Shown: one piece after another, positions 1-64,000 of the stretch | Position numbering within the stretch: position 1 is the first letter of the stretch | Layout: every line of letters begins with the position of its first letter | Assembly: GCA_963831855.1 (NCBI GenBank) | Contig: CAWHSA010000004.1 | Span: 194,475-258,474 of the forward strand | Direction: 5' to 3' | Length of the DNA: 64,000 nucleotides | From: an uncultured Bacteroidales bacterium | Lineage (GTDB): Bacteria > Bacteroidota > Bacteroidia > Bacteroidales > VadinHA17 | Program-made: the position numbers and the translations under genes | Notes under the pieces: model-generated | Databases searched by the model: none | What the model saw: only the letters and a program-made list of their open reading frames with translations | What the model was told of the DNA's origin: nothing

Positions 1-34
1 TTGAACAATAATTCAAACAGAACATTACCTGATC

Positions 35-1705
35 ATGAAAACGAAATTATCATTGATATTCCTGAGCCTTACCCTGCTCTCTTCTGCACAGAATGAAAAG
101 GTTGAGATAAGTGTGGACCTGAACAAAACCAAGGGAGCAATGAAGCCAATCTGGGCATGGTTTGGTTATGATGAGCCAAATTATACTTATATGAAAGATG
201 GCAAAAAGCTTCTGGCTGAGATTTCAGCTTTAAGCCCTGTCCCCGTTTATGTAAGGGCACATAACCTTATGTCCACAGGTGATGGAACTCCTGCACTAAA
301 ATGGGGATCTACCAATATGTATACTGAAGATAGAGAAGGAAATCCGGTTTACTATTGGAATATAATTGATTCCATCTTCGATACATATATCAGATTGAAG
401 ATGAAACCTCTTGCTGAGATCGGATTTATGCCCGAAGCGCTCTCTTCGAAGCCTGAACCCTATCAACACCACTGGAAGCCGGGTGACAATTATAACGATA
501 TATATACAGGATGGGCATACCCGCCGAACAACTATGAAAAATGGGCGGAGCTGATATACCAATGGGTTCGTCATTGTGTCGACAGGTATGGCAAAGCGGA
601 AGTTGAAAGTTGGTACTGGGAGCTCTGGAATGAGCCAAATGCAGGTTATCTGGTGGCAGAAAACCGCCTGACAACCTATTGTAAAATGTATGATTATGCA
701 TCGGACGCTGTAAAAAGAGCTCTTCCCACAGCAAGGATTGGCGGTCCTCATGCTACAGGCGGCGGGGAACGATTTGTCGACGGTTTTATACAGCACTGCT
801 TAAATGGCATAAATGCCGCAACCGGAAAAACAGGCGCCCCGTTTGACTTCATTGGTTTTCATGCGAAAGGACAGCCGAGAGTAAATGAAGGCAAGGTGAG
901 GATGGGTATGAGAACTCAGCTTCAGAATATTGATGCAAGCCTCAAGGTGGTTGCATCTTATCCGGAGACCAGGAATCTTCCTGTTATTATTGGCGAGTCG
1001 GATCCGGAAGGTTGTGCAGCATGTGGCATGTATACAAATCCTGAAAATGCATACCGCAATGGCACAATGTATTCAAGCTATACGGCAGCTTCAATTGCAA
1101 GAATATATGATCTGAACGATTTTTACGGTACAAACCTTATCGGTGCAGTAAACTGGTCCTTTGAATTTGAAAACCAGCCATGGTTTCATGGATTTCGCGA
1201 TCTTGCAACAAACGGGGTCGATAAACCAGTTCTTAATGTCTTCAGGATGTTTGGCATGATGTCGGGAGATCGCGTTGATGTTTCAGGTGATCTCGCATAC
1301 AATTACCAGACCATAATCAGCAGCAGCGTCAGGGGAGAAAAAACGGATGTTAATGCCCTTGCATCAAAGGACAAAAAATCAGTTGCTGTCATGATCTGGA
1401 ATTATCACGACGACGATATTCAGGATCCGGGTTCATCGGTAGTATTAAATATCAGAAATCTGAATGTAAAACGGGCAACTCTGACACATTACCGGATAGA
1501 TGCAAGCCATAGCAACTCTTATGAGGTATGGAAGAAAATGGGCTCGCCTCAGAATCCAACTGCGGAACAGATCACAGAGCTTGAAAGATCAGGCAAACTA
1601 GAAATGATGACAAGCCCGGTAAAAGTAAAAATCAGGAATAACGAGACGAAAGTTGAAATGCAGCTTCCGCGTCAGGCAGTTTCATTGATAAAACTCAGCT
1701 ATTAA
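35..1705 (+). CDS. Secreted glycoside hydrolase, clan GH-A fold (GH39-like)
   Basis: 556-aa ORF with a signal peptide (MKTKLSLIFLSLTLLSSAQ). Carries the acid/base-type motif WYWELWNEPN and a candidate nucleophile motif VIIGESD, both typical of clan A (beta/alpha)8 hydrolases. Family number is from memory only. Confidence 0.55.
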   Translation: MKTKLSLIFLSLTLLSSAQNEKVEISVDLNKTKGAMKPIWAWFGYDEPNYTYMKDGKKLLAEISALSPVPVYVRAHNLMSTGDGTPALKWGSTNMYTEDREGNPVYYWNIIDSIFDTYIRLKMKPLAEIGFMPEALSSKPEPYQHHWKPGDNYNDIYTGWAYPPNNYEKWAELIYQWVRHCVDRYGKAEVESWYWELWNEPNAGYLVAENRLTTYCKMYDYASDAVKRALPTARIGGPHATGGGERFVDGFIQHCLNGINAATGKTGAPFDFIGFHAKGQPRVNEGKVRMGMRTQLQNIDASLKVVASYPETRNLPVIIGESDPEGCAACGMYTNPENAYRNGTMYSSYTAASIARIYDLNDFYGTNLIGAVNWSFEFENQPWFHGFRDLATNGVDKPVLNVFRMFGMMSGDRVDVSGDLAYNYQTIISSSVRGEKTDVNALASKDKKSVAVMIWNYHDDDIQDPGSSVVLNIRNLNVKRATLTHYRIDASHSNSYEVWKKMGSPQNPTAEQITELERSGKLEMMTSPVKVKIRNNETKVEMQLPRQAVSLIKLSY

Positions 1706-1735
1706 ACTGCCCGCAGATCCAGGATCCCGGGTAGC

Positions 1736-2986
1736 TCATATCTTAAATAATCTGCAGATATGTCTGTTATAGATATTTTCAAAAACACATTCTGAAACTA
1801 TCTTTTCATTTGCATCAAGAAGCCGGATGTATTCGTCCATCTTTATTGCTGCCAGCTTGTAAGCTACATGTATAAGCTGTCGCATATTTGGATTATAGTA
1901 TTTATTTCCCGGTACATGTCTCAGTGACCCTGCAAACTTTTTACTGTCCCAGTCTTCAACTTCATTTTTTGACGGAAGCTGAGAAATATTGATATCAATA
2001 ACGTCTGCATAGGGGGCGCATAATTCTTCTGTTTTTTCAAGTGATTCGAAATAAATATTCTTGACGAAATCGAGGCCTTTGCCCCCTGATTCGGCAAGAC
2101 CTATTACCTCCTCCAGCCATGTTGTACCAGCTGTCTTAAGATGTATCCCCCTGTCATGCTTTTCAAGTATTGATCCAATGAAAGGATAAATAGCAAACTT
2201 ATCAGAACCTGAATGAACACTTATCTTAAGGTTTTGAGGGAGGCCGAACTCTTTAACTGCAAAATCTATCACCATAAGGTCCGCTTCAAATTCCTCTGCA
2301 AATTTTTCAGGATCGCCGGCATAGTCCACTCCTTTGTTGAAACGGCCTGAAAATTTCGGTGCAATTGTCTGCACCGGTATATTTTCCTCTCCCAGCATCT
2401 TAAGTATGAAGAGTAATTCTGCAGGTGTCTGAGGATGAGGCACTTCATCCATTGATACTTCCGTTACAAAATTACCCTTCCCCTTGGCTTTTTCTATTTT
2501 CCTGAAAATCTCCCATGCCTTAATAGCGGCAAAAAGGTATTTTTCAGCAACCTCTGTGATAAATTGTCTGGTGACTTTTAATGGTTTTTTTATTCCTTTG
2601 ATCATTAACTCACCGGAGTATTTTTCAGCCCCTTTTATAAATTCGGCTATTTCCTGTTCATTCGCCTTCTTACCTATATATGAAGCCACATCAATAGTGA
2701 AGAAATCGGAACTCCCGATAAACCTGTCTACTGTGTCGAGGTTAATATGGTCGGCATCAACAAAATACGGATTGGAAAAGCCGGCTTTCCCGGTTACATA
2801 ATCCGCTTCTTTTCTGACATCCGCAGGTTCAGTCCCGATTATGATATGTTCACGGTTGGATTTATTCCATACAGGTGTAATATCAATACCTTTTTTGCCA
2901 GCTTCAATAATAGCTTTCAGCTGTGCCCTTCCCTGGTGGCCGAATCTGTCGCCGAGTCCCATTGAGATTTTACCGAGGTTTTTCAT
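1736..2986 (-). CDS. uxaE: Tagaturonate/fructuronate epimerase-like protein (UxaE family)
   Basis: 416-aa ORF. The N-terminal MGLGDRFGHQG motif and overall size resemble UxaE TIM-barrel epimerases. Neighbours are exuT-, uxuB- and uxaC-like genes. Confidence 0.55.
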   Translation of the reverse strand: MKNLGKISMGLGDRFGHQGRAQLKAIIEAGKKGIDITPVWNKSNREHIIIGTEPADVRKEADYVTGKAGFSNPYFVDADHINLDTVDRFIGSSDFFTIDVASYIGKKANEQEIAEFIKGAEKYSGELMIKGIKKPLKVTRQFITEVAEKYLFAAIKAWEIFRKIEKAKGKGNFVTEVSMDEVPHPQTPAELLFILKMLGEENIPVQTIAPKFSGRFNKGVDYAGDPEKFAEEFEADLMVIDFAVKEFGLPQNLKISVHSGSDKFAIYPFIGSILEKHDRGIHLKTAGTTWLEEVIGLAESGGKGLDFVKNIYFESLEKTEELCAPYADVIDINISQLPSKNEVEDWDSKKFAGSLRHVPGNKYYNPNMRQLIHVAYKLAAIKMDEYIRLLDANEKIVSECVFENIYNRHICRLFKI

Positions 2987-3064
2987 AAGTATTTTTATAT
3001 TATAATATGTGATTCATATTAAGAAAGATCAGACAAACAGATAAACGTTTTTTCAGAAGGAGGG

Positions 3065-4363
3065 TCACTCAAGAACAACCTTTTTATCTTTTGGTGCAAA
3101 CACTGTCATAATAATCCAGGCAATAAGATATGCGCTTCCGGCTATAGAAAACATAACAACATAACCTGTTTCAATGCGCCCAAGGGTCTTGAAATGCTGG
3201 AGGATTCCCCCGGCTAAATATGAAACAAAAGCACCGCCGGCGGCACCGGCCAATCCGCCGATTCCTGTGATTGAGCTGACTGCTTTCTTTGGAAAGGCAT
3301 CTGATACCGTTGTAAAGAGATTGGCGGACCATGCCTGGTGTGATGCGGCTGCGAGTGCAATAAGGCAGACTGCACCCCATGTGCTTACTCCTTTTGATTG
3401 TGCAAATATGATGGGCACAACCAGAACTGCAAAGATGAGCATGGTCATTTTTCTTGCCTTGAAAGCCGACATACCCTTCCTGATCATATATCCTGAAACC
3501 CATCCTCCACCTATGCTGCCTATTGTAGTCATTGTATAAATGAAGGCAAGAGGCAATCCGAATGATGAAACGCTGAGACCTGCACCTCTGACAGTGGAAA
3601 GCCAGCCGGGGATCCAGAACAGGTAAAACCACCAGATAGGGTCAGTCAGACCTTTTCCGATAAAGAATAGCCATGTCTGGCGGAACCTGAACAGCTTGAG
3701 CCATGAAACTTTCTCTTTAGTTTCATTCTGTTCATCAGCATCACTATTAATATAAGCAAGTTCACCTGCCGACACCTTTTTATGTTTTTCGGGGATTTCA
3801 TAAAGAATAAACCAGAAAATGACCCAGATAAAGCCTATTGATCCGGTGATGATGAATGCAGCCTGCCAGCTCCAGGCAACAATCATTGCAGGAATAGCCA
3901 GAGGTGCCACTATTGCCCCGACATTTGTACCTGAATTGAGTATCCCGAATGCGATGGCCCGTTCTTTCTTTGGGAACCATTCGGCTATCGCTTTATTTGC
4001 TGACGGAAAGTTCCCGGCTTCGCTCACACCGAGAAAACCCCTCCAGAATCCGAAACCCCACACACCTTTGGCAAGAGCATGTCCCATAGCTGCAATGCTC
4101 CAAAGTATGACCGAAACTCCATATCCTATCTTGGTCCCGTATTTGTCTATAAGGCGTCCTGCTACGAACATACCTACGGCATATAAGAGCTGGAACGCCA
4201 TAATTATGTGAGCATAGGCTTCTTCACCGATTCCCAGGTCAGATTCCAGAAGGGGTTTGAGAATACCTATAATCTGCCTGTCGAGGTAGTTAACTGTCGT
4301 TGCAAAGAAGATCAGGGCACAGACTGTCCATCTGTAGTTACTGAATTTTTTTATTTCTGTCAT
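3065..4363 (-). CDS. exuT: MFS transporter, hexuronate (ExuT/ACS-family) type
   Basis: 432-aa polytopic ORF. The N-terminus YRWTVCALIFFATTVNYLDRQIIGILKP is typical of ExuT-like MFS permeases, and it lies in a hexuronate gene context. Confidence 0.7.
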   Translation of the reverse strand: MTEIKKFSNYRWTVCALIFFATTVNYLDRQIIGILKPLLESDLGIGEEAYAHIIMAFQLLYAVGMFVAGRLIDKYGTKIGYGVSVILWSIAAMGHALAKGVWGFGFWRGFLGVSEAGNFPSANKAIAEWFPKKERAIAFGILNSGTNVGAIVAPLAIPAMIVAWSWQAAFIITGSIGFIWVIFWFILYEIPEKHKKVSAGELAYINSDADEQNETKEKVSWLKLFRFRQTWLFFIGKGLTDPIWWFYLFWIPGWLSTVRGAGLSVSSFGLPLAFIYTMTTIGSIGGGWVSGYMIRKGMSAFKARKMTMLIFAVLVVPIIFAQSKGVSTWGAVCLIALAAASHQAWSANLFTTVSDAFPKKAVSSITGIGGLAGAAGGAFVSYLAGGILQHFKTLGRIETGYVVMFSIAGSAYLIAWIIMTVFAPKDKKVVLE

Positions 4364-4383
4364 AGGTTCAAGTTGGGTTAATA

Positions 4384-5838
4384 TTAAACATTATAGGTTG
4401 TGGAAGCAGTTGTTCCTCCTCTGCCTGTCCAGTTAGTGTGAAAGAACTCGCCTCTTGATTTATCAATGCGTTCATAAGTATGTGCGCCAAAATAATCGCG
4501 CTGGGCCTGAAGCAGGTTTGCAGGAAGCTTTTCGCACCGGTATCCGTCGAAATATCCCAACGCCGATGATATCGCGGGAACGGGGATGCCATAAGTCACA
4601 GCTGCTGAAACAACATTCCTCCAGCCAGCCTGCGCTTTATCTACCTTGTCGCTGAAGAATGGGTCAAGAAGGAGATTGCTTATTGAATGATTTTTTTCAA
4701 ATGCTTCTTTTATCTTACCGAGGAAAGCAGACCTTATTATACAACCTCCCCTCCACATAAGCGCAATACCGCCATAATTGAGATCCCATTTGTATTCTTC
4801 GGCAGCGGCTCTCATCAGAGAATATCCCTGTGCGTAGGATACGATTTTTGATGAATATAATGCATCCTTAAGATCATCAATAAATTTTTTCTTATTTCCT
4901 TTAAATGAAGATTTTGGTCCTTTAAGGATCTTTGATGCACTGACTCTTTCACCCTTCATTGCAGACAGGCATCTGGAAAAAACTGCTTCACCGATAAGTG
5001 TAAGAGGTATGCCGTGATCGAGGGCAGTAACGGCTGTCCACTTGCCAGTACCTTTTTGTCCGGCTGTATCGAGGATCTTATCCACTAACGGCTTACCGTC
5101 AGTATCTTTAAAGGCCAGGATATCCCTGGTAATCTCAATTAAATAACTGTCAAGATCTCCCTTGTTCCACTCTCTGAACACCAGGTGCATTTCATCCGGG
5201 GTCATATGAAGAAGATCTCTCATCATCTGATAAGCTTCACAGATAAGCTGCATATCGCCGTATTCAATTCCGTTATGCACCATTTTCACAAAATGACCTG
5301 CTCCGTTTTCGCCCACCCAGTCACAGCACGGAGTTCCGTCTTCGACTTTTGCCGCGATTGCCTGGAAAATTGGTTTCACCTCCGGCCATGCTGCTTTCGA
5401 TCCACCCGGCATTATTGACGGTCCAAGCAAGGCCCCTTCTTCACCTCCTGATACCCCTGTACCTATATAAAGCAATCCTTTACTTTCCACAAAAGCAGTA
5501 CGCCTGTTGGTGTCAGGAAAATGAGTATTTCCACCGTCTATTATTATATCACCCTTTTCAAGATATGGAATAAGGGTATTGATCATATCATCAACCGCGG
5601 TTCCGGCTTTTACCATCACCATAATTTTTCTTGGTCGTGCCAGGGTTTTAACCAGCTGTTCTACAGAATGAGCCCCGACAATATTTTTACCTTTTGCTCT
5701 TCCGGCAAGAAAATTATCCACCTTCTGTATGGTCCGGTTAAAGACAGTTACCTGAAATCCCTTGCTCTCCATATTAAGAACAAGATTCTCTCCCATAACT
5801 GCCAAACCTATTAATCCGATGTCAGATAAGTCTTTCAT
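4384..5838 (-). CDS. gnd: 6-phosphogluconate dehydrogenase, decarboxylating
   Basis: 484-aa ORF with a Rossmann N-terminus IGLIGLAVMGENLVLNMESKGF. Also has conserved GGNTHF, GTGVSGGEEGA and HNGIEYGDMQLI motifs. Confidence 0.9.
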   Translation of the reverse strand: MKDLSDIGLIGLAVMGENLVLNMESKGFQVTVFNRTIQKVDNFLAGRAKGKNIVGAHSVEQLVKTLARPRKIMVMVKAGTAVDDMINTLIPYLEKGDIIIDGGNTHFPDTNRRTAFVESKGLLYIGTGVSGGEEGALLGPSIMPGGSKAAWPEVKPIFQAIAAKVEDGTPCCDWVGENGAGHFVKMVHNGIEYGDMQLICEAYQMMRDLLHMTPDEMHLVFREWNKGDLDSYLIEITRDILAFKDTDGKPLVDKILDTAGQKGTGKWTAVTALDHGIPLTLIGEAVFSRCLSAMKGERVSASKILKGPKSSFKGNKKKFIDDLKDALYSSKIVSYAQGYSLMRAAAEEYKWDLNYGGIALMWRGGCIIRSAFLGKIKEAFEKNHSISNLLLDPFFSDKVDKAQAGWRNVVSAAVTYGIPVPAISSALGYFDGYRCEKLPANLLQAQRDYFGAHTYERIDKSRGEFFHTNWTGRGGTTASTTYNV

Positions 5839-5886
5839 TGTTATTTATTTATAAGTACATTAATCTTTTCAATGATTACGAAACGT

Positions 5887-7161
5887 TCATTTTGAAAGGC
5901 GTTCCCCTGAACTCCACAGCCCGACAGCAGGATTGGATATGTAAAATATTTCTTCTCCTTCTGCCAGCTGATTAAATCCATCTTTCAGCTTTTCCGGATT
6001 GTATTTTTTCAGAGCTTCACCAGGGTCGAGATACCTGAAATTAACTGATTCGATTTCCTGTCTTGTCAGATGTCCGGGGCAATAGGTGATTGAGAATCTA
6101 CCTTCAGAGCTTCCATGGATAAGATGGGCGGCAGCACTCAGGTTTTGCCTTAACTCTTCATTTTCCTTAAGTGCATCAAGCGTGGCTGGGGTGCCGCGAT
6201 AACCATATTTCCTGATAAGCCTGTCGATCTCCTTATCTTCGCCAAACTCCTTCAGTCCGGGGGCAAGGACGATCAATTCGCCATTATCAGCCATTGCCAT
6301 CCTGGTTCTGTATATGCTCTTGTTCCCCACCCAGGTGCACTTGAATTCTGAAGGATCAAGGTATACAACGACTCTCCGCAAAGGCTTATCGAAAACTGTA
6401 AAATTTACCTTCCGGGCAAGTTCTGCAGCAAGAAGGAATACCTCTTCATCAGAACCTATAAATAAACCGCGGATCACGAGCTTTCCGGCATCATCACGGC
6501 CAATAACAGTGTGAATATATACAACAGGAAGATGTGATATAAAATGTTCAGAGGCATAGTTCAGCAGGCTTCTGACCGGGGAGCTGGTTTTCCCCATTAT
6601 CCTTTCCATACCATATGTAGCTCCGATAAAATGGCTTTTATTTATGCTCTCAGAACCACCGGTTCCGACAAACAGATTCTTATTGTAATTGGCCATCCCT
6701 ATTACTTCGTGCGGAACTACCTGTCCGACCGACAGGATCAGGTCATGTCCGCCGTTATTAACGAGCCTGTTAAGCTGGGCCGGCCATGAATAATCGATTA
6801 CACCATCAGTCAGCTTTGAGATAAAATCACCAGGTATAGTTCCCACTGTTACCACATCTTTTCTCCAGTCATGAACACGGAAAAGTTCCTTTGGCACTTC
6901 CCGGAACATTTCCCCTATTTCGCTGTCAGTCATTGGTGCATGAGTTCCAAGGGCAGGAAGGATATCCTTCACATTACCTTTATAATACTTGTACAATAGC
7001 GTCGTTATATCACCAGCCCTCGAATGGAGCCGGGTGAAGTCTGGCGGAACGATCAGGATCTTTTTCCGTGACCCAAGCTTTACCAGGGCAGAATAGAGCC
7101 CATATTCAAGTTCATTATGATTTATTACTGTTGTCGGTGATCCCGATTGATAGTATATCAT
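5887..7161 (-). CDS. LarA-family (lactate racemase-like, nickel-pincer cofactor dependent) 2-hydroxyacid racemase/epimerase
   Basis: 424-aa ORF with DFTR and LGTH motifs. PHEVIGMANYNKNLFVGTGGSESINKSH gives H-x9-K-x15-H, the same spacing as catalytic His174, cofactor-tethering Lys184 and Ni-binding His200 of L. plantarum LarA. Confidence 0.75.
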   Translation of the reverse strand: MIYYQSGSPTTVINHNELEYGLYSALVKLGSRKKILIVPPDFTRLHSRAGDITTLLYKYYKGNVKDILPALGTHAPMTDSEIGEMFREVPKELFRVHDWRKDVVTVGTIPGDFISKLTDGVIDYSWPAQLNRLVNNGGHDLILSVGQVVPHEVIGMANYNKNLFVGTGGSESINKSHFIGATYGMERIMGKTSSPVRSLLNYASEHFISHLPVVYIHTVIGRDDAGKLVIRGLFIGSDEEVFLLAAELARKVNFTVFDKPLRRVVVYLDPSEFKCTWVGNKSIYRTRMAMADNGELIVLAPGLKEFGEDKEIDRLIRKYGYRGTPATLDALKENEELRQNLSAAAHLIHGSSEGRFSITYCPGHLTRQEIESVNFRYLDPGEALKKYNPEKLKDGFNQLAEGEEIFYISNPAVGLWSSGERLSK

Positions 7162-7258
7162 TAATTATAAACTTTCTGGAAATTAACTTTTTAATTATTA
7201 TCTAATACCTGGTTTACAGATCCTTAAACTTTAAACTTTAAACCTTAAACCCATAATA

Positions 7259-8095
7259 TCAAACCCCGCTATATGCACTGAATCCCCCGTCGACCGGGAT
7301 AATAACTCCGGTAACAGCTTTTGACAGATCTGAAGCAAGGTACAGCACGGTACCAGTAAGCTCTTCCGGAACTATATTCCTTTCCATTGGAGTGCCGTTA
7401 ATAATTTTTCTGCCCCTTGCTGTGAGCTCGCCCGTTTTCTCGTCGATCAGGAGGAACCTGTTTTGATTTGTTAACAGGAAACCCGGCGCTATGGCATTTA
7501 CCCTGACACCGGCCTTTGCAAAATGAACTGCAAGCCATTGTGTGAAATTATTAACAGCAGCTTTGGCAGCGGAGTAAGCAGGGATCTTGGTAAGCGGTCT
7601 GTACGAATTCATAGAGGAAATATTTATTATCACCCCCGATCTCCTGTTAACCATATCAGCACCGAAAACCATGGATGGTAAAAGTGTACCTTTAAAATTA
7701 AGATCAAACACCTTATCGAAGCCTTCGATCTGGAGACCAAAGAATGTCTCTTCAGGTTTTTCGCTTCCATCCATCTTTTCGACTTTGGTAGTGGCGGCCG
7801 GTGAATTGCCACCTGCGCCGTTAACCAGGATATCGACAGTTCCAAGCTTTTCATGAATGGTTTTTCTTGCTGCCTCCAGTGAGGCCTTATCGAGAACACT
7901 TGCAGATATACCTATTGATTTTGTTCCGGTTTCCTTTTCGATTTCCTGTGCAACTCTGTTAGCAGCATCTTTATTTAAATCGAGGATCACTGTGAGAGCA
8001 CCATGAGCAGAAAGTGATTTTGCCATTTCAGAGCAAATAACACCCGCGCCTCCGGTTATAACTGCGATTTTATTATTAAGATTGAGTTCGTTCAT
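7259..8095 (-). CDS. uxuB: SDR-family oxidoreductase, D-mannonate oxidoreductase (fructuronate reductase) type
   Basis: 278-aa ORF with the TGGAGVIC cofactor motif and the YSAAK catalytic motif. Lies immediately downstream of uxaC on the same strand, as in Bacteroidota hexuronate loci. Confidence 0.6.
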   Translation of the reverse strand: MNELNLNNKIAVITGGAGVICSEMAKSLSAHGALTVILDLNKDAANRVAQEIEKETGTKSIGISASVLDKASLEAARKTIHEKLGTVDILVNGAGGNSPAATTKVEKMDGSEKPEETFFGLQIEGFDKVFDLNFKGTLLPSMVFGADMVNRRSGVIINISSMNSYRPLTKIPAYSAAKAAVNNFTQWLAVHFAKAGVRVNAIAPGFLLTNQNRFLLIDEKTGELTARGRKIINGTPMERNIVPEELTGTVLYLASDLSKAVTGVIIPVDGGFSAYSGV

Positions 8096-8117
8096 ATTAC
8101 ATTCGTTGATTTATTGC

Positions 8118-9515
8118 TTAATATCCGAAATGCTCTTTTGCATTCCTGTATGAAATTCCTTCAATTAAAGGTTTCAGGAGTTCATCTTCATCAGGTATAA
8201 GACCTTTTTCTACCTCTTCACCAACAAAGTTGCAAATGAGCCTCCGGAAATATTCGTGTCTGGGGTAGGAGAGAAAGCTTCTTGAATCAGTCACCATACC
8301 TATAAATCTTCTCATAAGTCCAAGAGATGCTACATCTCTTATATGTTTTTCCATACCATTTATCTGATCAAGGAACCACCAGGCCGGACCATATTGCACT
8401 TTTACCGGAGTTGAACCATCATTGAAATTTCCAGCCATGGTCACCATCATTTCATTGTCAGCCGGGTTAAGATTATAAAGGATGGATCTGGCGAGCTGAT
8501 CAGTCTCATCCAGGCTGCTCAGAAACTTCGACATCTTCAGAGCATCCTGGGGAACTCCGATAGAATCCCACCCTGTATCAGGCCCCATAAGCCGGAACAT
8601 TCTGGAATTATTATTTCTCATAGCGCCTACATGAAATTGCTGGGTCCATCCTCTTTTATGGTTCATACGGCAAAGTTCAGTCATAACTGCTGCCTTATAC
8701 TTTTCAGACTCCTCTGATGACAGCTCATTGCCATTCAATATTTTTTTAAGGATTTTATCTGCTTCAGCCTCCTTACAGGGGGCAAAGTAAAAACGGTCAA
8801 GTCCGTGATCTGATGATCTGCCCCCCATCTCGTGAAAATATGCATGTCGTTTGTCGAGCGCCTCCGCAAGGCTCTTAAAGTTTTTGATCTCAATACCGCT
8901 GGCACTGCCCAGTTTATTAATGTATGATTTGAATTTTAACGGATCTTCAGTTTTAATCGAGTTATCCGGACGGAATGTCGGGATAATCCTGATTTCAAAA
9001 ACACCTTTTAACTGTTGATGGTGCTCCAAAGTATCCGCCGGGTCATCAGTGGTGCAAACAACCTCTACATTCATTTTCTTCAGAAGTGCCCTGATGCTGA
9101 ATTCTTTTGTCTGCAATAAGGCGCCTGTATTCTCATAAATTGTTGAAGCAGTTGACTGAGAAAGCAAATCAAAAATATTGAAATACCTTGCAAGCTCAAG
9201 ATGTGTCCAGTGATAAAGAGGATTCCCTACTGTTAAAGGCACTGTTTCTGCCCATTTACTGAATTTCTCAAAATCCGGAGCATTGCCTGTGCAATATTTT
9301 TCACTGATCCCGTTTGTTCTCATAGCACGCCATTTGTAGTGGTCGCCTGCAAGCCATGCCTGCGTAAGATCTGAGAATTGCCTGTCATCTGCTATCATTC
9401 CAGGTGAGAGATGACAATGAAAATCAATTATCGGAAGATTTTTAGAGAATTGATTGTACAGTCTTACTGCAGTCTTATTTCCAAGGAGAAAATCCTCGTG
9501 GATAAAGGTTTTCAT
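8118..9515 (-). CDS. uxaC: Glucuronate isomerase
   Basis: Carries the IIDFHCHLSP motif and full-length similarity to UxaC. The likely start is the internal Met (MKTFIHEDFLL) at 9515 rather than the longest ORF start at 9569. Confidence 0.9.
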   Translation of the reverse strand: MKTFIHEDFLLGNKTAVRLYNQFSKNLPIIDFHCHLSPGMIADDRQFSDLTQAWLAGDHYKWRAMRTNGISEKYCTGNAPDFEKFSKWAETVPLTVGNPLYHWTHLELARYFNIFDLLSQSTASTIYENTGALLQTKEFSIRALLKKMNVEVVCTTDDPADTLEHHQQLKGVFEIRIIPTFRPDNSIKTEDPLKFKSYINKLGSASGIEIKNFKSLAEALDKRHAYFHEMGGRSSDHGLDRFYFAPCKEAEADKILKKILNGNELSSEESEKYKAAVMTELCRMNHKRGWTQQFHVGAMRNNNSRMFRLMGPDTGWDSIGVPQDALKMSKFLSSLDETDQLARSILYNLNPADNEMMVTMAGNFNDGSTPVKVQYGPAWWFLDQINGMEKHIRDVASLGLMRRFIGMVTDSRSFLSYPRHEYFRRLICNFVGEEVEKGLIPDEDELLKPLIEGISYRNAKEHFGY

Positions 9516-9698
9516 AGAAGAATTATTAATATTTATAAAAGTACTATTTTGACTTTTAATACCAAGCAATAATTGGCGTTAACACTAACGAAAATTTTTT
9601 TGCTGCATTTATTTAATTGTCAATCCGGGACAGTTCAAAAATAAACCTTTTAAAATAAAAGTTCAATTGGATGTAATTGCGTTTCCGGTCAAAGAATG

Positions 9699-9706
9699 TA
9701 TTTTTG
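9699..9706 (+). promoter_or_regulatory. Candidate Bacteroidota -7 promoter box (TAnnTTTG)
   Basis: The sequence TATTTTTG lies about 35 nt upstream of the GH105 start codon, in the divergent uxaC/GH105 intergenic region. Confidence 0.3.
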
Positions 9707-9740
9707 TTTATAATCGAATAATTAAAATAAGTAGTTTAAG

Positions 9741-10898
9741 ATGAAATGCCGGAAATCTCTGTTGACTGCAATCATTCTGCTTGCTTTTGCACCAGGTTAT
9801 TCACAGGAGCAGTCAGCATCTTCTTTCAAACCTGATCTGAATCAGGAAAATGTAAGAAGTATACTTAAAGCTGTTGCTGACTGGCAGATCAGAACCCCGC
9901 TTACACATCACCTGGCCGACTGGACAAATGGAGCATTGTATGCAGGAATGGCCGATTGGGCTGGAATTGCAGGCAATGAAACTTATTATGACTGGCTCAG
10001 AGGGATTGGTGAAAAACTTTCGTGGAATTATTATATCCAGCCGGACAAGCCATCGAGACGTTATCATGCTGACGACTACTGCGTCGGTCAGATGTATATT
10101 GAACTTTACCGGAAATATCACGACAAGAAAATGATATTGCCTGTGAGGGCATATTTTGACCAGATTCTTAAAGATCCTGCAACAGGCAGCCTTAAATTTG
10201 AAGATACAAAGAATTACTACAGGACTGAAAGGTGGTCATGGTGCGACGCTCTGTTTATGGCTCCCACAGTATGGGCCAAAATGGCAAATATCACCCATAA
10301 AGCAAAATACCTTAACTTCATGTACCAGGAGTATAAGGCTACAACTGATTACCTTTATGATAAGGATGACGATCTGTATTTCAGGGATTCAAATTATTTC
10401 ACGCGCAGGGAAGCTAACGGGGCTAAGGTATTCTGGGGACGGGGAAACGGATGGGTTTTCGCCGGCCTTCCGGTAATAATCAGGGAATTACCTTCAAAAT
10501 ATGAAAACAAGGATTACTTTGTGACTATTTTTAAGGATATGGCCGCAAAGCTAATTTCCCTGCAAGAGCCCGATGGATCATGGCATGCAAGCCTCCTTGA
10601 TCCGGGAAGTTACCCGAACCCGGAGATGAGCGCAACGGCTTTCTTCGTATTCGGTCTGGCCTGGGGAGTAGATAACGGTTATCTTGAAAAGGAGAAATAC
10701 CTTACCGCAGTGATCAACGGATGGAAATCAATGGTAATTGCCGTATGGCCTGACGGAAAGGTTGGATTCATTCAGCCTATAGGTGCTGATCCTAAAGCTG
10801 TTACACGTGAAATGACAGAAGTATATGGCATAGGAGGATTCCTGATGGCAGGTACTCAGATCTATAAAATGATTAAGAAAGGGACCATAAAAAATTGA
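9741..10898 (+). CDS. Unsaturated rhamnogalacturonyl/glucuronyl hydrolase (GH105/GH88 family), secreted
   Basis: 385-aa ORF with a signal peptide. The (alpha/alpha)6-type sequence has YHADDYCVGQ, WCDALFM and GRGNGW motifs characteristic of the YteR/YesR family. Confidence 0.8.
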   Translation: MKCRKSLLTAIILLAFAPGYSQEQSASSFKPDLNQENVRSILKAVADWQIRTPLTHHLADWTNGALYAGMADWAGIAGNETYYDWLRGIGEKLSWNYYIQPDKPSRRYHADDYCVGQMYIELYRKYHDKKMILPVRAYFDQILKDPATGSLKFEDTKNYYRTERWSWCDALFMAPTVWAKMANITHKAKYLNFMYQEYKATTDYLYDKDDDLYFRDSNYFTRREANGAKVFWGRGNGWVFAGLPVIIRELPSKYENKDYFVTIFKDMAAKLISLQEPDGSWHASLLDPGSYPNPEMSATAFFVFGLAWGVDNGYLEKEKYLTAVINGWKSMVIAVWPDGKVGFIQPIGADPKAVTREMTEVYGIGGFLMAGTQIYKMIKKGTIKN

Positions 10899-10998
10899 TA
10901 CAGATACCGGTTTAAAACTCCGGATTTCTTAGCTTATCGCCCGGAACCTGAAGCCTGTCGCCAATAATTAATGACTAACAAATTAATAAATAATATAT

Positions 10999-11835
10999 AT
11001 GAAAACTGAACTTCGATATTCCGGACATCCCCTCGATGTAAAGACCTATGATACGGAAAAGCTCCGGAAGGAATTTCTCATTGAAAAAGTCTTTATACCA
11101 GAGGACATTAATCTTGTTTATTCCCTGTACGACAGGATTATAGCAGGAGGTGCAATGCCTGTAAGAAAAACTCTGAAACTTGAGCCTGTCGAGATGGTTA
11201 AAGCGTCATTTTTTCTTGAAAGAAGAGAGATGGGGATTATAAATATTGGCGGAGAATCAATCGTGGAGACCGGAGATATTGTTTTTAAATTAGGATATAA
11301 GGAAGCCCTTTATCTCGGAAGAAGCACAAGGGATGTCGTATTTAAATCGGTAGATCCTGATAAACCGGGGAAACTGTACATTAATTCGGCACCCGCACAC
11401 CGGGAATACCCTTCGAAGAGAATTACACTGAAAGATGCTGAAGTTGTTGAAATGGGAAGTCCCGGAGAGTCAAACCACAGAACAATCAATAAACTGATTC
11501 ATACAAGTGTATTACCTACCTGCCAGCTACAAATGGGATTGACAGAACTGAAAACCGGAAGTGTATGGAACACAATGCCTGTCCATACCCATATCAGAAG
11601 GATGGAAGTCTATTTTTATTTTGAAGTACCGGAAAAGCAAGCCGTATGCCATTTTATGGGTGACCCGGACGAGACCCGCCATATCTGGATGAAAAACGAG
11701 CAGGCTGTTATATCGCCTGCCTGGAGCATTCATAGTGCTGCCGGAACTTCCAATTATACCTTTATCTGGGGAATGTGCGGTGAAAATATGGATTATGGCG
11801 ATGTGGCTTCACGTTTACCAGATACACTTAAATAA
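10999..11835 (+). CDS. kduI: 5-dehydro-4-deoxy-D-glucuronate isomerase
   Basis: 278 aa, near-colinear with E. coli KduI. Shared segments include FLERRELG-type, CQLQMGLTEL, HTHxRRMEVYFYF and YTFIWGM. Confidence 0.9.
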   Translation: MKTELRYSGHPLDVKTYDTEKLRKEFLIEKVFIPEDINLVYSLYDRIIAGGAMPVRKTLKLEPVEMVKASFFLERREMGIINIGGESIVETGDIVFKLGYKEALYLGRSTRDVVFKSVDPDKPGKLYINSAPAHREYPSKRITLKDAEVVEMGSPGESNHRTINKLIHTSVLPTCQLQMGLTELKTGSVWNTMPVHTHIRRMEVYFYFEVPEKQAVCHFMGDPDETRHIWMKNEQAVISPAWSIHSAAGTSNYTFIWGMCGENMDYGDVASRLPDTLK

Positions 11836-11928
11836 GCTATATTTTGCCTTCTTCCGGTGTAAATTACTTAAGCCATTATATAGCACAAAGGAAGAACTGC
11901 ATAGAGTGCGACCACTAAAATAAATATT

Positions 11929-12723
11929 ATGAAAGAATTATTTGACTTAACCGGGAAAATAGCTCTCGTCACCGGAGGTACGCATGGTATCGGTCTGGCT
12001 ATCGGATTGATACTGGGAAAAGCCGGAGCAAAGGTCTGTGTGAATGATCTCGATGAACAAAAGCTTAAAAAATGTAGAGATGAATTCAAAAAAGAAAGGC
12101 TTGAAGTTTATACTCTTAAATTCAATGTAACAGACGAAAAGGACGTGGATAAAGGTATATCAGACATTGAGAAAAATGCAGGGTCAGTTGATATCCTTGT
12201 TAATAATGCAGGAATTATAAAACGTATTCCGATTCTTGATATGGCCGTGTCTGATTACAAACAGGTGATAGATGTCGACCTTGTGGCTCCGTTCATTGTT
12301 TCAAAAAGGGTCGTTCCGGAAATGATAAGGAAAAGATCAGGTAAAATAATAAATATGTGCTCTATGATGAGTGTCTATGGTCGTAATACGGTATCGGCGT
12401 ATGCCTCAGCGAAAGGGGGATTAAAGCTGCTGACTCAGAATATGACCTGTGAATGGGCTAAATATAATATTCAGATCAACGGGATTGGCCCGGGCTATAT
12501 TATTACTGCACAAACCGGACCTATCAGGGAAAACGGACATCCCTTCAATGACCTGGTTATGACACGTACTCCTGCCGGGAGATGGGGCGAACCCAAAGAT
12601 GTCGCCAATGCAGCTCTTTTCCTCGCTTCGAAAGCCAGTGATTTTGTTAATGGCCATATTCTGTATGTTGATGGAGGAATCCTGGCGAACTTCGGGTATG
12701 TGAAGGGGGAAAATGAAGTTTAA
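11929..12723 (+). CDS. kduD: 2-dehydro-3-deoxy-D-gluconate 5-dehydrogenase / gluconate 5-dehydrogenase-type SDR
   Basis: 264-aa SDR with TGGTHGIG, NNAG and YASAKGG motifs, located directly downstream of kduI. Confidence 0.7.
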   Translation: MKELFDLTGKIALVTGGTHGIGLAIGLILGKAGAKVCVNDLDEQKLKKCRDEFKKERLEVYTLKFNVTDEKDVDKGISDIEKNAGSVDILVNNAGIIKRIPILDMAVSDYKQVIDVDLVAPFIVSKRVVPEMIRKRSGKIINMCSMMSVYGRNTVSAYASAKGGLKLLTQNMTCEWAKYNIQINGIGPGYIITAQTGPIRENGHPFNDLVMTRTPAGRWGEPKDVANAALFLASKASDFVNGHILYVDGGILANFGYVKGENEV

Positions 12724-12759
12724 ATGTCTGAAAGTCTGTAAAGTCTGAAAGTCCCGGAA

Positions 12760-13680
12760 TTATTTTTTATCCGGATTATCAGGATGGTCGTCAGAATAGG
12801 GCTTTGAGTAGAGATCTTCTACTTTTACCTTATCAGGTTCATTAACAGGAGAGGCAACTGTATCCGGATTTTCTTCCCGGGCTTTTCCATTGAAATAGAG
12901 AATTGTTCCAAGTAAAGGCATAACCGGGAATATAAATGCGCTTATAAGTGCGGAGAGAATTATGTAAATCGGGTTAGCTGTAAAATTCAGGATGTTCGTC
13001 ACTTCTTCAGGATTTGAAAGCGACTTGAAAAAGCTTCCTGTAAACGGTATCAGGATAAGTGATGATAATATGAAAGAAAAAACCACTATGATAAGTACTA
13101 TAACTGCAACCCATCCGAGATTCGGCCAGAAGTTCCTGTGAGCCAGTTTAAAAGTACGGCTGATAGCATTCCCGATATTAGGGCCTTCCACCATAAGTAT
13201 CGGAAGTACAAATAGATAAAGTGTTGCAATATAAAGTGCTGCAAAAAACATACCTATGACCAGCGCAAAAAAGCCAAGTATCATGGCGAATGATCCAAAA
13301 AATGCAAAGAGGATCAGTATTATCAGATAGGGAATAAGATATTTCAGTGATTTATATACAGATACGAATATACTGACATTACTGTCGACAGGATTGTATA
13401 TGATAAAGTAGTGAATAATCAGAGTGAATACCAGGCTGATCAGTGAAATATATAACATGGGCCATAAAAATTCCTTGAATTTTTCAAGAAGTGCAGCCGG
13501 ATCCGTCATGTTCACACCTGAAAAATTGAATGACGAGGATAAGTATTGGACACCGAGCGCCATTATTAGTGAAGTGGTGAACAGCACAACAAAGTTCTTT
13601 TTGTAGAAATCCCATAATGAGCTCATTACACTGTCAAGGGTGTGCTTCCTGCACAACGGGTGATTACTGAACTGATCCAT
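12760..13680 (-). CDS. Polytopic membrane protein of unknown function
   Basis: 306-aa ORF with about 6 hydrophobic segments and a charged C-terminal tail. I recognised no catalytic motif. Confidence 0.5.
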   Translation of the reverse strand: MDQFSNHPLCRKHTLDSVMSSLWDFYKKNFVVLFTTSLIMALGVQYLSSSFNFSGVNMTDPAALLEKFKEFLWPMLYISLISLVFTLIIHYFIIYNPVDSNVSIFVSVYKSLKYLIPYLIILILFAFFGSFAMILGFFALVIGMFFAALYIATLYLFVLPILMVEGPNIGNAISRTFKLAHRNFWPNLGWVAVIVLIIVVFSFILSSLILIPFTGSFFKSLSNPEEVTNILNFTANPIYIILSALISAFIFPVMPLLGTILYFNGKAREENPDTVASPVNEPDKVKVEDLYSKPYSDDHPDNPDKK

Positions 13681-13766
13681 ATTTTATAATTTATTTTTAT
13701 CAAATTTAACTATAAATTTTTAACTCCAAACTTTAGTCATTTTAATCACTATAGTTACTCCTGCCT

Positions 13767-14366
13767 TTATTTTCCCTTCCTCCATTGTCTTAATATATTG
13801 CTGAAAGGAAAAATCGTATTCTGTTTTTTAGGGGGGAATATACCCTCATTTACGGCTTTAATATCTTCAATAGTATAAAAGGCTTTTGGATTAAACCTGT
13901 TAATAATTTCAAGAACATTTCCCAGATTATTCCTTTGAACAATCGTATAAATAAGCTGTACATCTTCCCTGGCTCCCCTGGCTTGTACCGTCGTGGCTCC
14001 ATATCCCTGATCGTTAAGGATTTGCGCCAGTTCATCGCTTTTCTCATATGTGAATACCCTTATCATCTGGATTCCCATTGCAAGCTTTTCTTCTATGATC
14101 ATGCCAATAAAATTTCCTGATGCGAATCCGGCAGCATAGGCAATATAATTTATATAATTATCAAGATTCTGCATGATCTTGCTTATTGCAGTGATCCAGA
14201 TAAGCACCTCAAAAAAGCCCAGGAAAGGTGCAATGTATTTTTTCCCCTTGGAAACAAATATTATCCTCATTGTTCCTATTGAAACATCACAGATCCTTGC
14301 CAGGAATATTAGCAGTGGCAAAAGAAAATAACTGAAAAGATCCGAATCAAAAAATGATTGTTCCAT
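13767..14366 (-). CDS. UPF0316 / DUF2179-family membrane protein
   Basis: 199 aa with three N-terminal TM segments followed by a small soluble alpha/beta domain. The CDVSIGTMRIIF motif is typical of UPF0316 proteins. Confidence 0.65.
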   Translation of the reverse strand: MEQSFFDSDLFSYFLLPLLIFLARICDVSIGTMRIIFVSKGKKYIAPFLGFFEVLIWITAISKIMQNLDNYINYIAYAAGFASGNFIGMIIEEKLAMGIQMIRVFTYEKSDELAQILNDQGYGATTVQARGAREDVQLIYTIVQRNNLGNVLEIINRFNPKAFYTIEDIKAVNEGIFPPKKQNTIFPFSNILRQWRKGK

Positions 14367-14427
14367 AGTATTCTGAATTATGATGAGGTCAAAGATAGGT
14401 ATTACGACTTAACGGCACAACGGTGCA

Positions 14428-14498
14428 ATTGCGCCCTGTGCCATTGCGCCACTGTGCCATTTCGCCACTGTGCCACTGTGCCATTGCGCCATTGCGCC
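14428..14498. repeat. Degenerate 8-bp tandem repeat (A[CT]T[GT][CT]GCC), about 9 units
   Basis: Direct reading gives attgcgcc ctgtgcc attgcgcc actgtgcc atttcgcc actgtgcc actgtgcc attgcgcc attgcgcc. It sits in the divergent intergenic region between the UPF0316 gene and truA. Confidence 0.85.
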
Positions 14499-14534
14499 AT
14501 TTTCTCTATCTTTGATTCCTTATATTATAGAGGT

Positions 14535-15311
14535 ATGAGCCGTTTTAAGCTGACAATCGAGTATGAAGGGACCCGTTATTCAGGATGGCAGATGCAGAAG
14601 GGGGGAAGGTCTGTTCAGGGTGAATTAGTAGATGCATGCCGTGAATTGTTTGAAAACAAAGTAATAGATTTATATGGTGCAGGCAGGACGGATGGAGGGG
14701 TTCACGCTGCGGGTCAGGTGGCTCATCTCGATGTTGAAACCAACCTCGATCTGCTAAAAATTAAATATGGAATTAACGACAGGCTGCCTCCGGATATTTC
14801 AGTAATAGATGTTGAGCATGCTGCTCCTGATTTTCATGCGCGGCATGATGCAGTTGCCCGAAGCTATGTTTACCAGATAAGCAGGAGAAGAACAGCCTTC
14901 GGGAAAAAATTTGTCTGGTGGATAAAGGACCAGCTATCGGCTGATAATATGAATAAGGCTGCGGAACAATATATTGGTCTGAAGGATTACAGGAATTTTA
15001 CAGATCCTGAACAGGAGCAGGGATCTGCTAAAACGAATATTATTTTAGCGGAAGTCAGGGAATTCGGAGATCTTATAGTATTCCATGTTATTGGCTCTCA
15101 TTTCCTCTGGAAGCAGGTGCGCCGGATGACCGGAGTCCTGGTTGAAGCCGGGCGCGGCAAATTATCTCCTGAAGAAGTTTCCTCTTTTTTTAAGGGAACA
15201 ACAGATATTCCTGCAAAACTTACTGCTCCCCCCAGCGGATTATTTCTTGAAAAGGTTTATTACAGAAAAGAAGATATCGTTCTCAGAACCCAGCCGGTAA
15301 TCAATATCTGA
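14535..15311 (+). CDS. truA: tRNA pseudouridine(38-40) synthase
   Basis: MSRFKLTIEYEGTRYSGWQMQ and the catalytic GAGRTDGGVHA motif. The longer ORF starting at 14358 only translates the upstream tandem repeat. Confidence 0.9.
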   Translation: MSRFKLTIEYEGTRYSGWQMQKGGRSVQGELVDACRELFENKVIDLYGAGRTDGGVHAAGQVAHLDVETNLDLLKIKYGINDRLPPDISVIDVEHAAPDFHARHDAVARSYVYQISRRRTAFGKKFVWWIKDQLSADNMNKAAEQYIGLKDYRNFTDPEQEQGSAKTNIILAEVREFGDLIVFHVIGSHFLWKQVRRMTGVLVEAGRGKLSPEEVSSFFKGTTDIPAKLTAPPSGLFLEKVYYRKEDIVLRTQPVINI

Positions 15312-15375
15312 TAATCCATCCCTGTTAATTTAACAATTATTACGTGCAGCCAGAGGTTCGGTTACAAAATGCCAA

Positions 15376-15810
15376 TCAGTTATACTTTAATCTTAGATTT
15401 ACCTTATTATTATTTACATAATAGCATGGATCATCACATGAATTCTTATCATATTTTACATGAGGTGAAACAGCATCAATTGCAACATATTGATTTCCGT
15501 GGCCCGGATTATAGGTGGCAGTTACTGTGTAATATCTGTTGGCAGGAACAACGACGCTGAATTCCTCAGTATGGACCAGAGCTGTATAATATAAAACATT
15601 ATCCTCCAGCCTGCCCTCATAAATATTAATCCGGACACCTCCATACCTTACATCGATTTTTAAAATTATATTTACTTCTGCGGGATCATTTGCAGTACAT
15701 TCATTACAATCAACTGTGAGAGTACTTAACTCTTCGCATGAAAACATGAATGCCAACAGGATAAGTGCAGAAATTCCTGCAAAGTTTCTTATATAAGTTT
15801 TCAGTACCAT
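15376..15810 (-). CDS. Small lipoprotein, unknown function
   Basis: 144 aa with a signal peptide and lipobox-like FMFSC. It overlaps the upstream ankyrin gene by 10 nt on the same strand. Confidence 0.5.
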   Translation of the reverse strand: MVLKTYIRNFAGISALILLAFMFSCEELSTLTVDCNECTANDPAEVNIILKIDVRYGGVRINIYEGRLEDNVLYYTALVHTEEFSVVVPANRYYTVTATYNPGHGNQYVAIDAVSPHVKYDKNSCDDPCYYVNNNKVNLRLKYN

Positions 15811-17291
15811 CTGATAATCTTACCCGGGGCTCTTGAATTGTCAAAATAAAAATTGTAAGCAAAGCCAATCCTTGCCCATAGAGGCCCGATTTTATTAAAA
15901 CCGCTCCTTGAATATTCCAAACCTGTGAATAAAAAATAATTATTCCGGGTCCATTTAAATCCTAACCCGGGAATAATTTTAAATTTTTCAGCGGGAGCTA
16001 TGTCGGTGCCCTTAAACTTATTGCCGAACGAGTATCCAAATGACAAAGTTGTATAGAATGATTTGTTTCCTCTCAATATATTATTTGTCAGCGGAAACTC
16101 CTTGAAAACACCTGCATAAACCACCGAGCTTTTATCTCTGTACTGATAATAAAGATCATCTGATTCTTTGGATAATACCCTTGTATACCAGAGTTTTGTG
16201 TCGGCGCCTGCCATAAATCCGATGTTTGTCAGCGGTTCCTTGAAATTAAAGGCAAACCCGGTATATAAATCATGAAAGCATAACCTGGATGATGCAGAAA
16301 CAGCTATCTGATCGAACCTGAAGTTGAATCCCTGCCGTAAATTGCTCTTGTCCAGAATTTCGATAATATCTTTTCTTCCGTACTTTACCGCAATGGAGTA
16401 GGGATTTATTAAATCCGATCCGGAATCGGTCCATTTATCACCTTTATTCAGCAGGTAGAGAGTTGCATCCTTCTGATCGGATTTAATTGACAGGCATAAT
16501 GCATTCCACCCGTAGAGGTTTTTTTCATAGATATCAACGCCATTTTTAATAAGCAGGCCAAGCGACAGTGTATCGCCGTTCTGACCTGCAATTAAAAAGG
16601 GAGTAAATCCCAAATTATCCCTTGCTTCAATATTGGCACCGTTCCGGATCAGCAGATCCTCAATATCAGGATAACCTGACCAGGCAGCTGACATAAGGGG
16701 AGAACTCCCGTCATTTGCCTTTTTATTAATGTCGGCTCCATAGTATATAAGGAGGTCGACAAAAGAAATCAATCCATAAATTGAAGAGTAATTAATTGGG
16801 GTAACTCCTGATTTATCCTGAAAATCTATATCGGCACCGGCTCTTATCAGCGCTTCAGCAATCTCCAGATAATGATGGTTGATTCCGATATTCTCCAGTT
16901 GTAGGCCCTGGTAGACTTTCTGATTTTCTGTTTTTATTGCAATTAAAAGTGGTGTCTGTCCGTCAGCAGTAACTTTATTGGGGTCAGCATCATAATTTAA
17001 TAGGACCTTAACTGCATTTAACCTGTCATTTGCAACTGCAAATATGAGTGGGGTAGCCCCTTCAGAAGACTCAGAATTCACATCGGCACCCATATAGATA
17101 AGCCTCTCAATCTCTTTCTCATAACCCCTCTGTGCTGCGACCATCAGATTATAATCCAGGGCTCCTTCATAAAAAAGAGGTAAATATCCTGAAGTATCTA
17201 TTTTGACATTCTGGGCGGTCATCCTCAATGGGAAAAAGAAGATGATACCGGCTGTAAAGAATATTAAGATTGTGACTTTTGTCAGCTTCAT
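15801..17291 (-). CDS. Ankyrin-repeat protein with C-terminal beta-barrel-like domain
   Basis: 496 aa with a signal peptide and multiple ANK repeats (G-TPL--A---G/N-------LL--GAD). The C-terminal ~170 aa has alternating hydrophobic beta-strand character and ends in an aromatic residue (IIRWY). Confidence 0.75.
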   Translation of the reverse strand: MKLTKVTILIFFTAGIIFFFPLRMTAQNVKIDTSGYLPLFYEGALDYNLMVAAQRGYEKEIERLIYMGADVNSESSEGATPLIFAVANDRLNAVKVLLNYDADPNKVTADGQTPLLIAIKTENQKVYQGLQLENIGINHHYLEIAEALIRAGADIDFQDKSGVTPINYSSIYGLISFVDLLIYYGADINKKANDGSSPLMSAAWSGYPDIEDLLIRNGANIEARDNLGFTPFLIAGQNGDTLSLGLLIKNGVDIYEKNLYGWNALCLSIKSDQKDATLYLLNKGDKWTDSGSDLINPYSIAVKYGRKDIIEILDKSNLRQGFNFRFDQIAVSASSRLCFHDLYTGFAFNFKEPLTNIGFMAGADTKLWYTRVLSKESDDLYYQYRDKSSVVYAGVFKEFPLTNNILRGNKSFYTTLSFGYSFGNKFKGTDIAPAEKFKIIPGLGFKWTRNNYFLFTGLEYSRSGFNKIGPLWARIGFAYNFYFDNSRAPGKIIRWY

Positions 17292-17455
17292 ACATACAAA
17301 GTTAATTTTTTGATCCTTTTATTTCATATCGGGAAAACAAATATTGACAATTAATTGTACTTCGGATAGTTAATATCATTTAAGAAAATTTAATTTTTTT
17401 ACACACTGCCAAATAGATTACTTGTTATTTTTGTCACTGAGAAACAAGGAGACCT

Positions 17456-18778
17456 TTGACCCGATTAAAGAAAATATTGCTGATTACCCTCGTCGTTTCT
17501 GTTGTCACCTATAATCCGGGAGCCACAGAAAAGAATAGTGTGGCCTCGGAAAAGCTTATCCCGGGAAATGTCAGGCTGACAAATGATAACTCATCAGGAA
17601 GGGAATTTGCAGATGCAGCACGAACCATAAATTCCTTTATGCATAAATGGTCGATTTCCGGAGCTTCAGTGGCCATCGCAAAGGACGGCAGGCTGGTATA
17701 CGCAAGCGGATTCGGCTTTTCAGATACTGCGACCTGTGAAAAAGTTCAGCCTTATCATAAATTCAGGATTGCCAGCATTTCCAAGCTGGTTACAGCTGTG
17801 TCGATAATGAAGCTTGTGGAAGAGGGCAGGCTCTCACTCAATGACAGGGTATTTGGACCTGATGCAATCCTGGATGATCCATATTTCAGGGACCCGAAGG
17901 ATAAAAGGGTATTTGGCATCACAATTGCCCACCTTCTCAGCCACGAAGGCGGATGGTCTCAAAGATGGGGCGATCAGATGTTTATGCCTCTGGTCGTTGC
18001 GGATAAAATGGGAGTCAAGCCACCCGCGGATATAAGGACCATAATAAGGTTTGTACTTGACAAAAGGCTCCATTTTACTCCGGGAACAGGTAAGGCATAT
18101 TCAAATCTCGGATATAGCATACTTGGTCTTGTAATTGAAAAGGTTTCGGGGATGCCATATGAGACATATTGCAAAAAGGCTGTCCTGGAGCCACTTGGAA
18201 TATATGATATGACTCTTGCCCACAATCTTCCTGCCGATAAAGCTCCCTTCGAGGTGACTTATTATGAACCTTCGGATGTGTTGTTAAAACCATCCATTTA
18301 CGGAACCGGAGAACTGGTATCACCTACATATGGGGGAAACGATATTGAAGCCCTGGGAGGTGCCGGGGCATGGCTCGCCACTGCGCCGGACCTCCTTCGT
18401 CTTATGCTTGCTGTCGATGGAATATCAACACCTAAAGATATTCTTTCCGGAGAGAGTATAAAGTTTATGACGGATAATGAGAACGGATCTGCCCCGGTAG
18501 GATGGAAGACCACTGCATATAACGGAACATGGTGGAGAACGGGTTCATTCCCCGGAAGTGCAGGAATGATGAAACGGCAATCTGATGGATTCGAATGGGT
18601 TGTCCTTTTTAATTCCAGTGCCTGGAATGGTCCGGATATATACTCCTATATCAACAACATGATGTACAGGGTGATAGTACAAGTCAAACGATGGCCTGAT
18701 ATTGACCTTTTTGAATATTCACTTCCGGTCCCGCTAAATTCCACCTTGCCTGATTCATTATATTTATCTTCAAAATAA
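17456..18778 (+). CDS. Serine hydrolase, beta-lactamase/PBP-like (class C type) family
   Basis: 440 aa with an N-terminal hydrophobic segment, the S-x-x-K motif (ASISKLV) and a downstream YSN motif (AYSNLGY). Confidence 0.8.
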   Translation: MTRLKKILLITLVVSVVTYNPGATEKNSVASEKLIPGNVRLTNDNSSGREFADAARTINSFMHKWSISGASVAIAKDGRLVYASGFGFSDTATCEKVQPYHKFRIASISKLVTAVSIMKLVEEGRLSLNDRVFGPDAILDDPYFRDPKDKRVFGITIAHLLSHEGGWSQRWGDQMFMPLVVADKMGVKPPADIRTIIRFVLDKRLHFTPGTGKAYSNLGYSILGLVIEKVSGMPYETYCKKAVLEPLGIYDMTLAHNLPADKAPFEVTYYEPSDVLLKPSIYGTGELVSPTYGGNDIEALGGAGAWLATAPDLLRLMLAVDGISTPKDILSGESIKFMTDNENGSAPVGWKTTAYNGTWWRTGSFPGSAGMMKRQSDGFEWVVLFNSSAWNGPDIYSYINNMMYRVIVQVKRWPDIDLFEYSLPVPLNSTLPDSLYLSSK

Positions 18779-19503
18779 TGTGCTTCTCTGTAAATGTTAA
18801 TCTTGTCAAGGAAGAGCTTGAAGACAGATATGGCGCTAATTTCCCCGATAAATACCGCTATGAACCAAGCTATTATTATCATGCTTTCGGATTACCCGAG
18901 ATACCTGCGATTTGTTCTTCTGATCCGAAAAAAGTCAGCCTTCTGAAATGGGGATTAATTCCTTCCTGGGTAAAAACGCCTGGGGAGGCTGATGAAATCA
19001 GATTCAGAACATTTAATGCAAGATCTGAAACAATCGGGACAAAACCTTCATTTTCTTATTCCTTTAAATCTAAAAGGTGTATAATCCCGGTAAAAGGTTT
19101 CTTTGAATGGCAGCATGTTGGCAGCAGGAAGATACCCTGGTATATTTACAGCCAGGAAAACGATATCTTTTCAATAGCAGGATTATACAGTGAATGGCGG
19201 CACACTGAAACCGGAGAAGCAATTACTACCTTTTCAATAATCACAACTGAAGCCAACACTCTTATGGCTGAGGTGCATAATTCAAAGAAAAGAATGCCTG
19301 CCATACTTCCTGTAAAGGATGAAATGAAATGGATTGATTTGTCCTTACAAGCAGATGAAGCGGCAGAAATTCTCAAACCCTGTCCCGATGGCTTGTTAAA
19401 AGCCCACACAATTGGTCCGCTGGTAAATGAACGATCTGCCAACCGGAATACTCCCGAAGTAATAAAACCATATAACTACAATTCAGACAGCTCATTATTC
19501 TGA
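18778..19503 (+). CDS. SOS response-associated peptidase (SRAP/YedK family, abasic-site DNA-protein crosslink enzyme)
   Basis: 241 aa starting MC (Cys2 nucleophile). Also has WGLIPSW, ARSET and the HNSKKRMPAIL motif typical of SRAP proteins. Confidence 0.85.
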   Translation: MCFSVNVNLVKEELEDRYGANFPDKYRYEPSYYYHAFGLPEIPAICSSDPKKVSLLKWGLIPSWVKTPGEADEIRFRTFNARSETIGTKPSFSYSFKSKRCIIPVKGFFEWQHVGSRKIPWYIYSQENDIFSIAGLYSEWRHTETGEAITTFSIITTEANTLMAEVHNSKKRMPAILPVKDEMKWIDLSLQADEAAEILKPCPDGLLKAHTIGPLVNERSANRNTPEVIKPYNYNSDSSLF

Positions 19504-19562
19504 GCATCTCTTCTTCAGGTTGTCTGTAACCTGTAGCCTTTAGCGTGTCGTCTGTCTCTTTT

Positions 19563-20309
19563 CTATTGCGCAACAAACTCATAAGTGAGCGTTCCTGTCT
19601 GAATTTTGGGTGAGTTGATATCTGGAGCAAACCGGGAGATCAGGGCACTCTTTATTGCCGTCTCAGTGAGGCATGGATCACTGGTGGAACTTATTTCCCC
19701 GATGACTTTTGCTTCCTCAACCTCTCCTTCCTGATTCACACGGATCTCCAGGACAACCTTACCCGATCCCTGGCATTTATAAATCGGAATCGGAAGATAT
19801 GTATGGTTGCGCCCTGCAAGGTCATAATAGATCCTGGTCGGTCCCTGATAATTAGCTTCCATCTTACGGGATTCCTTCAGTTTGTCTTCTGGGACTGTTT
19901 TCGTGTTGTCAACGAATTCAACTTTTTCATCCCCTGCTGACGTCTTAAGTCTCTTCTGTTCATCGATATAGTTGTCAGGTCCCAGTTTACCGGCATTAAT
20001 GAGCTCTTCCTTTACCTTGTCAATGTAATCGGCAGGATCGATTTTCTCCTCACTTTTATTTGCCAGGTTCCTGGCAATATTCAGAAGTTCTTCATCGCCC
20101 TGGAGAATTCTCTCTATACTCGAACCAGGGAGCTCAAGTTGCCCCTGAGTGATTTCAGGCGCTGCTATCTGTTCAATTTCAACTTTAAATTCCTTCGTCA
20201 GTTCTTCATTAAGGGAATGCATTTTGAAGCCCACAAAAATAATAGCTGCCACAAGATGAAATATCAGTGTCCCGAGTATACCGACAAGCTTGCTGCTATT
20301 ATTCTTCAT
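19563..20309 (-). CDS. TonB-family protein (N-terminal anchor, C-terminal TonB_C-like domain)
   Basis: 248 aa with a single N-terminal TM, a charged linker and a C-terminal segment GSGKVVLEIRVNQEGEVEEAKVI...FAP resembling the TonB C-terminal domain. Confidence 0.55.
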   Translation of the reverse strand: MKNNSSKLVGILGTLIFHLVAAIIFVGFKMHSLNEELTKEFKVEIEQIAAPEITQGQLELPGSSIERILQGDEELLNIARNLANKSEEKIDPADYIDKVKEELINAGKLGPDNYIDEQKRLKTSAGDEKVEFVDNTKTVPEDKLKESRKMEANYQGPTRIYYDLAGRNHTYLPIPIYKCQGSGKVVLEIRVNQEGEVEEAKVIGEISSTSDPCLTETAIKSALISRFAPDINSPKIQTGTLTYEFVAQ

Positions 20310-20335
20310 CCGTGCGGAATATTATATTTTGGTTA

Positions 20336-21058
20336 TTAGCCGCCGGTATTCTTCTTTTTCTTCTTTAAGACCTTTGCCGGTTCCGGTTTCTTAAATGTGT
20401 GGTTTTTCAGAAGACCTTTTTTAACTCCGGAAATAAATTTTGCCCATGCAAAAGGATTCAGGAGGTTATTTACCGGATACTGGCCGCGGGTAGACATTGC
20501 ACTGAAGTTTTGTTGCATTGCCAGCCTGTATCCTGCTTCAGCGGTTATCTGTACACCGGTCTGGTTTTGAACGGCTACATAAATTGAAGCTATATTTTCA
20601 TTCATGTTTTCAATTACCGGATTAACAGGCCGTTCTTTTGCCATGTCTTTTATGAAATCGTTGTAGTTTTTCCATGGCAGGATAGTAACCTCCGGAATAT
20701 TAACAGTGTCAGTTTCAAGGATTATATCGACTGTACAGTGCCTGTCTCCATAATTTTCAGGAATTATAGTATGATATCTTTTAAATCCCAGCGCTCTGAA
20801 AAAGACTGTATCCCCCGGGGAAGTTGTTATTGAATAAATACCGGTTCTTTCGCTTTCCGTTGCCCGGCGAAGCTTTTTTGAAATAACCGCAACTCCCCCG
20901 ACAGGCCTGTACAGATTGTCTGTAATTATACCGCTCAACTGAATGAACCTTTCGGAACCCTCGACCTGACTTTTAACCGGAAAAAGCGGTATAATGATAA
21001 AAACCAATATATATAATAGTTTCTTCAAATATTGTATTAATGCACATTTTAGTATCAA
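20336..21058 (-). CDS. CarboxypepD_reg-like domain protein, secreted
   Basis: 240 aa with a signal peptide. The segment LSGIITDNLYRPVGGVAV...GIYSITTSPGDTVFFRALGFK is typical of the carboxypeptidase regulatory-like fold common in Bacteroidota. Confidence 0.5.
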   Translation of the reverse strand: MILKCALIQYLKKLLYILVFIIIPLFPVKSQVEGSERFIQLSGIITDNLYRPVGGVAVISKKLRRATESERTGIYSITTSPGDTVFFRALGFKRYHTIIPENYGDRHCTVDIILETDTVNIPEVTILPWKNYNDFIKDMAKERPVNPVIENMNENIASIYVAVQNQTGVQITAEAGYRLAMQQNFSAMSTRGQYPVNNLLNPFAWAKFISGVKKGLLKNHTFKKPEPAKVLKKKKKNTGG

Positions 21059-21152
21059 ACAATCTGTGGTTGCAAAGTAAACATAAAACGCGGTAACGTT
21101 AAAAAATTTAACTAAAATTTAAGTAATTTCACCGTTTCACAAATTATCCGGA

Positions 21153-22766
21153 ATGAAGCAACCTCTATTAGGCGATGAGGCAATCGCCCAGGCGGCAATT
21201 GATGCGGGATTAAGTGGTATGTACGCTTACCCGGGGACTCCTTCGACTGAGATTATGGAGTATATCCAGTCTTCGGGATTTGCTGCCGAAAGGAATATTC
21301 ACAGGGAATGGTCCGCAAATGAAAAGACGGCTGTGGAAGCGGCTCTTGGAATGTCATATGCAGGCAAAAGGGCTATGGCTGCCATGAAGCATGTGGGATT
21401 GAATGTTGCTGCTGACGGTTTCATTAATTCAGCAATTACAGGAGTGAATGGAGGATTAGTGGTTGTTTCAGCTGATGATCCCTCTATGCATTCATCACAG
21501 AATGAACAGGATTCAAGGTTCTACGCTAAATTTGCACTGGTACCGTGTTTTGAGCCTTCGGACCAGCAGGAAGCCTATAATATGGTATTCGATGCATTTG
21601 AATTGTCGGAGAAATACAGAACTCCTGTTATGATCCGTATTACAACAAGGCTGGCTCACTCCCGTGCGAATGTTGAACTTATTGAAAGACAGACTCCCCA
21701 GAAGAAACTGGTACTTCCTGCCGACCCGCTTCAGTTTGTTCTTCTTCCGGGATTAGCAAGAAAAAAATACAAAGCCCTGTTATCCTCTTTTGAATCAATG
21801 AAATATGATATAAGGATTGGAAAATACAATTCATTCTCCGATAATAAGAAACGCGACCTCGGAATTATTACCTGCGGGATAGCATATAATTACCTGGTTG
21901 AAAACCTTGGACCCGGGCTGAATGATCACCCTGTACTTAAAATTGCTGCTTATCCTTTTCCGGATGATCTGATCAGGGAGATTACAAGCCGCTGCAGGGA
22001 AATACTGGTCCTTGAGGAGGGGTTTCCTTTAATTGAAGAGAGCCTGAGGGGATATACAGATTCCGGAAAAAAAATCCACGGACGGCTTGACGGTACTCTT
22101 CCACGCGATGGTGAACTGAATCCGGCTCTTGTGGCCAAAGCCCTGGGTATGCCGGTAAGTCCAGTCCGGAAGATTCCTCAAGTGGTAAAGATGCGACCCC
22201 CTTCCTTTTGCAAGGGTTGCGGACATGCCGATATGTTTAACGCTCTGATTGAAGCTGTTAGTCCATACGGTCCAGGTCATGTTTTTTCAGATATAGGTTG
22301 TTATACCCTGGGAGCTCTCCCGCCGTATAATGCTATCAGTTCCTGCGTCGACATGGGAGCTTCGATCACTATGTCAATAGGAGCCTCAGATGCGGGTCTC
22401 TTCCCGTCAGTTGCTGTTATCGGTGATTCGACTTTCACCCATTCAGGTATGACCGGACTTCTCGATGCTGTCTCCAAAAATTCACCTGTTACTATTATAA
22501 TATCTGATAACTCTACGACCGGAATGACAGGAGGGCAGAAATCTCAGGCAACAGGCAGGATCGGGCAGATATGCTCTGGAATTGGAGTCCAGGCTGGTCA
22601 TATCAGGGTCATCGTCCCTCTCCGGAAAAATCATGAAGAAAATGTATGTATTATAAAGGAGGAGCTTGCTTTTAAAGGGGTTTCAGTTATAGTAGCATCG
22701 CGTGAGTGCATTCAGACTGCCACCAGGAAGAAGAAAAGCGTGGCATCCGGAGATCAAAAAATCTGA
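21153..22766 (+). CDS. iorA: Indolepyruvate:ferredoxin oxidoreductase alpha subunit (TPP-dependent)
   Basis: 537 aa. Has the N-terminal GDEAIAQAAIDAG..YPGTPSTEI motif and a TPP-binding region (GDSTFTHSG). It is followed by an iorB-like gene 6 nt downstream. Confidence 0.8.
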   Translation: MKQPLLGDEAIAQAAIDAGLSGMYAYPGTPSTEIMEYIQSSGFAAERNIHREWSANEKTAVEAALGMSYAGKRAMAAMKHVGLNVAADGFINSAITGVNGGLVVVSADDPSMHSSQNEQDSRFYAKFALVPCFEPSDQQEAYNMVFDAFELSEKYRTPVMIRITTRLAHSRANVELIERQTPQKKLVLPADPLQFVLLPGLARKKYKALLSSFESMKYDIRIGKYNSFSDNKKRDLGIITCGIAYNYLVENLGPGLNDHPVLKIAAYPFPDDLIREITSRCREILVLEEGFPLIEESLRGYTDSGKKIHGRLDGTLPRDGELNPALVAKALGMPVSPVRKIPQVVKMRPPSFCKGCGHADMFNALIEAVSPYGPGHVFSDIGCYTLGALPPYNAISSCVDMGASITMSIGASDAGLFPSVAVIGDSTFTHSGMTGLLDAVSKNSPVTIIISDNSTTGMTGGQKSQATGRIGQICSGIGVQAGHIRVIVPLRKNHEENVCIIKEELAFKGVSVIVASRECIQTATRKKKSVASGDQKI

Positions 22767-22772
22767 AACTTT

Positions 22773-23348
22773 ATGAAGAATGACATTATTATTTCAGGAG
22801 TGGGAGGACAGGGTATCCTTACCATTGCGGCGGCAATAGGACTGGCTGCTATAGAATATAACTTATATTTTAAGCAGTCAGAAGTACATGGGATGAGCCA
22901 GAGGGGCGGAGATGTCCAGTCCCATTTCCGTTTTTCCGACACGCCTGTTTCATCTGACCTGATTCCAATTGGTAAAGCTGACCTGATAATTTCCGTTGAG
23001 CCAATGGAATCACTTCGCTATCTGCCGTGGCTGTCAGATTCAGGGTGGTTGGTAACAAGTTTAAATCCTTTTATAAATATACCAGATTATCCGCCTGTGG
23101 ATGAGATACTTACCGAGATAAAACAAATCAAAAACCATGTACTGGTCGATGCTGATGCTTTAGCCAGGCAAGCCGGTTCTGTACGTTCAGGTAACATGGT
23201 CGTTCTCGGAGCAGCATCACCATTCATTGACATGCCTTTCCCGGGCATCAGAAAAGCAGTAATAAAGCTTTTTGAGAAAAAAGGTCCGGAAATGGTGGAA
23301 TTAAACCTTAAAGCCCTCGAGGCAGGCAGAAATCATTCGGGGAGATAG
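22773..23348 (+). CDS. iorB: Indolepyruvate:ferredoxin oxidoreductase beta subunit
   Basis: 191 aa with the ISGVGGQGILT motif of the 2-oxoacid:ferredoxin oxidoreductase gamma-like domain. Paired with iorA. Confidence 0.8.
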   Translation: MKNDIIISGVGGQGILTIAAAIGLAAIEYNLYFKQSEVHGMSQRGGDVQSHFRFSDTPVSSDLIPIGKADLIISVEPMESLRYLPWLSDSGWLVTSLNPFINIPDYPPVDEILTEIKQIKNHVLVDADALARQAGSVRSGNMVVLGAASPFIDMPFPGIRKAVIKLFEKKGPEMVELNLKALEAGRNHSGR

Positions 23349-23389
23349 CTGAATGCTTAGGTGACTTTTCTGATCAGACCATTCAGGTT

Positions 23390-24379
23390 TCAGAATTTAA
23401 ACGATGCGTTCAGATAAATCATATCCGTCGGATTAATTGAATTAGAATGGGGAAAGATTCCCTGGTAATCAAGAGCAGCCTTAACGTTTGGATTGAAGGT
23501 ATACTGAACTCCCCCAATTAAAAATCTCCCGTCTTTCATAATATTCCAGGGGACCTGTTCCCCGGGAACGATTACAGATGTTGAATAATCAAATCGCGAG
23601 AAGATCTGTGTTTTCTCAGAAAGATTGTATCCTCCTGTAGCCGATATTCCCCACGAATGATGACCCCTGATGAGATCTAAATTGGATTTATAACTCACTT
23701 CTCCTCCTATGGTGATCAGATCATTTTTAAATCCGATAAAAGTAATAAGCATAGGTTGCCATAATCCATCTTTTTTCTGTATATCACCGAACAATCTTAT
23801 TGCTATGGTTTTTGAGGGTGTTATAGTAAGCCCCAGAGATGTCCGGATATTGTTGTCAACCTGAAGGTCATTATAGCCCTCTCCGTTCGTAACTATCAGA
23901 TCACCCTGAAATATTTCATTAAACTTGTATGAGGCAGAAAGTCCAAGATCTGCCACGAAACCATAACCGTTGAGCGATTGATAGGTATTGGCTACATACC
24001 GTTTACCCCAGAATAATTGCTGGAATTCATAAAGCTTTGTGTTTATGATCCCCATAGAAACTGTCAGTCTTTCATCAGACCAGTCAATGGAGGCTTCACG
24101 AAAAAATGCATACCGGTGATGAACTGAACCCGCGGTCAGATCATCGGGGGAACCGACATTGAAAACAACTCTGGCATAAAATTTTCCTTCCGGCATAAAC
24201 TGGTAGCCGAAGTAAGCCCGGTTCAAAGCGAAGCCAGATGTCTTTGATGTATCATCAATATTTAGATGGAAATCAGTGAATATTTCTATAACAGGCTTTC
24301 CCTCGAATTTCCCGTTTTGTCCCGATGTTACCTTTGCCAATAAAAAAAAGATGATAAGGGGAAGTAAAAGCTTTCTCAT
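23390..24379 (-). CDS. Outer-membrane beta-barrel (porin-like) protein
   Basis: 329 aa with a signal peptide, alternating beta-strand pattern, and aromatic girdle residues with a terminal Phe (NASFKF). Confidence 0.55.
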   Translation of the reverse strand: MRKLLLPLIIFFLLAKVTSGQNGKFEGKPVIEIFTDFHLNIDDTSKTSGFALNRAYFGYQFMPEGKFYARVVFNVGSPDDLTAGSVHHRYAFFREASIDWSDERLTVSMGIINTKLYEFQQLFWGKRYVANTYQSLNGYGFVADLGLSASYKFNEIFQGDLIVTNGEGYNDLQVDNNIRTSLGLTITPSKTIAIRLFGDIQKKDGLWQPMLITFIGFKNDLITIGGEVSYKSNLDLIRGHHSWGISATGGYNLSEKTQIFSRFDYSTSVIVPGEQVPWNIMKDGRFLIGGVQYTFNPNVKAALDYQGIFPHSNSINPTDMIYLNASFKF

Positions 24380-24551
24380 TACCGGCAGTTAATATTAGAC
24401 AGGTTATCTTTAAAAGTGACAAAAATATGATTATTATTCTGACATGGTATTTAAAAGTTATTTATTTTATTCAGACATTTGAAAACTTTTTAATCACTTT
24501 TGGAGGATCATTTTCTATTAACCCGAATAATTATAAATCAATTTATTTCTT

Positions 24552-26876
24552 ATGAAACGTTCACTTCTTTTACTCATTCTGGTAAGCAGTTTTATACCTC
24601 TTTCCGGGCAGAAAGCCAATTTTATGGCAGCTGAAAAATTCAGGGGCGATAACCTTACGCCGAAGTATGGTGATCTGTCAGTTAATGCGACCTGGATAGA
24701 AGAGTCGGATATTTTCTGGTATACTTTCAAGACTTCATCTGGCAAAAATTTCTGGTATGTTAATGCAGCTTTAAAAACTAAGCTGCCTCTTTTTGACAGC
24801 CGCTGGATGGCATCTGAGTTGAAAATGCTGACGCATCACCCTTATAATGAGCTTGATCTTCCTGTTTCGGATATTAAATTTGAAAAGAAAAGTACAACGA
24901 AACTGACCTTTGTTGTTGACTCTGTTAAATTTCTATATGATCTCACAGCCCGGAAACTTTCCATACGTGATACTGTCCGGAAAGATAAAAAGCCCTCCTG
25001 GCCATCATATTCACCCGACAGTGTATGGATGGCATATGCAAAGAATCATAACCTTTTTCTGATGAAGGCTAAAGATAAGGATAGTGTGGAGTACCAGCTT
25101 ACAATAGACGGAGAGCGTTATTACAGTTTCGCTGCAAATACAGAGGATACTACAAGAAACAAAAAGAGAAGGGTCAATGTCGATTGGTTTAAAAACTCAA
25201 AAAAGCTTTATGTTGTAAGAGAAGATGAACGGAAAGTCAAGGATCTGTTTGTAATAGACGTACTTGCGCAGCCGCGTCCAACACTCCAGACTTACAGGTA
25301 TTCTATGCCGGGGGAAAAATTTGTGCCTCAGCCGGAACTTGTAATTTTTGATGTTGGTACAAAAGACCGGGTCAATGTTGATCTTAAAAAATGGACCGAC
25401 CAGACAATAAGTGTTGAGTGGAGTTCCCAGAAATCTGCCGATAAGCTTATGGTAATAAGGAAGGACCGGCCTCTTAAGAACATTGATGTTTGCATGGTAA
25501 ATGCCGGAACAGGAGCCGTCTCAGTTCTGTTCAGCGAGGAAACATGGCCTTACTTTAATAATGAATATTCCCGGCTGAGGGTACTTAATGAGGGTAATGA
25601 TATAATTTGGTGGTCGGAACGGACAGGATGGGGACAGCTGTATCTTTATGACGGGAATGGAAACCTGAAGAATCGCATCACTGACGGATACTTTGTGACG
25701 GGAAGGGTAGAACGATTAGATACACTGGGACGGAATGTATATTTCGAAGCTTTTGGAAAAGAAAACGGAGTACATCCTTATTACAGCCTTAAGTACAAAG
25801 CATCAATCGATAAAGGAGGAATGACGCTCATAACAAAGGAGCCGGCAAATCATTCTTTTTCCATGTCGAAATCCAACAAGTATTTTGTTGATAATTTTTC
25901 AAGGGTTGATATGGCACCGGTTTGTGTGCTTCGCGATAATATGGGAAATATATTGATGAACCTTGAAAAGCCCGATCTCTCACAGCTTTACCAGACAGGA
26001 TGGAAGATGCCTGAAACATTTGTTATCAAGTCAAAAGATGGTGTTACGGACCTCTATGGGGTTATTTATAAACCATTTGATCTTGATACTACAAAAAAAT
26101 ACCCGGTTATTTCCTATGTCTATCCCGGTCCTCAGACTGAATCGGTCCCTTACGCATTTACTGTTACCGGAGGGAAGAATGTCGCACTTGCCCAGCTTGG
26201 TTTTATAGTTGTCAATTTTGGCCACAAAGGTGGAAGTCCAATGAGAAATAATTATTATCATACATACGGATACAACGACCTGAGGGATTATCCGCTGGCT
26301 GATGACAAGTACGGAATTGAACAGCTGGCGGACCAGTACAAATTCATCGATATATCCCGTGTTGGCATTTACGGTCATTCAGGGGGAGGCTTTATGTCGA
26401 CAGCTGCTATACTTACCTATCCTGATTTTTATGATGTTGCTGTTTCATCTTCGGGAAATCATGATAATAATATTTATAACCAGTGGTGGGGTGAAACCCA
26501 TAACGGAGTGAAAGAGGCTGAGAAAAAAACTACGGGAAAAGGATCCGGGAAAGATACCCTTACCAGGCATTTAGAAGACGTAAAAACATTTGTTGACGGG
26601 GTTGAAAAGAATCAGGATATCGCAAAGAACCTAAAGGGACATTTGCTGCTGGTAACCGGAGATGTTGATGATAACGTTCACCCTGGCAACACTCTGAGAG
26701 TTGTTGACGCCCTTATCAAGGCAAACAAAAGATTTGATTTCATGGTGCTTCCGGGACAACGACATGCATATGGCAATGAAACAGCCTATTTCGACAGGAT
26801 AATGTGGTACTATTTTGCTGAACATTTGCTGGGTGATTACAGAACCAACATTGATCTCACAGATTTTAGCAAGTAA
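24552..26876 (+). CDS. Dipeptidyl peptidase IV-type serine peptidase (S9B family)
   Basis: 774 aa with a signal peptide, a beta-propeller-like N-terminal two thirds, and a C-terminal alpha/beta hydrolase domain. Has the nucleophile motif GHSGGG and downstream Asp/His motifs (GDVDDNV, QRHAY). Confidence 0.85.
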   Translation: MKRSLLLLILVSSFIPLSGQKANFMAAEKFRGDNLTPKYGDLSVNATWIEESDIFWYTFKTSSGKNFWYVNAALKTKLPLFDSRWMASELKMLTHHPYNELDLPVSDIKFEKKSTTKLTFVVDSVKFLYDLTARKLSIRDTVRKDKKPSWPSYSPDSVWMAYAKNHNLFLMKAKDKDSVEYQLTIDGERYYSFAANTEDTTRNKKRRVNVDWFKNSKKLYVVREDERKVKDLFVIDVLAQPRPTLQTYRYSMPGEKFVPQPELVIFDVGTKDRVNVDLKKWTDQTISVEWSSQKSADKLMVIRKDRPLKNIDVCMVNAGTGAVSVLFSEETWPYFNNEYSRLRVLNEGNDIIWWSERTGWGQLYLYDGNGNLKNRITDGYFVTGRVERLDTLGRNVYFEAFGKENGVHPYYSLKYKASIDKGGMTLITKEPANHSFSMSKSNKYFVDNFSRVDMAPVCVLRDNMGNILMNLEKPDLSQLYQTGWKMPETFVIKSKDGVTDLYGVIYKPFDLDTTKKYPVISYVYPGPQTESVPYAFTVTGGKNVALAQLGFIVVNFGHKGGSPMRNNYYHTYGYNDLRDYPLADDKYGIEQLADQYKFIDISRVGIYGHSGGGFMSTAAILTYPDFYDVAVSSSGNHDNNIYNQWWGETHNGVKEAEKKTTGKGSGKDTLTRHLEDVKTFVDGVEKNQDIAKNLKGHLLLVTGDVDDNVHPGNTLRVVDALIKANKRFDFMVLPGQRHAYGNETAYFDRIMWYYFAEHLLGDYRTNIDLTDFSK

Positions 26877-26929
26877 TTTCAAAGGATTTTTATCTATTTT
26901 TGCGGATTCAATAATTTTAATTAAAAATA

Positions 26930-27442
26930 ATGATCAGGGATATCATGAAACTTATACTTATTATATTCTTTTCAATTTCCTGTACACTGGTTTCCTGTCA
27001 GGAGACAAAGAAACTTTATGATCCGGCTCTTGATGGAATGAAACAGATCAGCGAATCTGTTGCTGTTGCAAAATCATCTGGCAAGCACATCCTGATCCAG
27101 TACGGCGGGAATTGGTGCAGCTGGTGTATTAAGTTCAACACTTTCAGCAAGGCTGATCCGGAAATATCAAAGCTGATATCAGATAATTATATCCCGTTAA
27201 AGCTCAATTACAGCCCGGAAAATTATAATTTCGAGGCAAACGTATACCTTGAAAATCCGGCACGGTTCGGTTTCCCGGTATTTATAATTCTTGATGGTCA
27301 GGGCAAAGTCCTGCATATACAGGACAGCGCCCTTCTTGAAGAGGGGGAGGGTTACAGTCAGAAAAAAGTTGCCGGATTCCTTCAGAATTGGACTGCCCGG
27401 GCAATTATTCCAAAAAAACCAAAAGAACAGGCTGCAAAATAA
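26930..27442 (+). CDS. Thioredoxin-fold protein, secreted
   Basis: 170 aa with a signal peptide and the redox motif WCSWC (CxxC) in a thioredoxin-like context. Confidence 0.65.
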   Translation: MIRDIMKLILIIFFSISCTLVSCQETKKLYDPALDGMKQISESVAVAKSSGKHILIQYGGNWCSWCIKFNTFSKADPEISKLISDNYIPLKLNYSPENYNFEANVYLENPARFGFPVFIILDGQGKVLHIQDSALLEEGEGYSQKKVAGFLQNWTARAIIPKKPKEQAAK

Positions 27443-27446
27443 AATA

Positions 27447-27476
27447 AGAGGCTGTCAAAAGTGGCAGCCTCTTTTC
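27447..27476. terminator. Bidirectional intrinsic terminator hairpin
   Basis: The perfect 8-bp inverted repeat AGAGGCTG...CAGCCTCT is followed by a T-run and preceded by an A-run. It lies between convergent genes. Confidence 0.5.
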
Positions 27477-27502
27477 TACGGAAATGCAGCGAAGGAAATA
27501 TG

Positions 27503-27859
27503 CTATTCTTCCTTTGCCTTCTCCTTCGACGACCTTAGCAGGACAAGATCACTAAGGACAATCTCGGTAATGTTCTTTGTAACACCCTTTTTGTCCTCAT
27601 AGTTCCTGTAAACTATTCTTCCTTCTACTGCTACCTCTCTGCCTTTCTTCAGAAATTTGGAAGCAGTTTCTGCCAGGCCGTTCCATGCTACAATATTGTG
27701 CCAGGTGGTTTCATCCACTTTCTGGCCATCGGTTGTTTTATACCCGTCTTTTGTAGCGAGTGTGAAATGGACTACTTTTTTCCCGCTTTCAAGCGTTTTC
27801 AATTCAGGATCCTGGCCAAGGTTGCCAATCAGGTTGACTCTGTTTCTTAATGAGTTCAT
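27503..27859 (-). CDS. ssb: Single-stranded DNA-binding protein, short form without acidic C-terminal tip
   Basis: 118-aa OB-fold with NRVNLIGNLGQDPE and TWHNIVAW motifs. It ends KEKAKEE rather than the canonical D-D-D-I-P-F-type tail. Confidence 0.8.
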   Translation of the reverse strand: MNSLRNRVNLIGNLGQDPELKTLESGKKVVHFTLATKDGYKTTDGQKVDETTWHNIVAWNGLAETASKFLKKGREVAVEGRIVYRNYEDKKGVTKNITEIVLSDLVLLRSSKEKAKEE

Positions 27860-27973
27860 GACTTTAAGTTTTAGTGAGACATAATTTTAAATTACATGTC
27901 AAACTTACACTCAATCGCAAATCTGATCCGGTTTTTAGTCGCTTATACACGTTAGTCAATCATTTATAGTCGT

Positions 27974-28390
27974 TTGTATCCGTTTGAAAACGTTTTATTG
28001 TATCTTTATCAAAACTTTAGTGCTGTGGAAAAGAAATGTCTCGATTGCGGCGAAACTATTCATGGCCGTACCGATAAAAAATTCTGTTCTGATCAGTGCA
28101 GGAATAATTATAATAACAGGCTCAACCGTGATACTAATAATTTCGTACGTAATGTTCACGGATTGCTGAGAAAGAACAGAAGAATACTCGCCGATCTGTA
28201 TGATGACGGTAAAGTTAAAATCCACAAAGACGCTTTATTTGCCCTGGGATATAATTTCACCTTTTTTACACATATTATAGAATCTTCCGGAGGGAAGAAG
28301 TTCTATTATTGTTTTGAATATGGTTATAGCGAGACCGGGAATGATTTCCTGGAACTGAAACAGAACAGCCGGTACCTTGACTATCAGTAA
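27974..28390 (+). CDS. Zinc-ribbon protein of unknown function
   Basis: The CLDCGETIHGRTDKKFCSDQCRNNYNN motif gives a C-x2-C...C-x3-C arrangement. The start is uncertain: the TTG at 27974 is the longest-ORF start, and an in-frame GTG just before EKKCLDC is possible. Confidence 0.5.
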   Translation: MYPFENVLLYLYQNFSAVEKKCLDCGETIHGRTDKKFCSDQCRNNYNNRLNRDTNNFVRNVHGLLRKNRRILADLYDDGKVKIHKDALFALGYNFTFFTHIIESSGGKKFYYCFEYGYSETGNDFLELKQNSRYLDYQ

Positions 28391-28425
28391 AAACGGGAAC
28401 CTTTGTCGCGGGTTCCCGTTTTTTA
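28390..28425. terminator. Intrinsic terminator hairpin
   Basis: The perfect 10-bp inverted repeat AACGGGAACC...GGTTCCCGTT is followed by TTTT. It starts at the stop codon of the zinc-ribbon gene and lies between convergent genes. Confidence 0.6.
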
Positions 28426-28459
28426 GAATCATGACGAGACTATTATTTCTCCATGATGC

Positions 28460-30148
28460 TTATTTTATTTCCCCGTTTGCTGCTTCCCATAGTTGCAGAT
28501 AACCAAGCTTGATAATATCCAGCATCTTATTCCAGTTTACGAGGCTCACCTGGTCCGAAGGCTGGTGGTAATCCGGATGCATTGCCGCCATCCAGGCAAT
28601 AACGGGTATTTTATTTTCGGTAAATGCCGTATAGTCGCTGCCGCCGGTCGGCGCTTCCTGATTTCTTATGGTAAGATTGAGATTAAGTTTAAACTGTGAT
28701 AGATTAACTTTGGTTATCTCTTCCAGCTTTGGATATGCTTTTGTATAAGTAATACCTGCCATATTTTTTGCCGTATCGCTGGCGACATCCCTGGCTATCA
28801 TATCAAAATTCATATAGAATTTTACGTTGGAAATTTTACCAACAGCAGGATACCTGGTATAGTATTCGGATCCATAAAGTCCTTTTTCCTCTCCTGTCCA
28901 GGCACAGAATACGACACTCCTCTTTGGCTTTATTCCGCTGGCAGCAAATGCTTTGGCAATGGTGGTTACAGCAACAACTCCGGAAGCATTGTCGTCGGCT
29001 CCGTTCCATAACTTGCCGTTATCCATTCCCATATGGTCGAGATGAGCACCTGTGACAACAATCTCATCGGGGTTTTCACCTTCAATCATTGCAACAACAT
29101 TCCTGACATTTATTCTTCTTGATTTTATATTAACATTCATAAGTAAGCTTAATCCCGGCAGAGTTACAGGCTTGAATTTCAATGTACCCGTTGCTGCATC
29201 CTTTTCAAATTTTGAAGGATCTATTCCGCTCTCCTTCAATAACAGGTTAATTACTTTCTGCGTGACCGATATATTTAAAGGGGTAGCAGTTACCTCATTG
29301 CCGTCAATCCTCATGCTGGTCCAGTTGGTTCTGGTATTGCTTTCGGCAGGCGACATGTTGATATCGAATTTGTAGACACCCCATCTTTTGGTTAAATCCG
29401 ATGAAAAGGAGACATCCGTGATGTCAATAACACCAAGTATTCCCTTGTCATTCAGGGTATTATTCTTGTTCCTGGATATTTCAATTACATTGCGCGGATT
29501 ATTACCTGCAAGCTTTTTATACATAACAGAATTCGGATCCTTCATCCCGGGAAAACCCGATAATCTGAGAATAATTTTCCCCTTCAGATCCACTCCTGCC
29601 AGATCGTCTATCCCTTTCTCCTTATCAACCAGACCGTATCCCACAAATACAACCGGAGCTTCAAATTTCTGGCTCACTGCTGGTCTTCCTGCCGTGAAAT
29701 CGACTCCTTCTTCAAAAGTATATTCATTCCCGCCTTTTCTGACTGTCATTGAAGATGTTCCGCCAGGCAGATTTTCGATAAGTGTGAAATTCTGAAAATA
29801 TGACTTTGGTGGTATCTGAGGAGCACTTCCGGACCCGGCGGGACCGGTTGGAGAGATATAAACAATCCTTCCTGACCTGCCTATAGATTCGGGATCACCG
29901 GCGGGAGAAGCACCAAATATCTTTAACATGCTTGCCACATAATCAGCAGCCAGGTAATAACCTTTTTCACCGGTTCCTCTTCCTTCAGTCCAGTCCGATG
30001 CAAGAAACTCGAGCTGTCCTTTAATCGCATTAAGCGTGATTGCTTCCAGTCCTTTTTCTTTAGGGCTGTTTTGACCTGTCACAAATGGTGCAGAAACCAT
30101 AGACAATAACAGGATTACCAGAAATTTACTTTTCATTTGATATGACAT
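28460..30148 (-). CDS. M28-family aminopeptidase with PA (protease-associated) domain, secreted
   Basis: 562 aa with a signal peptide. Metal-binding motifs are HLDHMG, ADDNASG and EEKGLYGS, plus a late HQPSD motif. Confidence 0.8.
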   Translation of the reverse strand: MSYQMKSKFLVILLLSMVSAPFVTGQNSPKEKGLEAITLNAIKGQLEFLASDWTEGRGTGEKGYYLAADYVASMLKIFGASPAGDPESIGRSGRIVYISPTGPAGSGSAPQIPPKSYFQNFTLIENLPGGTSSMTVRKGGNEYTFEEGVDFTAGRPAVSQKFEAPVVFVGYGLVDKEKGIDDLAGVDLKGKIILRLSGFPGMKDPNSVMYKKLAGNNPRNVIEISRNKNNTLNDKGILGVIDITDVSFSSDLTKRWGVYKFDINMSPAESNTRTNWTSMRIDGNEVTATPLNISVTQKVINLLLKESGIDPSKFEKDAATGTLKFKPVTLPGLSLLMNVNIKSRRINVRNVVAMIEGENPDEIVVTGAHLDHMGMDNGKLWNGADDNASGVVAVTTIAKAFAASGIKPKRSVVFCAWTGEEKGLYGSEYYTRYPAVGKISNVKFYMNFDMIARDVASDTAKNMAGITYTKAYPKLEEITKVNLSQFKLNLNLTIRNQEAPTGGSDYTAFTENKIPVIAWMAAMHPDYHQPSDQVSLVNWNKMLDIIKLGYLQLWEAANGEIK

Positions 30149-30432
30149 TTGGAATTTTCAGAATAATATTTGGTCTAAATTAGATAATAATTAACACGGT
30201 GTATGAATCAGTCGATTGCTTAACATAATTTAACAATAGTGAATTTAAATTCCAGGAATTTCCAGACTTGTTTCGGCAATCAGAAAGATTATTTTGCCTC
30301 TGAATGCCCATGGGATGGCTTAAAAGATTCTTTCAAATGCAACCTTTTGACGGTATTTCCCGTTATATAAGAGATGTTTTAATTGACATAATTTACTAAC
30401 TAATTGAATCAGTGAAACTTAAAAATGAAATT

Positions 30433-31068
30433 ATGAAAAAATTACTAGTAATCCTCCTGGCTTTTTCTATTGCTCTACCAGCTATTTCGCAGATTAATTT
30501 TGGAATAAAAGCAGGATTGAGTACAACTTCAGTTACCATGGAAGACTTAAAAACCGTCACATCCGGCTCCACATCCTACACTGTACAAAAAATAAAAGGG
30601 GCAAATTACGGGTTCCATGGGGGGATATTCCTCAGACTGGGTATTTCAAAGCTTTATATACAGCCTGAAGTGCTTTTATCCACCAGGACCAATGACTACA
30701 ATATTACCAATGTCCAGAGTACATCCGTTACTCAGGTCAGTCAGAATTTGACTAAACTTGATGTTCCTGTGATGATAGGATTAAAATTCGGACCGTTGAG
30801 ATTAAATGCAGGTCCTGCAGCTTCTCTGCTCATTAACTCTCCAAAGGAATTAATAAGCGATCCTGACTTTAAATCAATGTATGCAAACATGACGGTTGGT
30901 TACCAGGCCGGACTTGGACTTGATATTCTTAAGAAACTGACAATTGACCTGAGGTATGAGGGAAGCCTCAAGAAATACCAGAACCAGATCGAAAATGCAA
31001 TCGGAACAAAAGTTAATCTTGATGACAGACCAAATGCATTCCTTTTGAGTGTCGGTCTGATGTTTTAA
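30433..31068 (+). CDS. Small outer-membrane beta-barrel protein (OMP_b-brl_2 / PorT-like family)
   Basis: Has a signal peptide MKKLLVILLAFSIALPAISQ, the GIKAGLS motif, alternating strands and a terminal Phe. The start is taken at the internal ATG rather than the GTG at 30412. Confidence 0.7.
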   Translation: MKKLLVILLAFSIALPAISQINFGIKAGLSTTSVTMEDLKTVTSGSTSYTVQKIKGANYGFHGGIFLRLGISKLYIQPEVLLSTRTNDYNITNVQSTSVTQVSQNLTKLDVPVMIGLKFGPLRLNAGPAASLLINSPKELISDPDFKSMYANMTVGYQAGLGLDILKKLTIDLRYEGSLKKYQNQIENAIGTKVNLDDRPNAFLLSVGLMF

Positions 31069-31127
31069 GCAGAACTATTAAATAATACCGGAAAAGGGTT
31101 ATCCCGCATCTGCGGAATGGCCCTTTT

Positions 31128-31508
31128 TCATTTCGAGAACAACATCCTGGCGGCAACCAGCAGGAGAAGCACTGCGAAAATCTTCTTGAGTACTGCCTGG
31201 GGAAGGTTGAGTGCAAATTTAGAGCCGATATATGACCCGATAATAAAAGCGGCCGCCAGGATAAGTGCAAACTTTATGTTCACCTGTCCTGCTTTCCAGT
31301 AATTGTATGCTGCGAAAATTCCGATGGGCGGCAGCATTACAGCAAGACTTGTTCCCTGTGCCATCTGCTGGCTTAATCCCATGATGAATACCAGGCCCGG
31401 TATCATAATTATTGCCCCGCCAATGCCGAGCATCCCGGCCATTATCCCGGTTACTATTCCTATAATTAGGAGTATAAGAAGCATTGTAACAGACATATCG
31501 TTTTTCAT
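31128..31508 (-). CDS. TauE/SafE-family anion exporter, half-size (4 TM)
   Basis: 126 aa with 4 hydrophobic helices and a GMLGIGGAIIMIP motif typical of TauE/SafE repeats. Confidence 0.65.
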   Translation of the reverse strand: MKNDMSVTMLLILLIIGIVTGIMAGMLGIGGAIIMIPGLVFIMGLSQQMAQGTSLAVMLPPIGIFAAYNYWKAGQVNIKFALILAAAFIIGSYIGSKFALNLPQAVLKKIFAVLLLLVAARMLFSK

Positions 31509-31681
31509 TTTATTTAATACTTTTCTCTCTGATAGTTGTAAAAATAGGAATTAATCCTGAAATCGAAAGCAGAATATTATTAATGAAGGATATGATCTGT
31601 CTGGCAGATTTGTGCGTTGTTTTTAATACACTAATTTGTTCCTGAAGACAATCTGAGTAAATTTGCATTCTGATTTAAACG

Positions 31682-32713
31682 ATGAAAAGCAGAAAACTCA
31701 TATATCTTGTTTCTTTGTCTGGTCTGATTGCGTTTATCTGCATTTACCTTATTTATAGGATTATACTTGGTTTTAACATCAAACCCGGAACCGCAAAATC
31801 TGTCATTTATATACCCGATGGTTCGACCTATATCCAGGCAATGGATTCTGTGAGCGCGCATTTGCAGATCAGGAATGTCAGGATCTTTCGATGGATCGCC
31901 CAAAAGAAAAAATATCCTGCCCGTGTAAAACCCGGCCGGTATGTCATAGAGAATGAAATGAGCTATAATGGTCTGATTAACCTTCTCAGATCCGGCAGGC
32001 AAACCCCTGTGAATATTACATTCAACAATATCCGGACTCTAAATGAATTAGCCGGGAAATTAGGAAAGCAAATAAGTGCTGATTCTTTGCAGATCCTTGA
32101 TTTTCTTTCTGCCCCTGCCAATTATTCAAATGAAGGTTTTACACGTGAAAACGTTATTGCACTTTTTATTCCAAACACTTATCAGTTTTTCTGGAACACA
32201 TCGGCTAAAGATTTATATTCCCGGATGCTCAGGGAATATAAGAAATTCTGGGACGAAGACCGGTTATCAAAAGCTAAGAATGAAAACCTGGATCCGATAG
32301 AGGTTGCAATACTTGCTTCAATTGTGGATGATGAAGTGGTAAAGGCGGAAGAAAAACCCCGTATTGCAGGTGTTTATCTGAACCGGCTGAAAAGGGGCAT
32401 TCCCCTCCAGGCATGTCCGACAATTAAATTTGCCCTGAATGATTTTACAATTACCAGAGTGCTTGATAAATACCTCGAGGTCGATTCACCCTACAATACA
32501 TATAAGCACAGGGGATTTCCTCCCGGACCGATAGGATGTCCAACTATTGAAGGAATTGATGCAGTTCTGAATGCTGAAAAACATGATTATCTTTATTTTG
32601 CAGCAAAAGCTGACTTCTCAGGCTATCATAACTTCTCAAGAACTCTTGCAGAACATAACAGGTATGCATCTTTATACCAGAAGGAATTGAATAAAAGGAA
32701 AATATTCAGGTGA
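31682..32713 (+). CDS. mltG: Endolytic murein transglycosylase
   Basis: 343 aa with an N-terminal anchor. Has YceG-like motifs ASIVDDE, GVYLNRL and SPYNTYKHRGFPPGPI. Confidence 0.85.
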   Translation: MKSRKLIYLVSLSGLIAFICIYLIYRIILGFNIKPGTAKSVIYIPDGSTYIQAMDSVSAHLQIRNVRIFRWIAQKKKYPARVKPGRYVIENEMSYNGLINLLRSGRQTPVNITFNNIRTLNELAGKLGKQISADSLQILDFLSAPANYSNEGFTRENVIALFIPNTYQFFWNTSAKDLYSRMLREYKKFWDEDRLSKAKNENLDPIEVAILASIVDDEVVKAEEKPRIAGVYLNRLKRGIPLQACPTIKFALNDFTITRVLDKYLEVDSPYNTYKHRGFPPGPIGCPTIEGIDAVLNAEKHDYLYFAAKADFSGYHNFSRTLAEHNRYASLYQKELNKRKIFR

Positions 32714-33725
32714 GCCCGATTACTTCAACTTCACGTTCAAGCATTACTCCGAATTTTTCAAAAACTGAAATCCTTATTTTTTCAGAAAGATCGAAGATCT
32801 CTCTGCCGCTGGCAGTGCCATAATTTACCAGTACAAGGGCCTGTTTTTCATGGATTCCCGCATCACCTGTTCTTTTACCTTTCCATCCGCACTGTTCAAT
32901 CATCCAACCGGCTGCCAGCTTTATGCCCCCCGAAGGATCTTCATAGAAAGGTACCTCCGGATGCTGGCTTTTAATCCTTTCTGAATCACGTCTGCTGACA
33001 ACAGGATTTTTGAAGAAGCTGCCGGCATTTCCTAAAGTTTTGGGATCAGGTAATTTATTGTTCCTGATATTGATAACTGCCTGTCTTACAGCTTTGATAT
33101 TAACTGACCTTGTTTTGTTCAGCTCCTCCCGCAGTGACCCATAATCAAGATTAAAGGATGGATTGGTCTTTAGCTTAAACCATACGCGGGTAACAAGAAA
33201 ACGCCCTTTTTCAGTGTTTTTGAAAATGCTGTTCCGGTATCCGAATCCGCAGTCATCGTTGCTGAATGTATGGAGTGAACCATCTTCAGTACTGATAGTT
33301 CTGACTCTTTCAATAGTATCTTTCACTTCGGCACCATATGCTCCTATATTCTGAACAGGTGCGGCTCCAACCAGCCCCGGGATAAGTGAAAGGTTTTCCA
33401 GTCCCCCAAAATCCCTTTCCACACACCACTCGACCAGATTATCCCAGACTATTCCAGCTCCGGCTGAAACAATAACAAAATCTCCTTCCTGCCTTTCAAT
33501 TCTTACACTCCTGAAGTCAGGATAAATGATTGTACCATGGTAATTACCAATAAAAAGAATGTTACTTCCGCTACCTAGTATCAATACAGGCTTCTTAAAT
33601 GGTAAAATACCTCTGAATAAATTTTTTGCTTCTTTTTCACTCCTCAGACGGATTATACAATCAGCCGAATAATCAACTCCGAATGTGTTATAACCTCTGA
33701 GGGAAATGTTTTTCCGGACCAGCAT
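32706..33725 (-). CDS. murB: UDP-N-acetylenolpyruvoylglucosamine reductase
   Basis: 339 aa with an FAD-binding domain (LGSGSNILF, GLENLSLIPGLVGAAPVQNIGAYG) and the C-terminal MurB motif GSFFKNP. Confidence 0.9.
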   Translation of the reverse strand: MLVRKNISLRGYNTFGVDYSADCIIRLRSEKEAKNLFRGILPFKKPVLILGSGSNILFIGNYHGTIIYPDFRSVRIERQEGDFVIVSAGAGIVWDNLVEWCVERDFGGLENLSLIPGLVGAAPVQNIGAYGAEVKDTIERVRTISTEDGSLHTFSNDDCGFGYRNSIFKNTEKGRFLVTRVWFKLKTNPSFNLDYGSLREELNKTRSVNIKAVRQAVINIRNNKLPDPKTLGNAGSFFKNPVVSRRDSERIKSQHPEVPFYEDPSGGIKLAAGWMIEQCGWKGKRTGDAGIHEKQALVLVNYGTASGREIFDLSEKIRISVFEKFGVMLEREVEVIGLT

Positions 33726-33846
33726 TCAATTTTTTATGTAAAAGTACATAAACCACCCAGAACTTTAAAATTGTCCTTTTACCATATCCTGTTTTGATTT
33801 ACATGCGACTTGCGTGACCTGAACGACTTTTTCCTATTTTTGTTCT

Positions 33847-34986
33847 ATGCCAGCCACCAATAAAACCAGGGTCGCTTTCTCCGTTACAAACTGCATTTGC
33901 TTTGATCAGAGAGTGCTGAAGATAGCAGAGACTGTAAGTCAGCTGGATTGCAGCATCACAATAATCGGAAGAGAACTGGACAATTGCCCTCATGACATAA
34001 CAGTCCCATTTAATACGAAAAGATTCAGAATGTTTTTCAAACGCGGATTTCTGTTTTACAAATTTTTCAATATCCGCCTTTTCTTCTACCTGCTTTTTCA
34101 CAAATTTGACCTTCTTGTTGCAAACGATCTTGATACTTTGCCTGCTAATTTTATTGTTTCAAAACTTAAGAACCTGCCGCTCGTATTTGACGCTCATGAA
34201 TATTTTACAGGAGTTCCGGAATTAAATGGCAGAACTTTCGTGAAATGGGTTTGGAAAAGCATCGAAAGGATAATTTTCCCCCACCTTCAATATACAATGA
34301 CTGTAAGTGACTCAATAGCAGTACAGTATGTAAAGGAATATGCAATTAAACCAGTAGTTGTCAGGAACTGCTCAAAAACTTCATCAGATATTTTGGCTAT
34401 TTCACGGTATGACCTTGGAATAAATAAAGATGATATCCTCCTGGTATTTCAGGGAGGCGGAATAAACATAGATAAAGGAGGAGAAGAGCTTATCGAAGCG
34501 ATCAGGATCACCGAAAATGTATCATTAATAATTATTGGTTCTGGCGACGTGTTACCGTCATTAAAAAAAATGGTTTATGATCTTAATCTTTCAGGCAGAA
34601 TAAAATTCTTCCCAAAAATGCCATGGTCCGAAATGATGAGATATACAAAATCTGCTGACGCGGGTCTTTGTCTTGAAAAGGATACAAATCTTAATTACCG
34701 GTACAGCCTGCCAAATAAGCTTTTTGATTATATTTCAGCTGGAATACCAGTCATTGCCACCGGCCTTCCTGAGATAAAAAAAGTTGTCGGGGGATACAAT
34801 TGTGGAATCGTAATTCAGGAAATTAAGCCGGAGGAAATAAGTGCAGCTATTAAAAGACTTGCCGGCAATCGTGAACTTCTCAACACGCTAAAACAGAATG
34901 CTATTAGGGCTTCCGGAACTCTCAATTGGGAATATGAAAGTAAAAAGGTAATAAATTTCTATAAGGAAGTTCTGAAATGGGATTAA
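33847..34986 (+). CDS. Glycosyltransferase family 4 (GT-B fold)
   Basis: 379 aa. The C-terminal half carries an EX7E-like region (LPNKLFDYISAGIPVIAT) typical of GT4 enzymes. Confidence 0.7.
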   Translation: MPATNKTRVAFSVTNCICFDQRVLKIAETVSQLDCSITIIGRELDNCPHDITVPFNTKRFRMFFKRGFLFYKFFNIRLFFYLLFHKFDLLVANDLDTLPANFIVSKLKNLPLVFDAHEYFTGVPELNGRTFVKWVWKSIERIIFPHLQYTMTVSDSIAVQYVKEYAIKPVVVRNCSKTSSDILAISRYDLGINKDDILLVFQGGGINIDKGGEELIEAIRITENVSLIIIGSGDVLPSLKKMVYDLNLSGRIKFFPKMPWSEMMRYTKSADAGLCLEKDTNLNYRYSLPNKLFDYISAGIPVIATGLPEIKKVVGGYNCGIVIQEIKPEEISAAIKRLAGNRELLNTLKQNAIRASGTLNWEYESKKVINFYKEVLKWD

Positions 34987-35059
34987 AGATTCCCTCTGTC
35001 TAAAAAAATATTATTTTGCAGGTAATTAATATGATCCCTTAATACCTAAAACTCTCATT

Positions 35060-36544
35060 ATGAAAAGCAATCGTCGTGATTTTCTCAGGACCACAACATT
35101 TGCCGGGGCAGGTGCTTTGGCAGGTAGTATGATCTCCGGCTGCGCTCAGAAGGAAGCGGTATCAAATCTTGCAGGGATTCTTGAGGCTGTAAGAAAAACT
35201 CATTCTCCGCGATTTAACATGTCAGGATATGCTGCCCCGGCCCTCCCTGTTGTGAGAGTAGGCATCATAGGTCTTGGCGACAGGGGCGGTGAGGCTGTGA
35301 AACGGCTTACAAATATTGAAGGCGTCGAGATCAAGGCCCTTTGTGATAAACGGGAAGTTGCAGTTAAAGAATCACAAAAATATCTGCTGAGCATCGGACA
35401 TCCTGATGCACTGGAATTTTTCGGAGGCGAAGATGAATGGAAGAAGCTTATAGAACTACCTGATCTAGACCTGATTTATACATGCACCCCGTGGATTCTT
35501 CATACTCCCATTTGTGTTTATGCTATGGATCATGGAAAACATGCTGCGTCAGAAGTTCCCATTGCCAGGACCATTGATGAAGCATGGCAGCTGGTTGAGA
35601 CATCGGAAAGGACAAAGAAACATTGTATGATGCTCGAAAATTGCTGCTACGATTTCTTTGAGCTTCTTACTCTTAATATGGCCAGGCAGGGGATGTTTGG
35701 TGATATCATCCATGGTGAAGGTGCATATATTCATAACCTTCTTGGAATGAATTTTAAAAAACCAATTGACAATATCCAGGTCGACGGTGCATATACTGAT
35801 ATGTGGAGGCTGAAAGAAAATGCAACCAGGAACGGCAACCTTTACCCGACTCATGGACTTGGCCCTGTCTGCCAGGCTCTTAACATCAACCGGGGCGACA
35901 GAATGGAATATCTTTCTTCTGTATCAACAAAAGATTTTACCATGGCAGTTAAAGAAAAAGAGCTGGATGCATCAGATCCCTTTTATGATCTTTGGAAAAA
36001 TTCAGGGTTCAGAGGTAACTTCAATACCACGATTATAAGGTCGGCACTTGGGAAATCCATTATGATTCAGCACGATGTTTCCTCTTCACACCCATATTCA
36101 AGAATACACCTGGTCAAAGGGACCAGGGGAATGGCTGTTAAATACCCGAAACAGCTGATTGCACTTGGCGAAGTCTGGCTCAAAGAGGAGGATATGGCAA
36201 ACCTCTGGTCAGAGCATACACCCGAGATAGTAAAAAGGGTAGGAGAGATGGCTAAAAAAGTTGGCGGACACGGTGGGATGGACTTTATTATGGACTGGCG
36301 CCTTATTGATTGTCTGAGAAACGGTCTGCCTCTCGACCAGGATGTTTATGATGGTGCGGCATGGAGCTCAGTGGCTCCGTTAAGTGAATGGTCGGTGGCA
36401 AACAATTCTCAATCAATAGAAGTGCCCGATTTCACCGGGGGTTCATGGAAGATAAATAAGCCTCACGGAATAAATCTGGAGACAGGAGGAACAACTGCGT
36501 TTGTGGAAGTCAAAAAAGCTGAACTGCAGCCGGAGGAAAAATGA
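35060..36544 (+). CDS. Gfo/Idh/MocA-family NAD-dependent enzyme with Tat signal (GH109-like)
   Basis: 494 aa with the twin-arginine signal SNRRDFLRTTTFAGAGALAG and a lipobox-like ISGC. Also has the Rossmann motif VGIIGLGDRGG. This architecture is typical of GH109 alpha-N-acetylgalactosaminidase-like proteins. Confidence 0.7.
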   Translation: MKSNRRDFLRTTTFAGAGALAGSMISGCAQKEAVSNLAGILEAVRKTHSPRFNMSGYAAPALPVVRVGIIGLGDRGGEAVKRLTNIEGVEIKALCDKREVAVKESQKYLLSIGHPDALEFFGGEDEWKKLIELPDLDLIYTCTPWILHTPICVYAMDHGKHAASEVPIARTIDEAWQLVETSERTKKHCMMLENCCYDFFELLTLNMARQGMFGDIIHGEGAYIHNLLGMNFKKPIDNIQVDGAYTDMWRLKENATRNGNLYPTHGLGPVCQALNINRGDRMEYLSSVSTKDFTMAVKEKELDASDPFYDLWKNSGFRGNFNTTIIRSALGKSIMIQHDVSSSHPYSRIHLVKGTRGMAVKYPKQLIALGEVWLKEEDMANLWSEHTPEIVKRVGEMAKKVGGHGGMDFIMDWRLIDCLRNGLPLDQDVYDGAAWSSVAPLSEWSVANNSQSIEVPDFTGGSWKINKPHGINLETGGTTAFVEVKKAELQPEEK

Positions 36545-36671
36545 TCTCTTGTTGCTTGATGCTTGTTGATTGTCAATTAAATACGCAACTAATAAACAGC
36601 AACGAGGAACCGGGAAACAGGAACTTTATTGTAAAAAAGCAGTAAAAGTCTTCATTGGATAATTTATTTTT

Positions 36672-36679
36672 TACTTTTG
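36672..36679 (+). promoter_or_regulatory. Candidate Bacteroidota -7 promoter box (TAnnTTTG) for the Hyf/Ehr-like operon
   Basis: The sequence TACTTTTG lies about 35 nt upstream of the ATG at 36714. Confidence 0.3.
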
Positions 36680-36713
36680 CGGTCAAAATTTTTTGATCAG
36701 CGAAAATAAAAAA

Positions 36714-38708
36714 ATGTCGGGCGGTTTATTGTTTATCATAATTATCTCACTATCTCTTCCGGTTTTCTTCGTTCCAGGATCTCTGAAATACTACTACTCT
36801 CTCTTAATACTTGCCGGTGGAATTGGTTTGACTTCTATATGGTCATTTAATGTCCTTTCCGGTAGTATCGGTATTGCCGATTCAAAATTACTGATACCGT
36901 TAATTCATAATAACTTTATTCTGGCGATCGACAGGTTATCAGCATTTTTCCTGATAGTAATTAACATAACCGTTTTTGCCGGTTTCCTCTATGCCAGGGG
37001 ATACCTTCAGCCTTTCATTAAAACTAAAACACCGCTTCATTTCTCAATCCATTACTTCTCTTATCTGTGGCTTTATTTTTCGATGATTCTGGTCGTGATG
37101 ATCCGTAACGGACTCCCGTTTCTTATTGTCTGGGAAATTATGGCTCTCTCTTCATTCCTGCTGGTGATCTTTGATGCGGAGGAAAGGACTATTATGAAAA
37201 CAGGTATAGCCTATCTGATTCAGATGCATGCCGGTATGTTCTTTATTCTTGCAGCCTTCCTGATAGTGGATAAAGCAACAGGGAAAATGAGTTTTGATAC
37301 TCTGAATCTGTATTTTTCGAATCATTCAAATATTCTGATATTCATTCTCTTTTTTATAGGATTCGGTCTTAAGGCAGGATTCATACCCTTGCATACATGG
37401 CTTCCTGAAGCGCATCCGGCAGCTCCTTCACATGTTTCAGGAGTAATGTCAGGAGTAATGATAAAAATGGGCATATATGGAATCCTTAGGGTTCTGATAC
37501 AGGTTCAGAGCGATATGCTGCTGATCGGTGTTACCATACTGATAATTTCCCTGTTTTCAGGAGTTCTCGGGGTCATGATGGCTATTGTTCAACACGATCT
37601 GAAACGTTTACTGGCTTACCATAGCATTGAGAATATAGGTATTATAGGAATCGGAACAGGTCTTGGAATGGTGGGTCTTTCTGCAGAAAATAATGCATTG
37701 ACCCTACTTGGATTCAGCGGAAGCCTGCTTCATGTATTCAATCATTCACTTTTCAAATCACTCCTTTTTTTCAGTGCCGGATCAGTTTACAAAGCTACTC
37801 ATACGAGAAATATTGAACAACTCGGCGGGCTTATGAAAAATATGCCCTGGACATCAGGGTTGTTCCTTATCGGTTCCCTTGCAATATGCGGCCTTCCCCC
37901 ATTTAATGGCTTTATTTCGGAGTACCTGTTATACCTGGGGATGTTTAAAAGTCTTTCCGCTGCCAGCCTCTACCAGTCGATCCTGCTGTTATCAATGATC
38001 GTCGGACTTTCTCTTATCGGAGGACTTGCGCTTTTTTGTTTTACCAAAGCATTTGGGATTACTTTTCTGGGGTCACCACGATCAAAAAACGCTGCCGATG
38101 CAGTGGAAGTGACAAAAGATATGATATTACCCCAATTCATACTTGTTGCATTCATTGCAGCTGTAGGATTGGCTTCAGCTTTGTTTATCAGGCCTGTTTT
38201 TGGTATTGTGGTCCAGGCTTTTGGATTACCTGAATTATTAAATGGCTCAGGACCTTTCATAAATAACCTCACAAATATCAGTCTTATCAGTGGCATTTTT
38301 ATTGTTATGATTGTTATAATCCTGATATACAGATATATACATCTGAAATCCAGAAAGGTTGAAATCAGGTCCACCTGGGGCTGCGGGTATCCGGATACCA
38401 CATTCAGGCAGCAATATACAGCTACCTCTTATGCTTATAATTATAACCATCTGGCAAAACCTGTACTTCAGACCGGGAAGATCATGAATGACATCCGCGA
38501 GGATGAGATATTTCCCGAAAAAAGATCTTTCAGGTCACATAGCCCTGACATATTTAAAAAGCTTCTTGTTGATAAACCGGTAGATATTATTTCTGATCTG
38601 TTAAAGAAACTGGCAATAATGCAGACAGGAAAGATCCAGCATTATATATTATATGCATTTGTATTTATGCTTATTGTGTTATTGTTAACTTATTTAAAAG
38701 TTATCTGA
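36714..38708 (+). CDS. Antiporter-like membrane subunit, NuoL/HyfB/MrpA-like (EhrA-type)
   Basis: About 664 aa and polytopic. Has the motifs VWEIMALSSF, GLKAGFIPLHTWLPEAH, LAYHSIENIG and HSLFKSLLFF of the proton-conducting membrane transporter family. The longest ORF starts at a TTG at 36693; the ATG at 36714 is preferred. Confidence 0.8.
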   Translation: MSGGLLFIIIISLSLPVFFVPGSLKYYYSLLILAGGIGLTSIWSFNVLSGSIGIADSKLLIPLIHNNFILAIDRLSAFFLIVINITVFAGFLYARGYLQPFIKTKTPLHFSIHYFSYLWLYFSMILVVMIRNGLPFLIVWEIMALSSFLLVIFDAEERTIMKTGIAYLIQMHAGMFFILAAFLIVDKATGKMSFDTLNLYFSNHSNILIFILFFIGFGLKAGFIPLHTWLPEAHPAAPSHVSGVMSGVMIKMGIYGILRVLIQVQSDMLLIGVTILIISLFSGVLGVMMAIVQHDLKRLLAYHSIENIGIIGIGTGLGMVGLSAENNALTLLGFSGSLLHVFNHSLFKSLLFFSAGSVYKATHTRNIEQLGGLMKNMPWTSGLFLIGSLAICGLPPFNGFISEYLLYLGMFKSLSAASLYQSILLLSMIVGLSLIGGLALFCFTKAFGITFLGSPRSKNAADAVEVTKDMILPQFILVAFIAAVGLASALFIRPVFGIVVQAFGLPELLNGSGPFINNLTNISLISGIFIVMIVIILIYRYIHLKSRKVEIRSTWGCGYPDTTFRQQYTATSYAYNYNHLAKPVLQTGKIMNDIREDEIFPEKRSFRSHSPDIFKKLLVDKPVDIISDLLKKLAIMQTGKIQHYILYAFVFMLIVLLLTYLKVI

Positions 38709-38710
38709 TT

Positions 38711-39625
38711 TTGACAGGATTTGCTTTAATATTAGTTGCAGCGGTTTTCTTTCCCGGAGTAATATTGCGGGCAAAAAGCATTACCTCAGGACGAAGAGGA
38801 CCGGGTATATTGCAGCCTTTAAAAGATTTGCGGGTGCTGATGGGAAAAGGAAGTGTCTTCAGCAGCACTACAAGTATCATATTTCAGATTGCACCGGCAG
38901 TCTCTCTGGCCTCTGTTCTCTGTGCATCCCTTGTAGTTCCATTTGCAAATCAAAATGCATTTATTTCATTTGAAGGTGATTTTATCTTTTTCTCATACCT
39001 CCTTGCATCCGGAAAGTTCTTTTCAATCATTGCCGCACTTGATACCGGCAGCAGCTTCGGGGGAATGGGGGCAAACCGCGAAGCTTTCTTCTCCATGCTT
39101 ATTGAACCTGCATTTTTCATATTACTTGCTACTTTTGCCATGTTTACAGGCTATACCTCTTTCACTGATATTTTTAGCCACTTCTTTATTACAGGTAATC
39201 ATAATGTCTTAATATATAGCATTATAGGATTTTACCTGTTTATACAGATAGCTATGGTTGAGAACAGCCGTGTACCTGTGGATGATCCGAAGACTCACCT
39301 CGAACTTACTATGATTCATGAGGTGATGATTCTCGATAACAGCGGATTCGATAAAGCGTTGATCCACATAAGTTCATACCTGAAATTCGCGATTTATGGT
39401 TCTTTGATGTACAATCTTATAGTTCCTGCCGGATGGAACATAATTTTACAGATCGGGCTTTTTATTATGGTACAGCTTATGTTTGCTATCGTAATTGGGT
39501 TTACAGAATCTTTCCGGGCCCGGAATAAAATGAATAAAAATCCCAAATTCATTCTTACTATCTCAGCTGTTGCCTGGATTGCTTTTGTGGTGATTTTAAT
39601 ATTAACCGACAGATTTATCGGATAA
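38711..39625 (+). CDS. NuoH/HycD/HyfC-like membrane subunit (EhrB-type)
   Basis: 304 aa with about 8 TM. The loop RVPVDDPKTHLELTMIHEVMILDNSG aligns with the R-x-PFD-x2-E-x-E-x-EL...EYSG loop of the NuoH/HycD family. TTG start lies 2 nt after the upstream stop. Confidence 0.7.
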   Translation: MTGFALILVAAVFFPGVILRAKSITSGRRGPGILQPLKDLRVLMGKGSVFSSTTSIIFQIAPAVSLASVLCASLVVPFANQNAFISFEGDFIFFSYLLASGKFFSIIAALDTGSSFGGMGANREAFFSMLIEPAFFILLATFAMFTGYTSFTDIFSHFFITGNHNVLIYSIIGFYLFIQIAMVENSRVPVDDPKTHLELTMIHEVMILDNSGFDKALIHISSYLKFAIYGSLMYNLIVPAGWNIILQIGLFIMVQLMFAIVIGFTESFRARNKMNKNPKFILTISAVAWIAFVVILILTDRFIG

Positions 39626-39631
39626 ATAGAA

Positions 39632-40246
39632 ATGGTTAATTACCTTATAGTACTGTTCGCAATAACACTTATTTATTTTGCTTCCGCCGAAAGGCTGACA
39701 ACTTATATCAGGCTGATCGGTCTCCAGGGACTGTTGCTATGCGGAATTGCCCTTTTTGAGCTTAAGGAGATAAATGGTGCCAATCTTATCTTTATTGCAG
39801 CAGAAACGTTGATCTTCAAGACATTATTGATGCCGTACCTGTTGTTAAAGATCGTCAGGAACTCTGTCATTACCAAAGTCCATCGACTGGCTATGCCGGG
39901 ATTTTACACGCTTATCCTGTCAATATTTGCCCTTCTTATTAGTGTGATTCTCGCAAATTCCCTTATAAATCCCTTTATCAACACTATTTACATGTCAATT
40001 GCTCTGTTTGCTCTTTTTACCGGACTTGTGCTGATTGTTACCCACAGGCTTATAATCTCACACCTTATCGGTTTCCTGATAATTGAAAATGCTGTATTTA
40101 TGTTTTCTCTTGCTGTAGGAAATAAAATGCCAATGCTGATCAATGCCGGTATTCTGCTTGATATTTTCGTCGGAGTACTTATCCTTGGATTTTTCGGGTT
40201 GCGACTTAAATCGCATACCAACGAGCTGACAATGTTAAAAGATTAA
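39632..40246 (+). CDS. Small polytopic membrane subunit, HyfE/NuoK-like (EhrC-type)
   Basis: 204 aa with about 6 TM. Size and position match HyfE in hyf-type operons. The motif-level assignment is weak. Confidence 0.55.
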   Translation: MVNYLIVLFAITLIYFASAERLTTYIRLIGLQGLLLCGIALFELKEINGANLIFIAAETLIFKTLLMPYLLLKIVRNSVITKVHRLAMPGFYTLILSIFALLISVILANSLINPFINTIYMSIALFALFTGLVLIVTHRLIISHLIGFLIIENAVFMFSLAVGNKMPMLINAGILLDIFVGVLILGFFGLRLKSHTNELTMLKD

Positions 40247-40249
40247 GGT

Positions 40250-41686
40250 ATGGGACTACTCTTATTTTTTATTATTTCAGCGATAATGGGTATTTCAGTA
40301 GGAATACTCAAAAACAAAACTATCATTAAGATCATTACTCTCGGATTTGCAATTCTGCACATAGGTTTTACCTTGTACAGCTGGACTAATCTGGGAAGGA
40401 CCGAGCTGACTTATTTCTCTTATAATAGTCCGGGGGTATTATTGCTTTCAATCCTGTCGGTTCTTGTAATACCTACAATTTACCATGGATTTATTTATGC
40501 TTCCGGGAACGATGCCAAAAGATTCAGTATATATCATGGGGCATTAATTGCACTCATCACTTTCATGTCGGGCGCTTATCTGGCAAACGGAATGACTGTA
40601 TTATGGATATTTGTAGAAGCTACTACGCTTGCAGTAGCTGCCCTGATCTATCACGACCGGACTGAAATTGCCCTTGAGGCAACCTGGAAGTACGTATTTA
40701 TCTGTTCCACAGGTATTGCCCTGGCTTACCTGGGAATTCTGTTCTTAGGATTTATCTATGGCCGTGAAGATGCTGCAAACCTTTCTTTTGAAACTTTATC
40801 CGGTATAATCAACAAGGCGAATCCTATGTATCTGAAAATAGCGTTTCTGTTTGTCCTGGTCGGCTTCAGCACCAAGATGGGGCTTTTCCCGATGCATACT
40901 GTTACAATTGATGCTCACTCAGTTGCTCCTCCTCCGATAAGTGCGCTCATATCAACCACTTTGATGAATGTCGGGTTCCTGGCAATTTTCAGGGTATTTT
41001 CATTATTCTCATCATCATCAATCCTGAGCTTCATGAATAATGTCCTGATTCTTTCCGGGACACTTTCCATTTTAATTGCTGCGGGATATATGCTTAAAGC
41101 AAAGCACCTCAAACGGATGCTTGCTTATTCAAGCCTGGAAAATATGGGTCTTGTAGCAATTGCAATGGGTATTGGCGGTGTCGGGTATTATGCAGCATTT
41201 CTGCTACTGGTTCTCCATTCCCTGGCGAAATCTGGATTGTTCTATCAAATGGGCCAGCTTTCAAAGATACTTCACACATTCAAACTTGATGAGTGCGGGC
41301 GCTATATGAAACTTTACCCTGCAGGAGCAATGGTGCTTGTTACCGGAATGATCTGTATACTTGCTGTTCCGCCGTCAGGTTTATTTATTGCCGAATTCAT
41401 GATTTTTAAAGGATTGGTTTTCAACGGACAATGGCTGGTCATGATAATAGCAATCATATTGCTGTGCTTTGTTATATATGCAATGAGCACCAGAGTTATG
41501 CATATAGTATTTTCTGACCCGAGGAACCATTTTAAGCAGATTGAGCCGGACAGAGTAAGTCCTGTTGAGACATTCACCCAGTTTGCTTTTTTCGGAACAG
41601 TTATAGTTTTATGCTTTTATCAGCCTCCATTCCTCGTTGATCTCATTAATCAAAGCGTTGCATTATTGCCAAAATTAGCATTGTAA
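40250..41686 (+). CDS. Antiporter-like membrane subunit, NuoN/NuoM/HyfF-like (EhrD-type)
   Basis: 478 aa and polytopic. Has the motifs FVEATTLAV, FSTKMGLFPMHT, LAYSSLENMG and LHSLAKSGLFY of the proton-conducting membrane transporter family. Confidence 0.8.
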   Translation: MGLLLFFIISAIMGISVGILKNKTIIKIITLGFAILHIGFTLYSWTNLGRTELTYFSYNSPGVLLLSILSVLVIPTIYHGFIYASGNDAKRFSIYHGALIALITFMSGAYLANGMTVLWIFVEATTLAVAALIYHDRTEIALEATWKYVFICSTGIALAYLGILFLGFIYGREDAANLSFETLSGIINKANPMYLKIAFLFVLVGFSTKMGLFPMHTVTIDAHSVAPPPISALISTTLMNVGFLAIFRVFSLFSSSSILSFMNNVLILSGTLSILIAAGYMLKAKHLKRMLAYSSLENMGLVAIAMGIGGVGYYAAFLLLVLHSLAKSGLFYQMGQLSKILHTFKLDECGRYMKLYPAGAMVLVTGMICILAVPPSGLFIAEFMIFKGLVFNGQWLVMIIAIILLCFVIYAMSTRVMHIVFSDPRNHFKQIEPDRVSPVETFTQFAFFGTVIVLCFYQPPFLVDLINQSVALLPKLAL

Positions 41687-43203
41687 TGGGTCAGCACTTT
41701 AGAACAATAATAAACAATTCGTCACCGGTTGACATAAGGGATATACCCCTGTTAACCTATGATGAGTTTTATGTTCAGGTAACTGAATTTCTAAAAGCTG
41801 AAACCAGGCACTGTATTGCATATTTTTGTTATGAAGTCGCTGATAACCTGAGCTTTTATTGCTCAATTGCTGATGACAAGGATCTGACCATATCAGTATT
41901 TGCTTATTTATTGAATAAGAAGAATGCTACTTTAAAATCATTAACTCCGGCATCTCCCCAGCTTCATTTATTTGAGAGGGTGATCCATGAAAAGTACGGA
42001 GTGGAATTTAAGGGGCACCCATGGCTGAAGTTTGTCCGGTTCCCCCATGACCGTTTTGAAAAGGCAAAATCGATGCATGATTATCCTTTTTATGAAATTG
42101 AGAGCGAAGAGCTTCATGAAGTTGGAGTAGGCCCGGTTCATGCCGGTGTAATTGAACCAGGTCATTTCAGATTCATTTGCAACGGTGAAAAAGTATTGCA
42201 TCTTGAAATCCAGCTGGGGTATCAGCATCGTGGTATTGAAAAGTTGTTTCTCGAAAAAGGTACTCCACTGCAACAGTGTATAACCTCTGAATCCATTGCC
42301 GGAGATACTTCTGTCGGACATTCACTTGCCCATGCACAGCTTATTGAATCTTTAGCTGGATTGGAAACAGGTATAAAATTGCAGATTGAGCGCTGTATTG
42401 GCCTTGAACTTGAAAGGATGGCTGTTCATATTGGCGATACTGCTGCCTTATGCGGGGATGTAGCTTACCAGTTGGGACAGGTTGTTTGTGAAGCGCTCCG
42501 GACTACCATCATCAATACAACTCAACTCTGGTGCGGTAACCGCTTCGGAAAGGGACTTATACGTCCGGGCGGGACCAATTATCCTCTTAATGATAATGTT
42601 ACAGATGAGATAATGAGAGTTCTGACAGATACAGGAAAACGTTATTCAGAAATCGCAGACCGCATATTTACTCTGCCGAGTGTTCTTGCCCGTTTTGAGG
42701 ACATCGGAATAGTTACCAGGCAACAGGCAGCCGATACAGGGGCAGTGGGAATGGCAGCCCGGACATGTGGTATCCCCAGGGATATCCGGAAAACTCATCC
42801 TTTTCAATACTATAAAAGTTATCCAGTGCAACCCGTAATGCATTTTACAGGAGATGTACTGGCACGTGGGATGCAAAGGGTGCTTGAGGTAAAGGAATCT
42901 GCTAAGATCATCTCAGATCTTATTGGCATTTGGAAACAAAACTCAGGTCACAACCTGATGCCCGATTATAATTATAAGCTGAAACCGGGAAGTTACGCAG
43001 TTTCTCTGGTAGAAGGATGGAGGGGAGAAATTTGCCATGCTGCCGTAACCGGCGACAATGGTGAAATTATACATTATTATGTTAAGGATCCATCATTTCA
43101 CAACTGGATGTCACTCGCTCTGGCAGTCCGTAATCAGGAGATATCAGATTTTCCTGTTTGCAATAAAAGCTTTAACCTTTCCTATTGCGGACACGATTTG
43201 TAA
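41686..43203 (+). CDS. NuoC-NuoD / HycE-HyfG-like large subunit lacking the NiFe-binding cysteines (EhrL-type)
   Basis: 505 aa. The NuoC-like part has FERVIHEKYGVEFKGHP. The NuoD/large-subunit part has GVGPVHAGVIEPGHFRF and LGYQHRGIEK. The L1 site reads ESIAGDTSVGH where ER-x-CG-x-C-x3-H is expected. The C-terminus reads SFNLSYCGHDL where D-P-C-x-x-C-x-x-R/H is expected. The start overlaps the upstream stop (TAATG). Confidence 0.85.
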   Translation: MGQHFRTIINNSSPVDIRDIPLLTYDEFYVQVTEFLKAETRHCIAYFCYEVADNLSFYCSIADDKDLTISVFAYLLNKKNATLKSLTPASPQLHLFERVIHEKYGVEFKGHPWLKFVRFPHDRFEKAKSMHDYPFYEIESEELHEVGVGPVHAGVIEPGHFRFICNGEKVLHLEIQLGYQHRGIEKLFLEKGTPLQQCITSESIAGDTSVGHSLAHAQLIESLAGLETGIKLQIERCIGLELERMAVHIGDTAALCGDVAYQLGQVVCEALRTTIINTTQLWCGNRFGKGLIRPGGTNYPLNDNVTDEIMRVLTDTGKRYSEIADRIFTLPSVLARFEDIGIVTRQQAADTGAVGMAARTCGIPRDIRKTHPFQYYKSYPVQPVMHFTGDVLARGMQRVLEVKESAKIISDLIGIWKQNSGHNLMPDYNYKLKPGSYAVSLVEGWRGEICHAAVTGDNGEIIHYYVKDPSFHNWMSLALAVRNQEISDFPVCNKSFNLSYCGHDL

Positions 43204-43222
43204 GTCTTAATCATTTTTAAGG

Positions 43223-43978
43223 ATGATGTTGAAAGAAATAAAAATACTGAAGAGTCACGGCAGCCAGTACGTGAAGAACCTGCGGACACAAGCAGTTTCA
43301 CCGGCATTCAGAGGGCGTCCTGTAATTTCAGATGATCTGGGCAGTCCTGAAATACATTTTGTGACAAACCTTTGCCCGGTACAGGCGATAGGGAGTGAAA
43401 CCGGTTCCATTGATCTCGGCAAGTGCGTTTTTTGCAATGAATGTGCCCTGGCTCTTCCGGGGAAAATCAGATTTACAAGTGATTACAGGACAGCGGTTAA
43501 CAGGAGGGAGGATCTGGTAATTAATCCGGGAATTGATGTTCAGATCAGGTTAAATGATAATGTTATCAGGAAAGAGGCAAGGAAGTTATTCAAAAACGCA
43601 CTGAAGCTAAGACAGGTTTCTGCCGGTGGTGATAATTCGTGCGAGATGGAACTCGCAGCGACCGGGAACGTAAACTTTGATTTTGGACGCTACGGAATTG
43701 AATTTACCGCTTCGCCACGTCATGCAGACGGGATTGTAATCACCGGTCCGATAAGTGAAAACATGGCTGAAGCATTGGTAATGACATATGACGCAATACC
43801 TTCACCAAAGATCATCATACTTGCCGGAACTGATGCTATAAGCGGAGGTATCTTTGCAGGCACTCCTGCCCTGAACAGGCAGTTTATCGATAACCATCAT
43901 ATTGATCTATATATTCCCGGAAATCCGGTTCACCCGCTGACATTTATAAATGGAGTGCTGGATCTGCTTGGGATATAA
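43223..43978 (+). CDS. NuoB/HycG/HyfI-like small subunit with N-terminal single-cluster ferredoxin-like segment; proximal-cluster ligands mostly lost (EhrS-type)
   Basis: 251 aa. The NuoB-like core is FTASPRHADGIVITG ... PSPKIIILAGTDAISGG ... DLYIPGNPVHP. Only one Cys (GGDNSCEME) sits at the four canonical ligand positions. The N-terminus has LCPVQAI plus CVFCNEC. Confidence 0.8.
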   Translation: MMLKEIKILKSHGSQYVKNLRTQAVSPAFRGRPVISDDLGSPEIHFVTNLCPVQAIGSETGSIDLGKCVFCNECALALPGKIRFTSDYRTAVNRREDLVINPGIDVQIRLNDNVIRKEARKLFKNALKLRQVSAGGDNSCEMELAATGNVNFDFGRYGIEFTASPRHADGIVITGPISENMAEALVMTYDAIPSPKIIILAGTDAISGGIFAGTPALNRQFIDNHHIDLYIPGNPVHPLTFINGVLDLLGI

Positions 43979-43990
43979 TCCTGAATTTCA

Positions 43991-45679
43991 TTAATACCCT
44001 GCAGCCTGCCCGTCTTTTCTTGACTCCGAGGCACCATACAGGACTTTGGTCTTTTCATCCCGCATGATTGCCTGGTAACCGCCATATCCGCCAAGATCCC
44101 ATTGAATCGTATGTCCAATTGACATCAGCTTCTGAATGACTTCTGTCCGGAAGCCGCTTTCCAGCAACAAAACCCCTCCGTCTGTCATCTGCTGACCTGT
44201 GGGCTCCGATGAACCAATATGATGAATTCTAGGTGCATCGCCGGCTTCCTGGAGACTCATTTTAAAATCAATAATGTTGATTGCTATCTGAACATGACCC
44301 TGTGGCTGCATATCACCGCCCATAACTCCGAAGCTGATCCAGGGCTTTTTATTTCTTGTGATGAAGGCAGGGATTATTGTATGGAATGGCCTCTTTCCGG
44401 GTGCGTAAACATTAGCATGGCCTTCTTCAAGACTGAACATCTCCCCCCTGTCCTGCAGAACAAAGCCAAGACCTGTAGGACACATCCCTGAACCCATTCC
44501 GCGGTAATTACTCTGAATGAGTGAAACCATATTCCCATATTTATCAGCTACTGTCAGATAAACAGTGTTGCCGGCTTCTATTATTCCTGCATCATATACT
44601 TTTGCGGCTTTTTCAGGGTTAATAAGCTTCCTTCTCCCTGCAGCATATTTCTTTGAGATAAGTTCTGCAACCGGAACAGCCTTGAACAGGGGATCAGTGT
44701 AGTATTTTGCCCGGTCTTCAAAAGCCAGCTTCTTAGCTTCAGTGAATACATGAATGTAATCTGCTGATCCAAAGCCCATTGAAGCAATATCAAAACCTTC
44801 AAGTATGTTAAGCATTTGAAGTGCGGCAATACCTTGCCCGTTTGGGGGAAGTTCCCAGATGTCATAACCCCGGTAGTTTGTACTGACTGGTTCAACCCAT
44901 TCCGAATGATGGCGGGCAAGGTCATCATATGTCAGAAACCCACCTTGTTTCGCCATGAATGCCGCAATATCGCGGGCTATGCTTCCCCTGTAAAACTCAT
45001 TTCTACCGCCTTTTACAATTTTTTCAAGAGTGCTGGCGAGCAGCGGATTCTTAAATATCTCGCCTTTGGCAGGAGCTTTGCCTCCCGGCATATAGACCTC
45101 TTTAATATTTGGATAATCTTTAAGGGTACTTGTATTCCTGTCAAGATAGAATGCAATTAATTCTGTTACAGGGAAACCTTCCCTGGCATAGGTTATAGCA
45201 GGCTGAAGAATATCTTTCATGGGCAGCTTGCCGAACATATCATGCATTTCATACCATCCGTCAACACAACCGGGAACAGATACAGGCAATGGTCCAAAGG
45301 AAGGAATAAAATCATAACCATTCGCTTTGAAATATTCATATTTCAACGACCTGGGAGATTTGCCGCTGCCATTCAATCCGTATAGCTTTCCCTTGTCAGC
45401 GCTCCATATCAGTGCAAAAAGATCACCGCCGATTCCCGATCCGGTGGGTTCGACAAGGCCAAGCACAGCATTTGCCGCAATTGCAGCATCGATGGCATTA
45501 CCTCCTTTTTTAAGAATATCCAGAGCCACCTGTGTTGCAAGAGGCTGACTGGTAGCTGCCATACCGTTTCGTGCTATCACCTCTGATCTCGTGGCAAAAT
45601 CGTGACCCGTAATCCTGTCCTGGGAAAATATATGAGCAGGCATCAGTACCAGAAGAAGTAACGAAAGAAATACTCTCAT
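43991..45679 (-). CDS. ggt: Gamma-glutamyltransferase
   Basis: Signal peptide MRVFLSLLLLVLMPAHIFSQ. The autoprocessing/nucleophile region is GNTVYLTVADKYGN and the C-terminal motif is GVMGGDMQPQG. The start is taken at the internal Met (45679). Confidence 0.9.
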   Translation of the reverse strand: MRVFLSLLLLVLMPAHIFSQDRITGHDFATRSEVIARNGMAATSQPLATQVALDILKKGGNAIDAAIAANAVLGLVEPTGSGIGGDLFALIWSADKGKLYGLNGSGKSPRSLKYEYFKANGYDFIPSFGPLPVSVPGCVDGWYEMHDMFGKLPMKDILQPAITYAREGFPVTELIAFYLDRNTSTLKDYPNIKEVYMPGGKAPAKGEIFKNPLLASTLEKIVKGGRNEFYRGSIARDIAAFMAKQGGFLTYDDLARHHSEWVEPVSTNYRGYDIWELPPNGQGIAALQMLNILEGFDIASMGFGSADYIHVFTEAKKLAFEDRAKYYTDPLFKAVPVAELISKKYAAGRRKLINPEKAAKVYDAGIIEAGNTVYLTVADKYGNMVSLIQSNYRGMGSGMCPTGLGFVLQDRGEMFSLEEGHANVYAPGKRPFHTIIPAFITRNKKPWISFGVMGGDMQPQGHVQIAINIIDFKMSLQEAGDAPRIHHIGSSEPTGQQMTDGGVLLLESGFRTEVIQKLMSIGHTIQWDLGGYGGYQAIMRDEKTKVLYGASESRKDGQAAGY

Positions 45680-45719
45680 CGTTTTTGAATTTAAATACAA
45701 AGGTAAAAAACAGATCACA

Positions 45720-46427
45720 CTATCTGGCCATAGCCCTGGCTTTTAATTCCTGAGGCATCTTTTCAATAGCGTACCTCAGAGAAGTCCTGGGCATTGTTGA
45801 TTTTTTGCGTATTACATAATCAAAAACCTCATTCTGATGAGCCTGACTGGCTGATTTAAGCATCCAGCCATAACCTTTTTGAACCATGTCGTCCTTGTCT
45901 GAATGCAATATGTCTGCTATTTCGAAGATATCGGGCAAAAACCTGCCTTTCCTTGCAGGTACAATAAGCGACACCGCGGAGGCCCGTTTTACCCAGCGGT
46001 TCTCTGATGTTGCCCATTTCTTCAAACCTTTGAGAAACTCCGGGTACATTTCGATAAAAGCTCCTACTGTATGGTTGCAAAAAGTATCACATGCCGCCCA
46101 GTTACTCACATATTTACTGACCCACATTTCAAAAATCTCAAAATCGGCAGGAACGTATTGTTTTCTTATATTATATGACCACATGCAGGCTATTCCTGCC
46201 TCTTCCATAAATCCTGATTTCCATAAATCCTCACAAAGGGAGAAAATTACAGATTTTGATTTATCCGGAATACTATTAAAATAGGCCTTGCCTATTTGTG
46301 TTATCTGACTTGATTTAATGCCATAGATTTTAATTTTTTCCTTAAAAAATTTTTCACCCTGGATCCTGATCTTTTCATCAGCAATCTGAATCAGTTCCCT
46401 TCTGATCCTGATAATTATTGTTTCCAT
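45720..46427 (-). CDS. DNA alkylation repair protein (AlkD-like HEAT-repeat family)
   Basis: 235 aa, all-helical. Has W-rich motifs (MWVSKYVSNWAACDTFC, ENRWVKRASAV, GYGWMLK) characteristic of the DNA_alkylation family. Confidence 0.7.
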   Translation of the reverse strand: METIIIRIRRELIQIADEKIRIQGEKFFKEKIKIYGIKSSQITQIGKAYFNSIPDKSKSVIFSLCEDLWKSGFMEEAGIACMWSYNIRKQYVPADFEIFEMWVSKYVSNWAACDTFCNHTVGAFIEMYPEFLKGLKKWATSENRWVKRASAVSLIVPARKGRFLPDIFEIADILHSDKDDMVQKGYGWMLKSASQAHQNEVFDYVIRKKSTMPRTSLRYAIEKMPQELKARAMAR

Positions 46428-46492
46428 AATAATTTATTCCTTATTCAATCAGGCTTTATTGAAAATTTCGAAAAGTAATTTAGAAAATGTTC

Positions 46493-47728
46493 TTATTTCA
46501 AATTCTTCCAGAATTTTTCTTCGGAAATATGCAGATCTCTGGTTTTCTTTCTTTCCAGAAGATAGTAATAAATTATGGCCAGTGCGCCTGCGATCAGGAT
46601 TCCCAGGAGTATGTATTTGAAAATTGCAGACATATTCGGATCAGGAATAATAATCCTGACCTGTGAACCAGAATACCCCGGAGCCATTTTATAGCCAACC
46701 TCGATATTGAAAATGTTCTTCATGAAGAAAAGGGAGATGAATGCCAGCAGGCCGGAAATAACCGGTGTTGCAAGCCATCCCAACGCAATTTCCCCGAGAA
46801 CCCTGAAGTTTATATTTCTTACTCCTTTGTATAATCCTATTCCAATAACACATCCCACTATTACCTGAGAACTTGAAATCGGGACCATCGGAACAGGAGG
46901 AAGACCGATACTTATGAATAAGTTTGAAAGGCCCGTGGATGAAAAAATAAAAAGGACCAATGCCTGGGCCAGAACCACAACCATTGCAGCTTCAGAGCTG
47001 AGCTCAACTATATTGCTTCCAATGGTTTCCATAACTTTTTTCGAATATGTAATTATGCCTACAGCAATAGCCAGACCTCCGATTAGAAACAGCTGCTGGC
47101 TTGATGAAAGTGTAAAAAGTCCAAGGTCGAGAACCTGAAGATTGAAAGTCGGGACAAAGACACCCATTACATTGGCAATATTGTTGGCTCCAAGGCTGTA
47201 GGCACCGAAAGCGCCAACTACTATGAGCCCAGTTCTGATAAAGGACTCAAAAGTTATAAGGTGCATTCCTGATGTTTTTTTGATTCTGGTGATCAGGATA
47301 TAAAGCAAAATTGAAAAGAAAGCTCCGAGAACAGGTCCTGATATCCAGGTGATGACAATTTTAGACAGGGTCCCGGAATCAGTTTTATTACCTGTAAAAA
47401 GATTCCATCCAATAATCGCACCAACAATTGCCTGTGTTGTGGAAACCGGAAGAGAGAATTTAGTCATTGCATAAACGGTAATTGCAGCGGCAAGAGCCAG
47501 GGTAAAAGAACCTCCTATTGCATTCACTGCACCAAGCTTACCCAGCGTATCTGCTGCACCTGCTCCCTGAATTACTGCCCCCAGAATAACTGCAACCGAT
47601 GCTATTATCGCAGCTTTTCTGAATGACAGCATCTTTGACCCTACAGCCGAACCGAAAACATTTGACGCATCGTTGGCCCCGAGAGACCAGCCAAGGAATA
47701 AACCGCTTGTCAGGAAGAATAGAATCAT
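46493..47728 (-). CDS. Inorganic phosphate transporter, PiT (PHO4) family
   Basis: 411 aa and polytopic. Has duplicated GANDxxN signature motifs (GANDASNVFG, GANNIANVMG). Confidence 0.85.
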   Translation of the reverse strand: MILFFLTSGLFLGWSLGANDASNVFGSAVGSKMLSFRKAAIIASVAVILGAVIQGAGAADTLGKLGAVNAIGGSFTLALAAAITVYAMTKFSLPVSTTQAIVGAIIGWNLFTGNKTDSGTLSKIVITWISGPVLGAFFSILLYILITRIKKTSGMHLITFESFIRTGLIVVGAFGAYSLGANNIANVMGVFVPTFNLQVLDLGLFTLSSSQQLFLIGGLAIAVGIITYSKKVMETIGSNIVELSSEAAMVVVLAQALVLFIFSSTGLSNLFISIGLPPVPMVPISSSQVIVGCVIGIGLYKGVRNINFRVLGEIALGWLATPVISGLLAFISLFFMKNIFNIEVGYKMAPGYSGSQVRIIIPDPNMSAIFKYILLGILIAGALAIIYYYLLERKKTRDLHISEEKFWKNLK

Positions 47729-47782
47729 ATCGATGATTGCTTTTTGCTTTTTACGGTCCGTTTTAAAATAACCCGCAACTGA

Positions 47783-48433
47783 TTATATCACTATTCTAAT
47801 TGCCATTGCAGAGAGAAGGTCCGCAGCTTTCTGAGCAAGGTCGGATATACCCTCAATATGGTGAATAATATATCTGAGATGCGCCTTATGAGCCAGGTCA
47901 ATTTCTTTCATCTCCTGGAATATGAGTCTTTTGGTGTTCATCGATATTTTGTCGGTTTCACTCTCAAAATAGTATACCTTCAGCAGCTTCTCCCTCACAG
48001 TATAGGGCGCCTTAAAATAAGCCCGGGCAGCAGGTATCAGCTCTTCAGCGGTGTTGGCAGAAGTTTCAGTAAGACTTATCAGATCCTTATTGAGTGAAGG
48101 AGGTATCTCAGGCATTTCAGTCCAGATCTCATTGAGGGAGCTCTTTACAGAATCGATTATTTCATCGAGCTCATCGATAAGCCTGGTGACCTCTTCCCTG
48201 TGCTGAGGCAGGATTGAATGAGTTATCATCTCATTTTCAATTTCCCTCTGAAGCCTGTCTGCATTATTTTCAAGAGTATCCACTTTTTGAAGATGCCTTT
48301 CGAAAGCTTCCATATCCTTATCAAGGTAGTCCTTTATACCCTCTCTGAAAACCAGTAATCCAAGTTCAATATTATCAAAGAACTCGTCGATTTTAAGAAT
48401 GAGGTTTTTTGTTGTTCTGGTAAATAAAGCCAT
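47783..48433 (-). CDS. DUF47-family (PhoU-like) phosphate transport accessory protein
   Basis: 216 aa, a helical-bundle-type sequence located immediately upstream of the PiT gene. This is the usual DUF47-PiT pairing. Confidence 0.75.
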   Translation of the reverse strand: MALFTRTTKNLILKIDEFFDNIELGLLVFREGIKDYLDKDMEAFERHLQKVDTLENNADRLQREIENEMITHSILPQHREEVTRLIDELDEIIDSVKSSLNEIWTEMPEIPPSLNKDLISLTETSANTAEELIPAARAYFKAPYTVREKLLKVYYFESETDKISMNTKRLIFQEMKEIDLAHKAHLRYIIHHIEGISDLAQKAADLLSAMAIRIVI

Positions 48434-48586
48434 TTTTGTTAATGGAAATTAGTTAATAGTTATTTGCCCTGACCACCTTAGCTGAAAGTGATTTTGGCGG
48501 CAAAGGCAGGTGATTATTATCAAATATATAAATTTAATATTTAATGGAAGCAGAAGAAGTCAGTGATTAAATGAGGAAGAGTGTGA

Positions 48587-49957
48587 TCAGAAATCGATTA
48601 TTTTTTCTACTTTGTTGGAACGCAGGTATTGTTTCAGTATAACCTGGATATCACGGTTATCGGGTGATGATTTTATGCACTCATGAACAGAAGCCAGACC
48701 AAATCCCATATCATTGATATTGAAATACCCATAGCCGGTATACTTCCCGTTGATAATCCTTACAGCACTGCGTTCATCATCGTCCCTGCCTTTATCGATA
48801 ATGAAAAAATTCCGGCGGGCAAAAATAAACTCTTCGGCTGCTTTTGCTCCCCGTTCATTATATTGGCCCGGCTTTTCTTTCCCGCAGCAGGCTCCTTTGC
48901 AAATGCCCACATGGTACTGAAAGCAGGGCCCGTCAGTTTCATATAGACCTGTGAGTTTCTGGCAAAGGTTGTAGGCTTCAGTAAGGGATATAAGCCTGGC
49001 TTTCACTTTCTCCTTTGAGGTAAAGACAGAAAGGGGTTCATCATCCTGATCGATAAGCCCGTATTTGAAATTAAAATAACCTTTTTTATCGGTAAAAGTG
49101 TATATTCCCCACTGGAAGCTCGACCGTCTCTGTGCCCTGTTAAAATAAGGCTTGTTATCTTTAATCTCAAAAGATTCCCTGAGAAGCGCAATTAGTTCGC
49201 TGCCAGTCATATCCCAATCTATATCTGCTATAAGATCACGCATTTCCATAGCACGGCTGGTTGAATTATTGGATAGATGAGTGCTGATCCTTTGTTTCAG
49301 GTTGCGGCTTTTTCCGATATAAATTAGATCCCCATTCTCATTAAAAAAATAATATATACCCGGTTCTTCCGGTATATTTTCAATTTTCGAAATATTCAGC
49401 CTGGCGTTAAGCTTTGATAACCTTGTGTTCTTCATCAGGTTTGACCTGACTCCGTTTATTTCCGAATCTTTTCTGAGCAGAAGCTCAAAGAGCCTTACAG
49501 TAGCCAAAGCATCTCCGGCCGCCCTGTGCCGGCCATTAATCTCAATCTTCAGATCACGGCATATATTGCCTAAACTATAAGAGCGGTGCCCAGGGAATAG
49601 TTTTCTGGTAAGAGAAACTGTATCCAGGAGGTTCCTTTTGAAATTGAATCCCAGCGATTTAAACTCCTGCCTTATAAATGAATAATCGAATCGTGCATTA
49701 TGGGCAACAAATGTTCTTCCCTGGGTGAGTTCAACAATTGTCCTGGCAATTTCATAAAAACAGGGTGCATCTTCAACCATTTCGTTTGTAATGCCGGTGA
49801 GATTGGTAATAAAATATGGTATGTTTCTTTCGGGATTTACCAGTGACACAAACTCCCCTGTTATCTTCTCTCCATCGTGCAGGTAAACAGCAATTTCCGT
49901 GATCTTTTCAAGCCTGGCACTTCCCCCTGTTGTTTCAATGTCTATAATAGCATACAT
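48587..49957 (-). CDS. DnaQ-like 3'-5' exonuclease fused to GIY-YIG / UvrC-N-terminal (Cho-like) nuclease domain
   Basis: Exo motifs are IIDIETTGG, HNARFDYSF and HRAAGDA. The GIY-YIG motif is GIYYFFNENGDLIYIGKS..LKQR. A UvrC-type Cys-rich segment CFQYHVGICKGACCG follows. The start is taken at MYAIIDIETTGG (49957). Confidence 0.8.
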   Translation of the reverse strand: MYAIIDIETTGGSARLEKITEIAVYLHDGEKITGEFVSLVNPERNIPYFITNLTGITNEMVEDAPCFYEIARTIVELTQGRTFVAHNARFDYSFIRQEFKSLGFNFKRNLLDTVSLTRKLFPGHRSYSLGNICRDLKIEINGRHRAAGDALATVRLFELLLRKDSEINGVRSNLMKNTRLSKLNARLNISKIENIPEEPGIYYFFNENGDLIYIGKSRNLKQRISTHLSNNSTSRAMEMRDLIADIDWDMTGSELIALLRESFEIKDNKPYFNRAQRRSSFQWGIYTFTDKKGYFNFKYGLIDQDDEPLSVFTSKEKVKARLISLTEAYNLCQKLTGLYETDGPCFQYHVGICKGACCGKEKPGQYNERGAKAAEEFIFARRNFFIIDKGRDDDERSAVRIINGKYTGYGYFNINDMGFGLASVHECIKSSPDNRDIQVILKQYLRSNKVEKIIDF

Positions 49958-50052
49958 CTTAAGTAACTGCCATGTTTCCCGGCTACTAATATACTCAGAA
50001 ATGAAGGGCGATTGGTTAATAGTTTGTATTTTTGTGTTGAAAAGAGACTGCA

Positions 50053-50889
50053 ATGAATGAATGTTACGGCAAACGGTTTATCCTTAACGGAGAACTTCAG
50101 ACGGAGGATGTTTTTGATAATTCGCTGGTTTATGAAGGCGACTCTGTTTATGAGGTTATACGGATGATCAAAAGCAGTCCTGCATTTTTCTATGATCATA
50201 TGGAACGCCTCGCATCAAGCGTTCTCCAGCAGAAGAAAAAAATGCTGGCTGATGTATCCACTCTGAAACGGAATATAATAAGCCTTGCAAAATCAGAAAG
50301 GAAAAAGGAAGTAAATCTGAAGATTGTTTTTAATTACAATAAGGATTCATCAAACTACCTGGTCTATTTTATTGAACCTATTTATCCATCTGAAGAACAG
50401 TACATACATGGTGTAAAAGGTATTCTATTTTATGCTGAAAGAAAAGATCCCGGTTCAAAAATTATAAACCACAAGCTGAGATCGTCAATATTCCATAAGC
50501 TCATTCTTGACGGGGGATATGAGGCATTGCTGGTAAATGAAAAAGGTCAGGTCACAGAAGGAAGCAGATCCAATATCTTCTTCCTTAAAAACAACAAGCT
50601 TGTCACAGCTCCTGATTCAATGATACTCAACGGCATAACCAGAAAGCATGTTCTTGATATCTGTCGGGAAATCAATATTGAGGTCAGGTTTGCCTGCGTT
50701 AAAGCAGAAAATATCTCTGAATATGATGCTGTTTTCATGACAGGTACATCACCCCAGGTGCTGCCTTTCAGTTTTATTGATGACAAAAAATTTAACGTCA
50801 GGGCCTCCTTGATCAGAAACCTGCGTTCTCTTTATCTCATTAAAGCAGAAGAAAGCATCAGGCAGTTCAGGTCGGGATCATCGGGATAA
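50053..50889 (+). CDS. Class IV aminotransferase-fold enzyme (aminodeoxychorismate lyase / branched-chain or D-amino-acid aminotransferase family)
   Basis: 278 aa. The fold-type IV pattern includes a central EGSRSNIFF motif and GITR. Specificity cannot be assigned by eye. Confidence 0.7.
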   Translation: MNECYGKRFILNGELQTEDVFDNSLVYEGDSVYEVIRMIKSSPAFFYDHMERLASSVLQQKKKMLADVSTLKRNIISLAKSERKKEVNLKIVFNYNKDSSNYLVYFIEPIYPSEEQYIHGVKGILFYAERKDPGSKIINHKLRSSIFHKLILDGGYEALLVNEKGQVTEGSRSNIFFLKNNKLVTAPDSMILNGITRKHVLDICREINIEVRFACVKAENISEYDAVFMTGTSPQVLPFSFIDDKKFNVRASLIRNLRSLYLIKAEESIRQFRSGSSG

Positions 50890-50923
50890 TTTTCGGAAAT
50901 AAATCAAAAAAAATAATATTATT

Positions 50924-51220
50924 ATGGGAAGTATCAGGAAGCTTAAAAAAGAGATTGACTCTAAAGTCTATGAAATAGTTTCTGATTGCCTGACCTTTTC
51001 AGAGCTTCACCCCGAAATAAAAGCGGAGGAAGTCTCAGGTATAATCTCCGATACGGTCAATTTCAGGAACGATCTGATACACAGGATGAATAATCCTGAC
51101 AAAGAATTGGATCACAGGGGAATAAAATCACACTATCAGATGATAAACCGCGACCTTGAAGCCGGAAGTGATAAGCTTTTCGAACGGCTCAGTTCTGTAT
51201 CGAAGAAGAAAAAGAAGTAA
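50924..51220 (+). CDS. Small helical protein, unknown function
   Basis: 98-aa ORF with a lysine-rich C-terminus and a plausible ATG start. Its 3' end overlaps the convergent radical SAM gene by 32 nt. Confidence 0.4.
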   Translation: MGSIRKLKKEIDSKVYEIVSDCLTFSELHPEIKAEEVSGIISDTVNFRNDLIHRMNNPDKELDHRGIKSHYQMINRDLEAGSDKLFERLSSVSKKKKK

Positions 51221-52208
51221 AGTGCTTATATATCAAGGTGCCGCAACCTGTACATTTTCCCTTCTGATCAAGGTTAAGCAGCTTTATATTATACCCCGAT
51301 CTGCGTGTAACCAGTTTACCGCATTCCGGACATTTTGTATCCTGACCTTCTTTTGATCCCATATTTCCAATGTATACATAGGTGAGGTGCCTGGAAGCTG
51401 TCTCAAACAGCTTTTTTATAGTTTCAACAGGAGTGGCCGGATCTTCTCTTTTGTACATTGGGAAATATCTGCTCAGATGAAGTGGGACATCCTTCCCAAG
51501 TTCACCGGCGATCCATTCTGCCTCCATTGCCATTTCCTTTTCATCATCATTTTGTCCGGGAATGATCAGAGTGGTTACCTCAAGGTGACGGCCTGAATGT
51601 GCTATTTGTTTAAGGGCCTTCCTGACAGGTTCAGGATCAGAACCTGTAAGCTTCCTGTAAAACTTGTCATTGAATGCTTTAAGGTCAATATTGAAGGCAT
51701 CAGTAAAGGAAATGATCTCTTCGAGCGGCTCCCGGTTCACATATCCGTTGCTTACAAGCACAATGCGCAGACCCTTTCTTTTAGCCTTGTGAGCAACGTC
51801 GCGAATGAATTCAAACCATATTACCGGCTCGTTGTATGTAAATGCAATCCCTATATTATTGAGTGAATCCATGGCATCCTTAATAATCTTGTCGGGACCG
51901 GTCCTTGAAGTAAATCCAGCCAGTATCCGTTGTGAAATATTGTAGTTCTGGCAGAAATCGCATTTCATATTGCATCCATATGATCCCAGGGAAAGAATGT
52001 TGGTGCCTGGAAAGAAATGATATAAAGGCTTCTTTTCGATCGGATCAAGTGCATATCCGGAGATGATGCCATATGTCAGGAGTTCAATCTTTTCACCATC
52101 ACTTTTCCTTGCCCCGCATATGCCTGTCCTACCTTCAGAAAGCTTACAAAAGTGGGGACAGAGCAGACACTCCGTTTTCTCCCCGTTTTTAATGAACAAC
52201 CCCGGCAT
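51189..52208 (-). CDS. amrS: AmmeMemoRadiSam-system radical SAM enzyme (PFL-activase-like)
   Basis: 339 aa. Has an N-terminal Cys cluster CLLCPHFCKL..GICGAR, the radical SAM motif CNMKCDFCQN preceded by DPIEKKPLYHF, and a C-terminal zinc-ribbon CPECG...CTGCG. Confidence 0.8.
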   Translation of the reverse strand: MPGLFIKNGEKTECLLCPHFCKLSEGRTGICGARKSDGEKIELLTYGIISGYALDPIEKKPLYHFFPGTNILSLGSYGCNMKCDFCQNYNISQRILAGFTSRTGPDKIIKDAMDSLNNIGIAFTYNEPVIWFEFIRDVAHKAKRKGLRIVLVSNGYVNREPLEEIISFTDAFNIDLKAFNDKFYRKLTGSDPEPVRKALKQIAHSGRHLEVTTLIIPGQNDDEKEMAMEAEWIAGELGKDVPLHLSRYFPMYKREDPATPVETIKKLFETASRHLTYVYIGNMGSKEGQDTKCPECGKLVTRRSGYNIKLLNLDQKGKCTGCGTLIYKHFTSFSSSIQN

Positions 52209-52296
52209 CCTTAAAACACTTTACGCAAAATTACCCTTTTTGCAGCCCTTTCATAATAAATAAAGAAAAATCATGCCATAACACAAAGACCCTTTC

Positions 52297-52770
52297 TTAT
52301 ATCTCCTGATCCTTTTCTTCGATCAGGATTTTATTAATTTCCCCAAATTCCATCACAGCCTCTTTTACTGGAACAATTATCTCGGGATATGTAATACCAA
52401 ATCTCAGGATTGAATGCTTTTTGTTTTTGAGATGGAAGGCTATGCTGAGGGGATAAATTTCAATCTTATCTATATCACCGGATTTCAGCTTAATTGCAGG
52501 AAGGAATGAATTTTGTTTAAGTACTATCATATCAGGTTCTGTCCCGATATACCTGGTTGTCTTGCCCAAACCAGCCATCACCTGGTAAAAACCGAAACCT
52601 GCCAGGAATATAATAGTGATCCACATTCTGCCCTCAGCCTTTTGGGATCTGAAATAAAAAATTGCCCAGAAGATGCTGATCCCGATGCAGAATATTCCCA
52701 GAACCAGCTGGAATATTTTAATTACGCCGGAATTTTCTTTCGGCTCAAGCAGAAAAGCCTTTTTTCCCAT
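52297..52770 (-). CDS. Two-TM membrane protein with small C-terminal soluble domain
   Basis: 157 aa with two hydrophobic helices followed by a beta-rich ~80-aa domain. I recognised no motif. Confidence 0.45.
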   Translation of the reverse strand: MGKKAFLLEPKENSGVIKIFQLVLGIFCIGISIFWAIFYFRSQKAEGRMWITIIFLAGFGFYQVMAGLGKTTRYIGTEPDMIVLKQNSFLPAIKLKSGDIDKIEIYPLSIAFHLKNKKHSILRFGITYPEIIVPVKEAVMEFGEINKILIEEKDQEI

Positions 52771-52978
52771 TTCTGAATCTCGTTGATTATTATCGATTTT
52801 ATCCGACGTCCAAATTAGGAAATAATATTATTTGTTATGATTTACAATCAATGTTTATGCTGACCCGGCTAATGCAAAGAAATTTGATGCTGAAATGAAA
52901 AGACAGCTACAGGGCACTATGGTCATTACCTGAAATGCCTGCATGATCCAAAATAATTAATTAATTTCTTCAGCAAAT

Positions 52979-53560
52979 TTAAGGGACGATCCCCTTAAGA
53001 CCAATTTTTTCTGCTACCTCACGCATTCCCATTATACAGTCGGTAATGAGGTCATCCAGACTTATACCAATCATTTCAGCACCTTTTTCAATTACCTCAC
53101 GGTTTACACCTGCAGCAAATCTTTTGTCGTTCCACTTCTTCCTTACCGACCTTGCCTCCATATCCAGGACACTTTTTGAAGGCCTCACAAGGGCACTGGT
53201 CGTAACAAGACCAGTAAGCTCATCAATTGCATAAATGGTTTTCTCAAGCCTGCTGACTGGTTCGATATCGGTTACGAGACCCCAGCCATGACTCATCACG
53301 GCCCTTATATACTCTTCAGGCCAGTTATTCTCTTCCAGAATCTTTTTAGTAATTGTGCAATGCTGGTCGGGATACATCTCATAATCAAGATCATGTATCA
53401 ACCCGATGATTCCCCATTTTTCAATATCTTCACCCCATTTCCCGGCCATATATCTCATAACTCCTTCCACGGCCAGAGCATGTCTTATCAGGCTTTCGTT
53501 CTTATTGTATTTTTTCAGCAATTCAAATGCTGCGTCACGGGTCGGAATAACTGATGACAT
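52979..53560 (-). CDS. HD-domain metal-dependent phosphohydrolase
   Basis: 193 aa. Has the H...HD motif (RHALAVEGVM ... GLIHDLDYE) and a downstream histidine (SHGWG). Confidence 0.8.
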   Translation of the reverse strand: MSSVIPTRDAAFELLKKYNKNESLIRHALAVEGVMRYMAGKWGEDIEKWGIIGLIHDLDYEMYPDQHCTITKKILEENNWPEEYIRAVMSHGWGLVTDIEPVSRLEKTIYAIDELTGLVTTSALVRPSKSVLDMEARSVRKKWNDKRFAAGVNREVIEKGAEMIGISLDDLITDCIMGMREVAEKIGLKGIVP

Positions 53561-53623
53561 AAATCATTATTAGTGTTAAATTTTAATCCTGTAAATCATA
53601 CTCTTACGGGATAGGATAGGATA

Positions 53624-56600
53624 CTATTTAATTTTTACCAGGTGCACGGTTTTTGAATGTCCGGGGAATTCAACCTTGAGATAATATACTCCTGGTGCAA
53701 GCCCGGTACCGGATATTTCTGCCGTACTGGTTCCTATAGTTATATCCTTGTCGAAATCAACTAAAACAGTCCCTCCAAAATTTGTCAGAGTAAAATGAGC
53801 TATCCCATTGAACTCCGAGTTCAGAACAATATTGATTTTATCCCTGAATGGATTTGGGGTGACCAGTAAAGGTTTGTTCAGCTCATTGTTCCTGATATTA
53901 ACCCTTACTGTATCATTTAGAAGATAATCATCATTATTATTGTATCCGTAGGCAACTATATTATAGTTTCCATAATATGACAGATTCGCATTGGTATTGA
54001 ATGTAACGGTCACGGAATCCCCGGATGGTATCAGTGTATAATCAAAATGCTGTGTTACAGGAGTCGAGTTATTAATAGAATAAGCCATATTAAATCCGCG
54101 GATAGTGTCTCTTCCGATATTTGCAATCCTCAGAGAAACAGGCTCTTTCCCGAGATTATCTTTATTGACAGGCGTGACAAATCTTGCAGTAATGATATCT
54201 TTCTTTATATATGTAACTGTTGCAGGACCCGTGAAATCAATCATATCTATCAAAGCACAATCCAGGCCGGATGAAACCGACTGGTCCTTTTTGTACAGCC
54301 ATTCCATTTTGTTGTATCCTTTTTTAACAGGTATAGCCTCCTTTTGCCAGGCGATCTCACCCGACTTTTTCATGATCTCAACATCATTGAGCCTGAAGAG
54401 CAGAAAATCGTAACTTGCCTCGGAGGAGACAGAGTAATAAAATTTAAGAGAGTCTGCCTGAGGATACCATGCTTTTATACATAGTGCCGATGTCTCGTTG
54501 TGTGAAATTGCCCCTGACCGTGCTGAAACAATGCCATCCCGGGAATTTAATTGCGTGATGGTCCAGGGGATCGGGCTCACATTAATCCAGGGGAATATAT
54601 TGAAAGTGGCGGATTCAAATGATTCCCTGACACGTCCCACCCGGAAACTAAAGTTTCTGTTGACAAAATGCGGATCACAGTTCAGAAAAGAATTCAGGGA
54701 AATAGTAGTCCCGGAGGATGCTGATGGCAATAATTTAACCATAACAGGTATCTGTGTAATTTTCTCCTCTTCAAGATTCCCGGAACCCTTGCCGGGTTCG
54801 AGGACTGTGAGTTCCGGATCCGGACTTGATACATTAAATATACCTGAAGTATTGCTGCTTCCGCTGTTTCTTACATTAAATAACAGATTAAATGTCTCAC
54901 CCGGGTCAGCGATAAAGTCACCGTTTCCTGTTTGTTTGTCGTCAAATTTGTAATTTAATATATCCAGTTCAGGAGCATGGACATTCATGTCAATCTTATA
55001 ATCTTTTTCACAAGCATCATCTCTTAGGATAAGGTCGAAGGTGACAATGCCTTTATCCGGAACCTCCCTTGATAACCTTACATTGAGTTTGTTGTTCAGG
55101 ATTATCTCAGATCCCGGACCAAGTGTTCCGATATCAGCAGAATCATTCAGAATTGTAACCCATGCAGAAGTTGTTGATATTAATGCACGCAGGTTATTAG
55201 CTCCGGTCAGTCCCAGGTTACTGATTGTCAGCTTAAGGGAAAAAGTCTCACCGAAATCAGCAAGACCATTATTGTTTCCCGACTGATCGTTTATCCCTGA
55301 TTTTGTAAGGTTTATAAATTCACTCTTAACATTGGAAAAATATACTTTTTTTATGACAGGCTTCTTATTCTGGCCTGTTATGACGAAAAGACAGGAATCA
55401 TCCGATAAGCCAGGCATATCCAGAGTTACAGAACCAGATGGGCTTAGGAATGATGCGTCCCAGAGTGTATCGAAATGTGAAACAGCAGCATATGAAAAAG
55501 GATCGCCGTTGAATGAAAATGATTTGATATTGTTTGGCAGTGTATCGGGGAGGGAAGTGCTGAACACACCGGGAGTACCTATAATCGGAATAATGCTTGG
55601 ATCCCCTACAAGGTTATAGTTTTCCCAGTAATATTTCTTTTTTGATGTGGTACTTGCGCTTACTGACAGGTTACCAGCAAAATTGATCTGACCCATGGTT
55701 ATATACCAGTCCGATGGTGATTCGTTATGAGTATGAAACATACGGTCCAGAGCCCCGAGCCCTGTGGTTTCATATTTCGGACTGGAAGAAGGGATTCCGG
55801 TTCCGACTGCCCAGTAAAAATCCTCATCCCAGTATGAGTCATCTGCACACCCTATAAAACCAATAGCGCCCTTATTCCCGGAAACTACCAAGCTGTTTCC
55901 AAGGGATGGCTGGCTGAAGGCAGATGTCGAGCAGGCATTGCTTATTATAAAAGGATACATGTTCTTGTTCCTGAATCGCAGTGAATCGGAGGTGTAAATA
56001 TTTGATGAATCCTTAGAAGTGCTGTGTATGAGCCATCCTGTTGGTTGTCCGTGGCCACTGTAATTCAGGAACGAAATACCTTTATTCACCCGGTCGATAA
56101 TGGACGACTTTGTACTCTTAGTAACATCAGCTGAATAAAAGTGAAATTCAGTTATTTTGTTGGCACTGTTCAGATAATTGTCAAGTGAGTATTTTATCTG
56201 GCCATTCATATAATCTGCATGCGCCGCGTCTATGCCGGCAGTGGCCAGCGCATTTGAATAAAATTTATTAGTATCTGCAAACTCAAATTTCTCATACTGA
56301 ATGATTTTGTCAACCACATATCTCAACTCGGTCGTGTCCTTAACCGGTAATCTTCCAATGAACATTTCAGGGATGTAATCGCCATTTCCGTCAAACTCTC
56401 CATAATACATATCGGTTACACTTCCGGTTCCGTAATATGGTATCCTGCTTACATTCCCAATAATAAGAAGAAATTCCGGTGGAGGATTATCTGTTGTTGA
56501 AGATTTATAAATTCGGTCCAGGGTATCTTTCAGGGCAGTATATGTGTTACCTGCGAGGCCGGCTCCTTTGTACAATACATCAATAAGGAAGCCCTTCTGG

Positions 56601-57412
56601 GTTTTCCACCTGATTAAGGGCTGGAGACCCTTTTTAAATGCGGTATCCGTCAGAATTACCATCCTGACCGGTTTATCTGTGTACCCGGTGATTACATTTC
56701 CTGGATTGTAGTTAAGAACTCCTTTTTCAAGCAGTTCACCTGTTAATGGAGATTCGGGGAAAAGTGCTTTTGATTGGATATCGACAGCCGGTGAAAAAGA
56801 TATCTCAATTTTCATCGAAATGATGACCTCAATGCTGTTTTTATGCGGGTTATATCTGACCGGGGAGATCATGACATTCGCAAGGTTTTTTCCCCTGGTA
56901 GTTCCTAATGGTTCAATTCTGACGGTATCCTGACCAATGAACTCACGCGAAGCGTAAATCTCTTTATCAAAGGCAAATCGCGGCTTTTTATCCTTTAATA
57001 TTTTAGCTTCGCTTTCCTGAGCAGGATAAAGTACCCCTTTGATTTTCTTAGTCGATGGTCTGAACCTTGTAGATCTGACTTCAGAAATCTTTATTATGGG
57101 TTTATAGCCTGTCGGCACCTCGATCAGACGGCTGAGAACAGGAAACTCGGGTTTGCCGGTATCAGCAGAATGAATGTGACCCGGAATTTCAATTCTGAAG
57201 AATGTTCCCTGGTCATTTATAAGATCTTCAAGATTAAGCTCTGAAAATGAATAATTTATGATTAGTGAGTGATCATTGGCAATGATCTCTTTAGCCTGTT
57301 GTTCAATATGAGGAATATACTTATATAGCCTTCCCGTCTGGCCCGATGAAGTTAATGCAAATGCAGCAAAAAAAGCCAGTAACCTGTATTGTTTAAAATT
57401 CCCCAAAATCAT
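53624..57412 (-). CDS. C25 (gingipain-family) cysteine peptidase-like protein with T9SS C-terminal sorting domain; possibly PorU-type
   Basis: 1262 aa with a signal peptide. Has the His motif YSGHGQPTGW and the Cys motif FIISNACSTSAF of clan CD/C25. The C-terminal ~80 aa (VTPNPFRDKINIV...GVYYLKVEF...VKIK) looks like a T9SS CTD. Confidence 0.8.
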   Translation of the reverse strand: MILGNFKQYRLLAFFAAFALTSSGQTGRLYKYIPHIEQQAKEIIANDHSLIINYSFSELNLEDLINDQGTFFRIEIPGHIHSADTGKPEFPVLSRLIEVPTGYKPIIKISEVRSTRFRPSTKKIKGVLYPAQESEAKILKDKKPRFAFDKEIYASREFIGQDTVRIEPLGTTRGKNLANVMISPVRYNPHKNSIEVIISMKIEISFSPAVDIQSKALFPESPLTGELLEKGVLNYNPGNVITGYTDKPVRMVILTDTAFKKGLQPLIRWKTQKGFLIDVLYKGAGLAGNTYTALKDTLDRIYKSSTTDNPPPEFLLIIGNVSRIPYYGTGSVTDMYYGEFDGNGDYIPEMFIGRLPVKDTTELRYVVDKIIQYEKFEFADTNKFYSNALATAGIDAAHADYMNGQIKYSLDNYLNSANKITEFHFYSADVTKSTKSSIIDRVNKGISFLNYSGHGQPTGWLIHSTSKDSSNIYTSDSLRFRNKNMYPFIISNACSTSAFSQPSLGNSLVVSGNKGAIGFIGCADDSYWDEDFYWAVGTGIPSSSPKYETTGLGALDRMFHTHNESPSDWYITMGQINFAGNLSVSASTTSKKKYYWENYNLVGDPSIIPIIGTPGVFSTSLPDTLPNNIKSFSFNGDPFSYAAVSHFDTLWDASFLSPSGSVTLDMPGLSDDSCLFVITGQNKKPVIKKVYFSNVKSEFINLTKSGINDQSGNNNGLADFGETFSLKLTISNLGLTGANNLRALISTTSAWVTILNDSADIGTLGPGSEIILNNKLNVRLSREVPDKGIVTFDLILRDDACEKDYKIDMNVHAPELDILNYKFDDKQTGNGDFIADPGETFNLLFNVRNSGSSNTSGIFNVSSPDPELTVLEPGKGSGNLEEEKITQIPVMVKLLPSASSGTTISLNSFLNCDPHFVNRNFSFRVGRVRESFESATFNIFPWINVSPIPWTITQLNSRDGIVSARSGAISHNETSALCIKAWYPQADSLKFYYSVSSEASYDFLLFRLNDVEIMKKSGEIAWQKEAIPVKKGYNKMEWLYKKDQSVSSGLDCALIDMIDFTGPATVTYIKKDIITARFVTPVNKDNLGKEPVSLRIANIGRDTIRGFNMAYSINNSTPVTQHFDYTLIPSGDSVTVTFNTNANLSYYGNYNIVAYGYNNNDDYLLNDTVRVNIRNNELNKPLLVTPNPFRDKINIVLNSEFNGIAHFTLTNFGGTVLVDFDKDITIGTSTAEISGTGLAPGVYYLKVEFPGHSKTVHLVKIK

Positions 57413-57564
57413 CAGTGTTAATTAATTAACGCTGTACCCTGAATTGATGAAGCAAGTTATATAAATTTAAACAGATTATTTATGTGAGGATAATAAATTT
57501 GATTAAAATAATAAGATTCGTATTTTTATAGTTGATTTTGTTAGATTAAATAACAAAAGAGCCT

Positions 57565-60500
57565 ATGAAAAGGTATGCTGTTGTACTTCTCCTGTCAGCT
57601 TGTCTGTTTGAATTATCAGGCCAGATAAACAAGTACGGAGTTCCTTTTATTAAGAATTATCCTACACAGATAACGCAGGGTTCTGAGCAGAACTGGTGTA
57701 TCACTAAAGATATGTTTGGGGTTGTATATTTCGGTAACCAGGATCGCGGAGTTATTCGTTATGATGGTACCAAATGGTCGTCTATAAAAATAAGAAACAA
57801 TCCGAGAATATATTCACTGGCTGCGGGACCGAACGGTGAGGTCTATGTCGGAGCGGCTTATGAATTCGGGTATCTGCAGCCTGACGAAAAGGGTAAAACC
57901 GAATATATCTCTCTAACAGACCGGGTCGACTCGGTTGCAGATATTAAAGTGATCTATTCAATTGAAATATCTGACGGGAGGGTTCTCTTCCTCGGACCGA
58001 GGCACCTTTATATTTATGAGAGTGAAAAAAACTCATTTTCTGATATAAAATTAGCTGATTTTAATATTAAAGATGCATACAAGCTTTTCAGGATCAATGA
58101 CCGCATAATTATCACCGACAATATAAATGGTATTTTTGAGCTCCAGGGAAATATTATAAGGCAGATGCCAGGTGGAGATTTCTTTAAGAAGAAACTCTGT
58201 ACGGTCCTTCTTCCATATGATGAAAACAAGGTTCTTGTATGCACTTACAAGGATGGGGTATTTCTTTATGATTATACTTCCGGTACCATCAGGAATGACT
58301 TTGTCGACAAGAAGATTAATGATAAATTTAAAGATGTAGTAATCTATGCTGCAGCAAAAATATCTGAAGACCTTTTTGCTATCGGTACTACAACCGAAGA
58401 GGGAATGCTGGTGTTTGACAAAACCGGAAATCTTTTGACTCAGATCAGGAAGGAAAATTCTGATCTTGAAGATAATACCATATACGCAGCTTACTGTGAT
58501 TATAAGAATAATTCTGAATTATGGATCTCAACCTATGGAATAATCAGCAAGATTTATTTTAATATTCCGCTTACAAAATTCGCTGATAAACAGGGAATTG
58601 ATATAGGAGTAAATGAGATCTGCAGATTCCAGGATGATATTTACCTTTCTTCGGATGCCGGGATTCTGAAATCATTTGTTAATGAACAGAACAATGTTGC
58701 CTTCAGAAAAGTCCCGGGGACCAATATGCAGTTTTTCCCGCTCGAAGTAGTCAGGACCAGCCACAGAGAGATAATGCTCGCAGGTTCACGCCTGGGGCTG
58801 TTCCAGATATCTCCCGGCGATGTGATAAGAAGTGTTGAATCAAACTGCAGGAACCTGCCGACAAAAAATCCGGTTTATAATGTCAGATCCATAATGCAAT
58901 CTTCTTCCGACAGGGATATAGTCTATTTGGGGTTAGAATCCGGCGGTATTGTGATTTTAAAGGATCAGGGGGACTATTGGGAATTTATTAACAGGATACG
59001 GGGTTTTGAAGGCCTTATCAATGGGATCGTTGAAGAAAAGGATGGGATCTGGTTTGCTACAGATGATCCGGGCGCCTTATATAAGGCCAAATTCAGTGAT
59101 AATGATACTTCAATTGTAAGGTATGGTCCGGATAAAGGGGTCCCTGATGTCAGGCTCTTTACAATTTATAAAATCAGGGATGATGATTATGTCACCACGG
59201 CATCGGGGATTTTCAGATATGACAGGACAAATGACCAGTTTGTACCTGACAATAGCATTACAGGAGGGTATTCTAAAGGTAAATCCTCCCAAAATCTTTA
59301 TCCTGACGAGGATGGTGATCTCTGGTTCAGCGGATTTGATACCCGGAACTATGAAATGCTCTTCAGGAATACACGCACTGGTATAGTTGGTTACAGGGGC
59401 ATTTTTAATCTTCTGCCGAATGTCCCGTCCCTGGATTTTTTGAATATTGACGGGAAAATGTTTGTTACCAAATCCAAGATTGTTGCTGTCATTGATAAAT
59501 CAAAATTAGTTCCGGATTCCGCGATAATCAGCCCCAGGTTTGCTTACATTACTGTAGGCTCCGACACAGTTATGAATGGTATGTTCCACAAGGATATTGA
59601 CAGTACCCGCAGGATACCGCTGATAATGAACCCATCTTCCACTATTCCGGAGTATGGTTTTGACATGAATAAAATTGCCTTCGAATGGACAACTCCATAT
59701 TTTATCGAGGAGCTTCAGACAGAATACAGCAGCATGCTGGAAGGATATGATGAAAGCTGGTCAAGATGGCAGGGAATATCATTTGGCTATACTGCCGAAG
59801 CGCTCTATTCAAGGAAAGAATTTACAAATCTTCCTTATGGGCATTATATTTTTAAAGTAAGAAGCCGCACGCTTACAGGTCTTTCCGGAAATGAACTCAG
59901 GTATGAATTTATAATACTTAAACCGTGGTATGCAACGGTGTGGGCATATATTGGTTATGTTCTTGCAGCATTTATGGCCGTTGTAGGGATAATCAGCGCC
60001 TATACGCGGAGGCTTAAAAATGAAAATATAAGGCTTGAAGGGATTGTTGCAGAGCGTACTGCTGTAGTTGTTAAACAGAAGGAAGAACTTGAATCCAGCA
60101 TTCATTACGCCAGCCGGATACAGATGGCACTGCTTCCTTCAGAAGCAATCCTTTCGGAGAATATTAAAAATTATTTTGTCCTGTTCAAACCGAGAGACAT
60201 AGTCAGCGGGGATTTCTACTGGATGACTAAAAAAAATGAAAGGCTTTATATTGTAGCTGCCGACTGTACAGGACATGGAGTGCCTGGAGCATTTATGAGC
60301 CTTCTCGGAATGTCATTCCTTGATGAAATAATTGAAAAGGAGAAAGCTCCCCGTGCTGATTTCATTCTTAAACAGCTCCGACATCATGTAACTGACTCCC
60401 TGAAGCAGGTGGGAGGCGACGATGAAGCAAAGGACGGCATGGACATAGCTCTCCTCGTTATAGATTTTAATGCACGCCGTGTGGAATTCTCCGGTGCATA

Positions 60501-60915
60501 TAATCCTTGCTTCAGGGTCAGAAAACTGACTGATTCTGAGGCAACTGCGTTCCGGCCTGACTCGCCGGAGAAATCTGACGGTTCGATGTCTAACGGAAAA
60601 TATCTGCTGGAAACAATTTATGCCAGCAAAATGCCAATCGGTATCTCATCAAGAATGAATGAGGATTTTGTATTTTTCGACTGGAATCTTGAAAAGGGGA
60701 TCTCCTATTACCTGTTCTCCGATGGTTATATCGACCAGTTCGGAGGTGATCACGCACGAAAATTCATGAAGAAAAACTTCAAAAGGCTCATCCTGGAGAT
60801 TCAGGATCTTCCTATGACCCGACAGAAAGAAATGCTTGAAAAGAATCTTAGTGACTGGATGGGACATTCTCCTCAGATTGACGATATACTGGTAATGGGA
60901 ATCAGGACTGACTAG
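57565..60915 (+). CDS. Membrane sensor: periplasmic two-component-regulator propeller/Y_Y_Y domains, one TM, cytoplasmic PP2C (SpoIIE/RsbU-type) phosphatase
   Basis: 1116 aa with a signal peptide. The ~780-aa repetitive beta-propeller-like region ends in a Y_Y_Y-like module (GHYIFKVRSR). A TM (WAYIGYVLAAFMAVVGIISAY) and coiled coil follow. PP2C motifs are SGDFYW, ADCTGHG, DGMDIAL, SDGYIDQ and DDILVMGI. Confidence 0.8.
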   Translation: MKRYAVVLLLSACLFELSGQINKYGVPFIKNYPTQITQGSEQNWCITKDMFGVVYFGNQDRGVIRYDGTKWSSIKIRNNPRIYSLAAGPNGEVYVGAAYEFGYLQPDEKGKTEYISLTDRVDSVADIKVIYSIEISDGRVLFLGPRHLYIYESEKNSFSDIKLADFNIKDAYKLFRINDRIIITDNINGIFELQGNIIRQMPGGDFFKKKLCTVLLPYDENKVLVCTYKDGVFLYDYTSGTIRNDFVDKKINDKFKDVVIYAAAKISEDLFAIGTTTEEGMLVFDKTGNLLTQIRKENSDLEDNTIYAAYCDYKNNSELWISTYGIISKIYFNIPLTKFADKQGIDIGVNEICRFQDDIYLSSDAGILKSFVNEQNNVAFRKVPGTNMQFFPLEVVRTSHREIMLAGSRLGLFQISPGDVIRSVESNCRNLPTKNPVYNVRSIMQSSSDRDIVYLGLESGGIVILKDQGDYWEFINRIRGFEGLINGIVEEKDGIWFATDDPGALYKAKFSDNDTSIVRYGPDKGVPDVRLFTIYKIRDDDYVTTASGIFRYDRTNDQFVPDNSITGGYSKGKSSQNLYPDEDGDLWFSGFDTRNYEMLFRNTRTGIVGYRGIFNLLPNVPSLDFLNIDGKMFVTKSKIVAVIDKSKLVPDSAIISPRFAYITVGSDTVMNGMFHKDIDSTRRIPLIMNPSSTIPEYGFDMNKIAFEWTTPYFIEELQTEYSSMLEGYDESWSRWQGISFGYTAEALYSRKEFTNLPYGHYIFKVRSRTLTGLSGNELRYEFIILKPWYATVWAYIGYVLAAFMAVVGIISAYTRRLKNENIRLEGIVAERTAVVVKQKEELESSIHYASRIQMALLPSEAILSENIKNYFVLFKPRDIVSGDFYWMTKKNERLYIVAADCTGHGVPGAFMSLLGMSFLDEIIEKEKAPRADFILKQLRHHVTDSLKQVGGDDEAKDGMDIALLVIDFNARRVEFSGAYNPCFRVRKLTDSEATAFRPDSPEKSDGSMSNGKYLLETIYASKMPIGISSRMNEDFVFFDWNLEKGISYYLFSDGYIDQFGGDHARKFMKKNFKRLILEIQDLPMTRQKEMLEKNLSDWMGHSPQIDDILVMGIRTD

Positions 60916-60941
60916 AAATCTTAAATGATTAATTCTATATT

Positions 60942-61694
60942 ATGCTAATGAGATCATCAATCAGGTTTAACAGGTTTATTGCTTTATTAATATTTATTGC
61001 AATGGCATTTAAAGCTTACTCTCAGGGTGCTCCTGTCTTCGATAGGATAAGCACATCGGCAGGAAACGTAGATATGTACTTTATCGGACACGGATCTCTA
61101 ATGTTCAGATTGAATGACTTTATCATGTTTATTGATCCTGTCCGTACGTCAGGCAGCTATGACAATATGCCAAAAGCTGACCTGATTCTTGTAACACACG
61201 AGCATGGCGATCACCTCGATGCGGATTTGATTAATGACCTCCGGAAACCGGCAACTGTATTGCTCTGCAGCGAAAAAGCTGCTGCTAAGGTATCCTGGGC
61301 TCAGATAATGAGGACCGGTGATAAACATGTGGTAAACGGCATTAACATTGAAGCTGTACCTGCTTACAACATAGTCAACATGCGTGCCCCGGGACAACCA
61401 TTCCATCCAAAAGGGGTGGGTAACGGATACATACTGACTATCGGTGACAAGAAATTCTATGTTGCCGGAGATAGTGAAAACACACCGGAAATGAAGGCGC
61501 TCAAAAATATTGACGTTGCCTTCCTGCCCATGAACCTTCCTTATACAATGACTCCGGAAATGGTCGCTGATGCCGTATTAGCTTTCAGACCAAAGATCTT
61601 ATACCCTTATCATTACGGAGATACTGATACCAAAAAGATAATTGATTTGCTTAAAAACACAGATATTACTGTACGGATAAGAGATCTGAAATAA
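60942..61694 (+). CDS. MBL-fold metallo-hydrolase, secreted
   Basis: 250 aa with a signal peptide. Has the metal motif THEHGDH plus downstream Asp/His positions. Confidence 0.8.
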   Translation: MLMRSSIRFNRFIALLIFIAMAFKAYSQGAPVFDRISTSAGNVDMYFIGHGSLMFRLNDFIMFIDPVRTSGSYDNMPKADLILVTHEHGDHLDADLINDLRKPATVLLCSEKAAAKVSWAQIMRTGDKHVVNGINIEAVPAYNIVNMRAPGQPFHPKGVGNGYILTIGDKKFYVAGDSENTPEMKALKNIDVAFLPMNLPYTMTPEMVADAVLAFRPKILYPYHYGDTDTKKIIDLLKNTDITVRIRDLK

Positions 61695-61800
61695 GCAATA
61701 TTCGGAGTGAATACACGGGAGAGTATTCCTTATATATCAGATCTGGTGGATTTGCCGCCTTGGATTTCCAGGATGATTCATGCAATTAATTAAGGAATAA

Positions 61801-62649
61801 ATGATGAAAACTAATCTTATCATCCGATTTTTTATTTTTCTGACCGGAGCATCTGCCAGCGGCCAGGATATTACATTCCCTTCTCTTGAAGGATTTAAGA
61901 AAATTACAGAATATCCGGTTTATACAAGAGGTAACCTGCGGGATTTTATTGATGGTGCGGCTGATACGTATCTGGCGCTCGGTTTTGTCAATCTTCAGGT
62001 TGCGGAATACAAAAAAGGTAAAGAGGTCATTAAGCTTGAGATCTACAGGCTAGCCGATCATACAATGGCATTCGGTATATACGCTTCGGAACGCTCTCCT
62101 TCATTCAGATTTGTAAATCTTGGATCGCAGGGTTATATTACTGAGGGTATAATAAATTTCTTTAAAGGTCCTTATTATGTAAAAATAAGAACATATTCCG
62201 ATAAACCGAAAATTCTTAGCGCGGAAGAATCACTGGCTGCAAGGGTGGCGGATATGCTGAACGGCGAGACAGAAATGCCCGGTCCTCTGGCACAATTCCC
62301 CGAAGCAGGAAGGAAGCAAAACGAAGAGACCTACATTAATGAGAGTGTTCTGGGACATAAGTTCCTGAATAAAGCTTTTAAAGCCGTATATGAGTCCGGA
62401 AGTGATAACTTCAGCATTTACCTGATAAAGTCAGGATCCGGAAACAATGCTCTTTCTGCTGTTCAGTCTTATCTTAAAGATGCAGGAATAGAACCAGACC
62501 AGCAGGAGAGTGGGAAATATGCTTTCACTGACGGTCATAACGGTACAATCTTCCTTTCCTGGAAAGACGACAGGATAGTTATTATCTCCGGTCTTGCAAA
62601 GGATCAGGCCGATATTGCGGAACAATACACATCCGGGATCCTGAAGTGA
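61801..62649 (+). CDS. Secreted protein of unknown function
   Basis: 282 aa with a signal peptide (MMKTNLIIRFFIFLTGASASGQ). No recognisable motif. Confidence 0.45.
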   Translation: MMKTNLIIRFFIFLTGASASGQDITFPSLEGFKKITEYPVYTRGNLRDFIDGAADTYLALGFVNLQVAEYKKGKEVIKLEIYRLADHTMAFGIYASERSPSFRFVNLGSQGYITEGIINFFKGPYYVKIRTYSDKPKILSAEESLAARVADMLNGETEMPGPLAQFPEAGRKQNEETYINESVLGHKFLNKAFKAVYESGSDNFSIYLIKSGSGNNALSAVQSYLKDAGIEPDQQESGKYAFTDGHNGTIFLSWKDDRIVIISGLAKDQADIAEQYTSGILK

Positions 62650-62653
62650 ATTT

Positions 62654-64000
62654 TCAGGAATACCAGGGTCTCTGGCGGTTAATTATTTCCGGCAGGATAG
62701 CGCAGAGAGTATTGATATCATCCACAATCTGGAAATCGAACATCCCGACACATATGAAATCGGCACCGTTTTCAAATGCATGGCGGAACCCGTCTTCAGG
62801 TTGTATGGCTCCTCCTGCCAGCACCTTGAAAGCGAGCCATGGTTTGGTGACCTCCGTCATAAATTCAGCTGTTTTGATTGGAAACAGGTCAAACATATTA
62901 TCATGGATCATGTTATGGTTGTTGTACTTTTTCCAGTCCACACTGAATTCAACTCTCTGTGATTCAGGATGCGCCGACCAGTAATTATCATTATGGAAGG
63001 TCTTGACATAGTAATCGGCCGGGATACCCTCTCTTTCACAGGTTCTTATTACTTCAAGTGCGTGTCCTCCGCAGCCAGCCAGATAACCTTTCTTCTTTAT
63101 ATATTCAATTGACGAAGCGAGCTCTTTGATTTTTCCATCCCGGACATAGCGGTCAGCATCACCACCCTGGATATATAGTGTTGTCGCACCGTTTGCAATT
63201 GCCCTGTCAATATCCCCGAAAAAATCACCGGCCTTAAGATAAGTCTGACATATAGTCTGCATCTTTCCTCCATACATCTTCAGATATTTATTGAATAACG
63301 GGAAATTGGAATTTGTAATAAAAGTTGCATTGATTCCGGCCATTTCCCCAAGATGGAAAGTTTCAAGGATTTTCTGATCAGTGTTATATGCCTTGAAAAG
63401 GGTATTGGCATAAATTAGGTCGCGGGCATGGGCATAACCGCTTATCAGGTTGCATCCCATTATAAGCCTGGTGATCTCCAGTCTTCCCAGTTTCCCTTTG
63501 GGCAGCTCATACTTAAGATCAGAAATCCGTTTATAGGTCACTTTCGGCAATGTCGCTGATGAAAAGGCATCGACTTCCTGTAATGATGAATTCCTTAGAA
63601 ATGCACCTGTAAAACCGGCAAGAAACGGTAATCCTGCCAGTCCTTTCAGGAGTTCCCTTCTTTTGTTAATTACAGGCGGATCCTGCTCCCGAATACTGCT
63701 AATAACTGGTTCATTATCAGGTTTTTTTTCCATAATCAGCATGTCAATACCGAAGTATTGTCCCGACCTGGTAAAAGCAAGAAGGAGAAGAGTCGCAAGC
63801 TCAATAAGATTTTTATTTACGATAAGATAACTTCCTTCAGTTACAGCCCCATAGTTGTACCCGCCAAACGGAGGATAAGCAAGGTAATACATTGCAAGCA
63901 TGGTAATTCCGGCCCAGGAAGCCATACGGGTGAGTATTCCAAGAATCAGCGCAAGTCCGACAAATGTCAATCCCCAGGCATTTAAAAAATCTACAATCTG
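62654..64000 (-). CDS. DoxX-like membrane domain fused to a Tat-signal-like segment and a ~300-aa soluble domain (5' end outside window)
   Basis: The reading frame stays open to the window edge, with QIVDFLNAWG upstream of the listed TTG. The N-terminal part has DoxX-like helices (GLALILGILTR). An internal NKRRELLKGLAGLPFLAG segment follows, and the C-terminal domain is unassigned. Confidence 0.5.
   Translation of the reverse strand, partial: QIVDFLNAWGLTFVGLALILGILTRMASWAGITMLAMYYLAYPPFGGYNYGAVTEGSYLIVNKNLIELATLLLLAFTRSGQYFGIDMLIMEKKPDNEPVISSIREQDPPVINKRRELLKGLAGLPFLAGFTGAFLRNSSLQEVDAFSSATLPKVTYKRISDLKYELPKGKLGRLEITRLIMGCNLISGYAHARDLIYANTLFKAYNTDQKILETFHLGEMAGINATFITNSNFPLFNKYLKMYGGKMQTICQTYLKAGDFFGDIDRAIANGATTLYIQGGDADRYVRDGKIKELASSIEYIKKKGYLAGCGGHALEVIRTCEREGIPADYYVKTFHNDNYWSAHPESQRVEFSVDWKKYNNHNMIHDNMFDLFPIKTAEFMTEVTKPWLAFKVLAGGAIQPEDGFRHAFENGADFICVGMFDFQIVDDINTLCAILPEIINRQRPWYS

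Follow-up and report, generated by a model that had tools for sequence, protein, structure and literature searches.

Anaerobic Bacteroidota draw much of their carbon from the hexuronates of pectin, hemicellulose and host glycans. A route that takes these by way of mannonate, gluconate and 6-phosphogluconate to ribulose-5-phosphate would regain the NAD(P)H that fructuronate reductase consumes and supply pentose phosphates directly; the fermentation balance would differ from that of the KDG route, and growth on uronic acids would become nickel-dependent. Such a shunt, ending at Gnd, was proposed for Thermotoga maritima by Rodionova et al. in 2012, as cited in later papers, and the Thermotoga operon gnd-uxaRED-gntEK is pectin-induced. 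Among the LarA homologues (LarAHs), D-gluconate 2-epimerase activity is proven for groups 19 and 20; group 18 is a predicted hexonate epimerase, whose SDR/Gnd/kinase/UxaC/KduI context has already been tabulated (Desguin et al. 2020). LarAH15 of Phytophthora nicotianae (JBC 2024) acts only on D-mannonate and D-gluconate, with a Km of 9.4 mM and a kcat of 111 per s. Conversion of hexuronate to 6-phosphogluconate has been demonstrated in Lactobacillus suebicus, in a variant in which the kinase acts first (Valk et al. 2020).

The stretch analysed here, 64 kb in all (the window), was initially annotated as encoding a predicted LarA-type mannonate/gluconate 2-epimerase that would feed Gnd, by a route not known to the annotator to have been demonstrated. 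LarA homologues do include D-gluconate 2-epimerases, as the initial annotation had noted, the activity having been established in 2020 in groups 19 and 20. The novelty does not survive: given the 2012 proposal, the GntE activities of 2020 and 2024, the L. suebicus demonstration, the tabulated group 18 and an NCBIfam equivalog model, the LarA homologue of the window is a sound annotation within a catalogued family and not a new pathway. What the window adds is one more example, and the question of which kinase completes the route.

A hexuronate operon containing a LarA homologue and gnd

The minus-strand run described in the initial annotation is present at the positions given there, as judged by open reading frames and by Pfam and NCBIfam scores. 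Its order is uxaC, SDR fructuronate reductase, LarA homologue, gnd, ExuT-like MFS transporter, uxaE, with intergenic gaps of 22, 97, 48, 20 and 78 bp, so that UxaC, UxaE, fructuronate reductase, epimerase and Gnd are all five encoded within one tight operon. The features of the operon and of the divergent module beside it are:

1736..2986, minus strand: uxaE, tagaturonate/fructuronate epimerase, closing the operon (Pfam UxaE, 178.7 bits)
3065..4363, minus strand: MFS transporter, ExuT/D-galactonate-transporter-like, probably for hexuronate uptake (Pfam MFS_1, 182 bits; TIGR00893, 216 bits, below cut-off)
4384..5838, minus strand: gnd, decarboxylating NADP-dependent 6-phosphogluconate dehydrogenase (TIGR00873, 776 bits)
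5887..7161, minus strand: LarA homologue of group 18 (GntE-type), 424 aa, predicted nickel-pincer-dependent D-mannonate/D-gluconate 2-epimerase (NF052594, residues, tree, model)
7259..8095, minus strand: SDR-type fructuronate reductase / D-mannonate oxidoreductase, UxuB-type (NCBIfam PRK08277, 387 bits, cut-off 281)
8118..9569, minus strand: uxaC, glucuronate/galacturonate isomerase, heading the operon (Pfam UxaC, 659.6 bits; NCBIfam NF002794, 614.6 bits)
9570..9740, no strand: AT-rich intergenic stretch from which the two operons diverge, a putative promoter region by its position only (sequence reading)
9741..12723, plus strand: divergent module of the three genes that follow
9741-10898, plus strand: GH88/GH105-type unsaturated uronyl hydrolase (Pfam Glyco_hydro_88, 277 bits)
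10999-11835, plus strand: KduI (NF002091, 414 bits)
11929-12723, plus strand: KduD-type SDR (PRK07097, 427 bits)

Scans for promoter and terminator consensus, which is unsuited to Bacteroidota, did no better than chance. A search of sequencing runs recovered 16% of the locus words in one soil-metagenome run only, and no RNA runs.

In the route that these genes suggest, the ExuT-like transporter would import hexuronates; UxaC would convert glucuronate to fructuronate and galacturonate to tagaturonate, UxaE would turn tagaturonate into fructuronate, and the SDR would reduce fructuronate to D-mannonate at the expense of NAD(P)H. The LarA homologue would then convert mannonate to gluconate, passing through a 2-keto intermediate by proton-coupled hydride transfer. 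Phosphorylation of gluconate to 6-phosphogluconate would fall to a kinase whose gene lies outside the window, and Gnd would release ribulose-5-phosphate, CO2 and NADPH. Flux from hexuronate to pentose phosphate would on balance be redox-neutral. The Thermotoga operon (gnd-uxaR-uxaE-uxaD-gntE-gntK) follows the same proposed logic, in that a single hexuronate/pectin operon brings uxaE and gnd together with the genes for fructuronate reductase and epimerase, but there an FGGY gluconate kinase gene (COG1070) lies beside gntE, whereas the window has no kinase and relatives have PfkB or PFK+HAD. The hybrid isomerase/phosphoketolase pathway of L. suebicus shares with the proposed route the UxaC, UxaE and UxuB steps to mannonate, the later 6-phosphogluconate and Gnd, and redox neutrality; it differs in that the kinase precedes a 6-phosphomannonate 2-epimerase, for which Valk et al. 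2020 give no link to LarA.

The initial annotation had noted that uxuA, KDG kinase and KDPG aldolase are missing from the locus, and their absence extends to the window: tblastn of its 64 kb, and Pfam applied to nearly all of its ORFs of at least 150 aa, revealed no UxuA, KdgK-type PfkB, Eda, GFO, PFK, HAD or PdxB homologue. No larB, larC or larE was found in the 64 kb either. The argument from the absence of kdgK and kdgA in the locus to a bypass of the classical route is nevertheless weak, because the KDG that the adjacent kduI and kduD make needs a KdgK and a KdgA/Eda encoded elsewhere in the genome. The lower part of the classical pathway is therefore probably present, and the gluconate route probably runs beside the KDG route without replacing it.

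The LarA homologue as a member of LarAH group 18

The product of 5887-7161(-) clearly belongs to LarAH group 18, within the LarA superfamily. It scores 653.2 bits against NCBIfam NF052594, "nickel-dependent putative hexonate epimerase", whose equivalog cut-off is 500, and the match is full-length (residues 11-417 on model positions 3-410), with an E-value of 1.3e-196 that excludes chance; Pfam Lar_N gives 38 bits against a cut-off of 23. In a quick tree, in which groups 1, 19 and 20 each had a single representative, it is nested among five published sequences of group 18, in a clade with an SH-aLRT of 98. Group 18 is also known as 'G2E3', putative hexonate epimerase, and includes Tannerella forsythia BFO_3309, Melioribacter roseus MROS_2332 and Acidobacterium capsulatum ACP_2683. 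Identity to published bacterial members is 58-66%, falling to 46% with the divergent Terriglobus roseus protein, and is 52% with a diatom member. The exact sequence has no identical record in a protein lookup; the NF052594-type family is widespread, with more than 590 species-level genomes among the matches listed.

The residues cited in the initial annotation, H151, K161, H177, the DFTR motif (41-44) and the GTH motif that ends at H74 (72-74), are all in place. D41, R44, H74, H151, K161, H177 and K281 align to D72, R75, H108, H174, K184, H200 and K298 of L. plantarum LarA (PDB 5HUQ), and all are invariant in 61 homologues. In LarA, Lys184 tethers NPN, His200 is a nickel ligand, D72/R75 bind phosphate and K298 binds carboxylate; H74 and H151 correspond to its catalytic histidines. 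The fold is likewise shared, but the two proteins are only about 25% identical, in a single short segment, and the pocket differs, with E152/V153 in place of F175/F176 and W277 in place of Y294. The substrate class is different too.

The protein carries the group-18 signature, D R H H E V K H V W L/V N K S A A L I H S. Its first 13 positions were mapped through the alignment, and include D41, R44, H74, H151, E152, V153, K161, H177, W277, N280 and K281; the C-terminal ones, S342, A344, A345, L347, I348, H349 and S351, were read from the motif 'LSAAAHLIHGS' by comparison with Dataset S2. V278 is Leu in most members, though T. forsythia likewise has Val, and no essential difference separates the window's protein from the group. 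Context is shared too (SDR, Gnd, ribokinase-family kinase, MFS, UxaC and KduI make up the published context of group 18), except that the window's operon is without the adjacent kinase and GFO genes that many members have.

An AF2 model of the protein (pLDDT 91) was compared with known structures using Foldseek: the best match is Thermotoga TM0442/GntE2 (LarAH20, PDB 4NAR), with a TM-score of 0.81, and the top 19 matches are LarA-family chains only. Despite the likeness in fold, GntE2 is of a different LarAH group and only 27% identical; the range for GntE2 and GntE1 is 27-32%. A further reference is LarAH15, the P. nicotianae GntE, specific for D-mannonate/D-gluconate 2-epimerisation. The N-terminus encoded by its primer, MATLLFAEG, matches P. 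infestans PITG_09435, a listed group-18 member, and from primer and orthologue we infer that LarAH15 belongs to group 18. It is a eukaryotic protein, and its identity to that of the window is an estimate through the diatom proxy given above.

Gene context in related loci

The synteny was assessed in 80 related loci, with denominators that vary with the sequence available around the epimerase gene: 64 have upstream sequence, 57 are informative for gnd and 44 are full-length. In 45 of 57 loci, spread over Bacteroidota, Ignavibacteriota, Acidobacteriota and Verrucomicrobiota, gnd lies on the same strand as the epimerase gene and no more than three genes downstream of it; the other 12 have no gnd near the epimerase, which counts against the proposal. 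An SDR gene lies near the epimerase gene in 52/64, uxaE is present in 30/44, and an MFS transporter gene is clustered with that of the epimerase in 39/78. A zwf (G6PD) motif is absent from the window and from every related locus, and on this ground a housekeeping zwf-pgl-gnd cluster was rejected.

Where relatives have a kinase gene beside that of the epimerase (31 of 64), it is either a non-KdgK PfkB (23) or a PFK+HAD pair (8), never both. Identification of this PfkB as KdgK was rejected, the two forming separate clades and coexisting in eight loci where KdgK is linked to Eda. A Pfam scan for a canonical gluconate kinase in relatives covered ten unlabelled ORFs in the neighbourhood of the epimerase gene, eight of GntK-like or FGGY-like size and two directly upstream of it, and identified none of them as a kinase. 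A PdxB-like phospho-hydroxyacid dehydrogenase is encoded between epimerase and gnd in 8 loci. The genes for cofactor synthesis are seldom close: a PP-loop motif search, and tblastn with the Saccharicrinis LarB, LarC and LarE, placed larBCE within 10 kb in 1/80 loci only, that of the Saccharicrinis isolate itself, in which genes for a TonB-dependent receptor, NikR and a membrane protein, together with larB-larC-larE, directly adjoin SDR-PfkB-LarAH-gnd. That the enzyme of the window is supplied with its cofactor is something we infer.

Substrate and order of the steps

The prediction of an NPN-dependent mannonate/gluconate 2-epimerase feeding Gnd, first advanced in the initial annotation, is well supported: the protein belongs to the family, the residues for cofactor binding and catalysis are conserved, and the synteny with gnd extends across four phyla. 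We put at about 0.68 the probability that the group-18 enzyme, with tethered NPN, inverts C2 of D-mannonate to give D-gluconate and so feeds Gnd. Several observations count against it: neither the operon nor the rest of the 64 kb yielded a kinase for gluconate or mannonate; larBCE are likewise absent from the window and rarely close to the epimerase gene in related loci; the Km of GntE enzymes for free mannonate is in the mM range, 9-120 mM; and with L. suebicus extracts no epimerisation of free mannonate was seen (Valk et al. 2020). These extracts required ATP first and had 6-phosphomannonate 2-epimerase activity, and we found no later paper naming the genes of that route. As in that route, a kinase of the PfkB family, or PFK-like with HAD, might phosphorylate mannonate, possibly fructuronate, leaving the group-18 enzyme to convert 6-phospho-D-mannonate to 6-phosphogluconate for Gnd. 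The order SDR-kinase-LarAH-gnd in relatives, the separation of epimerase-adjacent PfkB from Eda-adjacent KdgK, the mutual exclusion of PfkB and PFK+HAD, the PdxB-like dehydrogenase and the lack of a canonical gluconate kinase among the ORFs scanned would all suit this order, and phosphorylated substrates are not mentioned in Desguin et al. 2020 or in the LarAH15 paper. We nevertheless consider it unlikely: free mannonate is turned over by the putative group-18 LarAH15 (111 per s) and by GntE2 (197 per s), gene order is a weak guide to reaction order, an epimerase-adjacent kinase is equally compatible with epimerisation first, and the window itself has no kinase. If true, the nickel-pincer enzyme would be an epimerase of phosphorylated sugar acids, and Bacteroidota, Ignavibacteriota and Verrucomicrobiota would have a widespread, redox-neutral hexuronate route that depends on nickel, in which the GFO-type and PdxB-like dehydrogenases would be accessory steps awaiting explanation.

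It is very doubtful that gnd is a mere neighbour, hexuronate flux in the organism passing through a UxuA-KdgK-KdgA set encoded elsewhere and the LarA homologue having a minor, salvage or unrelated role. The KDG made by KduI and KduD does call for KdgK and Eda elsewhere, some relatives have uxuA (3/44) or eda (8/44) within the same locus, and both routes are present in T. maritima and L. suebicus; but uxuA is rare in these loci, zwf never accompanies gnd, the same-strand gnd follows the epimerase across four phyla, and in the window it sits 48 bp from the epimerase gene and 20 bp from that of the transporter. Epimerisation of some other sugar acid, such as L-gulonate/L-idonate, D-altronate/D-allonate or an aldarate, seems to us about as improbable. 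Desguin et al. 2020 went no further than 'a hexonate' for the substrate of group 18, and for group 19 they suggested uronic or aldaric acids; the pocket signature is unlike those of groups 19 and 20 at several positions (N280, S342, S351). D-mannonate, however, is what the operon's own enzymes make, gluconate alone connects to Gnd, and LarAH15, putatively of the same group, is specific for this pair.

The operon and its LarA homologue

The tight minus-strand operon around the LarA homologue, as described in the initial annotation, is confirmed by ORF mapping and by Pfam and NCBIfam scores; its intergenic gaps measure 22, 97, 48, 20 and 78 bp, and a second group of genes diverges from it.

Genes of the operon and the divergent group
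8118-9569, minus: UxaC (Pfam, 660 bits)
7259-8095, minus: SDR, PRK08277 'D-mannonate oxidoreductase' (387 bits, cut-off 281)
5887-7161, minus: LarA homologue, 424 aa (family scans)
4384-5838, minus: Gnd, decarboxylating NADP-dependent 6-phosphogluconate dehydrogenase (TIGR00873, 776 bits)
3065-4363, minus: MFS transporter, ExuT-like (family scans)
1736-2986, minus: UxaE (Pfam, 179 bits)
9741-12723, divergent to the operon: GH88/GH105-type hydrolase, KduI and KduD-type SDR (family scans)

The SDR next to kduI (11929-12723, plus) scores best as 'gluconate 5-dehydrogenase' (PRK07097, 427 bits), not as KduD; context suggests KduD function, and automatic annotation could be led astray by the family name. 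The locus had been said to lack uxuA, KDG kinase and KDPG aldolase, and this holds for the whole window: Pfam, run on almost every ORF of at least 150 aa, and tblastn with reference proteins from related loci revealed no UxuA, KdgK-type kinase, Eda, GFO, PFK, HAD, PdxB or LarB/C/E, nor any kinase for the shunt.

With 653 bits, the LarA homologue clears the cut-off of 500 set for NF052594, an NCBIfam equivalog named 'nickel-dependent putative hexonate epimerase' that corresponds to what Desguin et al. (2020) call group 18 ('G2E3'). Its identity to group-18 sequences of their Dataset S2 amounts to 66% for Melioribacter roseus MROS_2332, 62% for Tannerella forsythia BFO_3309, 58% for Acidobacterium capsulatum ACP_2683 and 52% for a member from a diatom; the figure is 32% for C. 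glutamicum GntE1 and 27% for T. maritima GntE2, and L. plantarum LarA can barely be aligned with it. A quick maximum-likelihood tree places the protein within the group-18 clade (SH-aLRT 98). T. maritima GntE2 (Q9WYS3/TM0442; 4NAR) is the best structural match (TM-score 0.81) to an AlphaFold2 model of the protein (pLDDT 91, pTM 0.88), and a PDB search by sequence concurs (E = 1.7e-35); structural matches 2-19 (18 significant) are LarA-family without exception.

The residues cited in the initial annotation are in place (DFTR at 41-44, H74, H151, K161, H177). Alignment to LarA gives D41, R44, H74, H151, E152, V153, K161, H177, V196, W277, V278, N280 and K281, with the rest of the signature lying in the motif LSAAAHLIHGS; the full set is that of the published group-18 logo. 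The NPN-binding and catalytic residues among them are invariant in 61 homologues. They include the lysine that tethers NPN, the histidine that ligates nickel and the Asp and Arg that bind phosphate, a constancy that argues for use of the cofactor. V278 (codon 6328-6330) is equivalent to LarA Q295; Val is common to T. forsythia, and Leu stands at this position in 77/77 fetched homologues.

Related loci: synteny, kinases and nickel

Scanning species-representative genomes found relatives in at least 590, of which the best 80 loci (identity 63-82%) were compared by calling and clustering ORFs and annotating recurrent clusters; they come mostly from Bacteroidota, also from Ignavibacteriota, Verrucomicrobiota and Acidobacteriota, with a few contigs labelled as other phyla. 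Their conserved core is SDR - [kinase] - LarAH - [GFO] [PdxB-like] - Gnd, usually accompanied by UxaC, UxaE, MFS or TRAP transporters, LacI and KduI/KduD. Where downstream sequence suffices, Gnd is encoded on the epimerase strand no more than three genes further downstream in 45/57 of these loci (Bacteroidota 38/45, Ignavibacteriota 5/5, Acidobacteriota 1/1, Verrucomicrobiota 1/5). A glucose-6-phosphate dehydrogenase motif is found neither in the window nor in any of the 80 loci, so the operon gnd does not belong to a housekeeping zwf-pgl-gnd cluster. That gnd is a mere neighbour of the epimerase gene is in our estimation a slim prospect. Among the 44 full-length loci of this set, UxuA is present in just 3 and Eda in 8.

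Two further oxidoreductases recur in these relatives, neither being encoded in the window: a Gfo/Idh/MocA protein directly after the epimerase in 17/44 full loci (e.g. L063:8042-9034), whose closest PDB entry is 1,5-anhydro-D-fructose reductase, and a PdxB-like 2-hydroxyacid dehydrogenase between epimerase and gnd in 8 loci (e.g. L070:11281-12423). Four loci (L031, L033, L035, L040) have the epimerase without gnd, and carry between uxaC and uxaE a 3-keto-disaccharide hydrolase and large GFO-type, glycoside-3-dehydrogenase-like oxidoreductases.

In 23/64 of the best-80 loci a PfkB-family kinase directly adjoins the epimerase, and in 8/64 a PFK-like and HAD-like pair does so; the two arrangements co-occur in 0/64. 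In the PfkB tree, two epimerase-adjacent clades (examples at L034:8900-9990, L042:8881-9990 and L055:8816-9900) are fully supported as separate from the clade of KdgK encoded beside Eda, and 8 loci hold both an epimerase-linked kinase and a KdgK-clade member, the latter Eda-adjacent in 7. Identity of the epimerase-linked kinase with KdgK is thus rejected: it is a distinct paralogue. Among solved structures, KDG-kinase-like PfkB proteins come closest to it, and in three near relatives from the clade to which the window belongs the kinase lies at the distal end of the locus, 3' of uxaE. The epimerase-adjacent PfkB proteins are candidate hexonate (gluconate/mannonate) kinases, in a family not known for such activity. 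Pfam found 0/10 kinases among ten unlabelled ORFs near the epimerase in relatives, eight being of gluconate-kinase-like size and two directly upstream of the epimerase.

The protein that with its HAD-like partner substitutes for PfkB directly upstream of the epimerase (L028:7739-9022, HAD gene next; also L016, L026, L027, L037, L072, L078) is PPi-PFK-like, with 3K2Q the closest PDB entry. Since fructuronate resembles fructose-6-phosphate, it might—this is pure speculation—phosphorylate fructuronate.

Genes for cofactor synthesis lie within 10 kb of the epimerase in 1/80 of the best loci, that of Saccharicrinis sp. FJH62 (L042), where six convergent genes (12819-18599) directly follow the SDR-PfkB-LarAH-Gnd operon.

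Nickel cluster of L042
TonB-dependent receptor
NikR (122 bits)
244-aa membrane protein, possible nickel transporter
LarB (301 bits, cut-off 175)
LarC (219 and 151 bits, two domain models)
LarE (288 bits, cut-off 150)

In this one Bacteroidota isolate the cluster physically ties the uptake and regulation of nickel, and the synthesis of NPN, to the hexuronate shunt. The rarity of such linkage is consistent with the table of Desguin et al. (2020), in which LarB/C/E are not listed as group-18 neighbours.

Published routes and the assignment of function

The proposal that mannonate is epimerised to gluconate by T. maritima GntE (TM0442) goes back to Rodionova et al. (2012), as cited by Valk et al. 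(2020) and Desguin et al. (2020); hexuronate carbon would then reach pentose-phosphate metabolism by way of GntK and Gnd. Rodionova et al. also pointed out homologues in Lactobacillus, Acidobacterium and Terriglobus. Pectin induces the UxaR-regulated Thermotoga operon aldH-pelB-gnd-uxaRED-gntEK 2- to 5-fold. D-gluconate 2-epimerase activity was demonstrated for GntE1 (group 19) and GntE2 (group 20) by Desguin et al. (2020), who hypothesised hexonate epimerisation for group 18; their Table S1 lists as group-18 neighbours SDR (36%), 6-phosphogluconate dehydrogenase (32%), ribokinase-family kinase (16%), and MFS, UxaC and KduI (12% each).

A 2024 JBC study identified Phytophthora nicotianae LarAH15 as a GntE active on D-mannonate/D-gluconate only (Km 9.4 mM, kcat 111 per s, kcat/Km 1.2e4). 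Its cloning primer codes for MATLLFAEG, in agreement with how the LarA-like portion of P. infestans PITG_09435 begins (…MTLLFAEGSKTAEL…), a protein assigned to group 18 in Dataset S2 (Desguin et al., 2020); we therefore infer from this match that one group-18 enzyme has already been characterised. For L. suebicus, Valk et al. (2020) demonstrated that galacturonate passes via mannonate to 6-phosphogluconate and Gnd, in the order mannonate kinase, 6-phosphomannonate 2-epimerase, with no genes assigned; in the limited collection of later papers searched, none names them. The remark in the initial annotation that it was aware of no demonstrated route of this kind is therefore out of date.

Homology and synteny support the functional part of the initial annotation. 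We put at about two in three the probability that the LarA homologue is an NPN-dependent D-mannonate/D-gluconate 2-epimerase on a redox-neutral branch to Gnd. Mannonate formed by the operon enzymes would be passed on as gluconate, phosphorylated by a kinase encoded outside the window, and enter the pentose phosphate pathway through Gnd. The kinases of related loci give ground for a kinase-first order, with 6-phosphomannonate as epimerase substrate, and fit epimerase-first equally; we regard kinase-first as unlikely. A different hexonate as substrate is less probable still.

The proposed bypass of the classical route is weak, because the adjacent KduI/KduD yield KDG, requiring KdgK and Eda, and because Thermotoga and L. 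suebicus possess both routes. Nor is novelty supported: the window gene adds one member to a catalogued family (NF052594, group 18), within an already published pathway concept.

Elsewhere in the window, 15801-17291 (minus) encodes an ankyrin-repeat protein of 496 aa (Ank_2, 134 bits), the genome being Bacteroidales-like; in 10 related loci it is conserved beside a 144-aa ORF.

Follow-up and report, generated by a model that had tools for sequence, protein, structure and literature searches.

A stand-alone six-gene operon in an uncultured Bacteroidales bacterium very probably encodes an Ehr complex with a complete membrane arm and remodelled redox sites

RESULTS

Operon layout and flanks

The DNA analyzed, here called the window, is a stretch of 64,000 nucleotides from an uncultured Bacteroidales bacterium. 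It contains six tightly spaced genes on the + strand (36693-43978). Their ORF ends, the gaps between them (2, 6, 3, -1 and 19 nt, in order) and the TAATG overlap of genes 4 and 5 (41684-41688) agree exactly with the original prediction. The predicted subunit families (HyfB-, NuoH/HycD-, HyfE-, HyfF-, NuoC+NuoD/HycE- and NuoB-like) were recovered far beyond chance by Pfam and NCBIfam, the NCBIfam matches all lying well under the curated cut-offs. The Pfam scan matched PF00361, PF00146, PF00346, PF00329 and PF01058 and gave no match for EhrC. The features are as follows:

36672..36679, +, candidate Bacteroidota-type -7 promoter box TACTTTTG (TAnnTTTG), 34 nt 5' of the probable ATG
36693..38708, +, gene 1 (671 aa as listed ORF), EhrA, HyfB/NuoL-type antiporter-like subunit (PF00361, 7e-51; NCBIfam HyfB, 9e-161)
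38711..39625, +, gene 2 (304 aa), EhrB, NuoH/HycD/HyfC-type membrane anchor for the peripheral arm (PF00146, 1.5e-27)
39632..40246, +, gene 3 (204 aa), EhrC, HyfE-type small membrane subunit (NCBIfam PRK11492, 2e-10)
40250..41686, +, gene 4 (478 aa), EhrD, HyfF/NuoN-type antiporter-like subunit (PF00361, 7e-41; NCBIfam HyfF, 2e-68)
41686..43203, +, gene 5 (505 aa), EhrL, fused NuoC-like (aa 1-135; PF00329, 2e-7) and NuoD/HycE-like (aa 136-505; PF00346, 4.6e-34) parts, without [NiFe] ligands
43223..43978, +, gene 6 (251 aa), EhrS, fusion of a HycF/NuoI-like domain (aa 1-120) and a NuoB-like domain
43223..43582, +, EhrS N-terminal HycF/NuoI-type ferredoxin-like domain, one four-Cys site (C51, C68, C71, C74)
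43583..43978, +, EhrS C-terminal NuoB/HycG-type domain (PF01058, 2e-18), D137, C140, D204 and N234 at the proximal ligand positions

The true start of gene 1 is probably the ATG at 36714, which gives a product of 664 aa, a length as in relatives. The putative -7 box TACTTTTG fits TAnnTTTG, which we take to be the consensus of Bacteroides promoters; a random match in this 148-nt AT-rich spacer is quite possible.

Upstream of the operon, a gene encodes a GH109-like protein whose twin-arginine motif reads NRRDFLR, and a convergent gamma-glutamyltranspeptidase gene ends 12 nt past gene 6. As expected from the first reading of the locus, which had named a Tat-exported GH109-like enzyme and ggt, both flanks are unrelated to the operon. 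No fdhF, cooS, nuoEFG, hyp, hycI, rnf or nqr gene was found within the 64-kb window. The genes hyp, hycI, fdhF, hycB and nuoEFG were absent from the 36 kb upstream and the 20 kb downstream and also from related loci, so that the missing pieces of a split nuo or hyf locus are found neither here nor there. At 21153-22766, the window encodes an IorA-like 2-oxoacid:ferredoxin oxidoreductase, an example of the organism's ferredoxin-reducing enzymes.

Placement in the Ehr family

Neighbor-joining trees were built with the ligand columns left out. In 100/100 bootstrap trees, EhrL fell within a Cys-free clade that has at least 80 tips. It is nested deep in this clade, next to the true hydrogenases, and neither the trees nor the ligand columns put it inside a ligand-bearing clade. 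Composition, fusions and the six-subunit architecture agree with published Ehr ("Ech/energy-converting-hydrogenase-related") complexes (PMC6349859 Suppl. Note 4; PMC7894505). Placement and architecture together uphold the proposed Ehr-type assignment. The gene order was kept in 66 of 80 species genomes, with cut contigs accounting for most remaining cases. Conserved partner genes near the operon were not found among these 80 related genomes; the largest neighbor cluster, a GH109-like gene (12/80 loci), is clearly unrelated. Cys-bearing sister hydrogenase operons are likewise stand-alone six-gene units. We consider it highly probable that the locus forms a self-contained operon and encodes an Ehr complex, EhrA-B-C-D-L-S, which lacks the Ni-Fe cysteines, carries a NuoI-NuoB fusion and descends from a group-4 [NiFe] hydrogenase of the six-subunit Hyf/Ech-like kind. 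The Bacteroidota clade has approximately 600 matches in species-representative genomes, and every carrier seen is a MAG. The subunits are publicly annotated as "Ni,Fe-hydrogenase III large/small subunit" or "NADH-quinone oxidoreductase subunit C".

The membrane arm

EhrA matched hydrogenase-4 subunit B over residues 37-665. All 49 relatives share its residues E148, K227, K258, H347, H351 and K355, and 47 of the 49 share E410, a Lys/Glu/His pattern that is also that of E. coli HyfB; its C-terminal "TWGCxY...QYT" loop aligns with AWACGY of HyfB and AWVCGY of HycC. The conserved residues of EhrD (E123, K209, H323, K327 and E382 in 73/73 relatives, N240 in 72/73) follow the pattern of HyfF. EhrB retains the charged residues of HycD (EPxFF, E.SR.P.DDP, ESFxAR) and has a strongly conserved TM5-6 loop. 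EhrC matched the hydrogenase 4 membrane subunit over residues 1-199 and shares the membrane Glu of its "EN" motif with HyfE. All three loops joining the peripheral pocket to the membrane are retained and conserved. With EhrA, EhrD, the NuoH-like and HyfE-like subunits and these coupling loops in place, the membrane arm appears complete for ion translocation.

Loss of the Ni-Fe site in EhrL

EhrL was aligned residue by residue to HycE, MbhL and Nqo4. Its closest solved relative is E. coli HycE (sequence, 3e-36; fold, TM 0.72, E 2e-18). RVCGICGFAH of HycE corresponds to SIAGDTSVGH, and DPCYSCTDR to NLSYCGHDL. The four [NiFe] Cys columns thus read A, T/S, S and G, and Cys is absent from them in 79/79 relatives, while the former Ni-Fe pocket has gained Ehr-specific Asp residues. 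The quinone-site His/Tyr pair of complex I is also missing, with Gly206 at the Tyr position, and the beta1-beta2 loop is of the hydrogenase type, not the Nqo4 type. Since all four Ni-Fe cysteines are missing from EhrL, the complex is predicted to be unable to make or use H2, and hydrogenase activity was rejected on this ligand analysis. On these sequences it can be neither a hydrogenase nor a quinone reductase. With partner genes lacking from the window and related loci, the view that this is not a formate hydrogenlyase, a CO-dependent hydrogenase or complex I is borne out.

One retained iron-sulfur site in EhrS

The family profile of the EhrS N-terminal domain matched HycF (1e-6), NuoI (2e-6) and MbhN (5e-5). 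Residues 30-110 were modelled with AF2 pLDDT 71-95, with NdhI as top fold match. Compared with HycF, HyfH and NuoI, the CxxCxxC of motif 1 is gone and its C-P retained, whereas the CxxCxxC of motif 2 is retained and its C-P Cys is replaced by Leu/Phe. All 72 relatives keep the resulting four Cys without exception (ligand columns xxxC-CCCx). Because the terminal Cys of motif 2 binds N6a (PMC9783039), this pattern on a ferredoxin-fold topology points to the medial (N6b-type) cluster as the one retained. The original prediction was right that a separate HycF/NuoI gene is lacking, but the module itself is present, fused to the EhrS N terminus with one invariant four-Cys site.

The C-terminal domain was aligned residue by residue to MbhJ (8e-20) and HycG (1e-17). 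Its relatives carry D (71/72), C (59/72), D (69/72) and N (72/72) at the proximal ligand positions. As part of the identity proposed above, and with the same high confidence, the ligands of the distal (N6a-type) and proximal (N2-type) [4Fe-4S] clusters appear to be lost from EhrS in the Bacteroidota clade. Given D/C/D/N and xxxC-CCCx across 72 relatives, the electron wire seems broken. In MBH, MBS and complex I, the proximal cluster acts as the final relay or as the catalytic site (PMC7684303), and electrons presumably cannot enter the old catalytic chamber by the route of all characterized relatives. Single-chain models were of low confidence precisely at interface regions.

Of 45 other Ehr loci examined, 42 retain all four proximal Cys, compared with D-C-D-N here; the Bacteroidota clade therefore appears to be an N2-less, unusually stripped-down Ehr variant. 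The number of clusters in other Ehr clades is three, two or one, the medial-plus-proximal pair occurring in approximately 21 loci, which indicates that the wire was trimmed repeatedly and is dispensable in the family. D-x-D-N at the proximal ligand positions arose separately in a second Ehr subclade.

Conservation of the remodelled sites

Within the complex, conservation is highest in the cluster-less NuoB-like domain, which has a mean identity of 74.6% and reaches at least 90% conservation in 55.7% of its columns. The NuoH-like subunit (61.9% mean pairwise identity) and the NuoD-like part of EhrL (60.7%) follow, above the antiporter-like subunits (48-52%). The sites had been described as strongly degenerate. 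Ligands are indeed lost, but "degenerate" is misleading because the near-invariant replacement residues rank among the most conserved of the complex; the redox sites seem remodelled, not decayed. High conservation by itself is no proof of new chemistry, since ordinary complex I, too, is most conserved in its NuoB and NuoD homologs. D-x-D-N need not be a binding site, because Asp, Asn and Ser often replace Cys simply to fill a cavity.

DISCUSSION

We propose that the complex may still be an ion-translocating machine in which the event at the NuoB/NuoD/NuoH-like chamber would no longer be electron delivery along an Fe-S wire. Instead, the remodelled, now carboxylate-rich pocket (EhrL D207, D258, D468, E157 and R446; EhrS D137, D204 and N234) could bind, protonate or convert, without redox chemistry, a cation or small molecule. 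This would be coupled, in either direction, to the passage of H+ or Na+ through EhrA and EhrD. Rather than act as a relay, the lone medial cluster would have a structural or redox-sensing role in the NuoI-like domain. The invariant antiporter residues and the conserved coupling loops and NuoB-like domain argue for a complex that still functions and for an important pocket, as do, for the pocket, the Asp residues gained in EhrL and the independent origin of D-x-D-N. Against this, the proximal cluster in most other Ehr loci suggests that Ehr complexes are generally redox-active, this clade perhaps included, and the invariant medial site would fit a working redox role as well. We hold coupling to a non-electron-transfer event tentatively, as the most likely mechanism that still falls short of an even chance. 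Ehr identity and mechanism taken together, the best explanation as a whole, could equally be right or wrong.

Somewhat unlikely is a redox-driven pump working as Ech, MBH and MBS do. A low-potential donor such as reduced ferredoxin would reduce the exposed medial cluster, and electrons would pass through an unrecognized cofactor at the D/C/D/N site or to a substrate near the cluster. The invariant medial site, the strongly conserved coupling site, a probably redox-active ancestor (most other Ehr keep two clusters or all three) and ferredoxin-reducing enzymes in the organism, such as the IorA-like one, would suit such a pump; MBS, a relative without Ni-Fe, is capable of redox chemistry at an Fe-S cluster (PMC7684303). 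However, with only one redox centre, a donor cannot be linked to an acceptor that sits at the coupling site, and the distal cluster, where electrons usually enter, is lost as well. In complex I the medial cluster lies approximately 25 Å from the chamber, compared with a physiological tunnelling limit of approximately 14 Å. The Cys of the proximal set occurs in only 59/72 relatives, and we know of no Fe-S cluster with D, C, D, N ligation.

We think it improbable that the complex is a universal membrane adaptor, working only within a larger assembly, for an unlinked soluble oxidoreductase such as formate dehydrogenase with NuoE/F-like subunits. For Margulisbacteria and Saganbacteria, an FDH-Ehr complex has been put forward (PMC6349859), Geobacter Ehr subunits were higher in abundance on formate (PMC7894505), and the partner search covered the window and related loci, a part of the genome. 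Yet fdh and nuoEF genes are absent from the window, the related loci share no conserved neighbor, the sister hydrogenase operons also stand alone, and, with the partner-facing distal and the proximal clusters gone, a dehydrogenase docked here would find no wire to take up its electrons.

Still less probable is an Mrp-like secondary cation/proton antiporter whose peripheral arm is a leftover for assembly or stability with a purely structural cluster. Its Lys/Glu/His set is complete, an intact wire is missing, clusters were lost repeatedly among Ehr clades, and comparable membrane modules of Mrp run without redox input. One would expect a leftover cap to drift faster than the parts that do the work, but the NuoB-, NuoD- and NuoH-like parts are more conserved than the antiporter-like subunits, the replacements are near-invariant and convergent, and all three coupling loops are kept. 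A genuine group-4 [NiFe] hydrogenase, a formate hydrogenlyase or a piece of a split nuo/hyf locus, suggested by the public annotations and by HycE as closest solved relative, is hardly conceivable given the missing Ni-Fe cysteines, proximal ligands and partner genes, NCBIfam matches far under cut-off, Gly206 and the hydrogenase-type loop.

The function of Ehr was termed unknown as of 2025 (PMC12342949). The statement that no role has been shown for any Ehr holds in the narrow sense, but not if P. furiosus Mbx/MBS, which is characterized and counted as Ehr-type by some authors, is included (PMC7684303). As an experimental entry point, the Bacteroidota example is weaker than had been suggested, and weaker than Geobacter or Nitrospira, all carriers seen being uncultured MAGs. 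Ehr is an already known family, of which this complex, its Ni-Fe site and a key Fe-S cluster lost and the ion-pumping parts all kept, would be an unusually reduced member.

Organization of the ehr operon and its surroundings

The original prediction had described six densely packed same-strand genes encoding a complex of the Ech/energy-converting-hydrogenase-related (Ehr) type. ORF calls, Pfam, and NCBIfam bore out their positions, order, and spacing as follows.

36693-38708, + strand: gene A (EhrA), 671 aa; Proton_antipo_M, 7e-51 (Pfam); hydrogenase-4 subunit B, 9e-161 (NCBIfam)
38711-39625, + strand: gene B (EhrB), 304 aa; NADHdh, 1.5e-27 (Pfam)
39632-40246, + strand: gene C (EhrC), 204 aa; no Pfam match; HyfE, 2e-10 (NCBIfam)
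40250-41686, + strand: gene D (EhrD), 478 aa; Proton_antipo_M, 7e-41 (Pfam); HyfF, 2e-68 (NCBIfam)
41686-43203, + strand: gene E (EhrL), 505 aa; Complex1_30kDa, 2e-7, and Complex1_49kDa, 4.6e-34 (Pfam)
43223-43978, + strand: gene F (EhrS), 251 aa; Oxidored_q6, 2e-18 (Pfam)

The spacers measure 2, 6, 3, -1, and 19 nt, including the TAATG overlap. Apart from gene C, the Pfam families were those expected. All NCBIfam matches scored far under the curated equivalog cut-off, which sets every ehr protein apart from ordinary Hyf, Hyc, and Nuo subunits. For gene A, the most probable start is ATG 36714, since the resulting 664 aa equal the length in relatives. Upstream of it, a candidate TAnnTTTG-type box (36672-36679) resembles the Bacteroides promoter consensus and may be a promoter. 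In a sigma-70 promoter/terminator scan, promoter-like sites occurred at the level of shuffled sequence, the sigma-70 model being uninformative for Bacteroidota. A regulatory RNA upstream of the operon was not supported by an Rfam scan, which gave no family at gathering score in the whole window and chance-level matches only in 36300-36900.

As had been proposed, the flanks are unrelated to the operon according to the gene annotation on both sides. The upstream side holds YceG, MurB, a glycosyltransferase, and a GH109-like protein that carries the Tat motif NRRDFLR. On the downstream side, a convergent ggt is accompanied by a DNA-alkylation repair protein and PitA/PhoU-like genes. Elsewhere, the window encodes peptidases, a 2-oxoacid:ferredoxin oxidoreductase, and a hexuronate/pectin cluster, among other features.

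35-12723: hexuronate/pectin cluster with GH39, UxaE-like tagaturonate epimerase, MFS transporter, 6-phosphogluconate dehydrogenase, LarA_N-like protein, two SDRs, UxaC, GH88, and KduI
15801-17291, - strand: 496-aa protein, nearly all ankyrin repeats (Ank_2, 4e-39), unusual for free-living Bacteroidales
21153-23348, + strand: fused POR_N/TPP_enzyme_C protein (537 aa, IorA-like 2-oxoacid:ferredoxin oxidoreductase), then a 191-aa ORF
53624-57412, - strand: 1262-aa C25 (gingipain-type) peptidase with propeptide
57565-60915, + strand: 1116-aa Reg_prop/SpoIIE-phosphatase regulator, adjoining the C25 peptidase

The IorA-like ferredoxin-reducing enzyme, 14 kb upstream of the operon, shows that the organism runs a low-potential ferredoxin metabolism. 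Window-wide annotation detected no hyp, hycI, fdhF, cooS, nuoEFG, rnf, or nqr genes in the 64 kb, in agreement with the predicted absence of fdhF, cooS, nuoEFG, hycI, and hyp.

Metal sites of the large and small subunits

Residue alignment to solved structures showed that the HycE motif RVCGICGFAH corresponds to SIAGDTSVGH in EhrL (the fused NuoC-like and NuoD/HycE-like large subunit), and DPCYSCTDR to NLSYCGHDL. EhrL thus has none of the four Ni-Fe cysteines. The columns read A, T, S, and G, and they are nearly fixed in relatives (A, 72/79; T/S, 77/79; S, 77/77; G, 77/77). Among group-4 [NiFe] large subunits, EhrL matched HycE (3e-36) and MbhL (1e-27), and its best fold match was HycE (TM 0.72). 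Two cysteines of the C-terminal tail, C492 and C501 (FPxC-NKSFNLSY-C-GxDL), lie outside the Ni-Fe columns and are present in 68/77 and 66/77 relatives, respectively.

At the quinone site, 'DYLH' of Nqo4 aligns with 'AGDT' of EhrL, placing Gly206 at the position of Tyr87. Tyr87 and His38 of Thermus thermophilus Nqo4 are quinone-site residues. The beta1-beta2 loop EPGHFRF of EhrL is of the hydrogenase type, as in HycE.

In the NuoB-like part of EhrS, aligned to MbhJ and HycG, the four cysteines of the proximal (N2-type) cluster are replaced by D137, C140, D204, and N234. In relatives, these columns are D in 71/72, C in 59/72, D in 69/72, and N in 72/72. H237 (PGNPxHP) was rejected as a newly gained ligand, because outgroup loci that still bear N2 already read PGCPPHPLT.

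The original prediction, which spoke of a missing separate HycF/NuoI subunit, had overlooked that residues 1-120 of EhrS are a HycF/NuoI-type domain fused to the N-terminus of the NuoB-like part. A single-sequence search gave weak matches (NCBIfam, 2e-6; HycF, 0.003). With a 30-sequence family profile, nearly all matches were NuoI/HycF-family subunits, among them HycF (1e-6), Escherichia coli NuoI (2e-6), MbhN (5e-5), and MbsN (1e-4), and the motif 'FRG(R/K)P' was common to the EhrS N-terminus, HycF, HyfH, and NuoI. The AlphaFold model of EhrS (mean pLDDT, 55) was used for the NuoI-like fold only, because its NuoB-like half is unreliable; residues 30-110 are its sole confident part and match NdhI.

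Compared to HycF, HyfH, and NuoI, ferredoxin motif 1 of EhrS has lost CxxCxxC and kept C-P, whereas motif 2 has kept CxxCxxC and carries Leu or Phe at the C-P cysteine. Going by ferredoxin-fold topology, all four ligands of one cluster are gone, while those of the other all remain. The terminal cysteine of motif 2 (Cys126, mature TYKY numbering) binds N6a (PMC9783039), indicating that the lost cluster is the distal one (N6a-type) and the retained one the medial one (N6b-type). Each medial-cluster cysteine is present in 72/72 relatives.

Conservation of the membrane arm and the chamber

The residues of both antiporter-like subunits follow the HyfB and HyfF patterns exactly. In EhrA, E148, K227, K258, H347, H351, and K355 are present in 49/49 relatives and E410 in 47/49, while in EhrD, E123, K209, H323, K327, and E382 are present in 73/73 and N240 in 72/73. 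The NuoH-like and HyfE-like subunits retain the HycD- and HyfE-type charged residues. In MBH and MBS, three loops connect chamber and membrane (PMC7684303). All three are conserved here, namely VGPxHAGxIEPGHFRF (beta1-beta2 loop), the TM5-6 loop of the NuoH-like subunit, and the loop 'TWGCxY...QYT' at the C-terminus of the HyfB-like one. The alignments show a single, invariant medial four-Cys site in a complex whose membrane arm and coupling interface are intact and strongly conserved.

Elements of the complex were ranked by mean pairwise identity over 44 complete loci.

Conservation of elements of the Ehr complex (mean identity)
NuoB-like domain without cluster: 74.6%, with 55.7% of columns at least 90% conserved; highest-ranked element
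NuoH-like subunit: 61.9%
NuoD-like domain: 60.7%
Ferredoxin-like domain of EhrS: 50.0%
Antiporter-like subunits EhrA and EhrD: 48-52%
NuoC-like domain: 42.2%

This ranking, together with the near-invariant replacements, indicates that the metal sites were remodelled under strong selection. The redox sites had been called strongly degenerate, a description at odds with a cluster-less NuoB-like domain being the best-conserved element. A pseudogene or decay was also ruled out, because functional residues are invariant and identity stays at 50-75% even between deeply diverged Bacteroidota. One related locus (L029:5004-12299), 74-82% identical to the window, has its six ehr genes all split into short ORFs, reflecting either frameshift errors of long-read assembly or a decaying copy.

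Distribution in Bacteroidota

Homologs of EhrL number in the thousands in uncultured Bacteroidales and reach 72% identity. Public databases label them inconsistently, either 'Ni,Fe-hydrogenase III large subunit' or 'NADH-quinone oxidoreductase subunit C', and this mislabelling leads to over-prediction of H2 metabolism and respiration in Bacteroidales metagenome-assembled genomes (MAGs). A scan with one genome per species confirmed at least 595 relatives; the clade is common in anaerobic Bacteroidales. The best 80 of these were all from MAGs and all from Bacteroidota, except for one Ignavibacteriaceae bin and one 'Spirochaetes' bin. Ten nearer cluster representatives and a homolog search starting from a Paludibacter-labelled MAG likewise yielded MAG-derived names only. 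Since all carriers seen are MAGs, the value of a Bacteroidota example as an experimental entry point, suggested originally, is limited.

Gene order A-B-C-D-E-F was kept in 66 of the 80 loci, most others being cut contigs. At least 16 loci have a second HyfB-like gene, a 7-gene form that Geobacter also has (EhrA-1/A-2). This extra gene (~675 aa; PF00361, 1e-53) lies between A and B in L037, L038, L052, L054, L058, L066, L072, L073, L076, and L079, and upstream of A in L039 and others. When four genes per side were clustered for the 80 loci, the largest cluster, a GH109-like gene, covered 12 loci, and others comprised peptidases, glycosyltransferases, and ribosomal proteins. With nothing above 12 of 80 loci, neighbouring genes were discarded as a clue to function. 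Hyp maturases or a specific endopeptidase were found neither in the window nor in the 10-kb flanks of these loci.

Position in the superfamily and stepwise loss of cofactors

A deep search of 1.84 billion representatives gave 4,756 50%-identity clusters related to EhrL at E <= 1e-3, revealing how very widespread Ehr is. The best 150 clusters included 113 full-length sequences, of which 109 were without Ni-Fe cysteines. The remaining four (33-37% identity) share the C-terminal context DFPLxNKSFxL-CYSC-xDR.

In a neighbor-joining (NJ) tree of 205 large subunits, EhrL was nested in a Cys-free clade adjoined by Cys-bearing relatives, with E. coli HycE and HyfG further out and NuoCD as the outgroup. 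After removal of the ligand columns, 100/100 bootstraps put EhrL into a Cys-free clade with 80 tips or more, and 89/100 into one with 100 tips or more. Support was poor for the monophyly of Cys-less large subunits as a whole (at least 170 tips in 14/100). In this tree, built without curated HydDB references, EhrL lies among Cys-less sequences, outside the ligand-bearing hydrogenase clades. Ehr has been placed beside group 4f (PMC10284858), and for this reason the Cys-bearing sister loci L084, L159, and L163 are probably HydDB 'group 4f'.

Using the Cys-bearing sisters as query, we found 80 metagenomic loci, which form a series of cofactor loss.

Cofactor sites in related loci
True hydrogenases with the same six-gene layout and NuoI-NuoB fusion: Ni-Fe Cys, yes; proximal Cys, yes; both ferredoxin-type sites; 3 loci
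Ehr with three clusters: Ni-Fe Cys, no; proximal Cys, yes; both ferredoxin-type sites; 5 loci
Ehr with proximal and medial clusters: Ni-Fe Cys, no; proximal Cys, yes; medial site only; about 21 loci
Ehr with NuoB-only small subunit: Ni-Fe Cys, no; proximal Cys, yes; no ferredoxin-type site; 17 loci
N2-less Ehr: Ni-Fe Cys, no; proximal Cys, no (TEGS, SCDD, DTDN); no ferredoxin-type site; 3 loci

All four proximal cysteines were kept in 42/45 scorable Cys-less loci. Judged by its ligands, the window's clade is the most reduced Ehr form found, predicted to be without Ni-Fe, proximal, and distal clusters. Its nearest outgroups, L094 and L103, have the same 'ATSG' large-subunit pattern and a nearly identical small-subunit context (LRQVSAGGCNACE, PGCPPHPLT) but all three clusters intact. 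Both carry two Ehr-type gene sets in tandem (L094:1-12423 and L103:1-14728); in L103, two membrane sets are followed by two large/small-subunit pairs, one 'ATSG' and the other 'SSSG'.

The three other N2-less loci (L161, L152, and L148) belong to a different subclade, beside the Cys-keeping relatives L155 and L162 (CCCC). There, as in L161:4240-11533, the gene for a NuoB-only small subunit that has lost the proximal cysteines lies upstream of EhrA. The D-x-D-N replacement of the window's clade recurs in L161. These data indicate that the proximal cluster was lost at least twice, with convergent replacements.

EhrL and the hydrogenase sisters share 71 identically conserved positions, including E157, R446, S470, N473, and the EPGHFRF loop. 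D258 and D468 were gained in Ehr generally, and D207, located between the two former L1 cysteines, is invariant. The Cys-bearing sister operons are stand-alone six-gene units with no maturases or donor modules nearby, indicating that the six-gene unit is the ancestral module; by analogy with Ech and MBH, it was probably ferredoxin-dependent. Directly after the sister operon of L159, a GPR1/FUN34/YaaH gene (SatP-type acetate/succinate channel) is located at 12510-13130.

What is known of Ehr complexes

Ehr has been described as the 'missing link' that joins hydrogenases to complex I, and its defining paper is reportedly the genomic survey of Marreiros et al. 2013. In the literature searched, that paper apart, we found no mention of Ehr in Bacteroidota. 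The name and the subunit nomenclature (GSU0739-45; EhrA-1, EhrC, EhrL, EhrS, and others) come from Geobacter; there, levels of Ehr subunits were higher on formate, while their role 'has never been investigated' (PMC7894505). Margulisbacteria encode NuoC-NuoD and NuoI-NuoB fusions with HyfB, HyfF, NuoH, and HyfE, an architecture likened to Ehr of Firmicutes and hyperthermophiles (PMC6349859, Suppl. Note 4). Ehr was also reported, with no function given, in comammox and other Nitrospirales, CPR, ammonia-oxidising archaea, and others (PMC10284858, PMC12342949, PMC7304191, PMC10432482), and its expression in Nitrospira moscoviensis did not rise with H2 (PMC12342949). Some authors include Mbx/MBS among the Ehr-type complexes. 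The structure of MBS is solved, and polysulfide is reduced at its proximal cluster (PMC7684303). The statement that no role has been shown for any Ehr complex thus stands for Ehr in the narrow sense and fails if MBS/Mbx is counted.

A possible mechanism and its alternatives

In complex I, the medial cluster lies ~14 Å (centre to centre) from N2, which N6b normally feeds, and N2 lies ~12 Å from the quinone head group; physiological electron tunnelling needs ~14 Å or less between redox centres. We infer that electrons cannot reach the chamber of the window's complex by the canonical route, and that one centre on its own is not enough to connect donor and acceptor there. It appears that the electron wire was trimmed repeatedly in Ehr, and that the chamber and the membrane arm are what selection preserves. 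Because the wire would be unusable while these parts are preserved, we tentatively favor coupling of ion translocation to a non-electron-transfer event at the remodelled chamber, although our confidence in it falls short of even. The former Ni-Fe/N2 chamber would have become a conserved carboxylate-rich site made of D-x-D-N (EhrS) and D207, D258, and D468 (EhrL). The event there would be non-redox, with a cation or small molecule being bound or converted, for example, and it would be coupled to the ion-motive force; the lone medial [4Fe-4S] cluster would be a structural or sensing element. That electron transfer was abandoned altogether, the carboxylate-rich chamber coupling the ion-motive force to a non-redox event, is possible and rather doubtful. 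If true, this would be the first superfamily member whose peripheral arm works without a redox reaction.

A redox-driven pump with an unrecognised cofactor bound at D/C/D/N seems unlikely, though it is the likeliest of the rivals. MBS lacks Ni-Fe yet is active, an example of different chemistry in a Ni-Fe-less relative; the predicted break in the canonical electron route speaks against such a pump. The same break speaks against an adaptor for an unlinked dehydrogenase, which we consider improbable. A plain Mrp-like antiporter with an inert cap has slender prospects. It would account for antiporter-like subunits with TM5 Glu, TM7 Lys, TM8 Lys/His, and TM12 Glu/Lys, and is disfavored because the cap is the best-conserved part. 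A genuine hydrogenase or a split nuo/hyf locus can practically be discounted, given that both the Ni-Fe cysteines and the four proximal cysteines of a bona fide group-4 [NiFe] hydrogenase are absent.

The N2-less Bacteroidota clade poses the question of Ehr function in its sharpest form. If such a complex is active, its conserved NuoB/NuoD/NuoH chamber and an ion-translocating arm could be driven, or could drive, without the canonical electron wire, which would bear directly on coupling in complex I-type machines.

Comparison with known systems

Compared to Mrp antiporters, which consist of MrpA-G, the complex has a large, highly conserved peripheral arm: NuoH-, NuoC/D-, NuoI-, and NuoB-like proteins are present, all highly conserved. 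Its NuoB, C, D, H, and I modules have homologs in complex I/NDH-1, and its antiporter-like subunits carry the conserved TM5 Glu, TM7 Lys, TM8 Lys/His, and TM12 Glu/Lys of both complex I and Mrp. It differs from complex I in having no N2, no quinone-site Tyr/His, no separate NuoA/J/K, and no NuoEFG. There are only four membrane genes (versus NuoA/H/J/K/L/M/N) and no input module. With the N2 ligands replaced and Gly206 at the Tyr position, the operon does not encode a true complex I, as originally argued.

E. coli Hyf and Hyc/formate hydrogenlyase (PDB 7Z0S) are the best-scoring characterised relatives of every subunit (HyfB, HyfC/HycD, HyfE, HyfF, HycE/HyfG, and HycF plus HycG). In contrast to these, the operon has no genes for FdhF, HycB/HyfA, HyfD, a maturation protease, or Hyp proteins nearby; its complex lacks both the Ni-Fe site and the proximal cluster and has HycF and HycG joined in one protein. 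The view that this is neither a formate hydrogenlyase nor a CO-dependent hydrogenase was upheld, FdhF/CooS and a HycB/CooF-type polyferredoxin being absent from the window and the related loci.

Like the window's complex, MBS of Pyrococcus furiosus (formerly Mbx; PDB 6U8Y) is hydrogenase-derived, Ni-Fe-less, and built on the three-loop coupling design; it is ion-translocating, with 13 subunits including an Mrp module, three [4Fe-4S] clusters, and catalysis at a three-Cys proximal cluster (PMC7684303). The window's complex has six subunits, one four-Cys site, and no proximal cluster, and MbsL and MbsJ were only distant matches (1.7e-12 and 8e-10). The Cys-bearing sisters have the window's gene order A-B-C-D-E-(NuoI-NuoB fusion) and the C-terminal context DFPLxNKSFxL..Y..D. 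They hold the four Ni-Fe cysteines, the proximal four-Cys site, and both ferredoxin-type sites, whereas the window's complex holds one of these four.

The closest correspondence is with Ehr of Geobacter sulfurreducens (GSU0739-45; EhrA-1/A-2/B/C/D/L/S), Margulisbacteria, and Nitrospira, which, compared by published composition only, have the same subunit set. Ehr elsewhere likewise has NuoC-NuoD and NuoI-NuoB fusions, no [NiFe] cysteines, and a stand-alone operon. The predicted Ehr-type identity is supported by group-4 homology, the six-subunit operon with its fusions, the absence of Ni-Fe cysteines, the placement among Cys-less large subunits, and the published architecture. The operon is thus of a known kind, one that the Geobacter work and the 2013 survey had already brought to light by genomics. 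Whereas 42 of 45 other scorable Cys-less loci keep the four proximal cysteines, the Bacteroidota clade reads D-C-D-N and has the medial cluster only, making it a distinct, N2-less Ehr variant.

What the first reader, a model, noticed from the sequence alone, without database searches (positions are those of the whole stretch)
41686..43203. Hydrogenase-like large subunit with none of the four canonical NiFe cysteine ligands and no C-terminal maturation extension
The protein aligns well with group-4 large subunits (GVGPVHAGVIEPGHFRF, LGYQHRGIEK). The N-terminal ligand motif is normally E-R-x-C-G-x-C-x3-H, but here it reads E-S-I-A-G-D-T-S-V-G-H (nt 42289-42321), so the two cysteines are Ala and Thr. 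The C-terminal motif is normally D-I/F-P-x4-S-I-D-P-C-x-x-C-x-D-R, but here it reads D-F-P-V-C-N-K-S-F-N-L-S-Y-C-G-H-D-L followed by the stop codon. In my alignment the two ligand positions are Ser and Gly, and two non-aligned cysteines lie nearby. The ORF ends 3 residues after the motif. There is therefore no peptide for an endopeptidase to remove, which is consistent with no Ni insertion. The site that houses NiFe in hydrogenases, and quinone in complex I, must therefore be doing something else or nothing.
Basis: partly seen in the sequence, partly recalled or inferred. Interest (0 to 1): 0.75.

Follow-up and report, generated by a model that had tools for sequence, protein, structure and literature searches.

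The report
Nickel-free hydrogenase relative (Ehr) in Bacteroidales
This gene encodes the large subunit of an 'Ehr' complex, a known membrane-bound relative of hydrogenases that has lost its nickel-iron site, and this Bacteroidales version has also lost the neighbouring iron-sulfur cluster, so it probably moves ions without doing hydrogen or quinone chemistry.

Summary
ORF 41686-43203 is a 505-aa NuoC-NuoD/HycE-like protein. Ala205, Thr208, Ser499 and Gly502 occupy the four [NiFe] ligand columns in pairwise, multiple and profile-profile alignments. The protein ends three residues after the last column.

[quoted passage not shown] The gene lies in a conserved six-gene operon (36693-43978): HyfB-, NuoH/HyfC-, HyfE- and HyfF-like subunits, the large subunit, and a NuoI-NuoB fusion.

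- **Missing C-terminal extension.** It is uninformative, because the closest relatives that keep all four cysteines also stop there.
- **Small subunit.** In this Bacteroidota clade, three of the four proximal [4Fe-4S] ligands are replaced by Asp137, Asp204 and Asn234. Only one ferredoxin-type cluster keeps its ligands (Cys51/68/71/74, invariant). "Classical" Ehr small subunits keep all four cysteines in 61 of 66 cases.

The membrane subunits retain every ion-translocation residue I checked. The off-register cysteines Cys492 and Cys501 are each replaced in 10-15% of orthologues, independently of one another.

Best reading: a cofactor-depleted Ehr variant that translocates ions without electron delivery to the old active site. 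Its identity is secure; the mechanism is inferred.

The parts
36672..36679 (+). Possible Bacteroidetes-type -7 promoter element TACTTTTG, in the 148-bp gap upstream of the operon
   Evidence: Read directly from the sequence. The consensus TAnnTTTG is from my own knowledge of Bacteroides promoters. The sigma-70 scan found no more sites than the shuffled controls. This is an inference only.
36693..38708 (+). HyfB/NuoL-like antiporter-type membrane subunit (671 aa)
   Evidence: Pfam Proton_antipo_M, E 7e-51. NCBIfam hydrogenase 4 subunit B, E 8.7e-161. E148, K227, K258, H347, H351 and K355 are invariant in 86/86 family members and E410 is Glu in 83/86.
38711..39625 (+). NuoH/HycD/HyfC-like membrane subunit (304 aa)
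   Evidence: Pfam NADHdh, E 1.5e-27. The motifs SGRRGP and DTGSSFxGMGASREA...EP, and the loop ENSRxPxDDPKTHLELTMxHEVMILDxSG, are conserved across 67 family members.
39632..40246 (+). HyfE-like membrane subunit (204 aa)
   Evidence: NCBIfam hydrogenase 4 membrane subunit, E 2.2e-10. The membrane glutamates in 'ET..FK' and 'iEN.Vf' are invariant in 72 members.
40250..41686 (+). HyfF/NuoM/N-like antiporter-type membrane subunit (478 aa)
   Evidence: Pfam Proton_antipo_M, E 7e-41. NCBIfam hydrogenase 4 subunit F, E 2e-68. E123, K209, H323, K327 and E382 are invariant in 73/73. N240 occupies the TM8 lysine position, as in E. coli HyfF.
41686..43203 (+). The finding: Ehr large subunit, a NuoC-NuoD/HycE-like fusion with no [NiFe] ligands (505 aa)
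   Evidence: Its start overlaps the stop of the preceding gene by 1 nt.
42289..42321 (+). Remnant of the L1 motif, E-S-I-A-G-D-T-S-V-G-H. A205 and T208 replace the two Cys, and D207 is invariant
   Evidence: D207 aligns with the quinone-ligating Tyr of Nqo4 and the 49-kDa subunit (alignments).
43147..43203 (+). Remnant of the L2 motif, D-F-P-V-C-N-K-S-F-N-L-S-Y-C-G-H-D-L, plus the stop codon. S499 and G502 replace the two Cys
43223..43978 (+). Small subunit: fusion of a NuoI/HycF-like ferredoxin domain (about aa 1-105) with a NuoB/HycG/MbhJ-like domain (about aa 130-251)
   Evidence: Pfam Oxidored_q6, E 2.2e-18. NCBIfam NuoB, plus weak HycF and NuoI matches at the N-terminus. PDB: MbhJ 8e-20, HycG 1.3e-17, HycF 3e-3.
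43373..43444 (+). The only four cysteines left of the 2x[4Fe-4S] ferredoxin motifs: C51 (C-P of motif I) and C68-x2-C71-x2-C74 (motif II). This is the ligand set of one cluster
   Evidence: All four are invariant in 72/72 sequences. Alignment with HycF, HyfH and NuoI. The assignment to the N6b-type cluster is from my own knowledge of Nqo9.
43631..43924 (+). Positions of the four proximal (N2-type) cluster ligands, now D137, C140, D204 and N234
   Evidence: HycG, HyfI and NuoB have Cys in all four columns. In 70 loci with both subunits, D137 is present in 69/70. In 72 HI sequences, C140 is present in 59, D204 in 69 and N234 in 72.

Best explanation
The ORF is the large subunit (EhrL type) of an Ehr complex. 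Ehr complexes are membrane-bound, complex-I-like relatives of group-4 [NiFe] hydrogenases that have lost the Ni-Fe site.

It is co-transcribed with five partners in a self-contained six-gene operon:
- two antiporter-like subunits (HyfB- and HyfF-like);
- a NuoH/HycD-like subunit;
- a HyfE-like subunit;
- a NuoI-NuoB fusion that serves as the small subunit.

In this Bacteroidota lineage the small subunit has also lost three of the four ligands of the proximal [4Fe-4S] cluster. Its ferredoxin domain keeps the ligands of only one cluster. No wire of Fe-S clusters therefore reaches the former active site. The complex is neither a hydrogenase nor a conventional quinone reductase.

The membrane arm keeps every ion-translocation residue checked, and the coupling loops of the large and NuoH-like subunits are under strong constraint. 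The most likely function is ion (H+/Na+) translocation that does not depend on electron delivery to the old catalytic pocket. That would make it a secondary, Mrp-like antiporter or ion-handling machine. The peripheral arm would be kept as a structural or gating cap. The orphan [4Fe-4S] would be a structural or sensory remnant.

**Shown:** the identity, the loss of ligands, the operon, and the conservation patterns.

**Inferred:** that the remaining cysteines bind a cluster, that electron transfer to the pocket is impossible, and that the complex acts as a redox-independent ion translocator.
For: **Identity**
- Pfam, NCBIfam and PDB matches.
- Foldseek best hit HycE 7z0s_E, TM 0.73/0.70.
- Ungapped profile alignment at both ligand motifs.
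- Published descriptions of Ehr with the same NuoC-D and NuoI-B fusions plus HyfB, HyfF, NuoH-like and HyfE (PMC6349859 Supplementary Note 4).

**Operon**
- The order B-C-E-F-G-HI is strictly conserved in the 80 related genome loci, wherever the contig spans it.
- Intergenic gaps run from -1 to 19 nt.
- No flanking gene family occurs in more than 12 of the 80 loci.

**Cofactor loss**
- D137/C140/D204/N234 occupy the four columns where HycG, HyfI, NuoB and MbhJ have Cys.
- Only C51, C68, C71 and C74 are invariant in the ferredoxin domain.
- Classical Ehr small subunits keep CCCC in 61 of 66 cases.
- Basal members of the same large-subunit clade still have every Cys, so the loss is derived.

**Functional membrane arm**
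- TM5 Glu, TM7 Lys, TM8 Lys, the TM11 His/Lys and TM12 Glu are invariant or nearly so (E410 is Glu in 83/86) in both antiporter-like subunits.
- The NuoH-like loop and the HyfE-like glutamates are conserved.

**Not decaying**
- The family is found in hundreds of species-level genomes and in more than 8000 database proteins.
- G206, D207, S499, Y500, G502 and D504 are invariant.
Against: - No experiment exists for any Ehr, and the literature says the function is unknown.
- The strict invariance of the four remaining cysteines and of the hydrogenase-like beta1-beta2 loop (GPVHAGVIEPGHFRF, the same core as in Cys-bearing relatives) could mean that a redox or catalytic role survives.
- D137, D204 and N234 are conserved polar replacements. 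They could bind another metal or cofactor that restores an electron path or creates a new active site.
- An Mrp-type antiporter does not need a peripheral arm, so keeping a large, well-conserved arm is not explained by antiport alone.
- The AlphaFold monomer is unreliable exactly at the pocket (pLDDT below 50 at residues 123-181 and 482-505), so no geometry was checked.
- Only 64 kb of the genome was seen, so partner genes elsewhere cannot be excluded.
Confidence: 0.55

Rival explanations
1. The complex is still a redox-driven pump. Reduced ferredoxin or flavodoxin donates electrons to the single remaining [4Fe-4S]. The electrons pass to an unknown acceptor: a soluble partner, a membrane carrier, or a metal bound at the D137/C140/D204/N234 site. 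This reaction drives ion translocation.
For: - C51, C68, C71 and C74 are invariant in 72/72 sequences.
- The coupling loops and the proton-pathway Glu202 are retained.
- Classical Ehr complexes keep one to three clusters, which suggests the ancestral function was redox.
- A 2-oxoacid:ferredoxin oxidoreductase-like gene lies in the window at 21153-22766.
Against: - Three of the four proximal-cluster ligands are gone in all 70 Bacteroidota loci examined.
- The surface-exposed cluster of the ferredoxin domain, the usual entry point, has lost its ligands.
- The retained cluster corresponds to N6b. In complex I, N6b reaches the substrate pocket only through N2 (my own knowledge of complex I geometry).
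- No electron-input or acceptor gene is conserved next to the operon.
Confidence: 0.22
2. The former redox pockets have been rebuilt into a new, non-redox catalytic or ligand-binding site. The pockets are the one around D207, E202, T208 and S499 in the large subunit, and the one formed by D137, D204 and N234 in the small subunit. Candidate functions are cation binding or sensing, or vectorial CO2 hydration, with binding or turnover coupled to the membrane arm.
For: - The replacement residues are themselves conserved. D207 is present in 120/120, S499 in 120/120, N234 in 72/72 and D204 in 69/72. Random fill-ins would not be conserved like this.
- They are carboxylate, amide and hydroxyl side chains, which are typical of cation sites.
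- D207 sits at the position of the quinone-ligating Tyr of complex I.
Against: - The same [AS]GD[ST] and NLSY-x-G-x-D residues occur in classical Ehr complexes that keep the proximal cluster. They may simply be the hydrogen-bond network that replaces Ni-Fe.
- There is no recognisable catalytic motif.
- No conserved neighbouring gene and no riboswitch points to a substrate.
- The pocket geometry could not be modelled.
Confidence: 0.15
3. It is a cryptic metal enzyme that uses the off-register cysteines (C492, C501, possibly C165 and small-subunit C140) to bind Ni-Fe, an Fe-S cluster or a persulfide.
For: - C165 is invariant in 78/78 sequences.
- C492 is present in 67/78 and C501 in 65/78 in the Bacteroidota clade.
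- C492 is present in 119/120 and C501 in 120/120 among close homologues.
Against: - The profile alignment keeps these cysteines out of the ligand columns.
- C492 is replaced by N, S or A and C501 by S or A in 10-15% of orthologues that have an otherwise intact operon.
- Their losses are independent of one another and of C140.
- In more distant Ehr clades they are I/V/N and S/A.
- No hyp or hycI homologue lies in the window (weak evidence, because only 64 kb was seen).
Confidence: 0.05
4. It is a decaying, non-functional remnant of a hydrogenase operon.
For: Catalytic and cluster ligands have been lost stepwise.
Against: - All six ORFs are intact.
- Gene order is identical across 49-72% protein identity in 80 loci.
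- Many positions are invariant in every subunit.
- The family is present in hundreds of species.
Confidence: 0.03

Closest known systems
Ehr (energy-converting / Ech hydrogenase-related) complexes, e.g. Geobacter sulfurreducens EhrA-S (GSU0739-45) and those of Nitrospira, Margulisbacteria and Elusimicrobia
   Same: [quoted passage not shown]
- The subunit set is the same: HyfB- and HyfF-like antiporter subunits, a NuoH-like subunit, a HyfE-like subunit, a NuoC-NuoD fusion and a NuoI-NuoB fusion.
- The active-site remnant is shared: [AS]GD[ST] with NLSY-x-G-x-D.
- Function is unknown.
   Different: - In the metagenomic 'classical' Ehr loci examined, the small subunit keeps all four proximal-cluster cysteines in 61 of 66 cases. 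Here they are D-C-D-N.
- This clade has A rather than S before G-D.
- It has clade-specific cysteines at positions 165, 492 and 501.
- No formate dehydrogenase or NuoEF genes lie nearby, unlike the FDH-Ehr arrangement proposed for Margulisbacteria.
E. coli hydrogenase 3 / formate hydrogenlyase (HycE, PDB 7Z0S) and hydrogenase 4 (HyfB-I)
   Same: - Best sequence and structure match: E 3.3e-36 and TM 0.73.
- The beta1-beta2 loop core EPGHFR is identical.
- The membrane subunits are best described as HyfB, HyfC, HyfE and HyfF homologues.
   Different: - HycE and HyfG have CGIC and CYSC ligands and a 32-aa C-terminal extension removed by HycI.
- HycG and HyfI have the proximal cluster, and HycF and HyfH have two clusters.
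- FHL has the HycB/FdhF input module.
- None of these is present here.
Respiratory complex I Q-module (NuoCD / Nqo4 / 49-kDa subunit with NuoB and NuoI)
   Same: - Same fold, and the same NuoC-NuoD fusion as in E. coli and Aquifex.
- No Ni-Fe ligands, and the protein ends right after the ...D-[RL] motif.
   Different: - The quinone-ligating Tyr position is Asp207.
- The NuoB-like partner lacks the N2 ligands.
- tblastn with E. coli NuoA and NuoJ found nothing in the window, and NuoE, NuoF and NuoG were not queried.
- The sequence is closer to HycE than to NuoD.
Pyrococcus furiosus MBH / MBS (Mbx) complexes (PDB 6CFW, 6U8Y)
   Same: - They are homologous peripheral modules on an Mrp-like membrane arm. 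MbhL matches at E 1.3e-27, MbsL at 1.7e-12 and MbhJ at 8e-20.
- MBS is a precedent for a hydrogenase relative that changed its chemistry.
   Different: - By my own knowledge, MBH and MBS keep the full three-cluster chain.
- MBH has Ni-Fe, and MBS retains part of the site for polysulfide chemistry.
- Here both the site and the proximal cluster ligands are gone.
Mrp-type multisubunit cation/proton antiporters
   Same: - The MrpA/MrpD-type (Proton_antipo_M) subunits have the full set of conserved Glu, Lys and His residues.
- This is the proposed functional analogy: ion translocation with no redox input.
   Different: - Mrp has no NuoH-, NuoD- or NuoB-like subunits.
- The MrpB, C, E, F and G subunits are not part of this operon.
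- The analogy concerns how the complex may work, not family membership.

Membership tests
Group-4 [NiFe] hydrogenase large subunit | N-terminal (L1) R-x-C-G-x-C-x3-H motif supplying two Ni/Fe cysteine ligands | tested here: not met
   The motif reads E-S-I-A205-G-D-T208-S-V-G-H. A and T sit in the Cys columns in phmmer, MAFFT and hhalign alignments, and this is fixed in the family.
Group-4 [NiFe] hydrogenase large subunit | C-terminal (L2) D-P-C-x-x-C-x-x-[HR] motif supplying two Ni/Fe cysteine ligands | tested here: not met
   The motif reads N-L-S499-Y-C-G502-H-D-L. S and G sit in the Cys columns. S499 and G502 are present in 120/120 sequences.
Group-4 [NiFe] hydrogenase large subunit | Homology and fold of the HycE/EchE/MbhL large subunit | tested here: met
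   HycE E 3.3e-36 and MbhL 1.3e-27. Foldseek 7z0s_E TM 0.73/0.70. hhalign probability 100.
Group-4 [NiFe] hydrogenase (complex level) | Small subunit with a proximal [4Fe-4S] bound by four Cys | tested here: not met
   D137/C140/D204/N234 occupy the columns where HycG, HyfI, NuoB and MbhJ have Cys.
Group-4 [NiFe] hydrogenase (complex level) | Hyp maturation genes and/or a specific endopeptidase in the genome | tested here: inconclusive
   tblastn with E. coli HypA-F and HycI found nothing in the 64-kb window. The rest of the genome was not available.
Ehr (energy-converting hydrogenase-related) complex | Large subunit related to group-4 hydrogenases but lacking the residues that coordinate Ni and Fe (definition as in PMC6349859, PMC10284858, PMC12342949) | tested here: met
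   literature.
Ehr (energy-converting hydrogenase-related) complex | Gene cluster with Mrp/antiporter-like subunits (HyfB, HyfF), NuoH-like and HyfE-like subunits, and NuoB-like (often NuoI-NuoB) and NuoC-NuoD subunits | tested here: met
   domains; order conserved in the 80 loci. This matches Supplementary Note 4 of PMC6349859.
Ehr (energy-converting hydrogenase-related) complex | Groups phylogenetically with other Cys-less large subunits rather than with HycE/HyfG or NuoD | tested here: met
   In a neighbour-joining tree, the window-type clade is nested among metagenomic Ehr clades, with E. coli HycE, HyfG and NuoCD outside. No support values were computed, so this is indicative only.
Complex I Q-module (NuoD/49-kDa) | Quinone head-group ligands (Tyr87 and His38 in T. 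thermophilus Nqo4 numbering) | tested here: not met
   The Tyr column is the invariant Asp207 (alignments with 2fug_4 and 8ba0_D). The His position is ambiguous: P158/H160, in a HycE-like EPGHFR loop.
Complex I Q-module (NuoD/49-kDa) | Cluster N2 in the partner NuoB subunit | tested here: not met
Complex I | Full membrane set including NuoA and NuoJ | tested here: not met
   tblastn with E. coli NuoA and NuoJ found no hit in the window. Only the B, CD, H, I, L, M and N queries hit, and all within the operon. NuoE, NuoF and NuoG were not among the queries, so the N-module was not tested.
Mrp-type antiporter (working analogy, not membership) | MrpA/MrpD-type subunits with conserved TM5 Glu, TM7/TM8 Lys and TM12 Glu/Lys | tested here: met
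   Both antiporter-like subunits keep them, in 86/86 (E410 83/86) and 73/73 sequences.
Mrp-type antiporter (working analogy, not membership) | Presence of MrpB, C, E, F and G subunits | not tested
   No Mrp reference sequences were compared. The operon has only six genes, all assigned to Hyf/Nuo families.

The most novel reading that the evidence does not exclude
The Bacteroidota Ehr is a 'redox-dead' complex-I-like machine. It has cut the Fe-S wire but kept the whole conformational coupling apparatus. The two former cofactor pockets are the D207/E202/T208/S499 pocket and the D137/D204/N234 pocket. In this reading they are converted into a non-redox ligand- or cation-binding (or catalytic) site that drives or gates ion translocation, and the orphan [4Fe-4S] acts as a redox or oxygen sensor. 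If so, the complex-I coupling mechanism could be run, and studied, without electron transfer.
Probability: 0.2. Interest if true: 0.8.

Novelty: new variant of a known kind. Interest (0 to 1): 0.42.

Why it matters
What Ehr complexes do has been open since they were named, and papers from 2019 to 2025 still call the function unknown. They are also placed on the evolutionary path between hydrogenases and complex I.

A large, widespread clade has removed the proximal cluster as well as the Ni-Fe site. It still keeps the membrane arm, the coupling loops and the pocket residues under strong constraint. That makes it a natural dissection experiment. It argues that at least this Ehr does not need electrons at the old active site.

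It also yields clear, cheap predictions:
- 4 Fe and no Ni per complex;
- one EPR-visible cluster;
- no H2 activity;
- ion transport without a redox substrate.

The organisms are anaerobic Bacteroidales from sediments, digesters and lakes, so the complex may be a common but unrecognised part of their ion or energy economy. If it is instead only a structural relic on an antiporter, the finding is ordinary comparative genomics.

Tried and rejected
1. **Structure prediction of the pocket.** I ran AlphaFold2 on the large subunit with a 58-sequence alignment. Overall pTM was 0.83, but pLDDT was below 50 exactly at residues 123-181 and 482-505. The cavity and the spatial relation of C165, C492 and C501 could not be inspected. 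The tool returns no coordinates, and complexes cannot be submitted.
2. **Search for a conserved partner gene.** I clustered all flanking ORFs of the 80 loci. The best family, the upstream GH109-like gene, occurs in only 12 loci, all close relatives. I rejected the idea of a co-encoded input module.
3. **Covariation of cysteines across subunits.** This tested for an inter-subunit cluster formed by small-subunit C140 with large-subunit C492 and C501. The losses are independent, so I rejected it.
4. **Hyp/HycI search in the window.** Nothing was found, but 64 kb is too little sequence for this to mean much.
5. **Riboswitch or RNA leader upstream of the operon.** No Rfam match was found.
6. **Sigma-70 promoter scan.** It found no more sites than the shuffled controls.
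7. **Literature on Fe-S content of Ehr small subunits.** The key papers (Coppi 2005, Marreiros 2013) are not in the library, and several searches were swamped by 'electronic health record' hits. I therefore cannot exclude that loss of the proximal cluster was noted before.
8. **Origin of the window.** An exact look-up gave only an unnamed Logan contig.
9. **Taxonomy of distant representatives.** Most carry no names.

Full report
**1. The observation**

The ORF at 41686-43203 (+) exists and encodes 505 residues. Pfam finds the complex-I 49-kDa domain (E 4.6e-34), preceded by a 30-kDa (NuoC) domain (E 2.1e-7). The protein is therefore a NuoC-NuoD-type fusion.

Against solved structures, the best matches are:
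- E. coli HycE of formate hydrogenlyase (7z0s_E, E 3.3e-36);
- P. furiosus MbhL (1.3e-27);
- T. thermophilus Nqo4 (8e-26).

E202-S-I-A-G-D-T-S-V-G-H212 lies at nt 42289-42321. D488...L505 lies at nt 43147-43200, directly before the stop codon.

**2. Are the four ligand positions really non-cysteine?**

Three alignments agree, and none has a gap at either motif:
- The phmmer alignment with HycE pairs s-e-s-i-A-g-d-T-s-v-g-h with s-d-r-v-C-g-i-C-g-f-a-h. It also pairs ...n-k-s-f-n-l-S-y with ...i-g-s-l-d-p-C-y.
- MAFFT with E. coli HycE, HyfG and NuoCD gives the same result and extends it to C-G-H-D-L against S-C-T-D-R.
- hhalign compares the family profile (58 sequences) with a profile of Cys-bearing hydrogenases (HycE, HyfG and five metagenomic relatives). 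It gives probability 100 and E 7.6e-73, and aligns sEsIAGDTsvGH with aeRvCGvCsxsH and NKSFNLSYCGnD with NkSfelCYSCxD.

So A205, T208, S499 and G502 occupy the ligand columns. C501 is one column early and C492 is seven columns early.

The substitutions are fixed. In 120 homologues of 66-100% identity, A205 is present in 116, T208 in 113, and S499 and G502 in all 120. G206 and D207 are invariant.

**3. The C-terminal end**

E. coli HycE and HyfG carry 32 residues after C-T-D-R. This protein and all 120 close homologues stop at D-L.

This says nothing about nickel, however. The nearest relatives that do have CGxC and CYSC also stop at D-[LR]:
- P0220, P0234, P0247, P0257 and P0260, at 34-37% identity. 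The P0220 cluster is named 'nickel-dependent hydrogenase large subunit' by its sources.
- The metagenomic loci L116, L158, L160 and L162.

By my own knowledge, CooH- and EchE-type group-4 enzymes also lack the extension.

**4. What it belongs to**

The gene is the fifth of six tightly packed genes on the + strand, with gaps from -1 to 19 nt:
- a HyfB-like antiporter subunit (36693-38708);
- a NuoH/HycD/HyfC-like subunit (38711-39625);
- a HyfE-like subunit (39632-40246);
- a HyfF-like antiporter subunit (40250-41686);
- the large subunit;
- a 251-aa fusion of a NuoI/HycF-like ferredoxin domain with a NuoB/HycG-like domain (43223-43978).

A scan of one genome per GTDB species found at least 595 related stretches. 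The best 80 are almost all Bacteroidota MAGs: Bacteroidales, Rikenellaceae, Lentimicrobiaceae, Prolixibacteraceae, Cytophagales, Chitinophagaceae and Saprospiraceae, plus an Ignavibacteriaceae bin and a 'Spirochaetes' bin. In those 80 loci the order B-C-E-F-G-HI is strictly conserved wherever the contig spans it. Twenty-one loci have a second HyfB-like gene.

No flanking gene family is shared by more than 12 loci, so the operon is self-contained.

This is the published Ehr (energy-converting, or Ech, hydrogenase-related) complex. [quoted passage not shown] Supplementary Note 4 of PMC6349859 describes the same NuoC-NuoD and NuoI-NuoB fusions together with HyfB, HyfF, NuoH-like and HyfE subunits.

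**5. What is unusual here: the small subunit**

In the NuoB-like domain, MbhJ, HycG, HyfI and NuoB have the four cysteines of the proximal (N2-type) [4Fe-4S]. At those columns this protein has D137, C140, D204 and N234. Across 72 orthologues, N234 is invariant, D204 is present in 69, and C140 in only 59. D137 is present in 69 of the 70 loci compared across both subunits. No other cysteine of that domain is invariant.

In the ferredoxin-like domain, only four cysteines survive of the usual eight. They are C51 (the C-P that ends motif I) and C68-x2-C71-x2-C74 (the start of motif II). All four are invariant in 72/72 sequences. The other four positions read S41, I44, V47 and L78 here, and are variable or hydrophobic across the family. 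This is exactly the ligand set of one cubane. By my own knowledge of T. thermophilus Nqo9, it is the N6b-type cluster, which normally sits between N6a and N2.

To see whether this pattern is general for Ehr, I fetched 80 metagenomic loci using a profile of distant Cys-less large subunits. They have the same gene order, and the same L1 and L2 remnants (E-[RS]-[IV]-S-G-D... and N-L-S-Y-[SA]-G-x-D-[LR]).

Their small subunits, however, keep all four proximal cysteines in 61 of 66 cases. They have zero, one or two ferredoxin-type motifs. Only three of them lack the proximal set (SCDD, DADN and TEGD).

In a neighbour-joining tree (no support values), the window-type large subunits form one clade nested among these classical Ehr clades. 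Its basal members are L089, L097 and L150, which lie next to a classical Ehr operon. Their small subunits still have every cysteine.

Loss of the proximal cluster is therefore a derived step inside the clade, and it is fixed in the Bacteroidota lineage (70 of 70 loci).

The inferred series is:
1. hydrogenase, with Ni-Fe plus three clusters;
2. Ehr, with no Ni-Fe and one to three clusters;
3. this variant, with no Ni-Fe, no proximal cluster and one orphan cluster.

**6. Is the rest of the machine intact?**

Both antiporter-like subunits keep the residues that carry out ion translocation in complex I and Mrp:
- TM5 Glu (E148 in the HyfB-like subunit, E123 in the HyfF-like subunit);
- TM7 Lys (K227, K209);
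- TM8 Lys (K258 in the HyfB-like subunit; N240 in the HyfF-like subunit, as in E. coli HyfF);
- the TM11 His/Lys residues;
- TM12 Glu (E410, E382).

All are invariant in 86 and 73 family members respectively, except E410, which is Glu in 83 of 86.

The NuoH-like subunit keeps SGRRGP and DTGSSFxGMGASREA...EP. It also has a family-invariant version of the TM5-6 loop. The HyfE-like subunit keeps its membrane glutamates.

In the large subunit, the beta1-beta2 loop GPVHAGVIEPGHFRF is essentially the same as in the Cys-bearing relatives. Glu202 of the hydrogenase proton path is kept as Glu in 115 of 120 and as Asp in the other 5.

The complex is under purifying selection as a whole. It is not a decaying operon.

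**7. The off-register cysteines**

C165 is invariant in the Bacteroidota clade. C492 is replaced in 11 of 78 orthologues (mostly by N or S). C501 is replaced in 13 of 78 (by S in 10). In more distant Ehr clades these positions are I/V/N and S/A.

Across the 70 loci with both subunits, loss of small-subunit C140 and loss of C492 or C501 are independent. C140 is lost in 13 loci; 12 of them keep C492 and 12 keep C501. C492 and C501 are never lost together. This is not how obligate ligands of a shared metal site behave.

C283 and C501 are lost together in 7 loci. This may be a clade effect or a contact, and I did not pursue it.

The pocket itself could not be modelled. The AlphaFold model has pTM 0.83, but pLDDT is below 50 at residues 123-181 and 482-505. 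Foldseek confirms the fold (HycE TM 0.73/0.70; fused NuoCD of Aquifex and E. coli; MbhL). It also shows no solved Ehr structure in the PDB copy.

**8. How it most likely works**

*Shown:* there are no Ni-Fe ligands and no proximal-cluster ligands. One complete cluster-ligand set remains. The ion-translocation residues and coupling loops are intact. No partner gene is co-encoded.

*Inferred:* in complex I, N6b reaches the substrate pocket only through N2 (my own knowledge). Electrons therefore cannot reach the former active site, and the distal entry cluster is missing as well. The complex is then most simply an ion-translocating machine that works without electron delivery to the pocket. It would be Mrp-like in function. 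The peripheral arm would be retained as a structural or gating cap over the NuoH-like channel. The orphan cluster would be a structural or sensory remnant; the off-pathway cluster N7 of bacterial complex I is a precedent (my own knowledge).

I put about 0.95 on the identity (an Ehr, not a hydrogenase) and about 0.4 on this mechanism.

The main rival, at about 0.2, is that the single cluster still takes electrons from ferredoxin to an unknown acceptor.

A more novel rival is that the conserved polar replacements form a new non-redox binding or catalytic site. These are D207 at the position of the complex-I quinone Tyr, together with D137, D204 and N234. The first group also occurs in classical Ehr complexes that keep the proximal cluster, so it may simply be the hydrogen-bond network that replaced Ni-Fe.

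**9. Novelty and score**

What may be new is the Bacteroidota-wide variant with the Fe-S wire cut. I could not check the two founding Ehr papers, so earlier mention cannot be excluded.

I rate it a new variant of a known kind, of moderate interest. It does not overturn anything. It does sharpen a twenty-year-old open question into cheap, decisive experiments.

Noticed in passing
L089:2-2665, L097:10129-12584, L150:2-1746 (metagenome contigs): A window-type large subunit (ending ...NLSYCGFDL), paired with a NuoI-NuoB fusion that still has all nine cysteines, lies directly beside a complete classical Ehr operon on the same strand. The two Ehr types therefore coexist in one genome. The gene order differs between contigs: G-HI lies before the classical operon in L089 and L150, and after it in L097.
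   Followed up: partly
L116, L158, L160, L162; proteins P0220, P0234, P0247, P0257, P0260: True [NiFe]-type relatives (ERICGVC... with ELCYSCTD[LR]) share the DFPLINKSF motif with Ehr, end without a C-terminal extension, and fall among Ehr clades in the NJ tree. This suggests that Ehr and this hydrogenase group are very close, or that the ligands were lost more than once.
   Followed up: partly
L095:1068-1607, L108:1143-1679, L163:3004-3543: Three short (about 179 aa) NuoB-only small subunits of classical-type Ehr loci also lack the proximal-cluster cysteines (SCDD, TEGD, DADN). Cluster loss may therefore have happened independently outside Bacteroidota.
   Followed up: no
window 43454-43456 (L78 of the small subunit) and orthologues: Seven of 72 orthologues still have Cys at position 78, the eighth ferredoxin cysteine. 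This is a relic of the lost second cluster. Position 188 of the NuoB-like domain is Cys in 52 of 72 orthologues but Thr in the window.
   Followed up: no
window 42532-42534 (C283) and 43186-43188 (C501): C283 and C501 of the large subunit are lost together in 7 loci and separately in only 6. This may reflect a shared clade or a physical contact or disulfide.
   Followed up: no
L037-L079 (21 of the 80 genome loci): Some orthologous operons carry two tandem HyfB-like genes (B-B-C-E-F-G-HI) instead of one.
   Followed up: partly
window 35060-36544: A GH109 / GFO-IDH-MocA family oxidoreductase with a twin-arginine signal lies 148 bp upstream on the same strand. It is syntenic in only 12 of the 80 related loci, all close relatives, so it is probably not part of the system.
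   Followed up: yes
window 36672-36679: TACTTTTG matches the Bacteroidetes -7 promoter consensus TAnnTTTG. It lies 13 nt upstream of the TTG start of the first operon gene.
   Followed up: no
window 21153-23348: A 2-oxoacid:ferredoxin oxidoreductase-like gene (POR_N plus a TPP-binding domain) is followed by a 191-aa ORF. This resembles an indolepyruvate:ferredoxin oxidoreductase pair and is a possible source of reduced ferredoxin in this organism.
   Followed up: no
window 53624-57412 (-) and 57565-60915 (+): There is a 1262-aa peptidase C25 (gingipain-like) protein with a propeptide and an Ig-like domain. Next to it is a 1116-aa protein with a two-component-regulator propeller domain and a SpoIIE-type phosphatase domain. 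Both are typical Bacteroidales features and are unrelated to the finding.
   Followed up: no
window 1-64000: No Rfam family reaches its gathering score anywhere in the window, so there is no tRNA-like, riboswitch or other known RNA family. No hyp or hycI homologue is present in the window.
   Followed up: yes
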